From Macrostomum lignano (taxonomy: Eukaryota): 64,000 bases of DNA. Below are positions 1 through 64,000 of the stretch, piece after piece. The stretch lies in NCBI GenBank assembly GCA_002269645.1, contig NIVC01003003.1:1-64000 (forward strand). Reading direction: 5' to 3'. Position 1 is the first letter of the stretch, and each line of letters opens with the position of its first letter. Position numbers and translations under genes: made by a program. Below the pieces are notes generated by a model, which made no database searches, had not been told where the DNA came from, and was given only the letters and a program-made list of their open reading frames with translations.

Positions 1-3000
1 AGATCAAGCTCATGAGAAGAGTGAAATCAAGCTCATACAATTATGAGATCAAGCTCATGAGAGTGAAATCAAGCTCATAGCAATATGAGATCAAGCTCAT
101 GAAGAGTGAAATCAAGCTCATAGCAATCATGAGATCAAGCTCATAGCAATCATGAGATCAAGCTCATAGCAATCATGAGATCAAGCTATAGCAATCATGA
201 GATCAAGCTCATAGCAATCATGAGATCAAGCTCATACAATCATGAGATCAAGCTCATAGCAATCATGAGATCAAGCTCATAACAATCATGAGATCAAGCT
301 CATAGCAATCATGAGATCAAGCTCATAACAATCACGAGATCAAGCTCATAGCAATCATGAGATCAAGCTCATAGCAATCATGAGATCAAGTTCATAACAG
401 TCACGAGATCAAGCTCATAACAATCATGAGATCAAGCTCATAACAGTCATGAGATCAAGCTCATAACAGTCACGAGATCAAGCATAACAATCATGAGATC
501 AAGCTCATAACAATCATGAGATCAAGCTCATAACAATCATGAGATCAAGCTCATAACAATCATGAGATCAAGCTCATAACAATCATGAGATCAAGCTCAT
601 AACAATCATGAGATCAAGCTCATAACAATCATGAGATCAAGCTCATAACAATCATGAGATCAAGCTCATATGAATCATGAGATCAAGCTCATAACAGTCA
701 CGAGATCAAGCTCATAACAATCATGAGATCAAGCTCATAACAGTCACGAGATCAAGCTCATAACAATCATGAGATCAAGCTCATGAGAAGAGTGAAATCA
801 AGCTCATAACAATTATGAGATCAAGCTCATGAGAAGAGTGAAATCAAGCTCATAGCAATATGAGATCAAGCTCATGTGAAGAGTGAAATCAAGCTCATAG
901 CAATCATGAGATCAAGCTCATAACAATCATGAGATCAAGCTCATAACAATCATGAGATCAAGCTCATAGCAATCATGAGATCAAGCTCATAACAATCACG
1001 AGATCAAGCTCATAACAATCATGAGATCAAGCTCATAACAATCATGAGATCAAGCTCATAACAGTCATGAGATCAAGCTCATAGCAATCATGAGATCAAG
1101 CTCATAGCAATCACGAGATCAAGCTCATAACAATCACGAGATCAAGCTCATAACAATCATGAGATCAAGTTCATAACAGTCATGAGATCAAGCTCATAAC
1201 AATCATGAGATCAAGCTCATAACAATCATGAGATCAAGCTCATAACAATCATGAGATCAAGCTCATAACAATCACGAGATCAAGCTCATAACAATCATGA
1301 GATCAAGCTCATAACAATCATGAGATCAAGCTCATAACAATCATGAGATCAAGCTCATAACAGTCACGAGATCAAGCTCATAGCAATCATGAGATCAAGC
1401 TCATAACAATCACGAGATCAAGCTCATAGCAATCATGAGATCAAGCTCATAACAGTCACGAGATCAAGCTCATAACAGTCATGAGATCAAGCTCATAGCA
1501 ATCATGAGATCAAGCTCATAGCAATCACGAGATCAAGCTCATAACAATCACGAGATCAAGCTCATAGCAATCATGAGATCAAGTTCATAACAGTCACGAG
1601 ATCAAGCTCATAACAGTCACGAGATCAAGCTCATAACAATCATGAGATCAAGCTCATAACAATCATGAGATCAAGCTCATAGCAATCATGAGATCAAGCT
1701 CATAACAGTCATGAGATCAAGCTCATAACAGTCACGAGATCAAGCTCATAACAGTCATGAGATCAAGCTCATAACAGTCACGAGATCAAGCTCATAACAA
1801 TCATGAGATCAAGCTCATAACAGTCATGAGATCAAGCTCATAACAGTCACGAGATCAAGCTCATAACAATCATGAGATCAAGCTCATAACAATCATGAGA
1901 TCAAGCTCATAACAATCATGAGATCAAGCTCATAACAATCATGAGATCAAGCTCATAAAATCATGAGATCAAGCTCATAAGAATCATGAGATCAAGCTCA
2001 TAACAATCATGAGATCAAGCTCATAACAATCATGAGATCAAGCTCATAACAATCATGAGATCAAGCTCATAACAGTCATGAGATCAAGCTCATAACAGTC
2101 ACGAGATCAAGCTCATAACAATCATGAGATCAAGCTCATAAAAATCATGAGATCAAGCTCATAAGAATCATGAGATCAAGCTCATAAAAATCATGAGATC
2201 AATCTCATAAGAATAATGAGATCAAGCTCATAAAAATCATGAGATCAATCTCATAAGTATTATGAGATCAAGCTCATAACAGTCATGAGATCAAGCTCAT
2301 AACAATCATGAGATCAAGCTCATAACAATCATGAGATCAAGCTCATAACAATCATGAGATCAAGCTCATAACAATCATGAGATCAAGCTCATGAGAAGAG
2401 TGAAATCAAGCTCATAACAATTATGAGATCAAGCTCATGAGAAGAGTGAAATCAAGCTCATAGCAATTATGAGATCAAGCTCATGTGAAGAGTGAAATCA
2501 AGCTCATAGCAATCATGAGATCAAGCTCATAGCAATCATGAGATCAAGCTCATAGCAATCATGAGATCAAGCTTATAGCAATCATGAGATCAAGCTCATA
2601 GCAATCATGAGATCAAGCTCATAACAATCATGAGATCAAGCTCATAGCAATCATGAGATCAAGCTCATAGCAATCATGAGATCAAGCTCATAACAATCAT
2701 GAGATCAAGCTCATAGCAATCATGAGATCAAGCTCATAACAGTCATGAGATCAAGCTCATAGCAATCATGAGATCAAGCTCATAGCAATCACGAGATCAA
2801 GCTCATAACAATCACGAGATCAAGCTCATAGCAATCATGAGATCAAGCTCATAACAATCACGAGATCAAGCTCATAACAATCATGAGATCAAGCTCATAA
2901 CAATCATGAGATCAAGCTCATAACAGTCATGAGATCAAGCTCATAGCAATCATGAGATCAAGCTCATAGCAATCACGAGATCAAGCTCATAACAATCACG

Positions 3001-3531
3001 AGATCAAGCTCATAGCAATCATGAGATCAAGTTCATAACAGTCACGAGATCAAGCTCATAACAATCATGAGATCAAGCTCATAACAGTCACGAGATCAAG
3101 CTCATAACAGTCATGAGATCAAGCTCATAGCAATCATGAGATCAAGCTCATAGCAATCACGAGATCAAGCTCATAACAATCACGAGATCAAGCTCATAGC
3201 AATCATGAGATCAAGTTCATAACAGTCACGAGATCAAGCTCATAACAATCATGAGATCAAGCTCATAACAGTCATGAGATCAAGCTCATAACAGTCACGA
3301 GATCAAGCTCATAACAATCATGAGATCAAGCTCATAACAATCATGAGATCAAGCTCATAACAATCATGAGATCAAGCTCATAACAGTCATGAGATCAAGC
3401 TCATAACAGTCACGAGATCAAGCTCATAACAATCATGAGATCAAGCTCATATGAATCATGAGATCAAGCTCATAACAGTCACGAGATCAAGCTCATAACA
3501 ATCATGAGATCAAGCTCATATGAATCATGAG
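1..3531. repeat. 23-bp tandem satellite (GAGATCAAGCTCATAACAATCAT) with higher-order blocks; runs off the left edge
   Basis: Unit read directly; a variant block containing GAAGAGTGAAATC recurs at ~13, ~783 and ~2391. Confidence 0.97.
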
Positions 3532-3601
3532 TAAGCTTAAAGTAAGATTAAGATACGAGAAGGTCAAAGTAAAAGTACAAATTCGCATGCGTCAATTGCA
3601 G

Positions 3602-3706
3602 CAGCGGCCGAGTCATCGGACTCTGCGTTGGCGTGGTGCTGGGCTGCTGCGTCTGCGTCTACATCGCTGACCGATGCTACAAGGGCTACAAAAGGCACAA
3701 GAACAG
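3602..3706 (+). CDS. Internal exon of a single-pass membrane protein (TM helix plus basic stop-transfer segment)
   Basis: TTGCAG acceptor at 3601 (3604 also possible); translates SGRVIGLCVGVVLGCCVCVYIADRCYKGYKRHKN; donor AG|GTGCGT, phase 2. Confidence 0.7.
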
Positions 3707-4406
3707 GTGCGTAAAGTTCGTGAAGGTAGATTATATCATAAAACATTTTCTCGTGTTGAAGATGCTTAATGTTTCAAGCTTTTGGGAAACTATAGTGACA
3801 AAAATGAACCAGCTAAAGTTAGAGTTTACCGTTAAAGTTAATGTTAATAGTTTAGAAGATCACCTTCAATAGCTATAGTTTTCCTGTAAAATAACTGTCC
3901 TTGGGCCAAAATCGTCAGTTCTGTCGTGTACAACTGTACATGGCATGTACCTGGGTGTGATATTGCCCTCAACTGGCTCCATCCAATGTGTGAGCTAGGC
4001 TAGCGCTGAACAACGTCTAGTATGTTCATTGCATAGATTTTTCGCGCTACACTCCATACTTTCTACTTATCAATAGAGAAATTCTGACATGATGAATCAT
4101 TCGCACTCAATTTACCTGTGATACTAAAAAATGGGTCAAACTTCATGCAGGCATACCGAGACCGGTTTCTGGCTTGGTTTGCCTCTGTCAGTCGGCCATT
4201 ATCACACATCGTACTTTCCCACCACTCTGTGTGCACAGACGTTTCGTGACATCTTTGCGATATGTGATACATTCTACGATTCAAATCTTTATTTGTATAC
4301 TTTTCTCAGTAGTCATAATCGAATCTGACAATACCAACGGAGGTCAAAATCCGCCCAAGACTCAATCATGTGTACATGTAATATGCCATGTACACCTAAA
4401 TTTCAG

Positions 4407-4692
4407 CCAATCGCAAAGCGCCTCAGTATCCGTGGCGCACACCAATCCGGCGCTACAAATGTCAAACGTTCAAGTAGCAGAACCGATTGTTGTAGCCGCG
4501 GGTGGCCATGATAATCGGCCGACCTTGGCTCCAGCTTCAAATGACTTGATCAACAAGCCGACTGAGCAGCCGTTAAACTACTACGGACAGGAGCAGCAAC
4601 AGCCGCCACCATACCCGATTAATCTGTCGCAGCAGCCGCCGCCTCCGGCCTACTGGATGTCCAGTCCCAGCCAGGCTAAGACAACGCTTTGA
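4407..4692 (+). CDS. Terminal exon of the PPxY-motif membrane protein (Pro/Gln-rich cytoplasmic tail)
   Basis: TTTCAG acceptor, phase 2, matches the upstream donor (AG+C = Ser); tail has QPPPY and PPPPAY; TGA at 4690-4692. Confidence 0.72.
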
Positions 4693-5445
4693 CAACTTCA
4701 TTGATATTATCAGCTATCGTATATTTGATTGATAGTCGATTTCAGTAAAGTACCGGGCCAATTGGAAATAGTCTCCCGTTTATTTATGTCTATGGCCAAA
4801 ACAAAACAAATTTGCCATAGACAAATTCAGTCGAGAAAAATCCGATTAAACGTTCCTAATCAGCCTCTAGCTCATTTCTAAGAAAATCAAGTGTACCACC
4901 CTGCTACTGCAGTTGTCCGTGCGCCATGTACATGTACACCTACAGTAGTTCTCTGCGTGCTTTTTCTACCCTCTAAAAATCAAATTAATTTTTTGTTGTT
5001 TTATCAGAAACTAAGATAAACTAATCTGGCTGACTGTTAATCTAGTACTAGTGCACCGATATTTGAAATTAGCAATATGTACGATTGTATATGTACTTTG
5101 CACGTTTACCAGCGGCTTATCGGTTATTATGTACTTTAATCTCTGCTTGTACTTTAATATATAAAATAATTACAAAGCAAATTTTACCGTTCGATAGATT
5201 TGAACAATACAGCATTAATTACTAAGCATTCCTGAACAGAGAAAATAGAGCAAAATGTTTTTTTGCATTATATTTTATTATATTCAGATAATGCTTATAG
5301 CAAGCAAATAGTTAAACACACAAAGACCGCACAGGCTGCATAACTGACATTAAGAGAACAGAACAAGCTTATATACAAATAGACGGCGCATTACGGCAAA
5401 GGAGCACTGTTTGGGTGTCCAAACTATAGGGTTAATATTTATAAT

Positions 5446-6236
5446 TTATTTGAACTTGGCCAACTCTAGTAGCGATGCCCGCTGCGCATCCACCTGCAGT
5501 CCCTGTTCCGCTGTGCGCACCCGCTTCAACTGCGGCTCGGCCCGTAGCGCTGCCGATGCTTCAGCCGCCTGCTGCTCCTGTTCCTCCTCGCCGACAGAGC
5601 CGGGTCGCCGTCGCCGGCGCGGCTGCTCGTCAGCCGGCGCTAGCAGGTGTCGGTCCTCGCTGTAAGCCGGCAGTCGTCGATCGTCGGCCGGCTTAGCGGC
5701 GGAGCTGAGGAAACGCGACAGTACAAAACCGCGGCCGGAGCTGGCCGGCAGCGGCAGCTGGCCGCAAACTGTCGGATCCGAACGAACCGAGGCTGCACCG
5801 ACAGACGCCGACGCTGACGAAACGGCCGAATCGGCGCGACGTTTTGCCATCACGGAACGAAGTCTTGATTGAAGGTTGGCGCTGGGGCTTACTGTGGACT
5901 GCGGCGGAGGCGTGCCGAACAATTCGTCTAGAAGGTCCAACTCGTCATTGTTGGCATCGGCGGTCGCAGCAACTGGCGGAGCGGTCACAGCAGCAGCAGC
6001 GGGTGGCTGTCGATAAACTGGAGGCAGAGCGGCCGAGCTCCGCCCAGACCCGTCGCAGGTTTTAGTAAAGCTACTAGACGGCTCTGTGCCGCCAGCGTCG
6101 CCAGCTGGACAGTCGCGTTCAAACAGTGCGGCGACTAATTCGCCAGACTGAAAGTTCGGCGCCGAGGCAATGTCATGGCAGGCCAGGGCCGGCAGAGCAG
6201 AGTCGCTATTTGGACCCAGGCGCATCCAGCGGGCAT
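5446..6236 (-). CDS. USPL1: USPL1-like gene, exon 4 (end of the peptidase C98-like fold plus low-complexity tail)
   Basis: CTGTAG acceptor, phase 1 (A+AT = Asn) matches the exon 3 donor; ARWMRLGP...FQSGELVAALFER resembles recalled USPL1 GSWLECDD...VPASEIHIVIWER; stop at 5446. Confidence 0.75.
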
Positions 6237-7134
6237 CTACAGATTAATATATAGTGACAGATATCGGTCTGGTAGGGTTAAAATGGCACAGTTTAAGAGA
6301 AGCAGCTTGGGCTAAAAAGGAGACTAAATTCTGTTACCTGTTTTTAATATGAGCTAATTGTTGACTGTACCAATTACGTATGCTTAACTTTATTGACAGG
6401 TCAGACCAGATATTACCATAGAATATCGAGCGTAAACATAGAATGCCAACCTGTGGTGCCAGTGTAGAAGTCATTCGTTTTGTCTATGGTCGATAGCCAG
6501 ACTTACCCGACTTATCAATCAATTTCACCTCTAGATTGGCATTTTTATATTGACGCTTGATATACTGTTTATTGCTTGGCACATTTTTTAGTCACGAGAT
6601 TATTAGAGTGAGTGTAAAGGAAACCCAGACGGCATCAAAGGGAGCAAAAATTACTTATAATCTACGGTTTATTAACGAAACTGGATGCTTGCAGATAAGT
6701 CGGGTCGGAACTTACTTGAATTTCAACTTTTCAATGAGTTTTGTTGCACGCGATTAATGGCTAACTTTTCAAGACCATTTGTTCAGTGGGAGCCTGACTT
6801 AATCAAACTATATGTAGAGCAAGTAAGCAACTCATCAGGAAGGAGCATTTTACCTTAGTCGAACCTTCTTGAAGTTGATTCGCGAGCCGCCACCAAGCCG
6901 CACTGGCTCCTTCCTTTGTGCTTAATAATTATCATTCGCAACTATATAGCCGTAAAGTCAGTCTCTCACTGGGAAGACTCTTGATTTATAATGATTTTAG
7001 GCACCGCGTGGTTTTTAATTAGATCTTTTATACTTTATACAAGAATCGTTTTTTTAGTTTTAAAGGCAATAAAATTTTCTAATCCAAAATTATTTCTGTA
7101 GGCTGTAAAGTTCTCTTACAAAAAATGCTGGTAA

Positions 7135-9210
7135 GGCGTAAAGTCGGTTTCTGACTGGATTTTTTGGTATTATTAGCAAACCATAAAGTCGGTTTCTAAC
7201 TGGATATTTAGATAATGTTGGTAAGCCGCAAAGTCGGTTTCTGACTGGATATTTAGATAATGTTGGTAAGCCGTAAAGTCGGTTTCTGACTGGATATTTA
7301 GAAAATGTTGGTAAGCCGTAAAGTCGGTTTCTGACTGGATTTTTAGATAATGTTGGTAAGCCGTAAAGTCGGTTTCTGACTGGATTTTTAGATAATGTTG
7401 GTAAGCCGTAAAGTCGGTTTCTGACTGGATTTTTAGATAATGTTGGTAAGCCGTAAAGTCGGTTTCTGACTGGATTTTTAGATAATGTTGGTAAGCCGTA
7501 AAGTCGGTTTCTGACTGGATATTTAGATAATGTTGGTAAGCCGTAAAGTCGGTTTCTGACTGGATTTTTAGGTAATGTTGGTAAGCCGTAAAGTCGGTTT
7601 CTGACTGGATATTTAGATAATGTTGGTAAGCCGTAAAGTCGGTTTCTGACTGGATTTAGGTAATGTTGGTAAGCCGTAAAGTCGGTTTCTGACTGGATAT
7701 TTAGATAATGTTGGTAAGCCGTAAAGTCGGTTTCTGACTGGATATTTAGATAATGTTGGTAAGCCGTAAAGTCGGTTGCTGACTGGATATTTAGATAATG
7801 TTGGTAAGCCGTAAAGTCGGTTTCTGACTGGATATTTAGATAATGTTGGTAAGCCGTAAAGTCGGTTTCTGACTGGATTTTAGATAATGTTGGTAAGCCG
7901 TAAAGTCGGTTTCTGACTGGATATTTAGATAATGTTGGTAAGCCGTAAAGTCGGTTTCTGACTGGATTTTTAGGTAATGTTGGTAAGCCGTAAAGTCGGT
8001 TTCTGACTGGATATTTAGGACTAGGTAATGCTGGTAAGCCGTAAAGTCGATTTCTGACTGGATATTTAGGACTAGGTAATGCTGGTAAGCCGTAAAGTCG
8101 GTTTCTGACTGGATATTTAGATAATGTTGGTAAGCCGTAAAGTCGGTTTCTGACTGGATATTTAGATAATGTTGGTAAGCCGTAAAGTCGGTTTCTGACT
8201 GGATATTTAGATAATGTTGGTAAGCCGTAAAGTCGGTTTCTGACTGGATATTTAGATAATGTTGGTAAGCCGTAAAGTCGGTTTCTGACTGGATATTTAG
8301 ATAATGTTGGTAAGCCGTAAAGTCGGTTGCTGACTGGATATTTAGATAATGTTGGTAAGCCGTAAAGTCGGTTTCTGACTGGATATTTAGATAATGTTGG
8401 TAAGCTGTAAAGTCGGTTTCTGACTGGATTTTTAGGTAATGTTGGTAAGCCGTAAAGTCGGTTTCTGACTGGATATTTAGGACTAGGTAATGCTGGTAAG
8501 CCGTAAAGTCGATTTCTGACTGGATATTTAGGACTAGGTAATGCTGGTAAGCCGTAAAGTCAGTTTCTGACTGGATATTTAGGACTAGGTAATGCTGGTA
8601 AGCCGTAAAGTCGGTTTCTGACTGGATTTTTAGGTAATGTTGGAAAGCCGTAAAGTCGGTTTCTGACTGGATTTTTAGGTAATGCTGGTAAGCTGTAAAG
8701 TCGGTTTCTGACTGGATATTTAGGACTAGGTAATGCTGGTGAGCCGTAAAGTCGGTTTCTGACTGGATATTTAGGACTAGGTAATGCTGGTAAGCCGCAA
8801 AGTCGGTTTCTGACTGGATTTTTAGGACTAGGTAATGCTGGTAAGCCGTAAAGTCGGTTTCTGACTGGATTTTTAGGTAATGTTGGAAAGCCTCAAAGTC
8901 GGTTTCTGACTGGATTTTTAGGACTAGGTAATGCTGGTAAGCCGTAAAGTCGGTTTCTGACTGGATATTTAGGACTAGGTAATGCTGGTGAGCCGTAAAG
9001 TCGGTTTCTGACTGGATATTTAGGACTAGGTAATGCTGGTAAGCCGCAAAGTCGGTTTCTGACTGGATTTTTAGGACTAGGTAATGCTGGTAAGCCGTAA
9101 AGTCGGTTTCTGACTGGATTTTTAGGTAATGTTGGAAAGCCGCAAAGTCGGTTTCTGACTGGATTTTTAGGACTAGGTAATGCTGGTAAGCCGTAAAGTC
9201 GGTTTCTAGC
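7135..9210. repeat. 45/51-bp tandem satellite in USPL1-like intron 3
   Basis: Unit GTAAGCCGTAAAGTCGGTTTCTGACTGGATATTTAGATAATGTTG; the 51-bp form has a 6-bp insert (...TTAGGACTAGGTAATG...). Confidence 0.96.
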
Positions 9211-9898
9211 TGTGAACTTCGGTTCTTTTTGCATAACTGATTTTCAATTCAGATTTATAGTTTATATGTAATTCTCAATAGATTAAACAATTTTTTTTGT
9301 TTTAGCAAGCCGTAAAGATTTCGTTTTCTTTTCTGCAAAGTCCACACCTGACTATAAGTATATCGCAATCTCGCATCAGCACAATAAGTGCTATTTTCGA
9401 CAAGAATCGAATTAATAACACTTCGATCACCGATGCGGGCTTGCCCTAAAGTGGTAAGACACAAAGAATGTCTACAAATATACATACAATAGCATTTATA
9501 TAGTCAATACTTGTACTTAAAACACTATGATAGAAAACAGGCACAAGTATAATATTCATTCACACAGACTAGACACTGAAAAAGTTTAAAATAAAATTTT
9601 AAAAACACCCTAATAAAAGACAGAAATGCAACTTTTAGTATAATGGATTCTAGAACGTGCTACACACAGTTACAGTAGAAAGTATTTAGCTTAGAAAACA
9701 GTTTGACCCGTTTTATTATTTTTAACCAGTTAACCCACTAGTTTTGTTCTTGCTCTAACAACTTTTACGATTGCGTCCTCTCCAAATTTTGAAATGGCCA
9801 ATTTGGCCAAGTGGCAGGTCTAGTATAGTATCTGCGAGTCCAGTCAGACCACACACGCAAGCACACTAGAGTCGGCTAGTTATTAAAGCAAAACTTAC

Positions 9899-10101
9899 TG
9901 TCCCGACTGTATAGCCAAATAAAGTAATAAAATTGATTGTTAGATTGGCTGCTACGAGTCAATCGTTGCACAGCTGCCGTAGGTATCAGGGCCAGGCCAT
10001 CGTGCGTGCGCAGGCTCTTATTCAGCTGGATTGGGCCGGGCAAGCCGTCGCGGGCCTCTAGGAAAACTGCGTCCGAGATTGGCTGGCGGCCGTCTGAGGA
10101 T
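9899..10101 (-). CDS. USPL1: USPL1-like gene, exon 3
   Basis: TTTTTCTCCAG acceptor (phase 2) and A|GTAAGT donor (phase 1); VFLEARDGLP and NNQFYYFIWL resemble USPL1 FMLHFVEGLP and NNHFITW. Confidence 0.78.
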
Positions 10102-10191
10102 CTGGAGAAAAATAACAAGACTTGACAATTAAAATCCCATTGTCTCAAACAAATACATTAAATTATTATTCAACATAAGTTCAACGCGTAC

Positions 10192-10325
10192 TTTTCCCAG
10201 CGCAACAAAACGCGCTGCTGCGGCGCCCTGCAGTGTTGGCAAGGCCGCAAGAAGACTCGCTTGTTGGGATCAAATAGATCGAAATCTGTAGCCGGATCGC
10301 TCAATCGTAGTACGGTGGCTTTTTG
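10192..10325 (-). CDS. USPL1: USPL1-like gene, exon 2 (not in the ORF track)
   Basis: TTGTTAG acceptor, AA|GTACGC donor (phase 2, fits exon 3); QKATVLRLSDPATDFDLFDPNKRVFLRPCQHCRAPQQRVLLRWEK resembles USPL1 KSLVTF...FGPCNNCNSKSQIRKMVLEK. Confidence 0.75.
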
Positions 10326-10979
10326 CTAACAAATGAGAGTAATTGTGCATTTGTTTATTATTGGAATACGAAACGGTAACAAATTAATGAAGTACTGCTC
10401 TGTCTTACACTGGCTTTTTGTCATAGCGTGCGTTAAATTAATTTCGTTATCCTAAATTTCAACCTGGGTGACACATTGGCACCCTGTTTTTTTCTAAGCT
10501 GGATATCATTTGGTTTAAATATATATTTTTTGTATTTTAACCTCTGTTTTAGGCATTAATAACTCTATAATTATATGGATTTTAGGATTTTCAAGACTTC
10601 TATCAATTGTCAAATGGTTGGGTAATCTGTAAACATGGAGTTTGCAGATTTCTGCAACTTCTATGTCAGAGACTTAGCAGTGTAAAGGGTAGAGGTAGAG
10701 GGTGTTGATATTTTTTTATTTTGAATTCTGAAACTTGTTTAAAGATCTGAACTTGGACCCAGGATGCCAAATGGCACTGCAACTCTGACGCTTAACAAAC
10801 CCAATACGAGCGTTAATAACGCCGTGTACTCAGAAACACAAAAATGGCCATTAAGTTATTGTTAAGCACTGTCTAAGAATCTTACTAGACTAAAACCTTG
10901 ATCTGGACCAATATCACAATTGCTGTAATTGTTCACACGAAAACGAACACCCAGCGCCGAGGCAATTTATTCATCTTAC

Positions 10980-11767
10980 CGGCTAACGTGCTGCTTAAAG
11001 CACACAGTGCAGACCTGGCGCAGGGTGTGAACAGACTGGAATTGTTTAGCCAATCGCTTGTCGGATTTCAATAGCCGATGCGCGGTCTCATAAAAATCGT
11101 CGCGAACATCGCTGACGCTTAGGGAGAGTGGCTTAGCCACTAATCTATCTAGCGAGTCCAGCTCGCGCAGCACCGACCGTTCAATATCGGCCAGGCCGAC
11201 AAGTTCCAAATTGCGAAACTGACGCCTCGTTGAAACTCGTCCAGAGGAGACCTGCGCCGGGTGCAACGACGCTCTGGTTAGTCGCAGCGCTTTAGCGTAG
11301 GCGCGGCTGCACGCGGCCAGGGTGCCGGATGAAGTTGAAGCTGCCGCACTGGCTCGCCGCTGGACAGGACCGCAGAGAACAGTAGTTAGCGCGGCGGCAG
11401 TAAACGGACCAGACCGATCAGGCTCGGTCATTGTGTGAACAAACACTTCATCTGGTTCCACTGGCAGATGGCTAACTGATTCAATAGATGCAGCCTGGCT
11501 GTCAGCATCGGAATGATCCAATTTAGCTGTCGGAGAAGATGAACTAGCAGCTGGCGGACTAGCTGGCATGTCTGTGTAGGGCCTGGCTAGGTTTGGCGCA
11601 GGCAGCTCGGACACCATAGGGTACAGACACTGGGCATTGTCGCACACTGGCATTGCTCGCATCCAGCCGCACTGAGCTATGCGAACTGCGCTGCCGCACA
11701 GAGGACAAACAGACGGACAGGAAAGCTGCGGCCGACTAGGACTGACATCCTCGGCGCTGGTGCCCAT
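10980..11767 (-). CDS. USPL1: USPL1-like gene, exon 1 (N-terminal Cys4 motif plus first half of the C98-like fold)
   Basis: CPLCG...VCDNAQCLYP resembles the USPL1 N-terminal CPAC...LCEDLQCIYP; LLKSDKRLAKQF...CTVC resembles LLKLETHIEKLF...CSQC; donor CG|GTAAGA. Confidence 0.75.
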
Positions 11768-13159
11768 GTTTCTGCGAAGAAGCAGCGGTGGTGGGACAGG
11801 TGGATAATTATTTTATGAAATACTGCAATGTGTGACAAAATATTATAAAAAGAAAATTATTATTAAATATAACACTGCAGCTGAAATAAGTGTAAAAAAT
11901 TTAAATTTGTTTACATTTAAAAGCAATATCAAAAGCAATATCTAAAGACACTACAGTTTTATTTACATATAATGCTAATATAACACTTCTCTTTATAAGT
12001 ATATTACTGTATCTACAATCAATTTTGTAACACTATTAAAACATTGAAAAAGCATATTGTGCATATTAAAAATTCCACTTTTGCAGGTGCTTAGAAATGC
12101 TTGAATTGTAATATAAAAATAATAAAGAAAGTCTTATTGCCTTATGTATATATATATAATCCAAATTTGCTTTCCAAAAAAGTTTTTAAATTATTTTTTA
12201 CATCATTAGCTTAACTTTATGGCATAGTAAAATGTCATACCTTGAATAATAGTATATGCCAAAAATTATAAATAGTAAATTAAAGACGAGTTGCCTATAT
12301 CTATTTATCATAAATCTTTAAAAATATCAAAATGATGGACTTTATGGCTCAATTGCTTTTCATAAATCTCAACCTGTTTAATTATATTGTTCAATCAATT
12401 TTGAATAACTTTGATTGAACAGACATTGTTAATAGAGATCAGATAGGATTTAAGTTAAGTCATCAGGCAAGATTAAGATTAGGAATAATTTTTTTCTTGA
12501 GTTTGGGATTAGGATTAAGGAATTGAGATTAGGTCTTTTGTACCACAGTTTGTAGGTCCATATAGTTGAGATTAAAATCAAAAAGTAAAAACAATAGTAG
12601 TAAACAAAGTAACAACTAAAAGTTGAAATAAAATAATTTAAATAATTACTAATTCTATCAATTTTGAATCATCAAAACCTATTCTTTATTCTCATTTTAG
12701 AGTCAAGATTCCAGGACTTTGGGATCAAAATCAAGAAACTATCTGACCTTTAATTGCTATGAACTTATATTTGACTGAAATTGGCTAAAAAATAAGCCTT
12801 ATTTAAGTAATGCTAGCTAAATAAATATTATCTAATTTTTTTATTTAGTTATAAGTAAAAAAGCAAACTGTTATTATCAATTATTTATTGGCAATGCTTC
12901 TCCCCACAGTACTATGCCAAAAACAACAATATTATCTACACATTGGCATGCCAATAATGCTTTGTTTATTTGCAAAGCAGCTAGCCTATTATATATATAC
13001 AAGAAATGCTGACAATTCTTAAAAAATTAACATATTAAAAGTAATAATACAATATAAATAAAGAATAAAGTAATATAACAATATATTTTATAACAATAGA
13101 ACAATATAGAAAGTCAAACAAATAAAAAATCAACCATCAAATTATTAGCTAAAAAGGTT

Positions 13160-14800
13160 TTTATGCAACCCAAAAGGTCATTATTTATTGTTGCAATATA
13201 AAAAGGCCATGTATTGTTGTAACACTAATAGATCTATACTCTTAAAGATGTTTTTAAGAGAAAATTCTTGCATGCAACAAGTACTGCTTGCACAGTGTAT
13301 AGCAAGGAGTTAGCAAAGTTCTTTTGGCATGCTTCATTTTAATATAATTTTAAAACATGATGTGACACTTATTTTTTTGAAGCAAGTATTGCATATAAAT
13401 TTAAGACATAGATAATTTAATAACTGAAAAGCAATTGAATATATTTAGGTTAAAAACAGGAGAACATTTCCTTGAACATTGTTTATCTGTAATCTCACAA
13501 AATTCAAAATGCAAAAAACTAAAGTTGCAATGCAAAGAGGTTTTTTTTATAGTTGTAACACAAAAAGTCCTCTATTTTTGCCCCAACTTCTGACATCCCT
13601 CCTTCTTGGTCCATTGGCCTACCTACACTTGGAGTGGATCCAACTCTCCTACATGCAGCATGCAAAGCAAAAAAATCTTATATGCATAGTATATACTTGG
13701 GATTATAGATATAGATTTGAGTGTAAACATATACTTAATTTTTTGGTATGCATTTGTAATTATTTAATTTTTGTTTAGGCATACATCCAGCATGCTATAG
13801 TCCAGAATATGGCCTTTATGCTAGAAAATTCAAGCATATTTTTGCTCTTGCTGACAATATGGCATAAAATTGGCATATAGAATTTTCAGGTTCAATATGA
13901 AAGTTCACAGTTGGTGTACGTGTACAAAAAATAGCTGAGTTCAAGGCTAATGTAATTGTGTAATTAAAAAATATATAAAAGTAAAAGTTTTTTAATTTTA
14001 TGTTTAACATGAATTTTCATTTCAGCATATGCCTGCCTTTATGCTAGAATTTTCAGGCATATTTTTGCTATCGCTGACAATCATGGCGTACACTTAGCAT
14101 ATGGAATTTTCAGGTTCAACATGAAATATACACAGTTGGCTTAAAAAATAGTCAAGTTCAAAGCTAGTATAATTATGTAAAACTTTAAAAGTTATAAAAA
14201 TAAATTCTTAAAAAACTGGCACATAAACAATTTTGAACTTGATTTAAAAAAATTTACATGAATTTTCATTCTAGCATATGCTTGCCATGTTCCAGACTAT
14301 GGTGGCCAGCATGTTCTAGACTATAGCATAAGCTAAAAAAATTGCTAAGCCTATTATATATAGGGTTAAAGTTAGAGATATATATATCATAGTCCAGATC
14401 ATGCTAGGTACATGCCCAAACAAAAATTAATAATTACAAATGTATGCCAAGAAAATTGAATACATACTTATTCCTAAGACTCCACTGGTGTTGCAACAAT
14501 AAATGACCTTTTTTATTGCATAATAGACACTTTTGACAAAACTTTTGGTTAGTTTTTCTGCTTTTTGGGTGATAATATTTATAGTAGAAAATTGATACAA
14601 GCAAAGAATTGTTTAAATACCTTATTAAAAGCTTAAAAACCTAGAAAGTGGGAAATTAAAGCTTAAAAATAAACTTTTTTCATTTATTTTCTACTTTAAA
14701 ATAACTCTTGCATGATTCTATAAAGTGCATGCCAAGTGTATTTTCTTAGGAGTGATGCACACCAACTGTACAAGCCTACTTTTGGCATATAAGGCCAATG
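13160..14800. repeat. Degenerate inverted and direct repeats in a very AT-rich block (possible decayed foldback element)
   Basis: 13738-13795 matches the reverse complement of ~14395-14460; 13160-13215 matches the reverse complement of ~14480-14530; diverged tandem copies start at ~13816 and ~14038. Confidence 0.5.
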
Positions 14801-16169
14801 CACGCTCAAACTTTTGGGCATATACTACATGATCCAGAGTATGATATATATAGGCCTATATATATAACTTGGCCACTATGTAAATTAATAGGACATTATT
14901 GGCATGGTATTGTATAGATAATATTGTCATTATTGGCATAGCTATTAAAAGTCAGCATGATTTAACATATCTAAATTCCAAAAAAAACATTTCATGCAAA
15001 TTGCAATTTCTAGCTCAATTTTTATCAATTAAATTGCTATATTATTTTAGTTTTATCTTTTGTTTGAAGATACAAAAAATGTCTTACATTAGTCTAGGCC
15101 CCTGGCCCTAGCAAAGTGAAAGATACAAAGTTCTTAAATTTTAGGCCTATATATTATTATATATATATTAGGCATATATAATATATGATACCAAAATTAA
15201 TGAATAGTGAATACTAAACTAGAATGAATCTAGTTCTAACTTTTGAGTCTCATAATATTGTATTAAAATGAAAAAGCGAATTATCTATATAGTCAAATAT
15301 ACTAAAATTGTGTCATCATTGACTATAATAAAAAATGTCTATCATTATCGAGCTAAAAACTAAACTTAGAATTAGAAAACCTAAACAGGTTGAATAATTT
15401 CAAAAAGGGAATAAAAAAAGGAAGAACAAAAATAAAAACACCCACTACATGTTTCATGTACGAATAGTATATTTTATATAAAATGACAAAATTATTTAAT
15501 GTACTATTACATTATCATCACCACTCAATCCTTCCATTACCTATTTTTAGTGTCGTGAAAGAAAGACATTAACAGTACATTAAAACTTCTGACGAGTGAT
15601 TAAGTATATAAATTAGCAGGTAATGACAACTACCGAGTTTTATAACGAAAAAGGAGAAAATCAATTCCGTATTAACTAATCTGAATTTTCTATAATGATA
15701 TACGATGCCTTGCCTTGCTTGCTTGCAGAACGCAGAAGTCAAGAATAAATAAACAGTCACAAAGTTTTTTCTGCAATGCTCAAAGCAAAACACTTTTTTA
15801 CCAGTTAATAAAAAAAATTGCTACTTCGTTTTAAAAAACTAAAAAATAAAAAATTTACTTAATATAAATTTTACTTTTCTATTTCTTTGCTTAAAATTTG
15901 ATTCCTTTTGTTTTAACTATTATTTAAACCTATATTATACGGCTTTCCGGCTCGTGTCGAGTGTATCAACGAGCTGAGACATTCTAAATTGTTTTTGTAC
16001 CTCAAAACGAGACAGCCGCTTCTTTTGCACTATTGCTGCAGCCAAAGACCATACAATGTAAAGGCTGCACTCATTATGAAAAAGAAGCCTACACTTAAAG
16101 TATCAAACATGAGGTCGAAGCGCGTGCTTTTATACAAAATTTTGGCCACGGACAAAACACGACACCGTG

Positions 16170-16507
16170 CCCGTACAACAATCCGACGTATCTGACCGAC
16201 GTCGTACGACGTCTATGTAACATTACGTGTTTCCTATTGGTCGGACGTCGGGCTGACGTCGAAGTCGTAGTCGAAAAATTAAATTCGCCTTAATTCACGT
16301 TATTCGCCTTAAATAATTAAATTAAGCATAACAGTATTGCTTGCCAGTTCATCCCGCGAAAATAAATGTTAAAGCGGCGCGAAATAAATTTTTGGACTAC
16401 GACTTCGACGTCGGCCCGACGTCCGACCAATAGGAAACACGTAATGTTACATAGACGTCGTACGACGTCGGTTCAGAGGTCGGTGCGACGTCGGATTGTT
16501 GTACGGG
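16170..16507. mobile_element. Palindromic MITE/foldback element (~338 bp)
   Basis: Arms CCCGTACAACAATCCGACG... and ...CGTCGGATTGTTGTACGGG are reverse complements for over 100 bp; GTG flanks both ends (putative 3-bp TSD). Confidence 0.75.
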
Positions 16508-17575
16508 GTGGGAGCTTGAAAATCGGCTTCAAGAGTTTGCACTTCCTTTATTGTCGTTAATAGCACTACACATGCAGATCTCGTTTCTCCTTGGTTTCAA
16601 GCAATCGCTTTAGCGTCTGAATAGTCTTATCGCAGATAAAAATTTTCTTTGAGTTGGAGTTGGAAATTGAAGTATCTGAGTGGTAAAATTCTGGATCCGT
16701 GCTTGATTTTAAAAATACTCGTAGCTTTTTAAGGTCTCTTCAGGTCATGAAACTCTGTGGTCCTATAGCTTTTAAAAGTTTTCATGTGAGATATTCCTTA
16801 AGAGTAGTCATTTGTATTTTAGGAATGTTTAGAAAGGCATTGTTTTTTATCATTCAAGGAATACAGTATATTACAAGAATAAGAATATAATTTTTTTCTC
16901 ATGAAAATTATCATTCATAAAAATATGATAAACCAACACTTTACGAGTATAAGTAGCTAGAATATTTTTCGCAATTTTACTAGAGCATTTAAAGACCCAT
17001 ATGAAGTAGAAGCGACAGTCGTGGACTACATTGGATGCAACAATACTTCAAGGAAAATATAGCTTTGGTGAGCAAATACGAGTATAGTTAGTAATCGTAA
17101 TCGTAGCAAAATTAAAGAAATCGTAATCGTGATCGTAATCGTAGCAAAATTAAAGAAAAACATTTTATAATATAAAACAAATTTCCCAGAGAAATAATAC
17201 TTGATTGAATGCGCGAATTCTGTGACTCACTGGAGTCACTGCAGGCAATGCAAGTAGAAAATAGAATTCACGGATGTACATGCACGCTTATACAATTAAA
17301 AGCGATATTCATCGGCGGAATAAAAAGTTTTGAAAAATGGCAATTTCTATATAAATTTAGACTAAGCTAAAAATTATGCACACAGATAGTCTTGGTTGCA
17401 GTCTGAGCACAGTTTCATTGAAACAAAGAAACTCAAAATTAACTATTATAAGGCTACAGTACGTAATGAGTACAAACCAGGCTGTTAAAAGCGCATTATC
17501 TTAATACGGATACTAATAAAGTGAAAATTCTGGCACATAATTTTTCTAAAAGTACATTGACCCAACCAGTACTTT

Positions 17576-17800
17576 TCAGTGACAGTTTTGGCACTCTGGA
17601 TGGCACAGCCGTCCATTCAAGCGACACTTGCAGCCTCCGGAGGTGTCGCCTTTGCCGCCTGGGCCCCACCTGGGTCCCCGGGTAGCCCAGCAGATCTCGG
17701 TTTGGCACATCGAACAGGCCAGCCAGTCGCATCCCTCCTTCTTCTGCAGGAACACCTGGCAGTTCGGGCAGTTCATTGCCTCGCCGGATTTCACCATTTT
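17576..17800 (-). CDS. RBCK1: HOIL-1L/RBCK1 homolog, last exon (RING2 plus C-terminal Zn site)
   Basis: [54 protein letters not shown]...CHPECQNCH* closely matches the HOIL-1 C-terminus; catalytic Cys in GCDW present; phase-0 acceptor. Confidence 0.95.
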
Positions 17801-17877
17801 CTGCGGTGAATAAAAGCAATTGCTTTGTGTTGCTTTCATTAGACGAGTCTGAGCCCCGCCATGCGGCACCCGCTGAG

Positions 17878-18620
17878 CCGATCACTAATCTGCCTCATCT
17901 CATCTCACTAATCCTATCAGTTTTATCACACTAATCCGCCTCAGTCCCTCATCACTAATCCGCCTCAGTCCCCTATCACTAATCTGCCTCAGTCCCCTAT
18001 CACTAATCTGCCTCAGTCCCCTATCACTAATCCGCCTCAGTCCCCTATCACTAATCCGCCTCAGGCCCGTATCACTAATCTGCCTCAGTCCCCTATCACT
18101 AATCTGCCTCAGTCCCCTATCACTAATCCGCCTCAGGCCCGTATCACTAATCCGCCTCAGGCCCGTATCACTAATCCGCATCAGTCCCCTATCACCAATC
18201 CATTTCAGGCTTCTAGCTATTGCACTAATCCGTTTCAGGCTCCTATCACTAATCCGCCTCAGTCCCCTATCACTAATCCGCCTCAGGCCCCTATCACTAA
18301 TCCGCCTCAGGCCCCTATCACTAATCCGCCTCAGTCCCCTATCACTAATCCGCCTCAGGCCCCTATCACTAATCCGCCTCAGTCCCATATCACTAATCCG
18401 CCTCAGTCTCATATAACTAATCCGCCTCAGGCCCCTATCACTAATCCGCCTCAGTCCCCTATCACTAATCCGCCTCAGGCCCCTATCACTAATCCGCCCC
18501 AGGCCCCTATCACTAATCCGCCTCAGGCCCCTATCACTAATCCGCCTCAGGTCCCTATCACTAATCCGCCTCAGGCCCCTATCACTTATCCGCCTCAGGC
18601 CCCTATCACTAATCCACCTC
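17878..18620. repeat. 24-bp minisatellite filling the last RBCK1 intron
   Basis: Unit CACTAATCCGCCTCAGKCCCCTAT. Confidence 0.95.
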
Positions 18621-18651
18621 AGGCCCCTGTCCCAGCCGCAGCAGCGCTCAC

Positions 18652-19197
18652 CTCCAGGTGCGTCAGATTGAGCTGGGCCTCCTTATTATTCTTAGCGTCA
18701 ATCCTCAGCTGGTTCTGGTATCGCCGACAGCTGACGCCCGGATGCGAGGCCCGACACGTGACGCAGTTGTGCAGGCCGCACAGCATGCACTCGAAGCTGT
18801 TAACATCTTCGGCCAGCTCAACGAAGGCGTCGCAGTTAGGCGCCACGCAGTGGAACGTGTTGGGTATGACAGCTTCGGCTTGTCGAAGGCCCAACCGTTG
18901 CAACCGGTCGAATTCTTGACTGGTTAGCAACTGGTTGGCCTCCGAATCGGTCACCGTCTGCTGGCACTGATCGTGCGGACAGCGGACTGGCATGGAGTCG
19001 GCGTGGAGCAGGTGCTGGCGCAGGCACTCTCGGCACACCTCGTGGCCGCAGTCGCGCAATTGAATGCCGTCCGCATCGCACTCTGCCGATACGTCCGTGA
19101 TGCAGATCGGGCATTCGAAATCTTGCTTGGCCGGAATTAATGAACAGTTTGCCAAGGCCAGGTGCGCACTGAGATTGCGACTGCGCTGGCGCTCTTG
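18652..19197 (-). CDS. RBCK1: RBCK1 homolog, RING1-IBR exon
   Basis: CACAG|CAA acceptor and GAG|GTGAGC donor, both phase 0; FECPIC...LRDCGHEVCRECL...CPHDQC and FHCVAPNC...CMLCGLHNCVTCRASH motifs. Confidence 0.93.
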
Positions 19198-19371
19198 CTG
19201 TGTTTGGTAATGCATGATGAGTGTTGGCATTGTTGTTGGCATTTGCTGTTTGACAGAGTGCAACGGTAATATAAATCTTTATTACATGGCATTGTGTGAT
19301 ATAGCAAAGCCACATTGCTGGCTTTGAGTCAAGCGTGTTGAATTTGCCTAATTTTTTGCCTAATTTGCCAC

Positions 19372-19800
19372 ATTGTGTCACTGATGAAACTGAGCCTCAA
19401 AATGTGTCACTGATAAAACTGAGCCTCAAATTGTGTCACTAATGAAAGTGAGCCTCAAAATGTGTCACTAATTCATTGTGCCTCAAATTGCGTCACTGAT
19501 AAAAACTGAGCCTCAAATTGTGTCACTGATGAAAGTGAGCCTCAAAATGTGTCACTAATTCATTGTGCCTCAAATTGCGTCACTGATAAAAACTGAGCCT
19601 CAAATTGTGTCACTGATGAAAGTGAGCCTCAAAATGTGTCACTAATTCATTGTGCCTCAAATTGCGTCACTGATAAAAACTGAGCCTCAAATTGTGTCAC
19701 TGATGAAAGTGAGCCTCAAAATGTGTCACTAATTCATTGTGCCTCAAATTGCGTCACTGATAAAAACTGAGACTCAAATTGTGTCACTGGTGAACTGAGC
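19372..19800. repeat. ~29-bp minisatellite with an 87-bp three-unit higher-order repeat
   Basis: TGTGTCACTAATTCATT recurs at 19461, 19548 and 19635. Confidence 0.9.
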
Positions 19801-20694
19801 TAATGAGTTTACAAATGAACTAAACTGATCTTGATTTGTCATCGAGGGACTGACTGAGCTTCACTATCAGTGAACGGGTCGTTAAATGACCTACTTGAAA
19901 AGCAATTGTTTTCAACAGGACTTTGTCTTTATCATGACTTCTGCATCATGTGCTTCTGTAATCTATAGCCCTTTAAAACTGAAATAGCAAGCCCTCGCGA
20001 GAATCGTTTAGACTGAGTTAAACATGAGTTGCTCATTGCCCAGAATTCGAAAAAACGTGATTATTGGTTTATAATTCTTATAACAGTCGTTTGAATGTCG
20101 TGTATTCGCAGTTAGGGTTAAAGGTGTTGTTAAAGATTATAGCTGGTGAAAAAGCAATATTTGTTCCAAAGTCTTTCAGACCAAAAATGGCGCTTATAAA
20201 TAAAATATATTTGTAAGCGAATTAATGCATACTGTATAAGCTGTCAAGTGTTGAACCGAAAACAAATAAATTAGAGCAACAGCAACAAAAAGAGAGTTTA
20301 TGGTTGCTTAATGTCTACAAAGTTTAGAGACAAATGTCGGGGCGGGGCATATTTTCATGCAAAATGCAAAAACAATCAGCTTAAATCTAATTATTTGCCA
20401 ATATAGCTGTTTTATTACCAATTTAAGCCAACTCACTGGTCACAGCAGAGGGAATACATCAAAATTGATACATCAAAACAGAATAATTTCTGTACACGAG
20501 TAGTGGCTCGTATATTAACAAATGCGATGCTTGCTGTTTAAGGCTTCGCGAGGCGAATTTGCTCGACACGAGAGGAAAAATGGAGGGGGCTGGCACAATC
20601 AGCTGTGGGATAATCCGGTAAGAATATGCACACTGAAATATAAGGACTGTATTTGCAAAACAGGACTTTATTATATCTATTTTACATATCAATA

Positions 20695-21648
20695 TCTATG
20701 ATGCGGGGCCCAGACATCTCACATCTATCTATGATGCTGGGGCCAGCCAGACATCTCACCCCTATCTATGATGCGGGGCCCAGACATCTCACATCTATCT
20801 ATGATGCGGGGCCCAGACATCTCACCCCTATCTATGATGCAGGGCCCAGACATCTCACATCTATCTATGATGCGGGGCCCAGACATCTCACCCCAATCTA
20901 TGATGCAGGGCCCAGACATCTCACCCCTATCTATGATGCAGGGCCCAGACATCTCACATCTATCTATGATGCAGGGGCCAGCCAGACATCTCACCCCTAT
21001 CTATGATGCAGGGGCCAGCCAGACATCTCACCCCTATCTATGATGCAGGGGCCAGACATCTCACATCTATCTATGATGCAGGGGCCAGCCAGACATCTCA
21101 CCCCTATCTATGATGCAGGGGCCAGCCAGACATCTCACCCCTATCTATGATGCAGGGCCCAGACATCTCACATCTATCTATGATGCAGGGGCCAGCCAGA
21201 CATCTCACCCCTATCTATGATGCAGGGGCCAGCCAGACAACTCACCCCTATCTATGATGCAGGGGCCAGACATCTCACATCTATCTATGATGCAGGGGCC
21301 AGCCAGACATCTCACCCCTATCTATGATGCAGGGGCCAGCCAGACATCTCACCCCTATCTATGATGCAGGGCCCAGACATCTCACATCTATCTATGATGC
21401 AGGGGCCAGCCAGACATCTCACCCCTATCTATGATGCAGGGCATAGACATCTCACCCCTATCTATGATGCAGGGCATAGACATCTGACCCCAATATCTAT
21501 GATGCAGGGCATAGACATCTGACCCCAATATCTATGATGCAGGGCATAGACATCTGACCCCAATATCTATGATGCAGGGCATAGACATCTGACCCCAATA
21601 TCTATGATGCAGGGCATAAACATCTGACCCCAATATCTATGACATAGA
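20695..21648. repeat. ~33-38-bp minisatellite in an RBCK1 intron
   Basis: Unit CTATCTATGATGCAGGGGCCAGCCAGACATCTCACCC and shorter variants. Confidence 0.95.
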
Positions 21649-21951
21649 CATGTCACCTCAATATATGTAATGTAGGATTTATACACCTCACCCTGCCCTT
21701 CAAATTTACAAGCAACCAAGGAAACATATAGATGTAAAAAGACATATAGTCTGGGAAGCAAAACAGATAAGCATGATTAGCACAAAAGTTAAGGTCGATT
21801 TTTCTAACCGACAATAAAAACAATAAAGGCAGTAGTACTAATAGCATATTAGGATAAAAATTTACAACGAACCCAAAAGACTTTGGCGCCAATATATAAA
21901 AACAAAATGAAAGTCTAGAAGAAATTAAAATGAAACACAAAAAAACTAAAG

Positions 21952-23325
21952 TTAACCGTCACTGCCATGCCTCTTTATAAGATGTTGAAGCCGCTCTTGA
22001 TCGGCTTTGTTTCGAATAGCCATAGATCTGGCGCGAAGAGCGTCCATTGCTCGGTCAAAAAATGCATCCTCATCGTCTTCTTTGTCTTCTTCTGCTAGTT
22101 GTGCTGCTTCTGCAGGACCGGAAGCAACGCTGGCATAGAGTTCACTCTCATCTTTGCTGCCCTGTTCATCCGTTTCCACAGGCGGGCTGGCCGTTTTGCC
22201 AGCTCCGAATTGAATGACCCGGCGCGGCTTGGGCTCGATTCGAATCGGCTTCCAGACTGGCGGCGGCGACGGCGAGTTCGAAGCCGGCCTAGCGCGATCA
22301 ATCGTCGGCTTCGGTGGCTTCGGCGGAGGCGGCGGCGGCGGCGGACGAGGCAGTCCGCCGGTACTTGGCAACCGATTTATTGTTGGCGGAGGCGGCTGCG
22401 GCGGCGGCTTCGACGGCGGCAACGGTTTTTGGCGCAGATTCTGACGCAAGGATGCCAGAATGGAACTGGCAGATGGCAGATTCTGACGCTTTTTTGGCAG
22501 TTTCGAACTGGCAGACGACAGATTCTGACTCTGGGTTGGCAGAATCGAACTGGCAGACGGTAGATTTTGATGCTGGGTTGGCAGTTTCGAACTTGCAGAT
22601 GGTAGATTCTGACGCTGGGTTGGCAGATTCGAACTTGCAGACGACAGATTCTGACTCTGGGTTGACAGATTCGAACTTGCAGACGGTAGATTCTGACGCT
22701 GGGTTGGCATATTCGAACTTGCAGACGGCAGATTCTGACTCTGGGTTGGCAGATTCGAACTGGCAGACGGCAGATTCTGACTCTGGGTTGGCAGATTCGA
22801 ACTGGCAGACGGCAGATTCTGACTCTGGGTTGGCAGATTCGACAAATTTTTATTGCAACGAGGCGGCAGTCGTGGAAGTGCAGTTTTCCCCGACGGCAAC
22901 GAAGGCAGCGGCCTCATTGATCTGGCTCTGTCGCGGCTTTGTGCGTCTTTGCTCTGCTGCTGCTGCTGCTGTTGTTGTTGTTGATGCCGGCCCCGCTGGG
23001 TCACCTGGTCAATGGGCCTACGGGAACGGTCTGACTGCAACATGGCACAGCCAGCCGTCAATGCCCCGCTCACCATAGGACAGGGGCCTTGCACCACCGC
23101 GTCGCCGCGTGAGTGTGCAGAGGGCATGTCGGTGAGCCTGCCACCAGGTCCACCAGGGTCAACCCCAGCAGAGGGGCCGGAATTCCAGCTTTCGTGTCCG
23201 TGGCCAACGGACCTTCCACCCCACGCCTGACAGTCCAGCACTGGCGGCCAGCCCCGATGGGGTCTAGCCAGTGTCTGGAGCTGCTCGGAGGCCTGCTGGA
23301 TGTGAGGCTGCTGCTGCTGCTGCTG
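21952..23325 (-). CDS. Large Gln/Pro-rich exon inside RBCK1, probably alternative; open to its own stop codon
   Basis: Strong acceptor TTTTTTTGTCTTTTAG, phase 0, in frame with the NZF exon; ~457 open codons with polyQ, 14-aa repeats, PPPPPPKPPKP and an acidic stretch; TAA at 21952; no phase-0 GT donor near its end. Confidence 0.65.
   Translation of the reverse strand, partial: QQQQQQPHIQQASEQLQTLARPHRGWPPVLDCQAWGGRSVGHGHESWNSGPSAGVDPGGPGGRLTDMPSAHSRGDAVVQGPCPMVSGALTAGCAMLQSDRSRRPIDQVTQRGRHQQQQQQQQQQSKDAQSRDRARSMRPLPSLPSGKTALPRLPPRCNKNLSNLPTQSQNLPSASSNLPTQSQNLPSASSNLPTQSQNLPSASSNMPTQRQNLPSASSNLSTQSQNLSSASSNLPTQRQNLPSASSKLPTQHQNLPSASSILPTQSQNLSSASSKLPKKRQNLPSASSILASLRQNLRQKPLPPSKPPPQPPPPTINRLPSTGGLPRPPPPPPPPKPPKPTIDRARPASNSPSPPPVWKPIRIEPKPRRVIQFGAGKTASPPVETDEQGSKDESELYASVASGPAEAAQLAEEDKEDDEDAFFDRAMDALRARSMAIRNKADQERLQHLIKRHGSDG
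22435..22842. repeat. 42-bp coding minisatellite (NLPSASSNLPTQSQ, ~9-10 copies)
   Basis: The in-frame 14-aa repeat is visible in ORF 21952..23241. Confidence 0.9.
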
Positions 23326-24127
23326 CTAAAAGACAAAAAAAGAAATTAACAAGAAAATGTGTTTCGTTTCAGCAACAATAGCAAAGTTGCTGTCGGATTA
23401 TATTGTTAAAATTTTAGATAGATAATTGAAATGGCCTATTGGAATCTGAGACTATTGCTGATAACTACTCATTAGCAGTAGTAGATTATTAATAGCAGTA
23501 TTGCAAAAGCGGCCAATTAGGCAAAGGATATTGTTATAAAACTTGTGTAGAACAACACGCAAATTCATTAAACTTTTAGCAAACAGAAGAAGCTGCACTT
23601 TAACTTGCCAGCCAGCAACCTATGAAAAGATTGCAGTTATTAGAGCTGTTATTAATTTGTAGAAAAAACATAAACAATATTAGTATACTGTACTCAGAAG
23701 CTTATCTGATAGTTAAAATTCTGTTAGATTCTTAGAAAGCTCAAGTGAACTCTCCAGTGCACTTGTACAGTGAAACAATTTTACTAATTTGTATGTAGAT
23801 GTCAAAATATACCAATCAATGGACATTTGAATGTCTATGAAGTTTCTATCCGTACCAATCACGTAAAAATCTGAATCTGAGCTTTTTATGCAGCTGACAT
23901 GAGTGGAAAATTTCAAAATTAAACATAATACCTTAATACCTCTAATCTACCCTTTACCCTTTATTGATGCTTTAAATAAAATATGGATTACAGAAACCAT
24001 GGAGCCTAAAAAAATAACATTTAGTTTGAAAAAAACAGGGTACCAATTTGGCAATCGGGGTCCAAATTCAGAAGGCCAAAACTACGTGTCATGACGTACA
24101 CTGCTAAAGAAACCTAGATCTGAACAC

Positions 24128-24937
24128 AGTGTCTCATATCAGTGTGAATGTCTCATATCAGTGTGAATGTCTCATATCAGTGTGAATGTCTCATATCAGT
24201 GTGAATGTGTCTCATATCAGTGTGAATGTGTCTCATATCAGTGTGAATGTGTCTCATATCAGTGTGAATGTGTCTCATATCAGTGTGAATGTGTCCCATA
24301 TCGGTGTGAATGTGTCTCATATCAGTGTGAATGTGTCCCATATCAGTGTGAATGTGTCTCATATCAGTGTGAATGTGTCCCATATCAGTGTGAATGTGTC
24401 TCATATCAGTGAATGTGTCCCATATCAGTGTGAATGTCTCATATCAGTGTGAATGTCTCATATCAGTGTGAATGTGTCTCATATCAGTGTGAATGTCTCA
24501 TATCAGTGTGAATGTCTCATAACAGTGTGAATGTCTCATATCAGTGTGAATGTCTCATATCAGTGTGAATGTCTCATATCAGTGTGAATGTCTCATATCA
24601 GTGTGAATGTCCCATATCAGTGTGAATGTCTCATATCAGTGTGAATACGTCCCATATCAGTGTGAATGTGTCTCATATCAGTGTGAATGTCTCATATCAG
24701 TGTGAATGTGTCTCATATCAGTGTGAATGTCGCACATTAGTGTGAATGTCTCATATCAGTGTGAATGTCTCATATCAGTGTGAATGTCCCATATCAGTGT
24801 GAATGTCTCATATCAATGTGAATGTCCCATATCAGTGTGAATGTCTCATATCAGTGTGAATGTCTCATATCAGTGTGAATGTCTCATATCAGTGTGAATG
24901 CGTCCCATATCAGTGTGAATGCGTCCCATATCAGTGT
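24128..24937. repeat. 19/21-bp minisatellite in an RBCK1 intron
   Basis: Unit GTCTCATATCAGTGTGAAT(GT). Confidence 0.95.
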
Positions 24938-24980
24938 AAACCAGGTCAATAATGAGTGAAAACTGAAAATCTTCACTCAC

Positions 24981-25139
24981 CTGCTCCAGAAACTCCCGCT
25001 CCAGCTGCAGCCGCCGCGCTTCATCTTCGGCTTCAACAACCGGTTCGTAGCCGGGTGGCGGCTCTCCTGAGCAAATCTCGCAGCCCAGCCGACTCGGCTT
25101 GTTGCGAAAAGTGCAAGTCGGACAGTCCCAGCCTGGCGG
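24981..25139 (-). CDS. RBCK1: RBCK1 homolog, NZF zinc-finger exon (not in the ORF track)
   Basis: PPGWDCPTCTFRNKPSRLGCEICSGEPPPGYEPVVEAEDEARRLQLEREFLEQ; TCACAG acceptor and CAG|GTGAGT donor, 159 nt, phase 0/0. Confidence 0.93.
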
Positions 25140-25249
25140 CTGTGAATTCGTTCAGATATGACGCTTGATTGCAGATTATCGATCGCTTTTATAAGTACAT
25201 TTTACATAATGGCAAAAGAGAAATAGCAATAGAGAAATGACAACCGAAT

Positions 25250-25889
25250 CCAGAGACATGGCAAATGGATTCTCAGAGACATGGCAACTGGATTCACAGA
25301 GACATGGCAAATGGATTCTCAGAGACATGGCAACTGGATTCACAGAGACATGGCAAATGGATTCTCAGAGACATGACAAATGGATTCTCAGAGACATGGC
25401 AAATGGATTCTCAGAGACATGGCAACTGGATTCACAGAGACATGGCAAATGGATTCTCAGAGACATGGCAACTGGATTCTCAGAGACACGGCAAATGTAA
25501 TCTCAGAGACATGGCAAATGGATTCTCAGAGACATGGCAACTGGATTCACAGAGACATGGCAAATGGATTCTCAGAGACATGGCAACTGGATTCTCAGAG
25601 ACATGGCAAATGGATTCTCAGAGACATGGCAAATGGATTCTCAGAGACATGGCAACTGGATTCTCAGAGACATGGCAACTGGATTCTCAGAGACATGGCA
25701 ACTGGATTCTCAGAGACATGGCAACTGGATTCTCAGAGACATGGCAACTGGATTCTCAGAGACATGGCAACTGGATTCTCAGAGACATGGCAACTGGATT
25801 CTCAGAGACATGGCAAATGGATTCTCAGAGACATGGCAACTGGATTCACAGAGACATGGCAAATGGATTCTCAGAGACATGGCAACTGG
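25250..25889. repeat. 23-bp minisatellite filling RBCK1 intron 1
   Basis: Unit GAGACATGGCAAMTGGATTCTCA. Confidence 0.95.
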
Positions 25890-25968
25890 ATTTTTAGAGG
25901 GTTAGGATTCCCTACAAAGAAAAGGAGAGAACAGTTCCAGCCACAATAGCACTCTGCAGGTCACTTAC

Positions 25969-26574
25969 ACTACTATCAGAAGGAGGTGGCGGACAGGATT
26001 GCACAGGATTAACCAGCTCAAATCTGTTGCAATTTCCCTTGGCGTCGCAGACAGCTTCTTTTAGGCTTCGCAGCTCGGCAGGCGGCGGTCGCCAGTCGCC
26101 AACAGCTCGCACGTAGACTCGAACCAGCAGCCGTGACGCCGGTAGCCTGCTAGTGCAGCCAGCCAAGGTTTCTGACTCGGCTGCCAGTCCATTCAGTGGC
26201 GCCTCGTCTGGCGGTATCTCTTGGCCAACTATGCAGGTTTGCAGGCGAGTCGGGATGTCGAATCTAAGCAGCAGTTCGCGCTTTAAATCGGCGATGGTGA
26301 CGGGGACAGAATCAACAACGGTCGGCATGGCCAGGTGAAGCGGCTGGCTGACGCGGGCGCATCTGGTCTGCAGTACTATGCTGACTAGTTGAACAGCTTC
26401 AATAGACGATGCTAGCGAGCCATTGTCTGGATCGGGATACACTTGGACACCAGCGGCGGGTCCGGAGCAGAGCTGCTCAACTATTTGGCCAGCCTCAGCC
26501 TCATCACCAGCCAGCACAGCCGACTGAAGGCGGCCGGCCAACTGCTGCTGACGGTGGCGCCAACTGTCCGACAT
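25969..26574 (-). CDS. RBCK1: RBCK1 homolog, first coding exon (LTM plus UBL domain)
   Basis: LAGRLQSAVLAGDEAEAGQIVEQL resembles the LUBAC-tethering motif; TIADLKRELLLRFDIPTRLQTCIVGQ is UBL-like; donor AGT|GTAAGT, phase 0; ATG at 26574 is inferred. Confidence 0.85.
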
Positions 26575-28862
26575 TGGGCCGGGCAGACAAACACTGCAGG
26601 GGGGGGGGGGGGCGTCAAGCCAAACGGAGAAATTATACACAAATAGCCATTGGCTGAGGGCAGTATTGTCATAATGTGAAAGTCAGATGCATTTATTGCC
26701 AAACTGCTCCTATCCCCAATTAGTCATCTAACCCCAAGGCATAGAGATTCCTATAATGGTTGTAGGACAATGTCACCAAAGGCAATGCACCAAGGTATTT
26801 TATATTTATATTTATATTTATATCACTTATTGACTGATAACTAGCTGCAAATTGTGATTTATAATATGATAGCAGTATGGAATCAATATTACTTGTTTTA
26901 GTAAATTTAGTCAACAAAATGCAAGGTTAAATTAACTAAATATAAGAATGCTCTAAGTAGCCATTGCCAAAGTTTAATAATTGATTATAGAATTTCAAAC
27001 TAAATTATCATATTTTGGCCTTAGAATTTGATGTTTAACATTGAAATAACTTTTAATAGCCTGTCTTATAGAGTTATTATATAATTTAACAAAATAAATA
27101 GGGTAAATAAGAGGGAAAAAGAGGGAAAAGAGAAAAAAGGGCAATAGAAAAAGAAGACAAAAAATTGCAACTAGACTATTAGAATGAAAACTAGATAGAT
27201 ACTGATAAACCATTTTTAATATATTGATTTAGTAAAGGTAAAAGTTACAATTGAAGCTAAGTTTCTTTTTGTTAAAATCAGATATAAATTAGGCACCAAA
27301 GAAGTATAATTTATATTTTTATAAAATTGATCATATACCTATATAGATAAATATAAGCTAGATAGAGACAAATAATTTTAATATAGTTTATATTTTAAAG
27401 TATTATAAAGTATATATAATAACTATATATTTTAAGCAATTAAGAGTAATAAGACTATATATTTTTACCAATAGCCAATACAAATCATAATTCTCATTTA
27501 TTTAATTGTTTTAAACATTTTAGATAAAAAAAAGTATGATAGGGGCCTAGTCTTTTTTCAACTTAACTTGAAATTTTCCCTTTCAGTCTAAACTTTATTG
27601 ATTAGGCCTAATAAAAATACTAAAACTAAATCCTATTGGATATTAGATATTATTTAAGATACTAGATATTAGATTTAGTATACTAGTAGGCCCCTAATCT
27701 AAAAAAATTTCCCTGCCTTAATGGCCTAATCTAGTTTTAGATAGATTAGCAAACTTTAGACTTAGGTCTAGGACTAGATAAAACCCAATAATCTTATCAT
27801 AAGCACTGGTGCAATTTCAGTTTTGGGGAATTCATCAAAAAAACTAAATTTGATAGATATGCCTATTCTAAGAAAAAAAGAGAGCGCATCTAGTAAAAAA
27901 TATATAAAACTCTGCAACTGCAAAGTGATATATAGCAGCAATGTCAATGAACCAAAAGTCATAGACAACTGACAACACTAACAGGCTCTAGTCTAGAAGT
28001 TATATAGGTAGGTTTATCTAGCAATGCGAATTGCAGCAAGTTTACTGAATCTGGCAACTAGTACTGAATAAGAGTGAACTTAGGTCGTTTTAGGATGTAT
28101 GTATTTCATCCTGACCTGCCTAAATGTACAGGTCAGTAATGCCGATAACAATATACAATACCGTGTAGATAGCAGACTTAGAGTTGACAAGGTCCAAGGC
28201 CACTTTAATTATGTCTAGAAGCATATTCACCACACAGTCCACTACCCACGTGACCTATAAACTAAGTTGTTAATTGTTTCATGGATATAGCTAATAGAAA
28301 TTAGGCCTAAGCAGAGTTTTCTAGTCGTCACAGGGCGGCAGTATTTAGGGAAAAAGTCTAAGTGTGCCCATCTTGGTTCAATAAAAGCTGTGATTTCTAT
28401 AGCTCTGTCTTTTGTTTTATTGGTATATAGAAGCCCCAGCTTAAATTCTGATCTTTTCAATCACTGAAATCAGTAGTAGATCACTGCATAATCATCTATC
28501 AGCCTGATAAATAAAATTTTCTTGGAAACATACATATTTTTACGGTCGGTCTCGGGTTCAGCCGTCTTATCAGTTGCTCCCTGTAACGGTTGCTGCAATA
28601 AACGCATGCACAAGCAAGATGCGATAACTGAGCAACATGTCTACCAGCTTGCCGACACTATTAAAGCTGCAGTATCGTCTAGAAAAGGCCGACCTAATGA
28701 TGATCCTGGTTCCCAGTGACGGCGTCCCGCAATCTCTTGGTGCTCCCCCAGACGGTCTTCTGGCGGAGCATGTGCAGGATGACCGCGCCCAGTGGCACCT
28801 TGCATTCAGCAGACCATTTAGGGCCGCTTATAATGACCGTTACGTCGCAAATGACGCCACTG

Positions 28863-28945
28863 CAGGTGTCGGCAAACTACAACCTGCAGGCCGCATGCGC
28901 GGTCCTCGAAGCCTAAATCTATCCGGCCCTCGGATCCTTTGAAGC
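28863..28945 (+). mobile_element. Possible hAT (Charlie-type) transposon terminus remnant
   Basis: CAGGTGTCGGCAAACTACAACCTGCAGGCCGCATGC resembles recalled MER58/Charlie-type ends; no TSD or transposase seen. Confidence 0.3.
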
Positions 28946-30071
28946 TTCACAATAGCAATCCGGCCCACTCAAGGTTTATGTCTCTTCTCAGCTGTCTCTC
29001 ATCTCTCTTCTCTCTCTTCTCTCTGTCCCCTTCTTCTCTAATTCTCTTATATTAATCTTTTCTCTTATTCCATCTCTCGCCTCTCTCTTCTCTCATCTCT
29101 CATCTTCTATTCTCCTTCCTTTTCGCTCTCATCTGGCCCGCAGCCATGAGCTGTATTATTTATCTGACCCTAGAGCCTAGAGGTAAAAAACGTTTTCTGA
29201 CCACTGCTCTACAGTGACAATGACGCTGAAGCGCTTTAAGACTCAAGAACGCCGGTAAAACGTATTGTAAACGCTACTTTTATTCCTAGAGCCTCTTAAG
29301 ACTAATATAGTAGCTCCAAATTCTCAAATACGAGTCATTCTAAAAGCATCCTGGATTCCTGTAGATGCTTCAGAGTCCCAGACAGTAAAACTCTTCAGAA
29401 CGTCTCCTAGGCAATGCACTTTTTAGCGCATTGCACTTTGTTGGCTAACAACACACTTTTATATTTAATTTTTCTGTACGAATTCATTCACAATTTTGTC
29501 GGGATCTCACTAGAGAGCTCTTGGGCGGGACTACACTGTCTGCCTGGAAAGAAACAAAACATCAAAAAAAGAGTCCATTAGTTTTCTTGTCCAAATATCA
29601 GTGCCAATGGTCAGCTAAAGTCTTGAGACCCGAGTTCCTTTCTGAGACTTGTGCGCTACTGCTGTTTTTCTCTCGCCGCGTTCTCAGCTGAGCTATACTG
29701 GGTCATGCATTCATCGTCCTTAGTTCTCGTCCCCAAAGCGCTCCATCTCTCGTCCTCTTCCCATTTCTACCCTGCTCAGCTTACAATTAATCCATATGTG
29801 TAGCTACATACAGCCTTTATTCTCTTCCCCACATATGCGCGGTATAAGGGCGACAGATGTACACTGTACATGTACACAGGCACCTGAGCTAATCGACAGG
29901 CAGCCTTTCTCATCTGTTTGCCGACTCCTCTCCCCTGCCCTCTCCAGCACAGAGTAGGCTTGCTAAAAGCAGGGAAAATTTAAGAAAGCCACCAGAACAG
30001 TTGGGCGAAGAAGACCAGAGCAATCTAGTTGGACCTCCGACGGCAGAGCTCAGTTGGTCAGTCGCTCAATT

Positions 30072-30452
30072 ATGATGTCATCATCGCCGATACACCTGGA
30101 CTACGAGGAGATTCTGGAGCACATTGGCAGCCTGGGCAGATATCAGCTGATGCTATTTAATCTGGTAGCCATATTCATCTGGAAATTTGCCGCCAACATG
30201 GTCCTAATCGAATTTCAAATTATTCAGCCACAATTTACCTGTCGCTCGTCGGTGCGCCTGAATAGCGACGAAGATTATGTTAATGAAACAGTTCCAACTT
30301 CCATTGTGGAAGTTTTTAATCACTCAACATTGCTCGACAGATCCAATACTGAGCAGTGCTGGCAAAATGATGGAAATTCTACAGCAGACAAGGTGGCTTG
30401 TACGCTCTTTGTGTACGACACCAGCGAATGGTTGCTAACCATTTCTAGCGAG
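30072..30452 (+). CDS. SLC22: SLC22 organic ion transporter, exon 1
   Basis: DYEEILEHIGSLGRYQ, TM1 and Cys-containing ectoloop to TISSE; donor GAG|GTAAAG, phase 0. Confidence 0.9.
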
Positions 30453-30577
30453 GTAAAGCCCTATGCTGCACATTATCGTAACTACAATTATAACTAATAA
30501 AATACGTAAGTAATTTTTTTCCCTGACCCAACCTTCTTGACTGAACTCATCCAGTGACCCTCCTGTGATTGAGACCT

Positions 30578-31020
30578 ATCCTCCACTGACTGGGGATACT
30601 CACCCTCCACTGACTGGGGATACTCACCCTCCACTGACTGGGGATACCCACCCTCCACTGACTGGGGATACTCACTCTCCACTGACTGGGGATACCCACC
30701 CTCCACTGACTGGGGATACCCACCCTCCACTGACTGGGGATACTCACCCTCCACTGACTGGGGATACCCACCCTCCACTGACTGGGGATACTCACCCTCC
30801 ACTGACTGGGGATACTCACCCTTACCCTCCACTGACTGGGGATACCCACCCTCCACTGACTGGGGATACCCACCCTCCACTGACTGGGGATACCCACCCT
30901 CCACTGACTGGGGATACCCACCCTCCACTGACTGGGGATACCCACCCTCCACTGACTGGGGATACTCACCCTCCACTGACTGGGGATACCCACCCTCCAC
31001 TGACTGGGGATACTCAACCT
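30578..31020. repeat. 24-bp minisatellite, SLC22 intron 1
   Basis: Unit CCTCCACTGACTGGGGATACYCAC. Confidence 0.95.
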
Positions 31021-31131
31021 CTATCGACTTGAATTTCACTAACAATACGCTCGTACAAGCTCACAAGAACACGCAACATAAATTCTAAAGTAAACTCCCA
31101 CACCTTGATGCTCCCTTCCCCCTGCATTCAG

Positions 31132-31232
31132 TGGAATCTGGTGTGCGGCCGAAGCGGCCTGCAGCCATTGGTATTTGCCACTTACGCTCTGGGCTTTGGA
31201 TTTGGTCTTGTCCTCGGCTTAATGGCCGACAA
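31132..31232 (+). CDS. SLC22: SLC22 exon 2
   Basis: WNLVCGRSG...GLMAD; CATTCAG acceptor, AA|GTAAGT donor. Confidence 0.9.
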
Positions 31233-32002
31233 GTAAGTGGTCGCTTTTTTTAATGCTATTTTCTGCTTTTACACCAGACGCCAGAGAATATCGAGCGCTA
31301 TTGATATTGCTATAGATTGACAACTCTCTTTGTGACTATATTCTAGTAGAAACCATGGATACTAACTACTTGTAGATGTGTCACACCCCAGAATATACGC
31401 TCATTCACTCTTCTTTCAGTAGCAAAATGTTCGTTTTTTTCCTTTATATAAAAGTAATGTTTACAAAATGCTTAAAGCTTTTAAAGCTGCGACAATCACC
31501 GCCTGCTTTCTATACAAGAGGACCCATTGAATTAGCATGAAGCTGCACCCAAATCCAGTGCGAGTGCATAGCGAGCTTGAGAAGGGGTAGTGCTCCAGTC
31601 CCAGCTAGACCGATAAACCGTTTCGCTACCTCTTGCCCGCTTGTGTTTGACTTTGACCTCTCTCCTTTCTGCTCTCTGATTGGCTGAGCTAGATTGGGCC
31701 TGTCCCCTAGGCTGAGTTTCGTCCATCTTTGTGCGTTCACTTGAGTACATCGAGTTAAATGCTAGCGACTTTCCTTTCTTGAGAAAGGAAAAGAAACTTT
31801 AGCTGCCATATAAAATTTTAAGAGACACTGCGCAGACAAACTACTGAAAAAGAGTAGATGCTCAAGTTTTTTTCCACAACTTTTAGTACGAGTTACATAA
31901 CTAGTTATTCTAGTATTTGCTGTATAGGCTTAGACTAGTTACTAACAGTAGGCGACAATGTACATCTATTAAACAAATTTCACATCAAAATGCATCTCTC
32001 AG

Positions 32003-32323
32003 ATTCGGCCGTCGACCAGTCGTGCTGATCAGCTGCGCTGCCGAGCTGTCGCTCAGCTTAGCCGAATGTCTCGCCCCGAATCTGCCCGTCTATCTGACGC
32101 TGCACTTCTGCCGCGGCATATTCGCCACCGTCGGCCTGTTGGCCGCCGTCTGCGTCGCCGAATTCGTCGCCTGCCGGCATCGAGCTGCCGTGGCAAACCT
32201 GCTGTGGCTGTACTGGTGCTTCGGCTACGTGTCTGTGGCTGGCTTGGCCTACTTTGTGCGGCACTGGCGCTGGCTGCAGGTGTGCGCCTGCCTGCCCTGC
32301 GTCTGCTACGTGGCCAGCTACTT
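32003..32323 (+). CDS. SLC22: SLC22 exon 3
   Basis: (K)FGRRPVVL MFS loop motif through RHWRWLQ; phase 2 at both ends. Confidence 0.92.
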
Positions 32324-32438
32324 GTAAGCTTGGGGAGAGTGAGGCTCGCTTTGCTAACTAGAGGCTTCACAAGCTAGGGACTTCACAGAGATATCACAAG
32401 CTGGAGATTCCACAAAAGCTTTCAAACAAATTTTCCAG

Positions 32439-32562
32439 TCTGCTGGAGGAGTCGCCGCGCTGGCTGATGGCCAACGGGCGCAACTCGGAGGCTCTGCGGG
32501 TTTGCCAGCGAATTGCCAAGATCAACCAGAGAAGCATTCCGACTGCTACTGTTGAGCTGATG
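32439..32562 (+). CDS. SLC22: SLC22 exon 4
   Basis: LLEESPRWLMANGR...IAKIN; donor ATG|GTGAGG. Confidence 0.92.
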
Positions 32563-32684
32563 GTGAGGTTTCAGTGGAGGATTTTCCATTGAGAAGAGGG
32601 GTTTCATGGTTTTAGGATTCCCGTTGGAGAAATGTTAGGATTCCCTTTGGAAGGGTTTTAGGATTCCCCGTTGCAGTGATTTAG

Positions 32685-33025
32685 GATTCCTCGTGGAGCG
32701 GTTTTGGGATTTCCCGTGAGAGTGTTTCCGGGATTCCCCGTGGGAATGTTTCTGGGATTCCCCTGGAGAGTGTTTCCAGGATTCCCCTTAGGAGTGTTAC
32801 TGGGATTTCCCGTAAGAGTGTTTCCGGGATTCCCCGTAGGAATGTTTCTGGGATTCCCCGGGAGAGTGTTTCCGGGATTCCCCTTAGGAATGTTTCTGGG
32901 ATTCCCCGGGAGAGTGTTTCCGGGATTCAACGTAGGAGTGTTTCTGGGATTCCCCGTAGGAGTGTTTCCGGGATTCCCCTTAGGAGTGTTACTGGGATTT
33001 CCCGTAAGAGTGTTTCCGGGATTTC
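32685..33025. repeat. 24-bp minisatellite, SLC22 intron 4
   Basis: Unit approximately GGATTCCCCGTAGGARTGTTTCYG. Confidence 0.9.
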
Positions 33026-33182
33026 AGTAGAAGTTCTAAGTTTCTCCACAGTGAGCTCTGGGTTCCCTCAATTAGAAGGTGCATAGTAGGATTAAGTATA
33101 TTAAAATTGCAACTAATGGAGCTGGAGAATTTTCTATCGATGAAAGAGAAAATTTAATGGGCAAAATATTTCGCTTCTACAG

Positions 33183-33280
33183 ACAGCTCAGCGACCGGTG
33201 TTCCAGTCTGAGAGCCACATCAAGGAGCTTTTTAATACGCCCGTGATGCTGCGAAAGACCCTCGTGCTGTTTCTGGCTTG
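33183..33280 (+). CDS. SLC22: SLC22 exon 5
   Basis: IKELFNTPVMLRKTLVLFLA(W); phase 0 in, phase 2 out. Confidence 0.88.
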
Positions 33281-33381
33281 GTGAGCAGGTTTAGTTGTGT
33301 CAGAATCTATTAGTGTTAAGTTAAAAGTAATAAGGTATAATTAATCGATAAAGATGATTAATCAACTCAATGAACGCGCAG

Positions 33382-33599
33382 GTTCGCCATCAGCCTCACT
33401 TACTACGGCGTCTCGCTGGACTCCGGCTTTGTTGTCGCTAGCAACGCTTTTGTCAGCACGGCGCTGTCAGGCCTCATCGAGGCACCGGCCTACGTGGCTG
33501 CCTGGCTGCTGGCCGACCGACTGGGCCGACGGGTGCCCTCAATGGCGATGTACATCGGCCTGGGCGCCTGCCTGGCATTGCTCAACCTGCCTGACCGCG
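33382..33599 (+). CDS. SLC22: SLC22 exon 6
   Basis: FAISLTYYGVSL...GLIEAPAY...DRLGRR; donor G|GTAAGG, phase 1. Confidence 0.92.
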
Positions 33600-33603
33600 G
33601 TAA

Positions 33604-33908
33604 GGGTTGCTATGGGGGGAGAGGGTTGCTAAAGGAAAAAAACGGTTGCTATGAAGGCGGTGGACGGTTGCTATAGTAGGGAAGAGAGTTGCTATGGGGA
33701 GGGGATACGGTTGCCACGAGAGGGAACAGGTTGCTATGAAAAGGGAAAGGGTTGCTATGAGAGGAAAGAGGGTTGCTATGGGAGCGGAGAGGGTTGCTAT
33801 GGTAGGGAAGCGGGTTGCTATGGTAGGGAAACGGGTTGCTATGGTAGGGAAACGGGTTGCTATGGGAGCGGAGAGGGTTGCTATGGTATGGAAAAGTGTT
33901 TCTATGGG
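33604..33908. repeat. ~20-bp degenerate minisatellite starting at the SLC22 intron 6 donor
   Basis: Repeated GGTTGCTATG core. Confidence 0.88.
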
Positions 33909-34051
33909 AGCAGGTGTGAATCAAAATTAGAGTTGCATCAGTAGAAATTTACTCGTATGAAACTTATTATATTCTAACTATTGACGACTCCGTGCACGAA
34001 GCCTAGTTAGTATTCAATTTCTAAAAATCAGCAAACGACCCCCATTTGCAG

Positions 34052-34376
34052 ACTCGGTAATTTACACGCTAATTGCCCTGACCGCCAAGCTGTTGGTCAC
34101 CAGCGCATTCTCGGTGCTGATTCACTATACAGCGGAAATCTGCCCGACCTCTGTGCGCAACGCCGGCCTGTTCGCTTGCAGCGCCGTCGGCCGGGCCGCC
34201 TCGGTTGCCGCACCGTTCGTCGTGATGAACGGCGGCGCCGGCGTCTCCAGGCTGGCCGCCAGCGTCGGTTTCGCCTGCCTGAGCGTCGCCGCCGGCCTTG
34301 CGATCGGCGTCGGACTGCCGGAGACCCGCGGCCTGCCGCTGATGCAGAGCGTGCAGGAGGCCAACCTGGTCACGCC
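34052..34376 (+). CDS. SLC22: SLC22 exon 7
   Basis: YTAEICPTSVRN and LPETRG motifs; donor CC|GTGAGG, phase 2 (TGA at 34378 if unspliced). Confidence 0.9.
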
Positions 34377-34387
34377 GTGAGGAGCTG

Positions 34388-34735
34388 GGGGGTCATTGCC
34401 CTCCCCTCCGTGTCTTGTGGATAGTTGGTCATTGCCCTCCCCTCCGTGTCTTGTGGATAGTTGGTCATTGCCCTCCCCTCCGTGTCTTGTGGATAGTTGG
34501 TCATTGCCCTCCCCTCCGTGTCTTGTGGATAGTTGGTCATTGCCCTCCCCTCCGTGTCTTGTGGATAGTTGGTCATTGTTTCCCCTTTGTGTTTTGTGGG
34601 TTTGTTTACCTACATTTGTCATTACCCACTGTCTCACACTGATCATTACCCACTGTCTCACACTGGTCATTACCCACTGTCTCACACTGGTCATTACCCA
34701 CTATCTCACACTGGTCATTACCCACTATCTCACAT
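34388..34735. repeat. Adjacent 36-bp and 24-bp minisatellites, SLC22 intron 7
   Basis: GTCATTGCCCTCCCCTCCGTGTCTTGTGGATAGTTG (~5 copies) then CATTACCCACTGTCTCACACTGGT (~5 copies). Confidence 0.92.
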
Positions 34736-34768
34736 TCCAAGATTCGAACCCATCTGCCCCAATTTCAG

Positions 34769-35057
34769 CGGCAGGGAGTCGCAATTTTTGGATCTGCTCA
34801 AAAAGCGTCGTGACGACATTGCCGTGTACTTTGTCGGTCAAGGCGGCTCGGCTGTTGCCATTGAAACGGCCAACGCTTCCTCATTCGGTTCCTCTCGCCC
34901 AGCCGAGTGGAGCCAGTGGAGCCAGCCGGAGCTCGAACCCGAGGAAGCGGTGAATTCGCCAGCGCCAGCCGCCGCAGCTGCCTCCGAGCCCGGCTATGAT
35001 GACGACCCCGCCGTATTCTTCTCGTCGTCCAAGTATCTGATCAATCCGTTCGCGTGA
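34769..35057 (+). CDS. SLC22: SLC22 probable exon 8 (acidic cytoplasmic tail)
   Basis: AATTTCAG acceptor, phase 2, fits exon 7; GC-rich and open to ...YDDDPAVFFSSSKYLINPFA*. Confidence 0.72.
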
Positions 35058-35359
35058 TTGGCAGTTCAAGGACTTAGAGATTTACTTATGCTTTTGAGCG
35101 TATTGGGTGCCCAAAATAACGGATAAAAGCAGCGTTTTTTAAAATCGATTTTTGTAGAATGCATCTGATTACTGTTTTTTGACGAGTATATGTTTCTAAC
35201 GTCTGAATATATACCTGCGAGTGCGAAGTTGACTACTTTTTTATATATTTCATAAGTAGTCTTGTAAGTACAAATGATAAATACTGACAGCTTTTTATTT
35301 CAAAGTCAATAATAATCATTTTAAAAACTGCTTTCCAGTTTTGTATTTTACCGTTTTCA

Positions 35360-35680
35360 ATGGCTAGATTAGCAATCCATTTGACCTATTTGATAGATTG
35401 GCTGGATTAGCAATCCATTTGACCTATTTGATAGATTGGCTAGATTAGCAATCCATTTGACCTATTTGATAGATTGGCTAGATTAGCAATCCATTTGACC
35501 TATTTGATAGATTGGCTAGATTAGCAATCCATTTGACCCATTTGATAGATTGGCTGGATTAGCAATCCATTAGACCTATTTGATAGATTGGCTAGATTAG
35601 CAATCCATTTGACCCATTTGATAGATTGGCTGGATTAGCAATCCATTTGACCTATTTGATAGATTGGCTAGATTATCAAG
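35360..35680. repeat. 38-bp tandem repeat
   Basis: Unit TGGCTAGATTAGCAATCCATTTGACCTATTTGATAGAT, ~8 copies. Confidence 0.93.
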
Positions 35681-35856
35681 CCATCTTTCATCGAATCAAA
35701 CTATGAAATAAAAAAAATGACATTAAAACATTTGTTTGATGATTTTTTTATAAGAATTTGATAAGCACAAGCGCATATCTCTTAAATCGATTAGAAGGAT
35801 AGATACAAGTCAATCAATATCAATCAAAGTCAACAAACACATCTGCAACGATTTGT

Positions 35857-36126
35857 CTACAGAAACCTGGGCGTTGACTGCCGCATCTCCCAATAGACGG
35901 CAACGGCAGCAATCATTATAAATATTGTCGGCATTGCCAACAGCAGCACCATCACATCGTCAGTGCTGACGTCTTGAACGGCAATTGAGCGCAGTTTCGA
36001 TCTAGGCAGGACAATGTACGAGTCCGACTCTTTGTGCTCCAATACGTTGCGCCTGCAAGCGGCTACTTGGTCAGGGAGGAGCTGGATGAGGCAGAGCAGC
36101 AGCAGCAGAGGCTGGAATAGGGACAT
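35857..36126 (-). CDS. Small (~89 aa) type I membrane protein of unknown function
   Basis: MSLFQPLLLLLCLIQLL...VAA is signal-peptide-like; a second hydrophobic stretch VMVLLLAMPTIFIMIAAVAVYW follows; single GC-richer ORF in AT-rich surroundings. Confidence 0.6.
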   Translation of the reverse strand: MSLFQPLLLLLCLIQLLPDQVAACRRNVLEHKESDSYIVLPRSKLRSIAVQDVSTDDVMVLLLAMPTIFIMIAAVAVYWEMRQSTPRFL

Positions 36127-36505
36127 CAGCTGTCGGCTTACTTTTACCTTCATAGCTTTTGGTAAAATAACAAACAAGCTCCTTCCTTTGCAAGATGTTT
36201 AATTACGAACGCTATCTACGAGTGTATTCTATATACTACTAGAATGTACTGAGTACTCTGGCCATAGACTACACGGCTTTGGCATCCCCTAAGCTTTTAA
36301 AATGATAGCGTTTTATATGTTCTCATATTTCGGGACAGCAAACCAGAGAGAGGATTCATTTTTAAAGCTTGCTTTATCTTTATATCTTAAAAAATGTTTT
36401 CATTAATTTACATCCTCGAAAGTTAGAATCCTTAACTGTGGTAATGTAGCTCGCTTTAAAATTAGCAAAAGAGCAAACGTCAAAACAAACATTTAATCTA
36501 TTTAA

Positions 36506-36548
36506 ACTGCCGACGCGTTTCGTCCAAAGCGGACATCTTCAGGGCAAA
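36506..36548 (-). ncRNA. Minimal type I hammerhead ribozyme (inverted arm copy)
   Basis: Reverse complement of the 37896-37938 motif. Confidence 0.8.
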
Positions 36549-37061
36549 CGAACCATCGAAAACACAAACGAGAATGTATTTAAATTATATCGAAAAATAT
36601 TGAGCGAACAAAAAACAGAAAGAACGAAAAAACATGTACATGCTGTAAACTTTTAACTAACAAACCAATCAGTTAAGAGGGTGCACCCACCTCACCACCG
36701 CGCACAACGAGATCAAAAAATTCTGAGTTGTTGCTCCATACCTTTACTCACAAGCTGAACGTTTAAGCTAGGATTGTACTTCCTAATGTACGTAGCCTCC
36801 AACAATTTTAGTTTTCTATCATTGTTACATCCATCCATCACCTTGAACAACTGCATAGGCTCACAGTCACAACACGCCTTGCACACGAATAGGTGGTCTT
36901 TAATGGCCGAAGACCCAAGCCAGTGCTCCCTCACCCTCTGGTGCAGATGCCGTTTAGTTTTTCCGATATAGGAAACACCCTGATCAACAGAGCATTGAAA
37001 TTGATAGACGACACCAGCCTTAACTCAAACGGATAGCCATTCGATTTAAGGATTCTAGTCA

Positions 37062-37729
37062 GGGCTTATGTTGTTTGCAGTTCTTGGGCGCTCTTCCATC
37101 AGGAAGTCAGTTCTCTGACTAGAATCCTTAAATCGAATGGCTATCCGTTTGAGTTTGTTAGCCGTATTGTTATCCAGTTTATTTCTGAAAAAGTGTCCGG
37201 TGTGCAACACGGGAAAGGTTCGGAGACGGACTCTTCGGTATCGCTGATGATTTTACCATTTCTTGGATCCGCTTCGATTGATTTTAAAAAGAAGTTAGAA
37301 AAGAGGTTTTTTAGATTGCTCAATTGCAAAATTAGAGTTGTGTTCAGGACTGAAAAGATTGCGCGCTACGCGAGCAGACTCAAATCTAGTGTTCCTCTCC
37401 CACTTAAGGCTGGTGTCGTCTATCAATTTCAATGCTCTGTTGATCAGGGTGTTTCCTATATCGGAAAAACTAAACGGCATCTGCACCAGAGGGTGAGGGA
37501 GCACTGGCTTGGGTCTTCGGCCATTAAAAACCACCTATTCGTGTGCAAGGCGTGTTGTGACTGTGAGCCTATGCAGTTGTTCAAGGTGATGGATGGATGT
37601 AACAATGATAGAAAACTAAAATTGTTGGAGGCTACGTACATTAGGAAGTACAATCCTAGCTTAAACAATCCTAGCTTAAACGTTCAGCTTGTGAGTAAAG
37701 GTATGGAGCGACAACTCGGAATTTTTTGA
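37062..37729 (+). pseudogene. Truncated Penelope ORF: RT C-terminal/linker region plus GIY-YIG endonuclease
   Basis: RAYVVCSS...LKSNGYP, LPFLG, GVVYQFQC...SYIGKTKRHLHQRVREH, LEATYIRKYNPSLN; the RT core is absent. Confidence 0.9.
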
Positions 37730-37895
37730 TCTCGTTGTGCGCGGTGGTGAGGTGGGTGGGCACCCTCTTAACTGATTGGTTTGTTAGTTAAAAGTTTACA
37801 GCATGTACATGTTTTTTCGTTCTTTCTGTTTTTTGTTCGCTCAATATTTTTCGATATAATTTAAATACATTCTCGTTTGTGTTTTCGATGGTTCG

Positions 37896-37938
37896 TTTGC
37901 CCTGAAGATGTCCGCTTTGGACGAAACGCGTCGGCAGT
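37896..37938 (+). ncRNA. Minimal type I hammerhead ribozyme in the Penelope 3' repeat
   Basis: UUGCC-CUGAAGA-U-GUCC(GCUUU)GGAC-GAA-ACGCGU-C^GGCAG: stems I and II pair, stem III is a 6-nt palindrome, and the GUC cleavage triplet ends at 37932. Confidence 0.82.
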
Positions 37939-37995
37939 TTAAATAGATTAAATGTTTGTTTTGACGTTTGCTCTTTTGCTAATTAGAATCCTTAA

Positions 37996-38530
37996 AGTCC
38001 TCAAAATGTCACATCCTCAAAATGTCACATCCTCGAAATATCACATTTTCGAAATGTCACGTCCTCACAATGTCACGTCCTCAAAATGTCACATCCTCGA
38101 AATGTCATGTCCTCATAATGTCACTTCCTCAAAATGTCATGTCCGCATAATGTCACATCCTCAAAATGTCACATCCTCAAAATGTCACATCCTCGAAATG
38201 TCACATCCTCAAAATGTCCCGTCCTTACAATGTCACGTTCTAAAAATGTCACATCCTCAAAATGTCACATCCTCGAAATTTCACATCCTCACAATGTCAC
38301 GTCCTCAAAATGTCATGTCCTCAAAATATCACGTCCTCATAATTTCACGTCCTAAAAATATCATGTCCTCAAAATGCCACATCCTCAAAATTTCACATCT
38401 TCACAATGTCACGTCCTCAAAATTTCACATCCTCAAACTGTCACATACTCAAATGTTCACATCCTCACAATATCACACCCTCAAAATGTCACAAAATCAC
38501 AATGTGTCGCATCATGAAAATTTCACAAAC
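37996..38530. repeat. 17-bp degenerate minisatellite abutting the Penelope element
   Basis: Unit approximately CAAAATGTCACATCCT with an extra base; gives a 17-aa pseudo-repeat. Confidence 0.9.
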
Positions 38531-39499
38531 TCAAAAATTACATATCAGAAGTACAAAAGAAAATGACATATTACTATAATTTCTAGTTCATTGTGTAGCA
38601 AAACTAAGTAGCAATTAAGTTATTTCAGTCCTAACAAGTTCGATATCTTAAAAACGTGGACTTTTATAGAATTTTTCACGTTTCTTGAGCATAGCGCAAT
38701 TGCAACTGGCTACCCTCCACACAAAGAAACTCCACAAGTTGACAAAAACAATTGCATTATAACTCGTAGAATCTTATTGTTGTCGACAGTAAAAATCGAT
38801 AATAACAAGGTGTAGCTAAAATTCATATATAAACTTTTGGAAGATTAGTTAGTCAGTAGTACGCGCGCGGTTTTACCAACCGTTGGGAGACGAAGGAACT
38901 GGGGGGGGGGTGGTGACAAGTCAGCGTGAGTCACACAGTGTGTTTTGTTGTTCCGGGCTTTTACATTATGAGCTTCTACTTATTGGGAATTGCAGAGTGA
39001 ATTCCACAAAGCAAAGTTAAGTAGAGAGATTTATATGCATCTGTAAAATAGTCCCATACAGTACGATACGAAGTTTTGCGCGGGCACTGCATGGAGAGAG
39101 AGGGGGGGAACCAGTTGAGTCGGTGGTTTCCTCACGGAAGGGAAATAATATGCTCGTCTATGCTCAAGTAGACAGAGAGAGAGAGAGGGGGAGGAGTGTA
39201 TTGGGAAGCGAAATGGGGATATTTGCACAGTCTAATTCCTGTCGCTGCAAACCACGGAAAATGGGAGTTGGGGCGGCTTTTCGCAAACAACGGAGTGCTG
39301 GCGGAGGGTGACAGGAGGGAGAAACGGGACTCCAGTGAGGGGGGGCTGTTCTCTCTCCATTTTCCTTTTGCCCCATGCTTTCCCGAATTTCCTCAACTCA
39401 ACTCAATCAGGCTTGGGGGACAGGGACTCCGGTCTAGAATTCATCTACGGATTGGAAGCTAGTCAAAAAGAAAAAGGGATCGCTTCTAAAACTAACTGA

Positions 39500-40705
39500 A
39501 CATTTCACAAACTGGAGTCCTGGACACTTCACAAACAGGAAAATTCACAAACTGGACACTTCACAAACTAGACACTTCACAAACTGGACACTTCACAAAC
39601 AGGAAAATTCACAAACTGGACACTTCACAAACTAGACACTTCACAAACTGGACACTTCACAAACAGGAAAATTCTCAAACTGGACACTTCACAAACTGGA
39701 CACTTCACAAACTAGACACTTCACAAACTGGACACTTCACAAACTGGACACTTCACAAACTAGACACTTCACAAACTGGACACTTCACAAACTGGACACT
39801 TCACAAACTGGACACTTCACAAACTAGACACTTCACAAACTGGACACTTCACAAACTGGACACTTCACAAACAGGAAAATTCACAAACTGGACTCTTCAC
39901 AAACTGGACACTTCACAAACTGGACACTTCACAAACTGGACACTTCACAAACTGGACACTTCACAAACTGGACACTTTACAAACTGGACACTTCACAAAC
40001 TGGACACTTCACAAACAGGAAAATTCTCAAACTGGACACTTCACAAACTGGACACTTCACAAACAGGAAAATTCTCAAACTGGACACTTCACAAACTGGA
40101 CACTTCACAAACAGGAAAATTCTCAAACTGGACACTTCACAAACTGGACACTTCACAAACAGGAAAATTCTCAAACTGGACACTTCACAAACTGGACACT
40201 TCACAAACTGGACTCTTCACAAACTGGACACTTCACAAACTGGACACTTCACAAACTGGACTCTTCACAAACTGGACACTTCACAAACTGGACTCTTCAC
40301 AAACTGGACACTTCACAAACTGGACACTTCACAAACTGGACTTCACAAACTGGACACTTCACAAACTGGTCACTTCTTCAAACTGGACACTTCACAAACT
40401 GGACACTTCACAAACTGGACTTTCACAAACTGGACACTTCACAAACTGGACACTTCACAAACTGGACACTTCACAAACTGGAAAATTCACAAACTGGACT
40501 CTTCACAAACTGGACACTTCACAAACTGGACACTTCACAAACTGGACACTTCACAAACTGGACACTTCACAAACTGGACACTTCACAAACTGGACACTTT
40601 ACAAACTGGACACTTCACAAACTGGACACTTCACAAACTGGACACTTTACAAACTGGACACTTCACAAACTGGACACTTCACAAACTGGACACTTCACAA
40701 ACTAC
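39500..40705. repeat. 16-bp minisatellite
   Basis: Unit CACTTCACAAACTGGA. Confidence 0.96.
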
Positions 40706-41464
40706 AGATTTCATAAACTATAGACTTAAAAAAACAGAAATTCAACGGAGTTATCAGTATCTATCATCGTCCAGGTGTGTTAGTAGTCCCTGAGGCTGGA
40801 GTGTGTCTGACATTCTTTTTAATAGAGAGGGCAGAGCCGAGATCGTCAATGATTTGAAACCGCAACAATTTCAATTTGCAGTGTCCGTTGCAGAACTGCA
40901 TTCAGTCTGATTCTGTCACTGACTCACACTGGGCCTCTCTATTCTCTAATTAAATTGTCACTTCAAGATTGCACGACAATTGCGAACGATTCCAGGAAAT
41001 TTGAATGGGAACCTGGGTGGAAGTGGCTGGAATTGAAAAATCGGCGCCCCCCCCAATCCAATTCCCTCTTTGATCCCCTCTTCTGGCTATTTTTCAGCCG
41101 GATTTCGAAAGAACTGTGCGACCTCGATTCTGAAAAAAGCATAGGTGAGAGGTGATGAGCTCGGATGAAGAAGGAGACTGAGCTCTAATCCTCTGGCGGG
41201 CTCTCACTCATTCGCCTATCAGTGTTAGAAATCCCCTTAACTCATCACTATAGATTAGAATCCCAACCGTATGAGTGCGCGGCCTGGCTCACCTCCGCAA
41301 TAGCTCAGCTCATGCTAGATTGAATCCCTAATCCTTTAGCTGGGGCCAAGATAAATAACCTCAGGGCCTTGAAGGCGTTCTCGAAAACTGAGCGACTGAA
41401 TTAACACTGTGCCCACATATAAGCTGGGAATCCCGCTGCCAAGTCATCCGCTGCCGTGACAAGT

Positions 41465-42430
41465 TTTTGTGAAGTTTGGAGATTGTGAAGTTTAGGGATT
41501 GCGAAGCTTGGGGATTGTGGATCTTGGGGATTGTGAAGATTGGAGATTGTGAAGCTAATGGATTGTGAAGCTAATGGATTGTGAAGCTAATGGATTGTGA
41601 AGCTAATGGATTGTGAAGCTAATGGATTGTGAAGCTAATGGATTGTGAAGCTTGGAGATTGTGAAGATTGGAGATTGTGAAGCTTGGGGATTGTGAAGCT
41701 TTGGGATTGTGAAGCTTGGGGATTGTGAAGCTTGGGGATTGTGAAGCTTGGGGATTGTGAAGCTTGGGGATTGTGAAGCTTGGGGATTGTGAAGCTTGGG
41801 GATTGTGAAGCTTGGGGATTGTGAAGCTTGGGGATTGTGAAGCTTGGGGATTGTGAAGCTTGGGGATTGTGAAGCTTGGGGATTGTGAAGCTTGGGGATT
41901 GTGAAGCTTGGGGATTGTGAAGCTTGGGGATTGTGAAGCTTGGGGATTGTGAAGCTTGGGGATTGTGAAGCTTGGGGATTGTGAAGCTTGGGGATTGTGA
42001 AGCTTGGGGATTGTGAAGCTTGGGGATTGTGAAGCTTGGGGATTGTGAAGCTTGGGGATTGTGAAGATTGGAGATTATGAAGCTTGGGGATTGTGAAGAT
42101 TGGGGATTGGGAGGCTTGGAGATTGTGAAGCTTGGGGATTGTGAAGCTTGGGGATTGTGAAGCTTGGGGATTGTGAAGCTTGGGGATTGTGAAGCTTGGG
42201 GATTGTGAAGCTTGGGGATTGTGAAGCTTGGGGATTGTGAAGCTTGGGGATTGTGAAGCTTGGGGATTGTGAAGCTTGGGGATTGTGAAGATTGGGGATT
42301 GGGAGGCTTGGAGATTCTGGAGATTGGTGATTGGGAGGCTTTGGGATTGTGAAGATTGGGGATTGTGAAGCATGGATTGGGAAGTTTGGGCATTGGTGAA
42401 GTTGGATGTCAATGGGGATTGTGAAATCTG
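41465..42430. repeat. 16-bp minisatellite
   Basis: Unit GAAGCTTGGGGATTGT. Confidence 0.96.
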
Positions 42431-43035
42431 GAGAGTTTGAGCCAGTTTCACAGCTGGTGACAGTCAGCTTTGCATTTCGATCTTGTAAACAATAATAATA
42501 AGCAGAAGCTTTTTCTGTCAGTGCTTACTTCTAAAAGTCAAAGCAGCAATCAGCAATTTTGTCCGTCAGGCCTCAGCCAGAATTCCAACTACAAAGGCCA
42601 ATAATTACCGGTCCCAGGTACTCGTAAAAGGGGAGTTTATCAAACGTGTTTAAGTCAGACAATTTCAAGATCTGTGAAGAAATATTCTGGAAAAAGAAGG
42701 TCGACAATGCTCATAATTGCAACATAATCGCACAGTTTATTGCACCAATTATAGTCCGTAAATTTTGGTTCAGCCGGCTATAGCAAAATCTGCGACAATT
42801 ATCGCCTAATCTGCAACAAAGGCACTGACGCATCCAATGCCAAATTTTCTGGCCTTGGACAATTTTCGCAAAATTACAGTAAATTACATAATGCTCCAAT
42901 TATTTTGTTTGCGGCAATCAGCATCTTCTGCGGGGGATAAATTGCTTCTATTTTGCAATTGTTCCAATCATTCTTTTCCTTAGGGGTGACGTCTAAAAGC
43001 AAGGAAAGTTGCCTTTTCAATATTGGTCAATGTCC

Positions 43036-43730
43036 AACTGCCCTAATCTGCTTCTACCTACGTCTCTTCATATCTACCCATTCCTATCAACAATCAACAT
43101 CTAACTGCCCTAATCTGCTTCTACCTACGTCTCTTCATATCTACCCATTCCTATCAACAATCAACATCTAACTGCCCTAATCTGCTTCTATCTACCTCTC
43201 TTCATATCTACCCATTCCTATCAACAATCAACATCTAACTGCCCTAATCTGCTTCTATCTACCTCTCTTCATATCTACCCATTCCTATCAACATCTACTC
43301 ACCTCTAGAAAAATATAAACGCCTCTACAAACATCTACCCACCTCTACAAGCATCTACCCACCTCTACAAGCATCTACCCACCTCTACAAACATCTACTT
43401 ACCTCTATAAGCATCTACCCACCTTTACAAACATCTACCCACCTCTACAAACATCTACCCACCTCTACAAACATCTGCCAACCTCTACAAACATCTATTT
43501 ACCTCTACAAGCATCTACCCACCTCTACAAACATCTATTTACCTCTACAAGCATCTACCCACCTCTACAAACATCTATTTACCTCTAAAAACATCTACCC
43601 ACCTCTACAAACATCTATTTACCTCTACAAACATCTACCCACCTCTACAAACATCTATTTACCTCTACAAACATCTACCCACCTCTACAAACATCTACCC
43701 ACCTCTACAAACATCTACCCATCTCTACCA
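43036..43730. repeat. 67-bp repeat (~4 copies) followed by a 20-bp minisatellite
   Basis: AACTGCCCTAATC at 43036 and 43103; then ACCTCTACAAACATCTACCC units. Confidence 0.9.
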
Positions 43731-44026
43731 AATCTGCAGTTTTGTTCACAGTTGACAAGCTTCAATAATTTTTTATCTTTAATATTTTTTAGCGTATTTT
43801 CAGCGTATTTTTGGAATGCATACACTCTAATACATTCCAAAACTTTCCAAAATTCTTCCGGCCAGTCAGCCAGTCAGTTGTTAAACTCAATTAAATTAGC
43901 CGGCACACTAAGTGAGGCGCACAGCAATAGGCATTGTCCTTCAGATCCTTCAGTTGGCGAAATCGGAGAACTGTTGGCCCAGCAGAGCTGCTAAGTGGAA
44001 TCACATTTCGTTTCTGTCTCTCTCTC

Positions 44027-44030
44027 TCTT

Positions 44031-44088
<58 letters not shown>

Positions 44089-44095
44089 CCTCTCT
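44027..44095. repeat. (CT)n microsatellite
   Basis: Direct reading. Confidence 0.95.
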
Positions 44096-44409
44096 GGCGA
44101 TATATGGTTTGGAAGCTCGGCTTTTCCAACTGGGGTCTGTCAATTCTCTAAGAAATTTGCCCCCCCCCCCTCTTGGACCCCCCGTTGGCTCAAAAATCCC
44201 TTCGCGCTGTTCACTTCTTTGGCGAAAATTTTCCTGGGAATAACGTGGAAGTTTCTATTTCTATTTTAACGCATAGGGTTGAATATTTTGTCGACAGGAT
44301 ATTTCCATGAAAGCCAAAAATTGAGTGCACTTACCGGTCGAGGATCGTAATTGTTTGAGATCCTCATCCCAGATTCTCGTTTTCTTAAGATCCTAAAGAA
44401 TCTTATTTT

Positions 44410-44905
44410 TTCCAGATCCCTTCCTTTTAGATCCCATCCTTCTAGATCCCATCCTTCTAGATCCCTTCCTTTTAGATCCCATCCTTTTAGATCCCATCCT
44501 TCTAGATCCCATCCTTTTAGATCCCATCCTTCTAGATCCCATCCTTCTAGATCCCATCCTTTTAGATCTCATGCTTCTAGATCTCATGCTTCCAGATCCC
44601 ATCCTTCCAGATCCCATCCGTCCAGATCCCATCCTTCCAGATCCCATCCTTCCAGATCCCATCCTTTTAGATATCATGCTTCCAGATCCCATCTTTCCAT
44701 ATCCCATCCGTCCAGATCCCATCCTTCCAGATCCCATCCGTCTAGATCCCATGCTTTTAGATCCCATCCTTCTGTAGATCCCATCCTTTTAGATCCCATG
44801 CTTCTAGATCCCATCCTTCTAGATCCCATCCTTCCAGATCCCATCCTTCTATATCCCATTCTTCTAGATCCCATTCTTCTAGATCCCATGCATCTAGATT
44901 CCATT
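44410..44905. repeat. 15-bp minisatellite
   Basis: Unit AGATCCCATCCTTCT. Confidence 0.93.
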
Positions 44906-45774
44906 CGCTAAACAGCTAAAGGAGATGCCATAGCACTGGGCACGGCAGGAAGTCTCCACCTAAAAGCCAAAGCCAGCCTTCAAGATGTTGAAGTAATAAA
45001 ACAATCTCCTCTCAGCCTCTTTTCTCCCCCCGTCTCATCTTCGCGCCCCAGATCCTTATCACCACCTGAGCTTTAGTACCACCTCTATCTGCTCTTATTA
45101 GTCTATAAGTCTCAGGTGTGGAACGCCTTCGCCAAAGTGGTCCTCTCCAGCATCCTGTTCCGCTGCGGCATCCGGGATGCAGGCACTAATTAAGCCAGGG
45201 CCTGTTCCCATAGAATTTGCTTCGCTAATTTTTTCTCTCGCCATTAGCTGGGAAAAAGAGAGATAGAGGAATAAATGCTTTCGGCCGGCTGCTCGCTGAG
45301 CGTGTGCAGAAGCAGACTTATGAGTTGAGAAGCTGCCGCCCCTGATGCAGGGCACGTTCGGCTCCTCATCCTTCCCCCCTTCTCTCAGTCTCCTTCGATC
45401 TCTTCTCTACCTCTCAGAGCTAAAAGCCACATAGAGGGGGGGGGGCTGAAGACGATTCTAGAAATTGTTGAAGCCTATAATTTTGTGTGCACACACAGGC
45501 ACTCACACATCCGACCGCTTGGTTAATTGTATGCCTAGAATAAGCGAAGGGCTGAGATAATCACTTATAATTAAGGATCGGCGCCCCTGATTTCGCAGCA
45601 GAGTCTCTCATTGCCTGGATTTCTCTCGAATCTCGTCATTTCTTCATCTGAGCTCATCTATAGGCTTGATCCGACAGGCTCAAGTCTGATTCGGGTAGAG
45701 TTCCAAGAAACAAAGGGCCTGTATTAAATGGCACTAAAACCTAAAAAAATGGATAGTTTTGTGAGTAGCTGACA

Positions 45775-46045
45775 CTTAGTGTCAGTCAGTGGCTCTAAAA
45801 TAAGTGTCAGCAGCGCGAAAATGAGTGTCAGTGATGCTAAAATGAGTGTCAGCCATGCTCCAATAAGTGTCAGCAGCGCGAAAATGAGTGTCAGCGATGC
45901 TTCAATAAGTGTCAGCTGCTTGAAAATAAGTGTCAGCTATGCTCCAATAAGTGTCAGTGATGTTAAAATAAGTGTCAGCGGCGCTAAAATAAGTGTCAGC
46001 GGCGCTAAAATAAGTGTCAGCGGCGCTAAAATGAGTGTCAGCGGC
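45775..46045. repeat. 21-bp minisatellite
   Basis: Unit AAAATAAGTGTCAGCGGCGCT. Confidence 0.9.
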
Positions 46046-46871
46046 ACCCAGTTTCGATGTCATCAAGGCTAAAATTGCACCTGAAGCGCCAAACTAAGTT
46101 GCCGAATCCCTTTCCCCCAAAAATATGACACCTCCTGCCCGAAATCCCAATTTGCAATCCTCCCCAGCACTTGGCCCGGGTTTGCAAAACTATGGAAAAC
46201 GCCGAGCAGCCCCAGAAAGCTCCGCAATGACAGTCAGCAGCAGCTCTCGGGCCTCTATTGGCTGCCATGGGCTTTTGGCTCTGGGCATCGTCTTTGCAGC
46301 AATGGTTTCGCGTCTCTCAACTGTTGGCTGTGGCGCGGGTGGGGTAGGCAATGGGGGAGGGTGGGTGTTAACCGAAAGCAGGGGGGTGGGGAGAGAGAGG
46401 GAAGGATAGAATAGAAAAGGAAGGATCAGCAGCGGCGGCAGTTCCCCTCAGCTTAAAAAAGCTTAACGCTCATATCAGCGAGGTAAACGACTACTTAAAC
46501 AACTGCTAGACAAGAGCAGCCCGAGCTACTATAGCAAAAGAAATCAACTTTCTGCTTGAGCTTGAGTTCACTTAAGTTCGCTTAATTCCCGGAAACTCAA
46601 TCGTCTTTTGTCCAATATTTTCTGCCATTAGAAGCGGTCCCTCATCCCAGCATATTTCGCTTCATCTAACTTGGAAGAGTTCTCTCTGTGTTTTGGTGTT
46701 CTCCCCAATTGATTAATCCCTTCTTGTCTCTCAGTGAATAATCATCTGGATTCCAGGCTCATCCGCTTCTCCGCAGCAGCTTCAACTCCGAACTCAACTT
46801 TCATCCATCTAGCGGACTTCACGAACAGGAGGAAGAGGGTAAGAAAATCCTGACGCGCTGAAGAAATCCAT

Positions 46872-47290
46872 CTGTCTGAGTGCCTGTCTGAGTGTCTGTC
46901 TGAGTGTCTGCCTTAGTGTCTGCCTTAGTGTCTGTCCTATTGTCTGTCCTAGTGCCTGTCTTAGTGTCTGTCCTAGTGCCTGCCTTAGTGTCTGCCTTAG
47001 TGTCTGCCTTAGTGTCTGTCTCAGTGCTTGTCTTAGTGCCTGTCTTAGTGTCTGCCATAGTGTCTGCTTTAGTGTCTGCCATAGTGTCTGCCTTAGTGTC
47101 TGCCTTAGTGTCTGTCGTAGTGTCTGCCTTAGTGTCTGCCATAGTGCCTGTCTTAGTGTCTGCCATAGTGTCTGCTTTAGTGTCTGCCATAGTGTCTGCC
47201 TTAGTGTCTGCCTTAGTGTCTGTCTTACTGTCTGTCTCAGTGCTTGTCTTGGTCCATGTCTTAATGTCTGCCTTAGTCTCTGTTTTAGTG
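46872..47290. repeat. 12-bp minisatellite
   Basis: Unit TAGTGTCTGCCT. Confidence 0.92.
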
Positions 47291-48848
47291 TGTGCCTATC
47301 AGCAGCTTATTTCTTTTTACTGCGAGCATCAGAATCCCTCAATGCTAGATCTCATATCGTTTCTCTCTCCCTCTCCCTCTCTCTCTCCTCTCTCCTCTCG
47401 CCTCTCGCTCGGTCTCTCAACACTAACACTTTTTACAGATTTGAACCGCCCCGAATGTTGACTGCAACCGTTTAGGGGGTTCGAGCAGCTGAAGCGGAGC
47501 AGAAAAAATAGCGGCTCCCTCTTTCTCGGCTGGTGCATAAGAAGAAATTATTCAACCATTTCGCTCCCGGAGACTCAGTCGTCATCGTTCCCTCAATCTT
47601 ACTCAACCCCCCCATCTTTCCAGCATGCCGCCCCGCTCCTCTCCTCATCCTAGCTCTCGCAGAAGAAGAAAATATTTCCATCCATCCACCCCCCTCATCC
47701 ATTCCAAGGCGGAATCGTTTTAAACATTCCTTCCGTTGGGGGTTTTTTACTCTTCGGTTCGTTTCTTCCTCCCCCCGCTCCTGCGCGCGCGATGCTTTAA
47801 TAAATATTTCCTGGAGGGGAAAAATCCGACTCGACTCCGCGACACGGCGAAATCCCCAAGAGGACGCTGCCGTTGCGAGGAACAAACGGCGGAGGTGGGG
47901 AAGGAATTATTAATAAAAAGCGGTCTCGCAATCCAACGGCTTTAATTCCCTTACCGCTTCTTTCTTGCATATTTCTTGAATATTTCTTGCTTTTTGCTTC
48001 CAGTAGCAGATGCCAAGAAAGAATAAAATTAAGAGTAGGGTTTGCAAATTAAATTCTAAATAGTGTTGTGTCCTTCATTTACCCTCCAGTTCTGACAGAA
48101 CCAAAGCAGCTCAACATCAACAGAGAAACCCCACGGGAGCTACTCGAGAAGGTAAACTGCAAGCAAAAATGTGCCCTAAACGGGCCGTTTTTACGTTTTC
48201 ACTACTTGGAGCAGGGGACCAGATGAGAGAGTAGATGAGAGGGGAGAGAAGAGATAAGAGAGAAGCTGAGAAATGACACAAACCTTGAGCTAGCTTACTC
48301 CTGACTTAGAGAAAATTCATATTCCAATTCCGACTCATAGCGGACCCAACAAAATCGGATCGGTCATTGATTTTCCCCTCTCTCCCCCTCTCCCTCTTAT
48401 CCCTCCTTTACCCTGCTCCCAAACACAAAGGAGGCCACCCAGGACTAGAAGCACGCACAAGGGGGACCCACGCAAACTTTGACAAGCATTCTGAAGCTTG
48501 GTCTGGCCCGCACACTCGCTTCTGATGATTGAGCGAACTGGCTGGAAGAAACCCTTACTGAGCTTAACTTCCCTAACCCCCAACTCCCCCCCCAACCCTC
48601 ACTCATCCAGCGATCTTCCTTGTACTCAAGTTCTGCTCAGCTCTTTGTTTTACTCAAACCGAGCGCCCCCAGTGGGCCATAACACATCGTCCTTAGTAGA
48701 AGAGTAAAATAAGAGAGAGAGAGGGGAGGCCCATGAAGCTAACATATCAGAGAACCCAACTACTTACTCGAATCCCCAAGTTAGTTGGAAGCCAACATTG
48801 CCACTCTACTAAATCTGCAGGCTATTTAAATTCAATCATTTTTTACAG

Positions 48849-49199
48849 GAAATCGCGTTGCACATGCTCAGCGTTAGCAGCAGTCCAGTTAGTCAGCAGG
48901 TCAACAGCGCTAACGGTCACCAACAGCAGCAGCAGCAGCACAACAACGGCTACCAGCAGCACCCCATGGACAGCCTGACTGGAAATCCTCATCATCAGCA
49001 TCAGCAGCGGCAGCTGACTGGCCTGCAGCATCAACTCGGAGCGCACCAGCAGCTGCACAACAACAACATCATGGAGGCCGGCCTGATGAGCTCAGGCGTT
49101 GGCTACTATGATCAGCAGCAATTCAGCCATTTTCCCGACTCAAGCAATCCGTTGGACTACTTTCAGGTTGGGGTCGCTCACGCTGGCAAATTTGCCGAG
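48849..49199 (+). CDS. da: Gln/His-rich exon, probably 5' part of the E-protein (daughterless/TCF-like) gene
   Basis: TTTTTTACAG acceptor; donors CAG|GTTGGG (49166) or GAG|GTGAGG (49199), both phase 0 and compatible with the exon at 58681; ATG at 48864. The link to the bHLH exon is inferred from phase and composition. Confidence 0.6.
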
Positions 49200-49324
49200 G
49201 TGAGGCAAATTTGATCTTGAGTACTTTGATGACGTCACACCTTAGTTGATCGCATATAGATAGCATTTCATATGCATCCGACTTGAATATGCAATGGCAC
49301 CAAACTCATAAGAAAATGGCATCT

Positions 49325-50125
49325 ATCAGTCCGATTGAAAATGGCATCCTATTATCAAAAATGACACCCACCCGATTGACAATGGCATCCTATTATCAGA
49401 AATGACACCCACCCGATTAAAAATGGCATCCTATTATCAAAAATAACACCCACCCGATTGACAATGGCATCCTATTATCAAAAATGACACCCACCCGATT
49501 GAAAATGGCATCCTATTATCAAAAATAACACCCACCCGATTGACAATGGCATCCTATTATCAAAAATGACACCCACCCGATTAAAAATGGCATCCTATTA
49601 TCAAAAATAACACCCACCCGATTGAAAATGGCATCCTATTATCAAAAATGACACCCACCCGATTGAAAATCGCATCCTATTATCAAAAATGACACCCACC
49701 CGATTGAAAATGGCATCCTATTATCAAAAATGACACCCACCCGATTGAAAATGGCATCCTATTATCAAAAATGACACCCACCGATTGAAAATGGCATCCT
49801 ATTATCAAAAATGACACCCACCCGATTGAAAATGGCATCCTATTATCAAAAATGACACCCACCCGATTGAAAATGGCATCCTATTATCAAAAATGACACC
49901 CACCCGATTGAAAATGGCATCCTATTATCAAAAATGACACCCACCCGATTGAAAATGGCATCCTATTATCAAAAATGACACCCACCCGATTGAAAATCGC
50001 ATCCTATTATCAAAAATGACACCCACCCGATTGAAAATGGCATCCTATTATCAAAAATGACACCCACCCGATTGAAAATGGCATCCTATTATCAAAAATG
50101 ACACCCACCCGATTGAAAACGACAT
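49325..50125. repeat. 41-bp minisatellite
   Basis: Unit GATTGAAAATGGCATCCTATTATCAAAAATGACACCCACCC. Confidence 0.95.
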
Positions 50126-50592
50126 CCTAGTAGAATCAACAATGGCACTACATCTACATTCGAAAAATGGCATCTTTTATTAAAAACTCTCCCTCAAGAT
50201 CAAGCCTGACACGCATGAAGAAAATCACCCTGTTTTAGATTGGGAATCTGAGTCCTTCTCTCTATCTCAATTTTAGTGCAAATATTTTCTATCTTCGCTG
50301 CCCAGGTGACTCAGCCAAGCGTTATTATTGAGAGGCCTGTTCGATGCTCCCCGATTTTATGACCCCAACGGCTTGCAGTAGCCTCTCCCATCTATCGAAC
50401 TGCCCGACCCGTCCTATCCGGCAGCCGCTTATTTTGAGTTCTAGAAATGCTCAAGCAAAACCCGCACCTCCCTTCTGCCCTCCTCCCATCTCCTCGCTCT
50501 CTCGCTCGCTTGCTACTTTAGCAAATGTTTAACCAAACCGGGGCTTCTTATCGGACTGAAAGAAAATGGCCAGCATAGGAATTTCTGGATCG

Positions 50593-50593
<1 letters not shown>

Positions 50594-50648
<55 letters not shown>
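50594..50648. repeat. (CT)n microsatellite
   Basis: Direct reading. Confidence 0.95.
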
Positions 50649-50650
<2 letters not shown>

Positions 50651-50914
50651 CTCGGTCCAGTCTCTCTCCGTCATCAAGTTGCTAGCTAGTCTGGAGCTGG
50701 CTGGCACTATTGCTAGCGTTCGATGACAGTTCGAGTCGAATAGAGGTTTGGGGGGAGGGGGGGGGGGCTTTGGAACGAAGCTTCCAGACTGGAGCTGCAG
50801 AAATAGATTTCTTTCTTAATCTATCTGCTTCTATAGTAGGCGGACAAATTGATAACCAGAAGGATAGATATCGACATTAAGACAGGCCCTGAGACATACG
50901 GACAGACACACATT

Positions 50915-51940
50915 AGGCCAATATCCAATATGAAGAGACACACACTAAGCCAATATCAAGAGACACACTAAGCCAATATGGAGAGACACACTAAGCCAAT
51001 ATGGAGAGACACACTAAGCGAATATGGAGAGACACACACTAAGCCAATATGGAGAGACATACTAAGCCATATGGAGAGACACACTAAGCCAATATGGAGA
51101 GACACACTAAGCCAATATCGAGAGACACACTAAGCCAATATGGAGAGACATACTAAGCCATATGGAGAGACACACTAAGCCATATGGAGAGACACACATT
51201 AAGCCAATATCGAGAGACACACACTAAGCCAATATGAAGAGACACACTAAGCCAATATGGAGAGACACACTAAGCCAATATGGAGAGACATACTAAGCCA
51301 TATGGAGAGACACACTAAGCCAATATGGAGAGACACACTAAGCCAATATGGAGAGACACACTAAGCCAATATGGAGAGACACACTAAGCCAATATCGAGA
51401 GAGACACACTAAGCCAATATCGAGAGACACACTAAGCCAATATCGAGAGACACACTAAGCCAATATGGAGAGACACACTAAGCCAATATCGAGAGACATA
51501 CTAAGCCATATGGAGAGACACACTAAGCCAATATGGAGAGACACACTAAGCCAATATCGAGAGACACACTAAGCCAATATGGAGAGACACACTAAGCCAA
51601 TATGGAGAGACACACTAAGCCAATATGGAGAGACACACTAAGCCAATATGGAGAGACACACTAAGCCATATGGAGAGACACACATTAAGCCAATATCGAG
51701 AGACACACACTAAGCCAATATGAAGAGACACACTAAGCCAATATGGAGAGACACACTAAGCCAATATGGAGAGACACACTAAGCCAATATGGAGAGACAC
51801 ACTAAGCCAATATGGAGAGACACACTAAGCCAATATCGAGAGAGACACACTAAGCCAATATCGAGAGACACACACTAAACCATATGGAGAGACACACACT
51901 AAGCCATATGGAGAGACACACACTAAGCCATATGGAGAGA
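50915..51940. repeat. 23-bp minisatellite
   Basis: Unit GAGACACACTAAGCCAATATGGA. Confidence 0.95.
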
Positions 51941-52664
51941 CAGGTAGAACAGGATGTAAAGCTTACTGGAGCTGCAGAAAAAGCACTCACCGCTATGAAT
52001 CCATTTGGTGTCAGCCTCTCAAACGCCCAGGGGTATGCTGTACCGTCCAGTCGCTGACAATATCGCAATTTCTCTTTGAATGCATTCGCCAAACATGCAG
52101 ACTTTGAGGTCCTCTTTGGAGCAGCAGTTCGCTGAGCTGGAGGAGAGGTTAGGGGGTCGCTAAAGACACAGACACAAGCGCATGGCTTATATGCATAGCT
52201 TATGCGCCCTTGCACAGAGCAGCTGGCAGCGGAGGGCCACACACATTATCCCCCTCCTGTAACACATGGTGCTAGGCTGCCAGCACATGGTCAATTCCAG
52301 CTGGTTCTGCTATCCCTGTACGTTAGCGATTGAAAATACGCTTTGCAAAGGGCTCAGGGCTTCCATATGACGCCTTCGTTTCCTCGCCCTCTCACCCTCT
52401 CTCTCTCTCTCTCTCTCGCTCCTTCTCTTAAGACCTTCTGTCGCAAGATCTTCCGGGGTCCTATACTTTTTCGTAATCTCTATCTATTGGTGTATTAAAA
52501 CTTGTTCGTTTTCTTTAGGTCTAGAGATTCATTTCTCCTTTTTTTAGAATCCACTTTAATTGAAATTTGGGAGGTACTATTGATGATTTTTAGCCTGGTT
52601 GAAACTTATTTTTCCAATTGCTCAATCAGCTAAAGGTTTGTGTGAGAAAAGATTGATAGATCCC

Positions 52665-52920
52665 TTCTTCCCAGGAGCATAATTCCCTTGCCAGGAGCAT
52701 ATTACCCTTGCCAGGAGCATATTACCCTTGCCAGGAGCATATTACCCTTGCCAGGAGCATATTACCCTTGCCAGGAGCATATTACCCTTCCCAGAAGTAT
52801 ATTACCTTTTTCAAAAGCATATTACCCCTTTCCAAGAGTATATTACCCTTCCCGGGAGCCTATTACCCTTCCCGGCAGCATATTACTCCTTTCCAGGAAG
52901 ACTGAATTACCCTTCCCATG
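52665..52920. repeat. 20-bp minisatellite
   Basis: Unit TTGCCAGGAGCATATTACCC, degenerating rightwards. Confidence 0.9.
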
Positions 52921-53784
52921 GTAATTATCACTCCTTAATTAGAATCGTTAATTACCAGACAAATTGCCTGAATTCCTATAAGAATTGCCCATTAAAATTA
53001 TCGTCCCTTCCTAGAAAACTCCCCACATTATCAACACAATTCGCCTTATTTTAATCCAATTAATTAAGATCATAGTCTTTTTAACACGTATGTCTGTACA
53101 CGTTCAACGATATGTACTGTATCATCTACAACTGAAAGTTTGCCCCCGTATAGTAGCTCGCGCGGCTGGTATGATTCTTCCTTTAACGCCCCCCCCCCGT
53201 AGGCGGTAGGCGCTAGCAACAAAAGCTGACAAGTGACACGGGATGAGGCACAAGATTTGTAGCATTGTACACCGTTCCGATGTTTCTATCTATATATTAT
53301 AGTTCCCTCAGTGATAAGAGTGGGGGTGGGCAGTTGGGATCTTCTTTTCTTCGTTTAGTTCCAATGTCCGCTGCAAGCCACCCACTGCGCCGAAATGAAG
53401 AACAGGGAACAGGAATATCCCGCAGACACAGTGGCGCCACACTCGCTTACAGGATAGCATGAAGAAGCGACAGACACGGGGCAAACTGGTGGGGAGTTAA
53501 AAGAAGCAAACTGGGATGGATGCTTTCATCCTGTCTTCGCTAATGCAAGCCCTAGGATTCTACAGCTTAGACCTATCACACTGAACCCCCCATCCACCCC
53601 CCGGAGGGCAGAGAAAGATTCTTGACGCTCCAAGGTGTGAAATCGAGCTGCACAGAATTGCCAATGTGTTTCTAGTTTCTGGGTTCGGCGTGACTTTCAG
53701 TTTGAAACATTGTATAACTTGCATTGTTGGGGGTGAAAAGTTAATATTAACACCATTTGTTTCTAAGTTTCCATTTTAAGCATT

Positions 53785-54450
53785 GTGCAGTTTAGGGATG
53801 CTGCAGCTGGATGCTGCAGTTTAGGGATGCTGCAGTTTAGGGATGCTGCAGTTTAGGGATGCTGCAGTTTAGGGATGCTGCAGTTTAGGGATGCTGCAGT
53901 TTAGGGATGCTGCAGTTTAGGGATGCTGCAGTTTAGGGATGCTGCAGTTTAGGGATGCTGCAGTTTAGGGATGCTGCAGTTTAGGGATGCTGCAGTTTAG
54001 GGATGCTGCAGTTTAGGGATGCTGCAGTTTAGGGATGCTGCAGTTTAGGGATGCTGCAGTTTAGGGATGCTGCAGTTTAGGGATGCTGCAGTTTAGGGAT
54101 GCTGCAGTTTAGGGATGCTGCAGTTTAGGGATGCTGCAGTTTAGGGATGCTGCAGTTTAGGGATGCTGCAGTTTAGGGATGCTGCAGTTTAGGGATGGTG
54201 CAGTTTAGGGATGCTGAAGTTTAGGGATGCTGCAGTTTAGGGATGCTGCAGTTTAGGGATGCTGCAGTTTAGGGATGCTGCAGTTTAGGGATGCTGCAGT
54301 TTAGGGATGCTGCAGTTTAGGGATGCTGCAGTTTAGGGATGGTGCAGTTTAGGGATGCTGCAGTTTAGGGATGCTGCAGTTTAGGGATGCTGCAGTTTAG
54401 GGATGCTGCAGTTTAGGGATGCTGCAGTTTAGGGATGCTGCAGTTTAGAG
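53785..54450 (+). repeat. 16-bp TTAGGG-containing satellite, left arm of an inverted pair
   Basis: Unit TTTAGGGATGCTGCAG. Confidence 0.97.
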
Positions 54451-55344
54451 ATGGACAGTTCAACGATCGTTATAGCTGGGCTTGTAAAATTCCAAGATTG
54501 TGATTGTTAATCTTGTTGAGTTGAGCCTCAAACAGATGAAGAAAACAAAGATGCAGCGGCCAGCATCCACAGGCACGTGAAATGAACCACGTCCGATGCC
54601 CTGACGGTGTTGAATACTGTTGACAGCAGCTTGCGTGCATTCAGGCATATTTCGAAACGGCTCAACCAGAGATCAATTGAGCTGCCAAATCAAAAGACAA
54701 ACATCATCTTTCAAACGGATTATGACTGCCGACCATCTGTCGCAAAATACGTTTGCGGTTTGCTACAAATTTCGTGGGAAATTGGCGGAAATGCGATCGG
54801 GAAAACAGGATTTAGTAAGATTTTAAACTGAATTCTGTACTCGCCCGTATTCGGCTTGAAATGTAATACACGAAACCGACCCGAAAGCTGCAAGACAGAG
54901 AGAGAGCTAGAAAAGAAATCCACCGAAAAAAAACATTTTTGTTCTCTATTATATAGTCTTCTCCATTTCCAGTGGCTGGCTTGCATCAAGGCCTGCTGCT
55001 GCTGCTGGTGGTAGCGAAGAAAAATATGGCCTTCTGACTGGCGGTTGCTTGACTTCTTGCTTTTGCACAGGCGTGGCTGGGGCTTTTGCAATCGCGGATT
55101 GAAACGGGCGAAGAGCCGCCTCGTGACTGACAAGCTGAATATTTGCTAGAATATTGCGCTACACAAAATCCAGCTCGTAGGTATCAGAAACGCGTGGGGG
55201 AGACACGACCTACATGGTGGATGCTTAGATATTGTATTTCCTAGATTCTGTGTTGCAGTTCTTGCAAGAGCGAAACGTTTCTGTCACCCTGGCGGCAGTA
55301 TTTTAATGCTATTATATTTTACTTTCGATTGGCACCATTCAAAT

Positions 55345-55610
55345 TACAACTCCTGAACAAACTGCTCCTGAACAAACTGCTCCTGAACAAACTCACTCCT
55401 GAACAAACTGCTCCTGAACAAACTGCTCCTGAACAAACTGCTCCTGAACAAACTGCTCCTGAACAAACTGCTCCTGAACAAACTGCTCCTGAACAAACTG
55501 CTCCTGAACAAACTGCTCCTGAACAAACTGCTCCTGAAAAAACTACTCCTGAACAAACTACTCCTGAACAAACTACTCCTGAACAAACTGCTCCTGAACA
55601 AACTGCTCCT
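55345..55610. repeat. 15-bp minisatellite
   Basis: Unit CTCCTGAACAAACTG. Confidence 0.95.
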
Positions 55611-55654
55611 TAAAAACTGCTTAAACCCCAATCTACAGTCCCCAATCTGCAGTC

Positions 55655-56200
55655 CATAAACTGCACCATCCCTAAACTGCACCATCCCTAAACTGCACCA
55701 TCCCTAAACTGCAGCATCCCTAAACTGCACCATCCCTAAACTGCAGCATCCCTAAACTGCAGCATCCCTAAACTGCAGCATCCCTAAACTGCAGCATCCC
55801 TAAACTGCAGCATCCCTAAACTGCAGCATCCCTAAACTGCACCATCCCTAAACTGCACCATCCCTAAACTGCAGCATCCCTAAACTGCAGCATCCCTAAA
55901 CTGCAGCATCCCTAAACTGCAGCATCCCTAAACTGCAGCATCCCTAAACTGCAGCATCCCTAAACTGCAGCATCCCTAAACTGCAGCATCCCTAAACTGC
56001 AGCATCCCTAAACTGCAGCATCCCTAAACTGCAGCATCCCTAAACTGCACCATCCCTAAACTGCAACCATCCCTAAACTGCAACCATCCCTAAACTGCAC
56101 CATCCCTAAACTGCACCATCCCTAAACTGCAACCATCCCTAAACTGCAGCATTTCTAAACTGCAGCATCCCTAAACTGCACCATCCCTACAAACTGCAGT
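55655..56200 (-). repeat. 16-bp satellite, right arm (reverse complement of 53785-54450)
   Basis: Unit CTGCAGCATCCCTAAA. Confidence 0.97.
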
Positions 56201-56949
56201 CCTTTCAACCACATAGCCATGCAAGTCCTCAATATCATTCTAAGTAACAGCGTTTCAAACTCTCTGCACAGAAAATTCAATGAAACCAAAAGCAATTTGC
56301 CAACATCTGTTTTTGGCAGCAACGCGTTCATCTCTTAATCTTCTTCTCATCAACAAGCGCCCCACCCCTAGTGGTGCACGCACTGAAAGCTCCGTGCACA
56401 GCTGAGCATATCTGAGCCAGCCCAGGGATTTGCAGTTATACCTTGTGCATCGTATCCTTCTCACCCCGAGGGCAGTGTCCGGCCACTGTCCGACTCCGCG
56501 GATGGACAGCACTTCAACACGGTGAACCTTCCCCAGCCCGCCTCTGGCAATAATGCGAATCGTACAAGTTTCTCCCCCTCTTCTGTTTGCTGCTGTGTAG
56601 GCTAACCCTCTCCTAGTAGAACCGATCAGAAATGGATAAGGGGTGGGAAGAACCTTGAAGAGCGTGAGTGAGTGTGTGTGCCTTGGGGGGGGGGGCGAGA
56701 CAGAGTTTCGCGCCCAACGGGCTCAAAATTTTCCTGTGTGTTTTTCCTCTTCTTTTCTGCTTCTTCTTCTGCTTCTGCTTAGCAGTCTTCTGCTTTTTTC
56801 TTCAGCCTACTGTTGGAACGGCGAGAACAGGTTTTCTTCATTTCTTGCTGCTTCTCGCTCTCTCTCTCTCTGTCTCTCTTTCTTTTGGCAAATTTAGTGG
56901 AAGCAACTTGCTAAGCGTGGAACACAAAAAAATCGATTCGTCGAAAAGC

Positions 56950-56995
<46 letters not shown>

Positions 56996-58324
56996 TCAAC
57001 CGGCTCTCCTCAACCCCAGAGGGAAACCAGCCAGCCACCCCCCATACAGACTTAGTAGAACTTCATTGCTTGCTTTTCCTCCCCATATCTTCTTAGAGAC
57101 CTCAAACTGCTTTAATTCCTGCATTATTCTCTGCCCCGATCTCTCGTCTCTGTCTGTCTGTTTGGCTGTGTCTCCGACCCCATTCTCTATCGATAGTCAA
57201 GATAGTTTAAGCGGCACTTAGAAGCCCCCCACTCCAACACCCCGTCTCCACCTCTCCCCCCCACCAACTTCTCAAATGGAGAACCTTCGTCTCACTCAAT
57301 TTTAATCCTTCCCCTCTTCCCTGGGGTCATTAATTTTTTGTCTTTGCTCTGCGAGGATATTTAAAATAAGTTTAGATTATACAATATGTATACACATGTG
57401 AGGAATCTTTGTTCTGCAAACTAAAATATAGTGTACAAAGAAAAGATTTAGAACAAAGATTTAGTATATTTAGATTCTCACCTCCCCGTGGGGTCTGTCA
57501 TAAACAGGACTATTACTTTACTAGTGTTAATAATATTACCTTAGCAGTTGAAGACTTGGTTGGGGTTAGAAAAATCAGGTGCAGTGACGACACCACCCCG
57601 GTTAATGAGGCAACCAATTCTTTCTAAATACCGTTCCGCTAATCCCCGATCCCCCGCTGAAAGTGAATTGCTGCCCACAGCCCCCCCCCCCAATTCAGCA
57701 GCCTCTTCGTGTTCCCCTGCTCTGTCTCTCTCTCTCTCTTTTTGTTATTTCTGCTCCTAGGGGCACTAATTGGCTACAGTTCCCTCTCTCCTTCTCTCCG
57801 CGCATATATATATATTTCAGGGATTTAGGATTGCAAGGTCTAGCACAGGAACGGCCCCCAACCAGTCCCGCTGACTGACCCCACCTGTTAATGGTAGGCA
57901 GGACTGTGCAGAAGCAGCAGTAGCCACGGGTTAAAGAGAACTAATCTCCAACAAGGCTGGAAAACACCCAGCTCCCTCCCCTGCCTCGAATAAGTTAAGA
58001 AAATTGACGTCTGAAGGTCTGAAGACCAATCTTTTTTATGAATCCTCTTCGCCCACATCCTCATTACTGAAGCGATTAGAGGGGGGGTGCGCCTCTACCC
58101 ACCATATTTTTGGGTGTGAGATTTTGTGAGGGGATCGTAACGGCGAGGCAGTGTTCGAGGTTAAGGGTTTTGTCAATCAACAGTGACACTGCTTCCAATT
58201 CTACTTTGCAGCTCTTTTCGCTAAGCAAGGATATGCAAAATAATTGATATGCATTCGATAATCCAGGGTTTCTTTATCTAGCTAAATTAATACTTCGATT
58301 GCGACTGCTTCTCTCTGCAAACTC

Positions 58325-58625
58325 TGATACCTATCTCACTCTATCTCTCCTTATCTCACTCTATCTCTCCCTATCTCACTCTATCTCTCCCTATCTCACT
58401 CTATCTCTCCCTATCTCACTCTATCTCTCCCTATCTCACTCTATCTCTCCCTATCTCACTCTATCTCTCCCTATCTCACTCTATCTCTCCCTATCTCACT
58501 CTATCTCTCCCTATCTCACTCTATCTCTCCCTATCTCACTCTATCTCTCCCTATCTCACTCTATCTCTCCCTATCTCACTCTATCTCTCCCTATCTCACT
58601 CTATCTCTCCCTATCTCACTCTATC
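58325..58625. repeat. 20-bp pyrimidine-rich minisatellite just upstream of an acceptor
   Basis: Unit CTATCTCTCCCTATCTCACT. Confidence 0.95.
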
Positions 58626-58680
58626 TTGTGTTTCACTCCATCGCTTCGTCTCACTCTCCAAGTCCCTCTCCAACCCGCAG

Positions 58681-59223
58681 GTCTACGGCCAAGCAGACTC
58701 CGGTCCTCCATCGTACCCCGGATCCAGCTCGGCCGTTAGCAAGCTGCAGATGCAACAGCAGCACCATCATCACCACCATCAGCAGCAGCAGCATCCGCCT
58801 CCGCTGTACTCAGCCGAGTCGCATCACTACTTCGGCAGCATGGACCATCAGCAGCAGCCGCCGCCGCCCCAGCCCGACCATTTCTATCAAAGCGACGGCG
58901 GAGGCGCCGGGGCGTTCTACTCGCACGATCCGCTTGGCGCTTTCACGGACGCTTATCAGCGCGCGTTCGGCGGCAATGGAGCTTCACCGCCGCCGCCGCC
59001 GCCGCCGCCGCCTGCGACAGGCTCAACTGGTGGCGTTAACGGCGCCGGTGGCTCGTCGCAAGCGTCAACCCCGCAGCCGGTCGGTTATTCGTCTAGCGCA
59101 GTTGAGCTGAGCGCAGTGACCGCCGGCGGCCCGGCAGTGCCGCAGCAGCAGAGAGACGGCTCATCATCGGGCGGCTCGTCTGGCTGGAGCCACTCGTTCG
59201 ACGGCGCCGGCGGTGGCCATTCG
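58681..59223 (+). CDS. da: E-protein gene exon (His/Gln/Pro/Gly-rich)
   Basis: CCCGCAG acceptor, TCG|GTAAGA donor, phase 0/0, GC-rich open frame. Confidence 0.8.
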
Positions 59224-59239
59224 GTAAGATATATAATAG

Positions 59240-59630
59240 ATACCTAGATACCTAGCTAGATACCTAGCGTCTTGAGTCTCTAGATACCTAGCGTCTTGAG
59301 TCTCTAGATACCTAGCGTCTTGAGTCTCTAGATACCTAGCGTCTTGAGTCTCTAGATACCTAGCGTCTTGAGTCTCTAGATACCTTCTGTCTTGAGTCTC
59401 TAGATACCTAGTGTCTTGAGTCTCTAGATACCTAGCGTCTTGAGTCTCTGGATACCTAGCGTCTTGAGTCTCTAGATACCTAGCGTCTTGAGTCTCTAGA
59501 TACTTAGCGTCTTGAGTCTCTAGATACCTTGTGTATTGAGTCTCTAGATACCTTGTGTCTTGAGTCTTTAGATACCTAGCGTCTTGAGTCTCTAGATACC
59601 TAGCGTCTTGAGTCTCTAGATACCTAGTCT
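59240..59630. repeat. 24-bp minisatellite
   Basis: Unit TAGATACCTAGCGTCTTGAGTCTC. Confidence 0.94.
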
Positions 59631-59758
59631 CTAAAATCTCAAGTTTCTAAACATCTAGCACACCCCGAGACATCTAGCAAAATTGTTCATAGTCAGGATT
59701 TGTATAACGATTAATGTCATCAATTGATAAATCCTTGTTTCCTTTGATCGCTCCTCAG

Positions 59759-59842
59759 GACTCGCTCGTCGCTTTGAGACCTGACATCTACGGCTATGCG
59801 CAGCCTCATCAGATGCTGCCCTATGGAGCCAGCTCCTATCAG
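59759..59842 (+). CDS. da: E-protein gene, 84-nt exon (not in the ORF track)
   Basis: CTCCTCAG acceptor, CAG|GTGAGA donor; DSLVALRPDIYGYAQPHQMLPYGASSYQ, phase 0/0. Confidence 0.75.
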
Positions 59843-59899
59843 GTGAGACTCAACATACCCGTATACTCACTCACGAAAATATGCTAACCCGGTTCATTT

Positions 59900-61608
59900 A
59901 AACAGCATCATCACTACCCGTGTCCTTATCCAGCATCATCCCCACCCGTGTCCTTATCCAGCATCATCACCACCCGTGTCCTTATCCAGCATCATCACCA
60001 CCCGTGTCCTTATCCAGCATCATCCCCACCCGTGTCCTTATCCAGCATCATCACCACCCGTGTCCTTATCCAGCATCATCCCACCCGTGTCCTTATCCAG
60101 CATCATCCCCACCCGTTTCCTTATCCAGCATCATCACTACCCGTGTCCTTATCCAGCATCATCACTACCCGTGTCCTTATCCAGCATCATCACCACCCGT
60201 GTCCTTATCCAGCATCATCCCCACCCGTTTCCTTATCCAGCATCATCCCCACCCGTGTCCTTATCCAGCATCATCCCACCCGTGTCCTTATCCAGCATCA
60301 TCCCCACCCGTGTCCTTATCCAGCATCATCCCACCCGTGTCCTTATCCAGCATCATCCCCACCCGTTTCCTTATCCAGCATCATCCCCACCCGTGTCCTT
60401 ATCCAGCATCATCACCACCCGTGTCCTTATCCAGCATCATCCCCACCCGTGTCCTTATCCAGCATCATCCCACCCGTGTCCTTATCCAGCATCATCCCCA
60501 CCCGTTTCCTTATCCAGCATCATCCCCACCCGTGTCCTTATCCAGCATCATCCCCACCCGTGTCCTTATCCAGCATCATCCCCACCCGTGTCCTTATCCA
60601 GCATCATCACCACCCGTGTCCTTATCCAGCATCATCACTACCCGTGTCCTTATCCAGCATCATCCCCACCCGTTTCCTTATCCAGCATCATCACTACCCG
60701 TGTCCTTATCCAGCATCATCACCACCCGTGTCCTTATCCAGCATCATCCCACCCGTTTCCTTATCCAGCATCATCCCCACCCGTGTCCTTATCCAGCATC
60801 ATCACCACCCGTGTCCTTATCCAGCATCATCACCACCCGTGTCCTTATCCAGCATCATCCCCACCCGTGTCCTTATCCAGCATCATCCCACCCGTGTCCT
60901 TATCCAGCATCATCCCACCCGTGTCCTTATCCAGCATCATCCCCACCACCCGTGTCCTTATCCAGCATCATCCCCACCCGTTTCCTTATCCAGCATCATC
61001 CCCACCCGTGTCCTTATCCAGCATCATCACCACCCGTGTCCTTATCCAGCATCATCCCCACCACCCGTGTCCTTATCCAGCATCATCCCCACCCGTTTCC
61101 TTATCCAGCATCATCCCCACCCGTGTCCTTATCCAGCATCATCCCCACCCGTGTCCTTATCCAGCATCATCACCACCCGTGTCCTTATCCAGCATCATCC
61201 CCACCCGTGTCCTTATCCAGCGTCATCCCCACCCGTGTCCTTATCCAGCATCATCCCACCCGTTTCCTTATCCAGCATCATCCCCACCCGTGTCCTTATC
61301 CAGCATCATCACCACCCGTGTCCTTATCCAGCATCATCCCCACCCGTGTCCTTATCCAGCATCATCACCACCCGTGTCCTTATCCAGCATCATCCCACCC
61401 GTTTCCTTATCCAGCATCATCCCCACCCGTGTCCTTATCCAGCATCATCACCACCCGTGTCCTTATCCAGCATCATCCCACCCGTGTCCTTATCCAGCAT
61501 CATCCCCACCCGTGTCCTTATCCAGCATCATCACCACCCGTGTCCTTATCCAGCATCATCCCCACCCGTTTCCTTATCCAGCATCATCCCCACCCGTGTC
61601 CTTATCCA
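59900..61608. repeat. 27/28-bp minisatellite (source of three ~600-aa spurious ORFs)
   Basis: Unit CCAGCATCATCCCCACCCGTGTCCTTAT. Confidence 0.97.
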
Positions 61609-62359
61609 TTTGCACGGAAGAAACTCCATCAAGACGAAAACTGTGAACCATTTCTCCAACAAAAAATGTCAGACACAAATTCCAATTTCATTTTCTATTG
61701 TTGGCTTATGCATAAAAAAGAGTTAATTGACGGCAGGGTCAATGCCTCAACTTGACATCCGGTACCCAGATGGTCAGCGGGTCGCTATGCCGCTATTAGG
61801 CGGAACCGAATCTTATTAGATGAGGCTGTTAGCTGGGTGGCCGAGGCAATATTTTTCTCTAAATTTTCCTGGGGATCGATTTCCATTTCTTCTTCCCATT
61901 TTCACCTAACCCTCCCGACCAGGAACCCATCCAGTTTTTCATTTATCGAAGCCATCCATTCAAGATATCAGCGGCAGTTTTGGGGGCAGTTCGAATTCCC
62001 TATGGGAGGCTGGGCGCGAAAATAAACAAGTGCCAATTTGGATTTCTTTCGTCATCGAGCGCGCGCGGCGGCGGGGGCAGCGGCGGTGCGGGGTGTCAAG
62101 TGGCGATGCCAGATGTCGCGCTTCAATGTCAGTCACTCCCGCTGGGCGTCACGGGCGGCGGCAGCGGGGGGGGGGCAATGGGGCCGACTGGTTTCGAATA
62201 AGATTTTTTTCCTAATTGGCCGCCTTTTCCGCATCAGCTTGCGTGGCGCGAATGTTCAGGCTCTTCAGAAATCATCAGGGAGGAAGACGGTTGCGCTTTG
62301 TGATCCCGACTTAGTTGCTAAGGCTAGGGCTTTTCTCGGCTTGTCTGTCCTGCTGTCTT

Positions 62360-62373
62360 TGTTTCTGTCTGGC

Positions 62374-62449
<76 letters not shown>

Positions 62450-62450
62450 A
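62360..62450. repeat. (CTGT)n microsatellite
   Basis: Direct reading. Confidence 0.95.
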
Positions 62451-62536
62451 GTGCATCAGTCATTGCAGTCTCCCTATTCTAGAAAAGCCAAACAGGCATA
62501 CAATAAATCTATCTTCCTCCAAATATCGTGTTGCAG

Positions 62537-62994
62537 CCGTCGGCCTGCGCCCCGCATTCCGGTACAAGCATGGCCCAGCATCATCAGCATCATCATCAGC
62601 AGCAGCAGCATCAGACTCTGCCGCCAGCCTCGGCTCAGCAGTCGCAGACTCGATCCTCCGCTCTGCCAGCCAAGCAGGCCAAGCTGCCCCAGTCGGCCGC
62701 CGCGATGTCGCAGGCTTCGCCGTCGGCGGCTGTTGACGAATTCGACGGCGGCGCCGGTATCGGCGGCGTCACGGCGAAGGGCCTCGCCATGGTGCAGCAG
62801 CAGCTCCACGCCCTGTCCGGCATGGCCTCGTCCTCGTCGGAGAAAAGCGTCGGCCAGGCGGTGAAACGGCGCGGCGGGCCCAGCAGTGCGGCGACGTCGA
62901 TTAGCGACGACGAGGACGACGACTTCGGGCTGAGCCCGGAGGAGAAGCAGCAGCGGGAGAAGGCCCGGCGCTATGCCAACAACGCCAGGGAGAG
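62537..62994 (+). CDS. da: E-protein (class I bHLH, daughterless/TCF3/4/12-like) exon ending in the basic region; the HLH lies beyond the window
   Basis: DEDDDFGLSPEEKQQREKARRYANNARER matches the E-protein basic region EKERRMANNARER; TTGCAG acceptor, AG|GTGAGC donor. Confidence 0.9.
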
Positions 62995-63139
62995 GTGAGC
63001 GCGACCTTTTTGTGAGCAGTTTTCGATCTGCTCAAGTTTGAGTGCGTTTTTATTTAGAACAGTTCAACAGATTTTGAGTGGATCGAATTCGCACAAGTTG
63101 ATTTTCGGGTAGACTGTGAATAGGTCTGTGTAGATTGTG

Positions 63140-64000
63140 GGTATCTGAGTAGATCTGAGTAGATTGTGAGCAGATCTTCGGGTAGATTGTGAGTAGATCT
63201 TCGGGTAGATTGTGAGTAGATCTTCGGGTAGATTGGGAGTAGATGTTCGGATAGATTGTGAGTAGATCTTCGGGTAGATTGTGAGTAGATCTTCGGGTAG
63301 ATTGGGAGTAGATGTTCGGATAGATTGTGAGTAGATCTTCGGGTAGATTGTGAGTAGATAGTCGGGTAGATTGTGAGTAGATGTTCGGGTAGATTGTGAG
63401 TAGATCTTCGGGTAGATTGGGAGTAGATAGTCGGGTAGATTGTGAGTAGATGTTCGGGTAGATTGTGAGTAGATCTTCGGGTAGATTGTGAGTAGATCTT
63501 CGGATAGATTGTGAGTAGATCTTCGGGTAGATTGTGAGTAGATAGTCGGGTAGATTGTGAGTAGATGTTCGGGTAGATTGTGAGTAGATCTTCGGGTAGA
63601 TTGGGAGTAGATGTTCGGATAGATTGTGAGTAGATCTTCGGGTAGATTGTGAGTAGATAGTCGGGTAGATTGTGAGTAGATGTTCGGGTAGATTGTGAGT
63701 AGATCTTCGGGTAGATTGTGAGTAGATCTTCGGGTAGATTGTGAGTAGATCTTCGGGTAGATTGGGAGTAGATGTTCGGATAGATTGTGAGTAGATCTTC
63801 GGGTAGATTGTGAGTAGATCTTCGGGTAGATTGTGAGTAGATCTTCGGGTAGATTGTGAGTAGATAGTCGGGTAGATTGTGAGTAGATGTTCGGATAGAT
63901 TGTGAGTAGATCTTCGGGTAGATTGTGAGTAGATAGTCGGGTAGATTGTGAGTAGATGTTCGGGTAGATTGTGAGTAGATCTTCGGGTAGATTGTGAGTA
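63140..64000. repeat. 23-bp minisatellite running off the right edge
   Basis: Unit GTAGATTGTGAGTAGATCTTCGG. Confidence 0.96.

What the first reader, a model, noticed from the sequence alone, without database searches (positions are those of the whole stretch)
5446..11767. USPL1 homolog that appears to be a pseudo-isopeptidase with the whole catalytic triad lost
Seen: four exons give a USPL1 N-terminal Cys4 motif followed by colinear C98-fold landmarks (CTVC, PCQHC, DGLP, ELVAALFER). At the recalled catalytic positions, W-x-N...LCWLD reads MTEPDRSGPFTAA (no Cys), NNHF reads NNQF, and WLECDD reads WMRLGP. Established: USPL1 is a Cajal-body SUMO isopeptidase linked to snRNA transcription and reported to have essential non-catalytic functions. 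Inference: this lineage keeps the fold as a SUMO-binding or scaffolding module without activity. The alignment is from memory.
Basis: partly seen in the sequence, partly recalled or inferred. Interest (0 to 1): 0.74.

Follow-up and report, generated by a model that had tools for sequence, protein, structure and literature searches.

The report
Catalytically dead USPL1 homolog, flatworm
This is the Macrostomum lignano (flatworm) version of USPL1, a SUMO-removing protease. It keeps the protease fold and zinc sites and is under purifying selection, but it has lost the catalytic histidine and apparently the cysteine, so it probably works as a non-enzymatic scaffold.

Summary
The four-exon gene is real. 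It lies on the minus strand, from the ATG at 11767 to the stop at 5446, and every quoted peptide string is present. The window is Macrostomum lignano.

The protein is a very divergent USPL1 (Peptidase_C98) homolog. The evidence:
- A related species' ortholog passes Pfam's C98 threshold.
- hhalign against vertebrate USPL1 gives E about 1e-5.
- The four finger zinc cysteines and the USPL1-specific Phe after the catalytic His are kept.
- All three introns sit at vertebrate USPL1 exon ends.
- The top Foldseek hits of an AF2 model are USPL1 structures.

Catalytic residues:
- His456 is Gln in M. lignano. It is still His in another Macrostomum species and Cys in a second M. lignano paralog.
- Cys236 has no supported Cys counterpart.
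- Asp472 aligns with Gly or His.

Most SUMO-tail contact residues are also replaced, so a SUMO-binding role is not supported. dN/dS is about 0.12, which argues for a retained non-catalytic function.

This window's copy lacks one base at the start of exon 2. That is most likely an assembly error. I found no spliced transcript joining exons 3 and 4.

Verdict: a new variant of a known kind, of moderate interest.

The parts
10980..11767 (-). Exon 1. It runs from the ATG at 11765-11767 to the strong donor CCG|GTAAGA. It encodes aa 1-262 plus two bases of Arg263, covering the N-terminal Cys4 motif, the helical 'thumb' region and the first zinc-finger pair CTVC.
   Evidence: ORF and translation. Ungapped and 99.5% identical to paralogous locus L002. 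Intron-free junction KQHVSR|QKA seen in a transcript of a related species.
11615..11719 (-). N-terminal Cys4 motif CPSVCPLCGS...VCDNAQCLYPM (aa 17-51). It resembles the vertebrate USPL1 N-terminal CPAC...LCE(N/D)xQCIYPLG motif.
   Evidence: Pairwise BLASTP to alligator USPL1 gives E = 8e-5. Co-aligned by MAFFT. An HMM of 10 vertebrate motifs gives only E = 0.07 over the six-frame window. This is the most constrained segment, with dN/dS 0.07.
11186..11221 (-). QFRNLELVG191LAD. This is the best-supported counterpart of the human Cys box QWKNAYALC236WLD. Asn (oxyanion position) and Asp are kept, and the nucleophile is Gly.
   Evidence: MAFFT. hhalign local best hit, E = 0.23 on its own. Ungapped profile scan z = 3.7, rank 2 of 421.
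11372..11374 (-). Cys132 (VLCGP). It is the only Cys between the N-terminal motif and the zinc finger that is conserved in all three family members, and it is the alternative candidate for the nucleophile position.
   Evidence: Cys inventory and placement score z = 1.3, rank 34 of 421. Spacing to CTVC is 121 aa, against 125 aa in human. No Asn five residues upstream.
11000..11011 (-). CTVC, the first pair of finger-subdomain zinc ligands (equivalent to human C361/C364).
   Evidence: hhalign confidence 9. Local HMM alignment.
10326..10979 (-). Intron 1 (GT...AG). Its position matches the vertebrate exon end ...QYQNR|.
10192..10325 (-). Exon 2 (134 nt here, 135 nt in all other copies). It encodes QKATVLRLSDPATDFDLFDPNKRVFLRPCQHCRAPQQRVLLRWEK. 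One base is missing at its first position, right after the acceptor TTAG.
   Evidence: L002 and L004 read TTAG|ACAAAAAG. L003, the same locus in GCA_002269645.1, reads TTAG|GCAAAAAG. The window reads TTAG|CAAAAAG.
10230..10241 (-). CQHC, the second pair of zinc ligands (equivalent to human C397/C400). Human N398 is Gln here.
   Evidence: confidence 9.
10102..10191 (-). Intron 2 (GT...AG). Its position matches the vertebrate exon end ...VLEK|.
9899..10101 (-). Exon 3. It encodes the palm strands, including the His box.
9930..9941 (-). NNQF, equivalent to human NNH456F457. The catalytic His is replaced by Gln (codon CAA, against CAC in the related species). The USPL1-specific Phe is kept.
6237..9898 (-). 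Intron 3 (GTAAGT...AG, phase 1). Its position matches the vertebrate exon end ...DADG|. It contains a 45-bp satellite, and an AATAAA at 9712-9717 lies downstream of the read-through stop at 9876.
   Evidence: Both transcript-derived sequences (P0001, P0002) read through this donor.
7124..9207 (.). 45-bp tandem repeat, 44.6 copies, inside intron 3.
5446..6236 (-). Exon 4. It encodes the last palm strands (ARWMRLGP, LACHDI, GELVAALFERD) and a 220-aa low-complexity tail with conserved motifs (LQSRLRSVMAKRR, GFVLSRFL). The stop is at 5446-5448 and an AATAAA at 5445-5450.
   Evidence: UniRef model A0A1I8HDA4 has the same junction. Paralog P0006 is colinear across it. The 3 differences to L002 are all synonymous, with 0 gaps. 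The last strand places with z = 4.5. AF2 strands 281-284, 298-300 and 309-318.

Best explanation
The locus is the Macrostomum lignano ortholog of USPL1, the USP-like, Peptidase_C98 SUMO isopeptidase.

After restoring the single base missing at the start of exon 2, the protein is 638 aa and has these parts:
- an N-terminal Cys4 motif;
- a helical thumb;
- a four-cysteine zinc finger;
- the His-box strand and the final USP strand;
- a long disordered tail.

Catalytic residues:
- The general base His456 is Gln. This is shown.
- The nucleophile Cys236 is most likely Gly191. This is the best of several placements, and none of the supported ones gives Cys.
- Asp472 is Gly or His. Its placement is ambiguous.

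Residues that hold the SUMO C-terminal tail in human USPL1 are mostly replaced as well.

The coding sequence is nevertheless under strong purifying selection. I therefore infer that it is a pseudo-protease kept for a non-catalytic, protein-binding or scaffolding role. The role is most plausibly the catalysis-independent nuclear function described for human USPL1 (Cajal-body integrity, and snRNA transcription with the little elongation complex), rather than SUMO cleavage or canonical SUMO-tail binding.

The frameshift in this window's copy is most likely an assembly indel.
For: Organism and copies:
- The closest proteins are M. lignano BOX15_Mlig016927g2 and UniRef A0A1I8HDA4.
- The window is the same locus as NIVC01000169.1. 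There are 0 mismatches and only indels.

Homology to USPL1:
- Pfam PF15499 gives 29.4 bits for ortholog P0002, above the gathering score of 27. The M. lignano protein gives 19-20 bits. There is no UCH hit.
- hhalign against vertebrate USPL1 gives E = 6e-6 to 2e-5 over 128-132 columns.
- The four zinc cysteines are aligned with confidence 9, and F457 is kept in all three family members.
- All three introns coincide with the recurrent ends of truncated vertebrate USPL1 products: QNR|, LEK| and DADG|.
- An AF2 model (pLDDT 66, core 72-92) has USPL1 structures 7p99, 7zju and 7zjv as its top four Foldseek hits, with E about 1e-12.

Catalytic residues.

Selection:
- dN/dS is 0.12 against the related-species transcript.
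- There are 7 synonymous and 3 non-synonymous differences to the paralogous locus.

Human USPL1 triad and SUMO contacts: PMC8983731. The human sequence was verified against 7p99_A. Non-catalytic functions of human USPL1: PMC3937775 and PMC4281951.
Against: - The thumb alignment is unresolved: hhalign confidence there is 0, and the Pfam hit starts only at profile position 69. An invariant Cys132, whose spacing to the zinc finger is human-like, could therefore sit at the nucleophile position.
- The usable AF2 model was built from an MSA that contained vertebrate USPL1, aligned by MAFFT. Its USPL1-like fold and helix start at Gly191 are therefore not independent evidence. Its TM-score is only 0.41-0.53.
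- The family-only AF2 model was unusable (pLDDT 35.7).
- The window protein alone is below Pfam's threshold.
- An exhaustive profile search found no canonical USPL1.
- I saw no transcript joining exons 3 and 4. Both transcript-derived sequences run into intron 3.
- The scaffold and Cajal-body role is pure inference from the human protein.
- I could not search the M. lignano genome for a canonical, active USPL1.
Confidence: 0.68

Rival explanations
1. The protein is still an active cysteine protease with a shifted active site. Cys132 (VLCGP) would be the nucleophile, and another residue would serve as the base, at least in species that keep NNHF.
For: - Cys132 is invariant in all three family members. 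Its distance to the zinc finger (121 aa) matches the human C236-C361 distance of 125 aa.
- The related species keeps His456.
- The thumb alignment is not resolved.
Against: - In M. lignano the His is Gln, and in paralog P0006 it is Cys.
- The C132 placement scores z = 1.3, against 3.7 for Gly191.
- There is no Asn five residues upstream, and the Cys is followed by Gly-Pro rather than by an aromatic residue and a helix.
- The tail-binding residues H421 and Y451 are replaced in all members, and N398 differs in every member (Q, H, G).
Confidence: 0.07
2. The copy in this window is a real pseudogene. The 1-nt deletion at the first base of exon 2 shifts the frame (...KQHVSRKKPPYYD*), and this is tolerated because M. 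lignano carries several redundant copies.
For: - The missing base is seen. The only in-frame alternative is a weak donor, CAC|GTTAGC.
- Other annotated copies also show frameshifts: P0048 in exon 2 and P0004 in exon 1.
- At least four loci exist.
Against: - The same locus in GCA_002269645.1 (L003) has the base: TTAGGCAAAAAG against TTAGCAAAAAG, a GG-to-G contraction.
- L003 differs from the window only by indels, with zero mismatches. Each assembly has private indels in otherwise identical sequence, which is typical of long-read assembly errors.
- The rest of the ORF is intact, and the differences to L002 are mostly synonymous.
Confidence: 0.15
3. The gene product ends in intron 3 (a 383-aa isoform ending SRDSKFCFNN*), and the exon-4 ORF is a separate transcription unit. 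The protein would then lack the last palm strands altogether.
For: - Both transcript-derived sequences read through the exon-3 donor (P0001 and P0002).
- An AATAAA lies at 9712-9717.
- The NCBI annotation calls the exon-4 ORF as its own gene (P0003).
Against: - Beyond GTAAGTTT the two species' read-through sequences are unrelated, so they are intronic.
- Vertebrate USPL1 has an exon end at the same place.
- Exon 4 begins with exactly the missing USP strands: RW..., and the last strand places with z = 4.5.
- Paralog P0006 and UniRef A0A1I8HDA4 are colinear across the junction.
- The differences in exon 4 are all synonymous.
Confidence: 0.12
4. The similarity to USPL1 is convergent or reflects a generic USP fold. 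The protein would descend from another USP, for example an inactive one such as USP39/Sad1, rather than from USPL1.
For: - The window protein is below Pfam's C98 cut-off.
- The exhaustive profile search reached no canonical USPL1.
- The N-terminal motif HMM is not significant.
- UniProt names it only 'USP domain-containing protein'.
Against: - C98 is the only protease family hit, and P0002 passes its threshold. No UCH hit was found at E up to 1 for P0002, P0005 and P0006, or up to 10 for the window protein.
- Phe rather than Tyr follows the catalytic His position, which is a USPL1 signature (PMC8983731).
- Three of three intron positions are shared.
- USPL1 structures outrank all other USPs in Foldseek.
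- The N-terminal CPxC...C(D/E)NxQC(I/L)YP motif is in the same position.
Confidence: 0.05

Closest known systems
Human USPL1 (SUMO-specific isopeptidase, MEROPS C98; PDB 7P99, 7ZJU, 7ZJV)
   Same: - USP right-hand fold with a four-cysteine zinc finger in the fingers subdomain.
- Phe after the catalytic-His position.
- An N-terminal CPxC...C(D/E)NxQC(I/L)YP motif upstream of the domain.
- Three shared intron positions.
- The final strand ends in (W/F)ER.
- The human protein already has essential functions that do not need catalysis.
   Different: - About 20% identity over the core.
- His456 to Gln, Cys236 to Gly (best placement), Asp472 to Gly or His.
- SUMO-tail contacts H421, Y451, N398 and H493 are replaced.
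- The thumb is either rearranged or about 60 aa shorter, and the loop carrying R324/M330/S332/F335 does not align.
- No DUF4650 match in the C-terminal tail.
- 638 aa, compared with roughly 1,090 aa for the human protein (a figure from my own knowledge, not checked here).
Catalytically inactive USP-fold proteins such as USP39/Sad1 and PAN2/USP52 (from general knowledge, not tested here)
   Same: The USP fold is kept while catalytic residues are lost, and the protein is used as a structural or recruiting subunit of RNA-processing machinery. USP39/Sad1 acts in the snRNP pathway, the same cellular area as human USPL1.
   Different: No sequence relationship beyond the shared fold. Those proteins belong to family C19, and the present protein matches C98 only.
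UniRef A0A1I8HDA4 and A0A1I8ITY3 (M. lignano 'USP domain-containing protein', automatic annotation)
   Same: A0A1I8HDA4 is the same gene family copy, with the same exon 3-4 junction. A0A1I8ITY3 is a 35%-identical paralog that also lacks the His (it has Cys there).
   Different: These database entries carry no statement about USPL1 orthology or about loss of the active site. The A0A1I8HDA4 model has a wrong N-terminus that misses the first CPLC pair.

Membership tests
USPL1 / Peptidase_C98 (Pfam PF15499) | Match to the Pfam C98 profile at or above the gathering score (27 bits) | tested here: inconclusive
   The window protein gives 19.3 bits (E = 9.5e-4) and P0005 gives 20 bits, both below the cut-off. 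The 70%-identical ortholog P0002 gives 29.4 bits (E = 8.2e-7), above it. Paralog P0006 gives 11.7 bits.
USPL1 / Peptidase_C98 | Profile-profile similarity to bona fide USPL1 catalytic domains | tested here: met
   hhalign probability 77-85%, E = 6e-6 to 2e-5, over 128-132 core columns from the first CxxC to the His box.
USPL1 / Peptidase_C98 | Catalytic triad Cys236-His456-Asp472 | tested here: not met
   His456 to Gln364 (confidence 7). Cys236 to Gly191 in the best placement, and no supported placement gives Cys. Asp472 to Gly383 or His396. The Cys and Asp placements are uncertain.
USPL1 / Peptidase_C98 | Four-cysteine zinc site in the fingers subdomain (C361, C364, C397, C400) | tested here: met
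   C253, C256, C292 and C295 align with confidence 9.
USPL1 / Peptidase_C98 | Phe (not Tyr) directly after the catalytic His, a signature of USPL1 orthologs (PMC8983731) | tested here: met
   F365 in the window, and Phe in P0002 and P0006.
USPL1 / Peptidase_C98 | SUMO2-contact residues R324, M330, S332, F335, N398, H421, Y451, H493 | tested here: not met
   N398 to Q, H421 to E, Y451 to R and H493 to V. The thumb residues are in a region with alignment confidence 0 (residues).
USPL1 / Peptidase_C98 | N-terminal CPxC...LC(D/E)xxQC(I/V)(Y/F)PLG motif upstream of the catalytic domain | tested here: inconclusive
   The pattern is present at aa 21-51. Pairwise BLASTP gives E = 8e-5. The motif HMM gives only E = 0.07, rank 2 of 1752 six-frame pieces.
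USPL1 / Peptidase_C98 | Gene structure shared with vertebrate USPL1 | tested here: met
   The flatworm introns after VSR, after WEK and within the codon after SRD coincide with the recurrent ends of truncated vertebrate products at QNR|, LEK| and DADG|. This is indirect, because vertebrate genomic DNA was not examined.
USPL1 / Peptidase_C98 | USP right-hand fold closest to solved USPL1 structures | tested here: inconclusive
   The top four Foldseek hits are 7p99, 7zju (two chains) and 7zjv, with E about 1e-12 and TM 0.41-0.53. However, the model's MSA contained vertebrate USPL1. The family-only model failed.
USPL1 / Peptidase_C98 | C-terminal DUF4650 region | tested here: not met
   No PF15509 hit at E up to 10.
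USPL1 / Peptidase_C98 | SUMO isopeptidase activity, Cajal-body localisation | not testable with these tools
   Needs biochemistry and cell biology.
Ubiquitin-specific USPs (C19, Pfam UCH PF00443) | Match to the UCH profile; Tyr after the catalytic His; blocking loops | tested here: not met
   No UCH hit at E up to 10 for the window protein, or up to 1 for P0002, P0005 and P0006. Phe is in place of Tyr.

The most novel reading that the evidence does not exclude
Macrostomum flatworms have kept USPL1 for a long time only as a non-catalytic module. Synonymous divergence between the species compared is dS about 1.6. The nucleophile was lost before the two species and the two paralogs split, the His was lost later in M. 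lignano, and the SUMO C-terminal-tail cleft was dismantled. If so, the conserved, selected function of USPL1 needs neither isopeptidase activity nor canonical SUMO-tail binding. It would instead reside in the N-terminal Cys4 motif and the zinc-finger/palm surface.
Probability: 0.3. Interest if true: 0.6.

Novelty: new variant of a known kind. Interest (0 to 1): 0.45.

Why it matters
Human USPL1 is unusual among SUMO proteases. Its knock-down phenotypes (Cajal-body loss, poor proliferation, reduced snRNA) were reported not to depend on its catalytic activity, and what the non-catalytic function is remains open.

A lineage that keeps the gene under purifying selection after losing the active-site His, and apparently the Cys and the SUMO-tail contacts, is a natural separation-of-function allele. 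The parts that stay conserved point to the surfaces that carry the non-catalytic function. They are the N-terminal Cys4 motif, the QFRN-to-CTVC segment, the zinc-finger strands and two C-terminal motifs. M. lignano is a laboratory model that has been used for gene-function studies, so this could be followed up experimentally.

The finding is limited to one genus, rests on very divergent alignments, and adds a variant to a known family rather than a new kind of system.

Tried and rejected
- PDB sequence searches with the spliced protein and with a two-sequence profile found no USPL1.
- The exhaustive representative search with the P0001 + P0002 profile found only Macrostomum proteins, so it gave no deeper family alignment and no link to canonical USPL1.
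- The word-indexed search with human USPL1 returned vertebrates only, so it says nothing about a canonical USPL1 in flatworms.
The model therefore had to start from a substring of P0005.
- AF2 on the family-only alignment was unusable (pLDDT 35.7).
- Pfam scans of isolated thumb and C-terminal fragments gave no C98 coordinates that could settle the Cys or Asp placement.
- The motif HMM for the N-terminal Cys4 region was not significant.
- I first modelled exon 1 as ending at a weak donor (CAC|GTTAGC, 10988) to keep the frame. I dropped this after the other copies showed that a base is missing at the exon-2 acceptor.
- I considered the read-through tail SKFCFNN as a conserved C-terminus and rejected it. 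Only the splice-donor consensus is shared between the species.
- Residue-level superposition on 7P99 was not possible, because neither model coordinates nor Foldseek alignments are returned.

Full report
**What is in the sequence.** Between 5446 and 11767 the minus strand carries a four-exon gene.
- Exon 1 is 11767-10980. It starts at the first ATG after an in-frame stop and ends at a strong donor, CCG|GTAAGA.
- Exon 2 is 10325-10192.
- Exon 3 is 10101-9899, with donor ACA|GTAAGT.
- Exon 4 is 6236-5446. Its stop is TAA at 5446-5448, and an AATAAA overlaps it.
- Intron 3 is 3.66 kb long and holds a 45-bp satellite of 44.6 copies at 7124-9207.

[quoted passage not shown] They are BOX15_Mlig016927g2 (98% identical) and UniRef A0A1I8HDA4, a 'USP domain-containing protein' of 632 aa.
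- The window is colinear with contig NIVC01000837.1 (L002) at 92-99% identity.
- It is the same locus as NIVC01000169.1 (L003). There are zero mismatches over about 5 kb, and the only differences are indels.
- At least four loci of this gene exist in that assembly.
- A second, 35%-identical paralog also exists: A0A1I8ITY3, here P0006.
- A 70%-identical ortholog (P0002) comes from a transcript contig in a public sequencing run, SRR28338165.
- An exhaustive profile search of 1.84 billion representative proteins found nothing outside these Macrostomum sequences.

**Gene model.** Three points need comment.

1. *A missing base at the start of exon 2.* In this window exon 2 starts TTAG|CAAAAAG. The two paralogous loci read TTAG|ACAAAAAG, and the same locus in the other assembly reads TTAG|GCAAAAAG.
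   - With the strong donor, the window as written therefore frameshifts to ...KQHVSRKKPPYYD*.
   - Only a weak upstream donor (CAC|GTTAGC) keeps the frame, at the cost of three residues.
   - The two assemblies of this locus differ only by private indels, and this one is a GG-to-G contraction. I therefore take it to be an assembly error, with probability about 0.75-0.8. The real protein would then read ...KQHVSRQKATV..., as in the related species' mRNA.
   - A real pseudogenised copy is the alternative.

2. *Exon 4 belongs to the gene.*
   - The UniRef model uses the same junction.
   - Paralog P0006 is colinear across it and shares later motifs: LRHRLESVMQSRR with LQSRLRSVMAKRR, and YVMSRFL with FVLSRFL.
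   - The first 45 residues of exon 4 supply exactly the USP strands that are otherwise missing. The last-strand placement scores z = 4.5, and AF2 predicts strands at model residues 281-284, 298-300 and 309-318.
   - The three differences to L002 in exon 4 are all synonymous, with no gaps.

3. *No spliced exon 3-4 transcript was seen.*
   - Both transcript-derived sequences run on into intron 3 (P0001 ends SKFCFNN*, P0002 ends SKFF*).
   - Beyond the donor consensus the two read-throughs are unrelated, so they are intronic.
   - An AATAAA lies at 9712-9717.
   - A truncated isoform therefore remains possible.

*Intron positions.* All three flatworm introns fall where truncated vertebrate USPL1 products recurrently end...QYQNR|...VLEK| and ...DADG|. 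This is indirect evidence for shared ancestral introns. It also supports intron 3 as a true intron.

**Homology to USPL1.**
- I verified the human catalytic-domain sequence against PDB 7p99_A (100% over 287 residues). I took the triad Cys236-His456-Asp472 and the SUMO contacts from PMC8983731.
- Pfam gives Peptidase_C98 as the only protease family. The window protein scores 19.3 bits, below the gathering score of 27, and P0002 scores 29.4 bits, above it. No UCH hit appears.
- hhalign of the flatworm family against vertebrate USPL1 gives 77-85% probability and E = 6e-6 to 2e-5. The alignment covers 128-132 core columns, from LLKSDKRLAKQF...CTVC to NNQF...W.
- The four zinc cysteines align with confidence 9. 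The Phe that follows the catalytic His in all USPL1 orthologs (Tyr in ubiquitin USPs) is kept in all three family members.
- The N-terminal motif CPLCGS...VCDNAQCLYPM resembles vertebrate CPACxxxG...LCE(N/D)xQCIYPLG. Pairwise BLASTP gives E = 8e-5, but a motif HMM gives only E = 0.07 against the six-frame window. It is therefore supporting evidence, not proof.
- An AF2 model built on an alignment that included vertebrate USPL1 reached pLDDT 66, with 72-92 in the fingers and palm. Its four best Foldseek hits in the PDB are the USPL1 structures (E about 1e-12, TM 0.41-0.53), ahead of all other USPs.
- That model is not independent of the alignment it was given, and the family-only model failed.
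- Taken together, I put the USPL1 orthology at about 0.9.

**Catalytic residues.**

*His456.*
- hhalign aligns NNQF directly with NNHF, giving Gln364 (confidence 7).
- The related species has NNHF (codon CAC, against CAA here), and paralog P0006 has ADCF.
- This loss is well supported, and within the orthologs it is specific to M. lignano.

*Cys236.*
- The thumb cannot be aligned with confidence. hhalign confidence there is 0, and the Pfam match begins only at profile position 69.
- The best colinear placement pairs QFRNLELVG191LADIERSVL with QWKNAYALC236WLDCILSAL. MAFFT finds it, as do local hhalign and the ungapped scan (z = 3.7). It keeps the Asn five residues upstream and Asp239 but puts Gly at the nucleophile. 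It also implies a thumb about 60 residues shorter than in human.
- Only two cysteines lie between the N-terminal motif and the zinc finger. Cys132 (VLCGP) is invariant and sits 121 residues before CTVC, against 125 in human, but its local match is poor (z = 1.3) and there is no upstream Asn. Cys153 is not conserved.
- So no supported alignment gives a Cys, but Cys132 cannot be excluded without a structure.

*Asp472.*
- Anchored on the conserved Trp (W+4), Asp472 falls on Gly383 of RWMRLGP.
- Anchored on local similarity (LACHDI against LECDDL, z = 3.7, confidence 3), it falls on His396, with Asp397 next to it.

**SUMO contacts.**
- Of the residues that bind SUMO2 in 7P99, those in confidently aligned regions are replaced. 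N398 is Q, H or G. H421 is E in all three members. Y451 is R, R or Q. H493 is V or L, at confidence 4.
- Only F457 is kept.
- The thumb loop with R324, M330, S332 and F335 either does not align or is deleted.
Binding of the SUMO body elsewhere is not excluded.

**Selection.**
- Over exons 1-3 against the related-species transcript, dN/dS is 0.12 (dS about 1.6, close to saturation). It is lowest in the N-terminal Cys4 motif (0.07) and in the QFRN-to-CTVC segment (0.05).
- Against the paralogous locus there are 7 synonymous and 3 non-synonymous differences.
- The family is therefore maintained by selection despite the loss of the active site.

**How it most likely works.**
- Shown: a USPL1-type USP fold with intact zinc sites, no catalytic His, and purifying selection.
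- Inferred: a pseudo-protease that acts by binding partners. It probably continues the catalysis-independent nuclear role described for human USPL1, namely Cajal-body integrity, association with the little elongation complex and snRNA transcription (PMC3937775 and PMC4281951).
- The most constrained segments are candidate interaction surfaces.
- It works like other inactive USP-fold proteins used as structural subunits, such as USP39/Sad1 and PAN2 (from general knowledge, not tested here). It is not a member of their family.

**Novelty and limits.**
- The proteins are already in UniProt under an automatic name.
- My text searches found no paper linking USPL1 with flatworms or describing an inactive USPL1 ortholog.
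- It is a new variant of a known kind.
- Main limits: the thumb alignment is unresolved, no independent confident structure is available, I saw no spliced exon 3-4 transcript, and I could not search the M. lignano genome for a canonical active USPL1.

Noticed in passing
window 10325/10326 (exon-2 acceptor), and generally window vs L003: The window and NIVC01000169.1 are the same locus. They have zero mismatches but many private 1-nt indels in each assembly, for example 2 in exon 1 of L003 and 11 in intron 1. Reading frames of other genes in this window may also be broken by assembly indels rather than by biology.
   Followed up: partly
window 7124-9207: A 45-bp satellite (44.6 copies, 92% matches) lies inside intron 3. 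The array is about 2.1 kb here and in L003, but only about 1.2 kb in the paralogous locus L002, so its copy number differs between paralogs.
   Followed up: partly
window 1-64000: The window is saturated with tandem arrays (40 TRF rows at score 300 or more). Examples are 23 bp x 154 at 1-3531, 28 bp x 61 at 59903-61608, and 16-bp arrays at 39520-40703, 41467-42405 and 53786-54453. Several long 'ORFs' are just translated repeats, for example 59920-61755, and 41603-42451 with a sub-threshold Cornifin hit.
   Followed up: partly
window 18619-19263 (-), with repeats at 17929-18628: The upstream neighbour on the same strand encodes RING plus IBR domains (IBR E = 1.4e-7), which suggests an RBR-type E3 ubiquitin ligase. 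The matching gene in L002 also carries RanBP-type zinc-ribbon hits. A 24-bp tandem array lies next to or within it.
   Followed up: partly
window 9712-9717 and 9876-9898 (-): Both available transcript-derived sequences (M. lignano P0001 and related-species P0002) read through the exon-3 donor into intron 3. An AATAAA lies about 160 nt beyond the read-through stop. This could mean intron retention or intronic polyadenylation, giving a 383-aa product without the last palm strands.
   Followed up: partly
P0006 (UniRef A0A1I8ITY3, M. lignano), not in the window: A second, 35%-identical paralog in the same species has Cys at the catalytic-His position (ADCF) and Ser/Ser or Glu/Asp at the Asp position. 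Its gene model seems to lack the first zinc-finger pair and part of the thumb.
   Followed up: partly
L004 (NIVC01003002.1) and L003 (NIVC01000169.1): Other annotated copies carry frameshifts: P0048 in exon 2 (KRVSCGLANT...) and P0004 in exon 1 (MPSVCTLWCPSCLPP...). Either long-read assembly errors are frequent in this gene, or redundant copies are decaying.
   Followed up: no
window 5446-6110 (-), C-terminal tail: The tail contains an acidic NNDELDLLDELFG motif and a basic RRRRR stretch. There is a sub-threshold Pfam hit to DUF6278 at aa 580-632 (E = 0.011). I did not pursue their meaning.
   Followed up: no

Follow-up and report, generated by a model that had tools for sequence, protein, structure and literature searches.

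An Open Frame in an Intron of the Macrostomum lignano HOIL-1 Gene Shows No Sign of Conservation as a Coding Exon

The stretch of DNA analysed here (the window, 64,000 nucleotides) belongs to the Macrostomum lignano contig NIVC01003003.1 and carries on its minus strand an ordinary HOIL-1/RBCK1 orthologue, with four coding exons that specify 511 residues in the domain order LTM-UBL-NZF-RING1-IBR-RING2. Intron 2 of this gene contains an unannotated open frame, X (23325–21952, minus strand, 1,374 nt), for which a role as an alternative terminal exon of a SHARPIN-like isoform without ligase had been proposed in an earlier note on this DNA. We see no sign that X is a conserved coding exon, and the SHARPIN-like isoform is thus unproven and probably unimportant; the evidence bearing on such an isoform as a functional product is indirect and leans against it. 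In the reading that we place first, although with as much doubt as confidence, X is a young, unconstrained intronic open frame and most likely no constrained coding exon of HOIL-1.

The mRNA annotated in GenBank starts at 26593, directly 3' of C14-TGCAG, and the partial coding sequences begin with VCLPGPM and CLPGPM, which are the first complete codons past the AG at this position. The pattern of the sequence suggests that this AG is probably the spliced-leader (SL) trans-splice acceptor of the HOIL-1 mRNA. Exon 1 (26574–25969; this and all following features lie on the minus strand) starts with the ATG at 26574, encodes the LTM helices and the UBL in 202 codons, and ends at a GTAAGT donor. 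Exon 2 (25139–24981) encodes the NZF zinc finger and the start of the tail helix, and its end in phase 0 at EREFLEQ, as read in the earlier note, is confirmed; the donor that follows is CAG/GTGAGT (the slash marks the splice junction). Exon 3 (19197–18652) comprises the linker, RING1, and IBR and has 0 substitutions relative to either of the other genomic copies, and exon 4 (17800–17576) encodes RING2 with a HOIL-1-type C terminus (PDB 9egv, 2.7e-36) and ends with the TGA at 17578–17576. All junctions of the gene are in phase 0, and a minisatellite is present in every intron. The direct join of NZF to RING1, from 24981 to 19197 over the 5.8-kb intron 2, reads EREFLEQ/QERQRSRN; it is used by three GenBank models (PAA53909, PAA76215, and PAA76243) and is spanned by the alignment with human HOIL-1 (PDB 8eaz, E 2.7e-68), so that its earlier description as canonical holds.

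The identity of the gene, also as previously assigned, is borne out by matches in all parts of the protein (8eaz for the RBR, PF00641 for the NZF, and 5y3t for the LTM-UBL). The RBR is of the HOIL-1 type, with residues 241–511 matching 8eaz (E 2.7e-68; 1.2e-18 in a Foldseek search with the window protein) and RING2 matching 9egv (2.7e-36), and all of its zinc-ligand cysteines are invariant in the HOIL-1 alignment (A1). The NZF is recognized by Pfam PF00641 (E 4.3e-7, 29.5 bits with a cut-off of 27) and by PDB 3b08_B (1.3e-8), and it is followed in the AF2 model by a helix, residues 244–277, that is predicted to be continuous. A single sequence gives only a weak Pfam match to the LTM (E 0.29). 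A profile built solely from Macrostomum sequences matches the LTM-UBL chain of HOIL-1L (5y3t_A, E 1.8e-7, positions 13–133), as well as that of SHARPIN (5y3t_C, E 2.5e-7). The AF2 model of the N terminus consists of helices at 8–42 and a β-grasp fold, and Foldseek places it close to 5y3t_A (1.6e-5) and 4dbg_A (TM 0.65). The PH domain of SHARPIN (PF16764), carried by many vertebrate and amphioxus relatives, has no Pfam match in the window protein.

This gene, HOIL-1 A, is present in the genome in three near-identical copies, one in the window and two elsewhere (L001 and L003), each with one GenBank model, and HOIL-1 also occurs as a paralogue family (paralogue B) whose protein is 45% identical to that of A. 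Directly upstream of paralogue B, outside the window, lies a separate, transcript-supported LTM-UBL-NZF gene that has no RBR (BOX15_Mlig004010g1, P0277, hereafter Mlig004010). Its LTM, UBL, and NZF align to the N terminus of HOIL-1 A and B, and its tail, which contains a 4E-BP-like eIF4E-binding motif, is not similar to X. The earlier note suggested checking the genome for a separate SHARPIN; given this RBR-less LTM-UBL-NZF gene, a single gene need not supply both subunits.

X is open, as had been claimed, throughout 457 codons from its phase-0 acceptor to a TAA. It is open from the first base past TTTTAG, and the acceptor AG itself belongs to the in-frame TAG that closes the frame upstream. 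The frame is intact in three of the three genomic copies, with lengths of 457, 425, and 439 residues, and most of it is simple sequence (a CAG run, a proline run, and a 42-bp minisatellite), beside a 336-bp insert and about 100 unique codons. The insert (23307–22972, 112 codons), bordered by CAG/CAA runs, is specific to the window copy and absent from L001 and L003, and its first 57 residues recur unchanged at the C-terminal end of the UniProt fragment A0A1I8HIF7. The minisatellite (22842–22434) comprises 9.7 copies of a 42-bp unit that encodes the 14 residues NLPTQSQNLPSASS; two of its three frames are open, its unit variants are distributed over codon positions as 4/4/5, and the number of units varies among the genomic copies (8, 14, and 15). 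The non-repeat C-terminal part (22503–21955) contains a proline run, an acidic patch, and a putative helix, DAFFDRAMDALRARSMAIRNKADQERLQHLIKRHG, before the stop; it differs from each other copy by 4 substitutions and by indels of 6 and 3 bp, none of which shifts the frame. An internal ATG at 22917 (MRPLPS...) is common to the copies, and in L001 and L003, which have no insert, an ATG is found 57–60 nt past the acceptor. No Pfam domain was found in X, and none of the three copies has a gene annotated at this position. None of the three transcript-guided GenBank models includes X, an absence that weighs little, since transcripts overlapping repeats were left out of the M. lignano annotation (PMC5730564).

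The openness of X exceeds chance, and the evidence for this is moderate. The whole of X was open in 0 of 5000 dinucleotide shuffles, its C-terminal part was open in the frame of X in 0.9% of shuffles, and the 663 nt of non-repeat sequence common to all copies were open in that frame in 0.2% and in any of the six frames in 2.6%. Open frames of 150–611 residues made by repeats are frequent across the 64-kb window. The acceptor at 23325, described in the earlier note as very strong, does rank 2nd of 622 AG sites by pyrimidine count. The three real cis acceptors of HOIL-1, however, rank 47th, 216th, and 273rd, and no exon starts at the site with the top rank, so that pyrimidine richness is not diagnostic here. 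The statement that X has no in-frame GT donor proved wrong for the window copy, which has 11 phase-0 GTs. Two of them are good matches to a donor, namely ATG/GTGAGC (exon end 23074, score 8.6) and CAG/GTGACC (exon end 23005, score 6.9), to be compared with 7.0–12.2 for the real donors of the gene; both lie within the 336-bp insert, and no good phase-0 donor was found in X of L001 or L003.

The evolutionary pattern of X is that of an intron. Relative to L001 and L003, X has 5 substitutions per 708 nt in each comparison, whereas the canonical exons have 1 and 0 per 1536 nt (Fisher p 0.014 and 0.003, respectively), and unique intron sequence, with 18 and 29 per 2091 nt, does not differ significantly from X. 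Between copies, X thus changes as fast as the intron does, about 10 times as fast as the canonical exons. The ratio of synonymous to non-synonymous changes is 8:16, compatible with the synonymous fraction of 0.25 expected under neutrality (p 0.24), and GC3 is approximately 0.52, compared with 0.67–0.88 in the M. lignano coding sequences that served as reference. In the insert as in the C-terminal part, frame 0 has the best codon-usage score. Constraint on the reading frame was not detected, and the sole point in its favour comes from the small indels: those of non-repeat X are of 6 and 3 bp only, whereas those in the neighbouring unique intron are mostly of 1, 2, and 5 bp. Disordered tails, however, may evolve almost neutrally and yet be expressed. 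Among 1.84 billion representative proteins, X has no homologue apart from the 57-residue identity to a fragmentary model, all other matches being confined to the repeat region. No product containing X was found in the protein collection, and the equivalent intron of paralogue B has no X-like open frame.

According to the preferred reading, the HOIL-1 pre-mRNA is normally joined from 24981 to 19197 across intron 2 and is probably SL-trans-spliced at 26593, and X would be a young, lineage-specific island within that intron, open, GC-rich, and mostly of low complexity, on which no selection at the protein level is detected. Any use of its AG would be expected to give minor or neutral transcripts rather than a dedicated second subunit of LUBAC. 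The structure of the gene, the open frame with its three copies, and its evolutionary pattern are direct results; we infer that X adds little or nothing to the proteome.

The proposal that X is an alternative 3'-terminal exon, in which the NZF donor at 24981 would be cis-spliced to 23325 and poly(A) added after 21952, appears unlikely. The product, LTM-UBL-NZF followed by a disordered tail of 425–457 residues, would lack the RBR and serve as a SHARPIN-like subunit of LUBAC or as a dominant regulator. The part of the protein that such an isoform would keep is real, a phase-0 donor precedes a phase-0 acceptor and an open frame that ends in TAA, L001 and L003 likewise have an in-phase acceptor and a frame closed by a stop, and the frame is kept in the three copies. 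Where a pre-mRNA carries a donor upstream of an acceptor, cis use of that acceptor is, in principle, expected (PMC8629364), and mammals provide a precedent in RBCK2, an RBR-less splice variant of RBCK1. On the other side stand the three transcript-guided models that skip X, its intron-like divergence and neutral codon pattern, its lack of a homologue and absence from paralogue B, the existence of Mlig004010, the failure of pyrimidine richness to predict the real acceptors, and the first 112 codons of X, which differ between copies. In addition, neither AATAAA nor ATTAAA occurs within 1.2 kb past the stop of X, where TATAAA is found at +268, although this test has low power, since the first AATAAA of the canonical 3' end is itself only at +1023. 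The fuller version of the proposal, with X as a genuine recent terminal exon that makes of HOIL-1 A an LTM-UBL-NZF protein with no RBR but a long disordered tail, joining or antagonizing LUBAC, and thus as an independent, splice-based route, at an early and nearly neutral stage, to proteins of the SHARPIN or RBCK2 type, is very improbable. A ligase-less isoform made through X is probably of low importance.

Slightly less likely than cis-splicing to a terminal exon is that X is a separate, nested gene, an orphan within the HOIL-1 intron, encoding a Pro/Ser/Gln-rich protein unrelated to LUBAC, with translation starting either at a phase-0 AUG gained by SL trans-splicing to the AG at 23325 or at the ATG at 22917. 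The M. lignano SL ends with TTGCATG, i.e., in ATG (PMC8629364), and 30–39% of the genes are trans-spliced (PMC8629364; PMC5730564; 38.8% in the latter) at acceptors with the motif [T/C]TNCAG, richer in pyrimidine than the cis CAG (PMC8629364; PMC5730564). The AUG of a flatworm SL is able to act as the initiator, according to Cheng et al. 2006 as listed in PMC5832876. X, being open from the very first base past its AG, is in phase with the terminal AUG of the SL, so that its phase-0 start would suit an SL-donated AUG equally well as cis-splicing from the NZF exon. Its pyrimidine-rich acceptor is closer in character to the probable trans-splice site at 26593 than to the cis acceptors of HOIL-1, and the ATG shortly past the acceptor in the two insert-less copies fits as well. 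However, the acceptor is TAG/CAG and not exactly [T/C]TNCAG, the upstream cis donor should favour cis-splicing (PMC8629364), a gene is annotated at X in none of the three copies, and X has no homologue and evolves in a neutral pattern.

The least credible alternative, limited to the window copy, is that part of X (23325–23074 or 23325–23005) is an in-frame cassette exon. Spliced to the phase-0 acceptor of RING1, it would separate RING1 from the NZF tail helix by 84 or 107 added residues. The scores of its two phase-0 donor-like sites are in keeping with those of the real donors, but both sites lie in the insert missing from the other two copies; PAA53909, the model for this very contig, has no such insertion, and the predicted continuous helix 244–277 would be broken.

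A real and functional isoform would illustrate how a ligase-less adaptor can arise from a ligase gene through the gain of a terminal exon, one plausible path to proteins of the SHARPIN type, and would offer a flatworm model for the regulation of LUBAC through the choice of isoform. On present evidence, HOIL-1 at this locus is a normal gene, one intron of which contains a repeat-rich open frame that is not constrained. As RBCK2 is documented in mammals and an RBR-less paralogue exists as a gene of its own in M. lignano, the consequences for the field would be small. For the M. lignano genome, the locus serves as a caution that minisatellites and simple repeats create many long open frames and that pyrimidine-rich AGs are no marker of real cis acceptors.

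Comparison of the window protein with human HOIL-1L/RBCK1 (PDB 8eaz, 7yui, 5y3t, and 3b08) reveals the same order of domains, LTM-UBL-NZF-helix-RING1-IBR-RING2, an RBR that is about 41–52% identical, and a HOIL-1-type C terminus with a conserved CHP.C.NCH. In turn, the N-terminal half of the M. lignano protein is very divergent, to the extent that a search with a single sequence misses the LTM and UBL, and its gene is probably SL-trans-spliced and present as three near-identical copies, as well as a 45%-identical paralogue family. RBCK2, which lacks the RBR and inhibits RBCK1 (Tatematsu et al. 2008, as cited in PMC8245127), would be the closest counterpart of X if X were a terminal exon, each being a ligase-less N-terminal fragment of HOIL-1 that could inhibit full-length HOIL-1 or compete with it. 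RBCK2, however, is experimentally documented, whereas the isoform with X is hypothetical; the variant-specific parts are unrelated in sequence, and the tail encoded by X is 425–457 residues of low complexity. SHARPIN (PH-LTM-UBL-NZF) shares with the hypothetical isoform an LTM-UBL-NZF without an RBR, but its PH domain (PF16764) is missing from the window protein, and its NZF is C-terminal, whereas in the isoform a long tail would follow the NZF. Mlig004010, from the same species, has the very architecture proposed for the isoform, although it is an independent gene whose eIF4E-motif tail is dissimilar to X. Finally, X resembles the flatworm mRNAs that use an SL AUG (Cheng et al. 2006, as cited in PMC5832876) in being open in phase 0 straight after a pyrimidine-rich AG, and differs from them in that its putative site lies in an intron with a cis donor upstream.

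The gene that contains the open frame considered here, HOIL-1 A, is an orthologue of HOIL-1/RBCK1. Its canonical exons, all on the minus strand and joined in phase 0 with GT/AG borders, comprise exon 1 (26574-25969), the NZF exon (25139-24981), the RING1-IBR exon (19197-18652), and the RING2 exon (17800-17576). When spliced, they reproduce the Macrostomum lignano entries PAA53909.1 and PAA76243.1, except for 5-6 additional N-terminal residues in the GenBank versions, and differ from PAA76215.1 by one residue; all three entries are labelled "hypothetical proteins". The corresponding contig in assembly Mlig_3_7 (NIVC01003003.1) equals the window in every base across the entire gene, with coincident coordinates. 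The RBR of human HOIL-1 (PDB 8eaz) is matched with E 2.7e-68 in an alignment that runs unbroken over the junction between 24981 and 19197, Pfam recognizes IBR and RanBP-type NZF domains in the window protein, and a Macrostomum-only profile matches the LTM-UBL chains of HOIL-1L (E 1.8e-7) and SHARPIN (E 2.5e-7) in 5y3t. The AlphaFold model of HOIL-1 A (mean pLDDT 68.8) contains two N-terminal helices, a beta-grasp domain, an NZF, and an RBR, with an unbroken helix 244-277 spanning the exon junction, and Foldseek matched this model to 8eaz, 7yui, 5y3t, and 4dbg. Thus, the gene call, the exon phases, and the canonical splice from NZF to RING1 proposed in the earlier note are borne out by sequence identity, by PDB, Pfam, and profile matches, and by the AlphaFold and Foldseek results. 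The annotated HOIL-1 coding sequences start on the first codons past a C14-TGCAG acceptor (26593-26610, minus strand), which suggests that the HOIL-1 mRNA may itself be trans-spliced to a spliced leader (SL) at 26593. In that case, the AUG of the leader would not share the frame of the true ATG at 26574 and, from the sequence inspected by eye, would open an upstream ORF of ~29 codons overlapping this ATG.

Intron 2 of HOIL-1 A, downstream of the NZF exon, contains the unannotated frame X (23325-21952, minus strand). The observation of X in the earlier note is largely correct: a phase-0 frame of 457 open codons followed by TAA was verified, and the putative acceptor itself supplies, with its TAG, the in-frame stop that bounds it upstream. 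From the acceptor onward, X runs through (CAG)6, a segment of 336 bp (23307-22972), another stretch of CAA/CAG, and 38 unique codons; these are followed by a minisatellite (22842-22434) with 9.7 units of 42 bp that encodes NLPTQSQNLPSASS, by a series of prolines, and by ~100 unique codons that close with an acidic patch and a helix-like segment. The predicted product of X includes VWKPIRIEPKPRR...HLIKRHGSDG. None of 5000 dinucleotide shuffles left X fully open, and the 663 nt of non-repeat X common to all copies, shuffled with the parts in correct register, were open in the frame of X in 0.2% of cases, a share that rises to 2.6% when all six frames are counted. The openness of X exceeds chance, if not overwhelmingly. 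The stretch is stop-poor in several frames, a further sign of which is an antisense frame of 254 aa (22314-23078, plus strand) that spans the repeat region. Minisatellites are present in every HOIL-1 intron (17929-18628, 19394-19794, 20693-21642, 24130-24937, and 25251-25899), with units of 24, 87, 33/70/107, 19, and 23 bp in at most 41 copies, and their copy numbers vary among the genomic copies of the locus. Repeat-derived ORFs of 150-611 aa occur all over the window, including 59920-61755 (plus strand), 41603-42451 (minus), and 30494-31045 (minus), and some window minisatellites are open in several frames simultaneously; such ORFs are a base-rate caution for ORF-based claims in the M. lignano genome.

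Two statements made previously about the splice signals of X require revision. X was said to have no in-frame GT donor; it contains 11 phase-0 GTs, and the sites ATG/GTGAGC (exon end 23074) and CAG/GTGACC (exon end 23005) have donor scores inside the range of the real donors of the gene. The acceptor, described as very strong, is indeed pyrimidine-rich and ranks 2nd among 622 AG sites across the gene region. Pyrimidine content nevertheless fails to identify cis acceptors here, since the three real ones of HOIL-1 rank 47th, 216th, and 273rd and the top-ranked AG is no exon start. A scan for polyadenylation signals over the 1.2 kb past the stop of X found neither AATAAA nor ATTAAA and just one TATAAA, at +268; it had little power, given that the canonical 3' end of HOIL-1 has its first AATAAA as far away as +1023.

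A word-indexed protein search with X gave no matches, candidates probably having been swamped by low-complexity words. When 1.84 billion representative proteins were searched exhaustively, X had no relative other than a 57-aa identity to A0A1I8HIF7, and all remaining matches were to the repeat region. Pfam assigned no family to X, its parts, or A0A1I8HIF7, and an exact look-up of the ATG-started ORF of X found none on record in the protein collection. With no related protein in that collection, X as a transposon or a duplicated piece of an annotated gene was rejected, the copy-specific insert excepted. The collection also holds no X-containing product, an absence that is uninformative on RNA, since no Logan-derived match (assembled from sequencing runs) was seen for the HOIL-1 locus. 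The supplements of PMC5816591 mention neither the three locus names nor RBCK1. In the family of the paralogue HOIL-1 B (protein cluster P0002, 45% identical), the equivalent intron has no comparable ORF. UniProt models of HOIL-1 B (cluster P0025) include a 60-aa insert at the same junction that maps to two short patches of that intron; this insert is missing from the GenBank models and is unrelated to X.

The DV1 genome is partially duplicated (PMC5730564), and the assembly holds three copies of the HOIL-1 A locus, that of the window and the near-identical L001 and L003. X is intact in all of them (457, 425, and 439 aa), with a common acceptor context and stop. The 336-bp segment, flanked by CAG/CAA runs, is present solely in the window copy, and its first 57 residues are 100% identical to the C-terminal end of A0A1I8HIF7, a UniProt fragment from an older assembly; the fragment is named "Nuclear transcription factor Y subunit", and its N-terminal 95 aa are absent from the window and from every retrieved locus. 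The segment looks like an insertion inside the CAG run, and it could come from another locus or be an oddity of that older assembly.

Relative to the window copy, the canonical exons (1536 nt) have one difference in L001 and none in L003, unique intron sequence (2091 nt) has 18 and 29, and non-repeat X (708 nt) has five in each. Non-repeat X diverges significantly more than the canonical exons (Fisher p 0.014 for L001 and 0.003 for L003), and its divergence is not significantly different from that of unique intron sequence. Its changes are 4 synonymous and 7 non-synonymous; the distinct variants of the 42-bp unit are distributed 4/4/5 over the codon positions, with 4 synonymous and 9 non-synonymous, and the pooled 8:16 ratio gives p 0.24 when the synonymous fraction expected under neutrality is 0.25. 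GC3 is ~0.52 in X versus 0.67-0.88 in the coding sequences used for reference. Across the four parts of X, a small codon model trained on ~4 kb of coding sequence weakly prefers frame 0 in two only; two parts had begun out of register and had their frame labels reassigned by reasoning with scores unchanged. Favouring coding, the small indels in non-repeat X are of 6 and 3 bp only, against 1, 2, and 5 bp in the neighbouring unique intron; the larger length changes, in CAG runs and 42-bp units, keep the frame automatically. The canonical exons of the copies show 0-1 differences per 1536 nt while introns differ by ~1%, and no synonymous differences were seen among them against ~4 expected per comparison in a rough by-hand estimate; this sameness may reflect gene conversion, strong selection on codons, or less frequent mutation in exons.

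We give an even chance to X being an unconstrained intronic ORF island that yields minor transcripts at most. Its use to any appreciable extent as an alternative terminal exon, cis-spliced from the NZF exon, is unlikely; all three GenBank models leave X out, which is weak evidence, since the annotation deliberately dropped repeat-overlapping transcripts and alternative transcripts with the same CDS (PMC5730564). The phase-0 start of X fits such cis-splicing, and an AUG donated by the SL accounts for it just as well, as would be the case if X were a nested orphan gene, trans-spliced with the AUG of the leader in frame. Such a nested gene we regard as improbable. The AUG of a flatworm SL is reportedly able to initiate translation, a result attributed to Cheng et al. 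in 2006, and, with X open straight after its AG, an AUG from the leader would be in frame. The acceptor of X is pyrimidine-rich, like the site at 26593, and 30-39% of M. lignano genes are trans-spliced to a leader with a terminal AUG (PMC5730564, PMC8629364), although an acceptor with an upstream cis donor is expected to be cis-spliced (PMC8629364). A cassette exon formed by part of X in the window copy only, where the donor-like sites at 23074 and 23005 both lie inside the 336-bp segment, is very unlikely.

The earlier note had interpreted X as a possible source of an RBR-less, SHARPIN-like LTM-UBL-NZF subunit of LUBAC, the complex of HOIL-1L, SHARPIN, and HOIP. Indirect evidence leans against this interpretation, and we see only a slim chance that an X-terminal isoform is a functional LUBAC component. 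The check for a separate SHARPIN-like gene, suggested at that time, identified BOX15_Mlig004010g1 (3490-7273, plus strand, in locus L002 on contig NIVC01003120.1, outside the window), a transcript-based model of 393 aa with an LTM (27.3 bits), a weak UBL, and an NZF, and without an RBR; the second subunit thus need not come from HOIL-1 A. This gene adjoins HOIL-1 B, directly upstream, and is found neither in the window nor beside the HOIL-1 A copies, and the tail of its protein has no similarity to X. There are probably two or more genomic copies of the pair, as a 39,082-bp contig is the source of one member of P0277, the cluster of BOX15_Mlig004010g1, and of one member of P0002. The NZF exon of BOX15_Mlig004010g1 runs on into a putative 4E-BP-like eIF4E-binding module, in which TGSGGRRICYSRDFLLSLQNCPLAAGKPGDLPR aligns to human 4E-BP1 (PDB 5bxv_B, E 0.003; Pfam PF05456, E 1.7e-4), and the residues that come next, PVAGVTSQ, resemble IPGVTSP of 4E-BP1. 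A LUBAC-type adaptor fused to such a motif would combine domains in an unusual way.

Among other animals, proteins of ~700 aa from fish, birds, reptiles, and amphioxus (clusters P0005, P0014, P0024, P0036, and others) combine a PH domain of the SHARPIN type (PF16764) with LTM, NZF, and a HOIL-1-type RBR, and some of them carry the name "sharpin". The many such proteins in vertebrates and amphioxus suggest that the ancestral form was PH-LTM-UBL-NZF-RBR, with mammalian SHARPIN as an RBR-less derivative. An RBR-less variant of HOIL-1, RBCK2, is already known in mammals (Tatematsu et al. 2008, cited in PMC8245127), so that even a favourable outcome for X would provide another example of known RBR-less variants.
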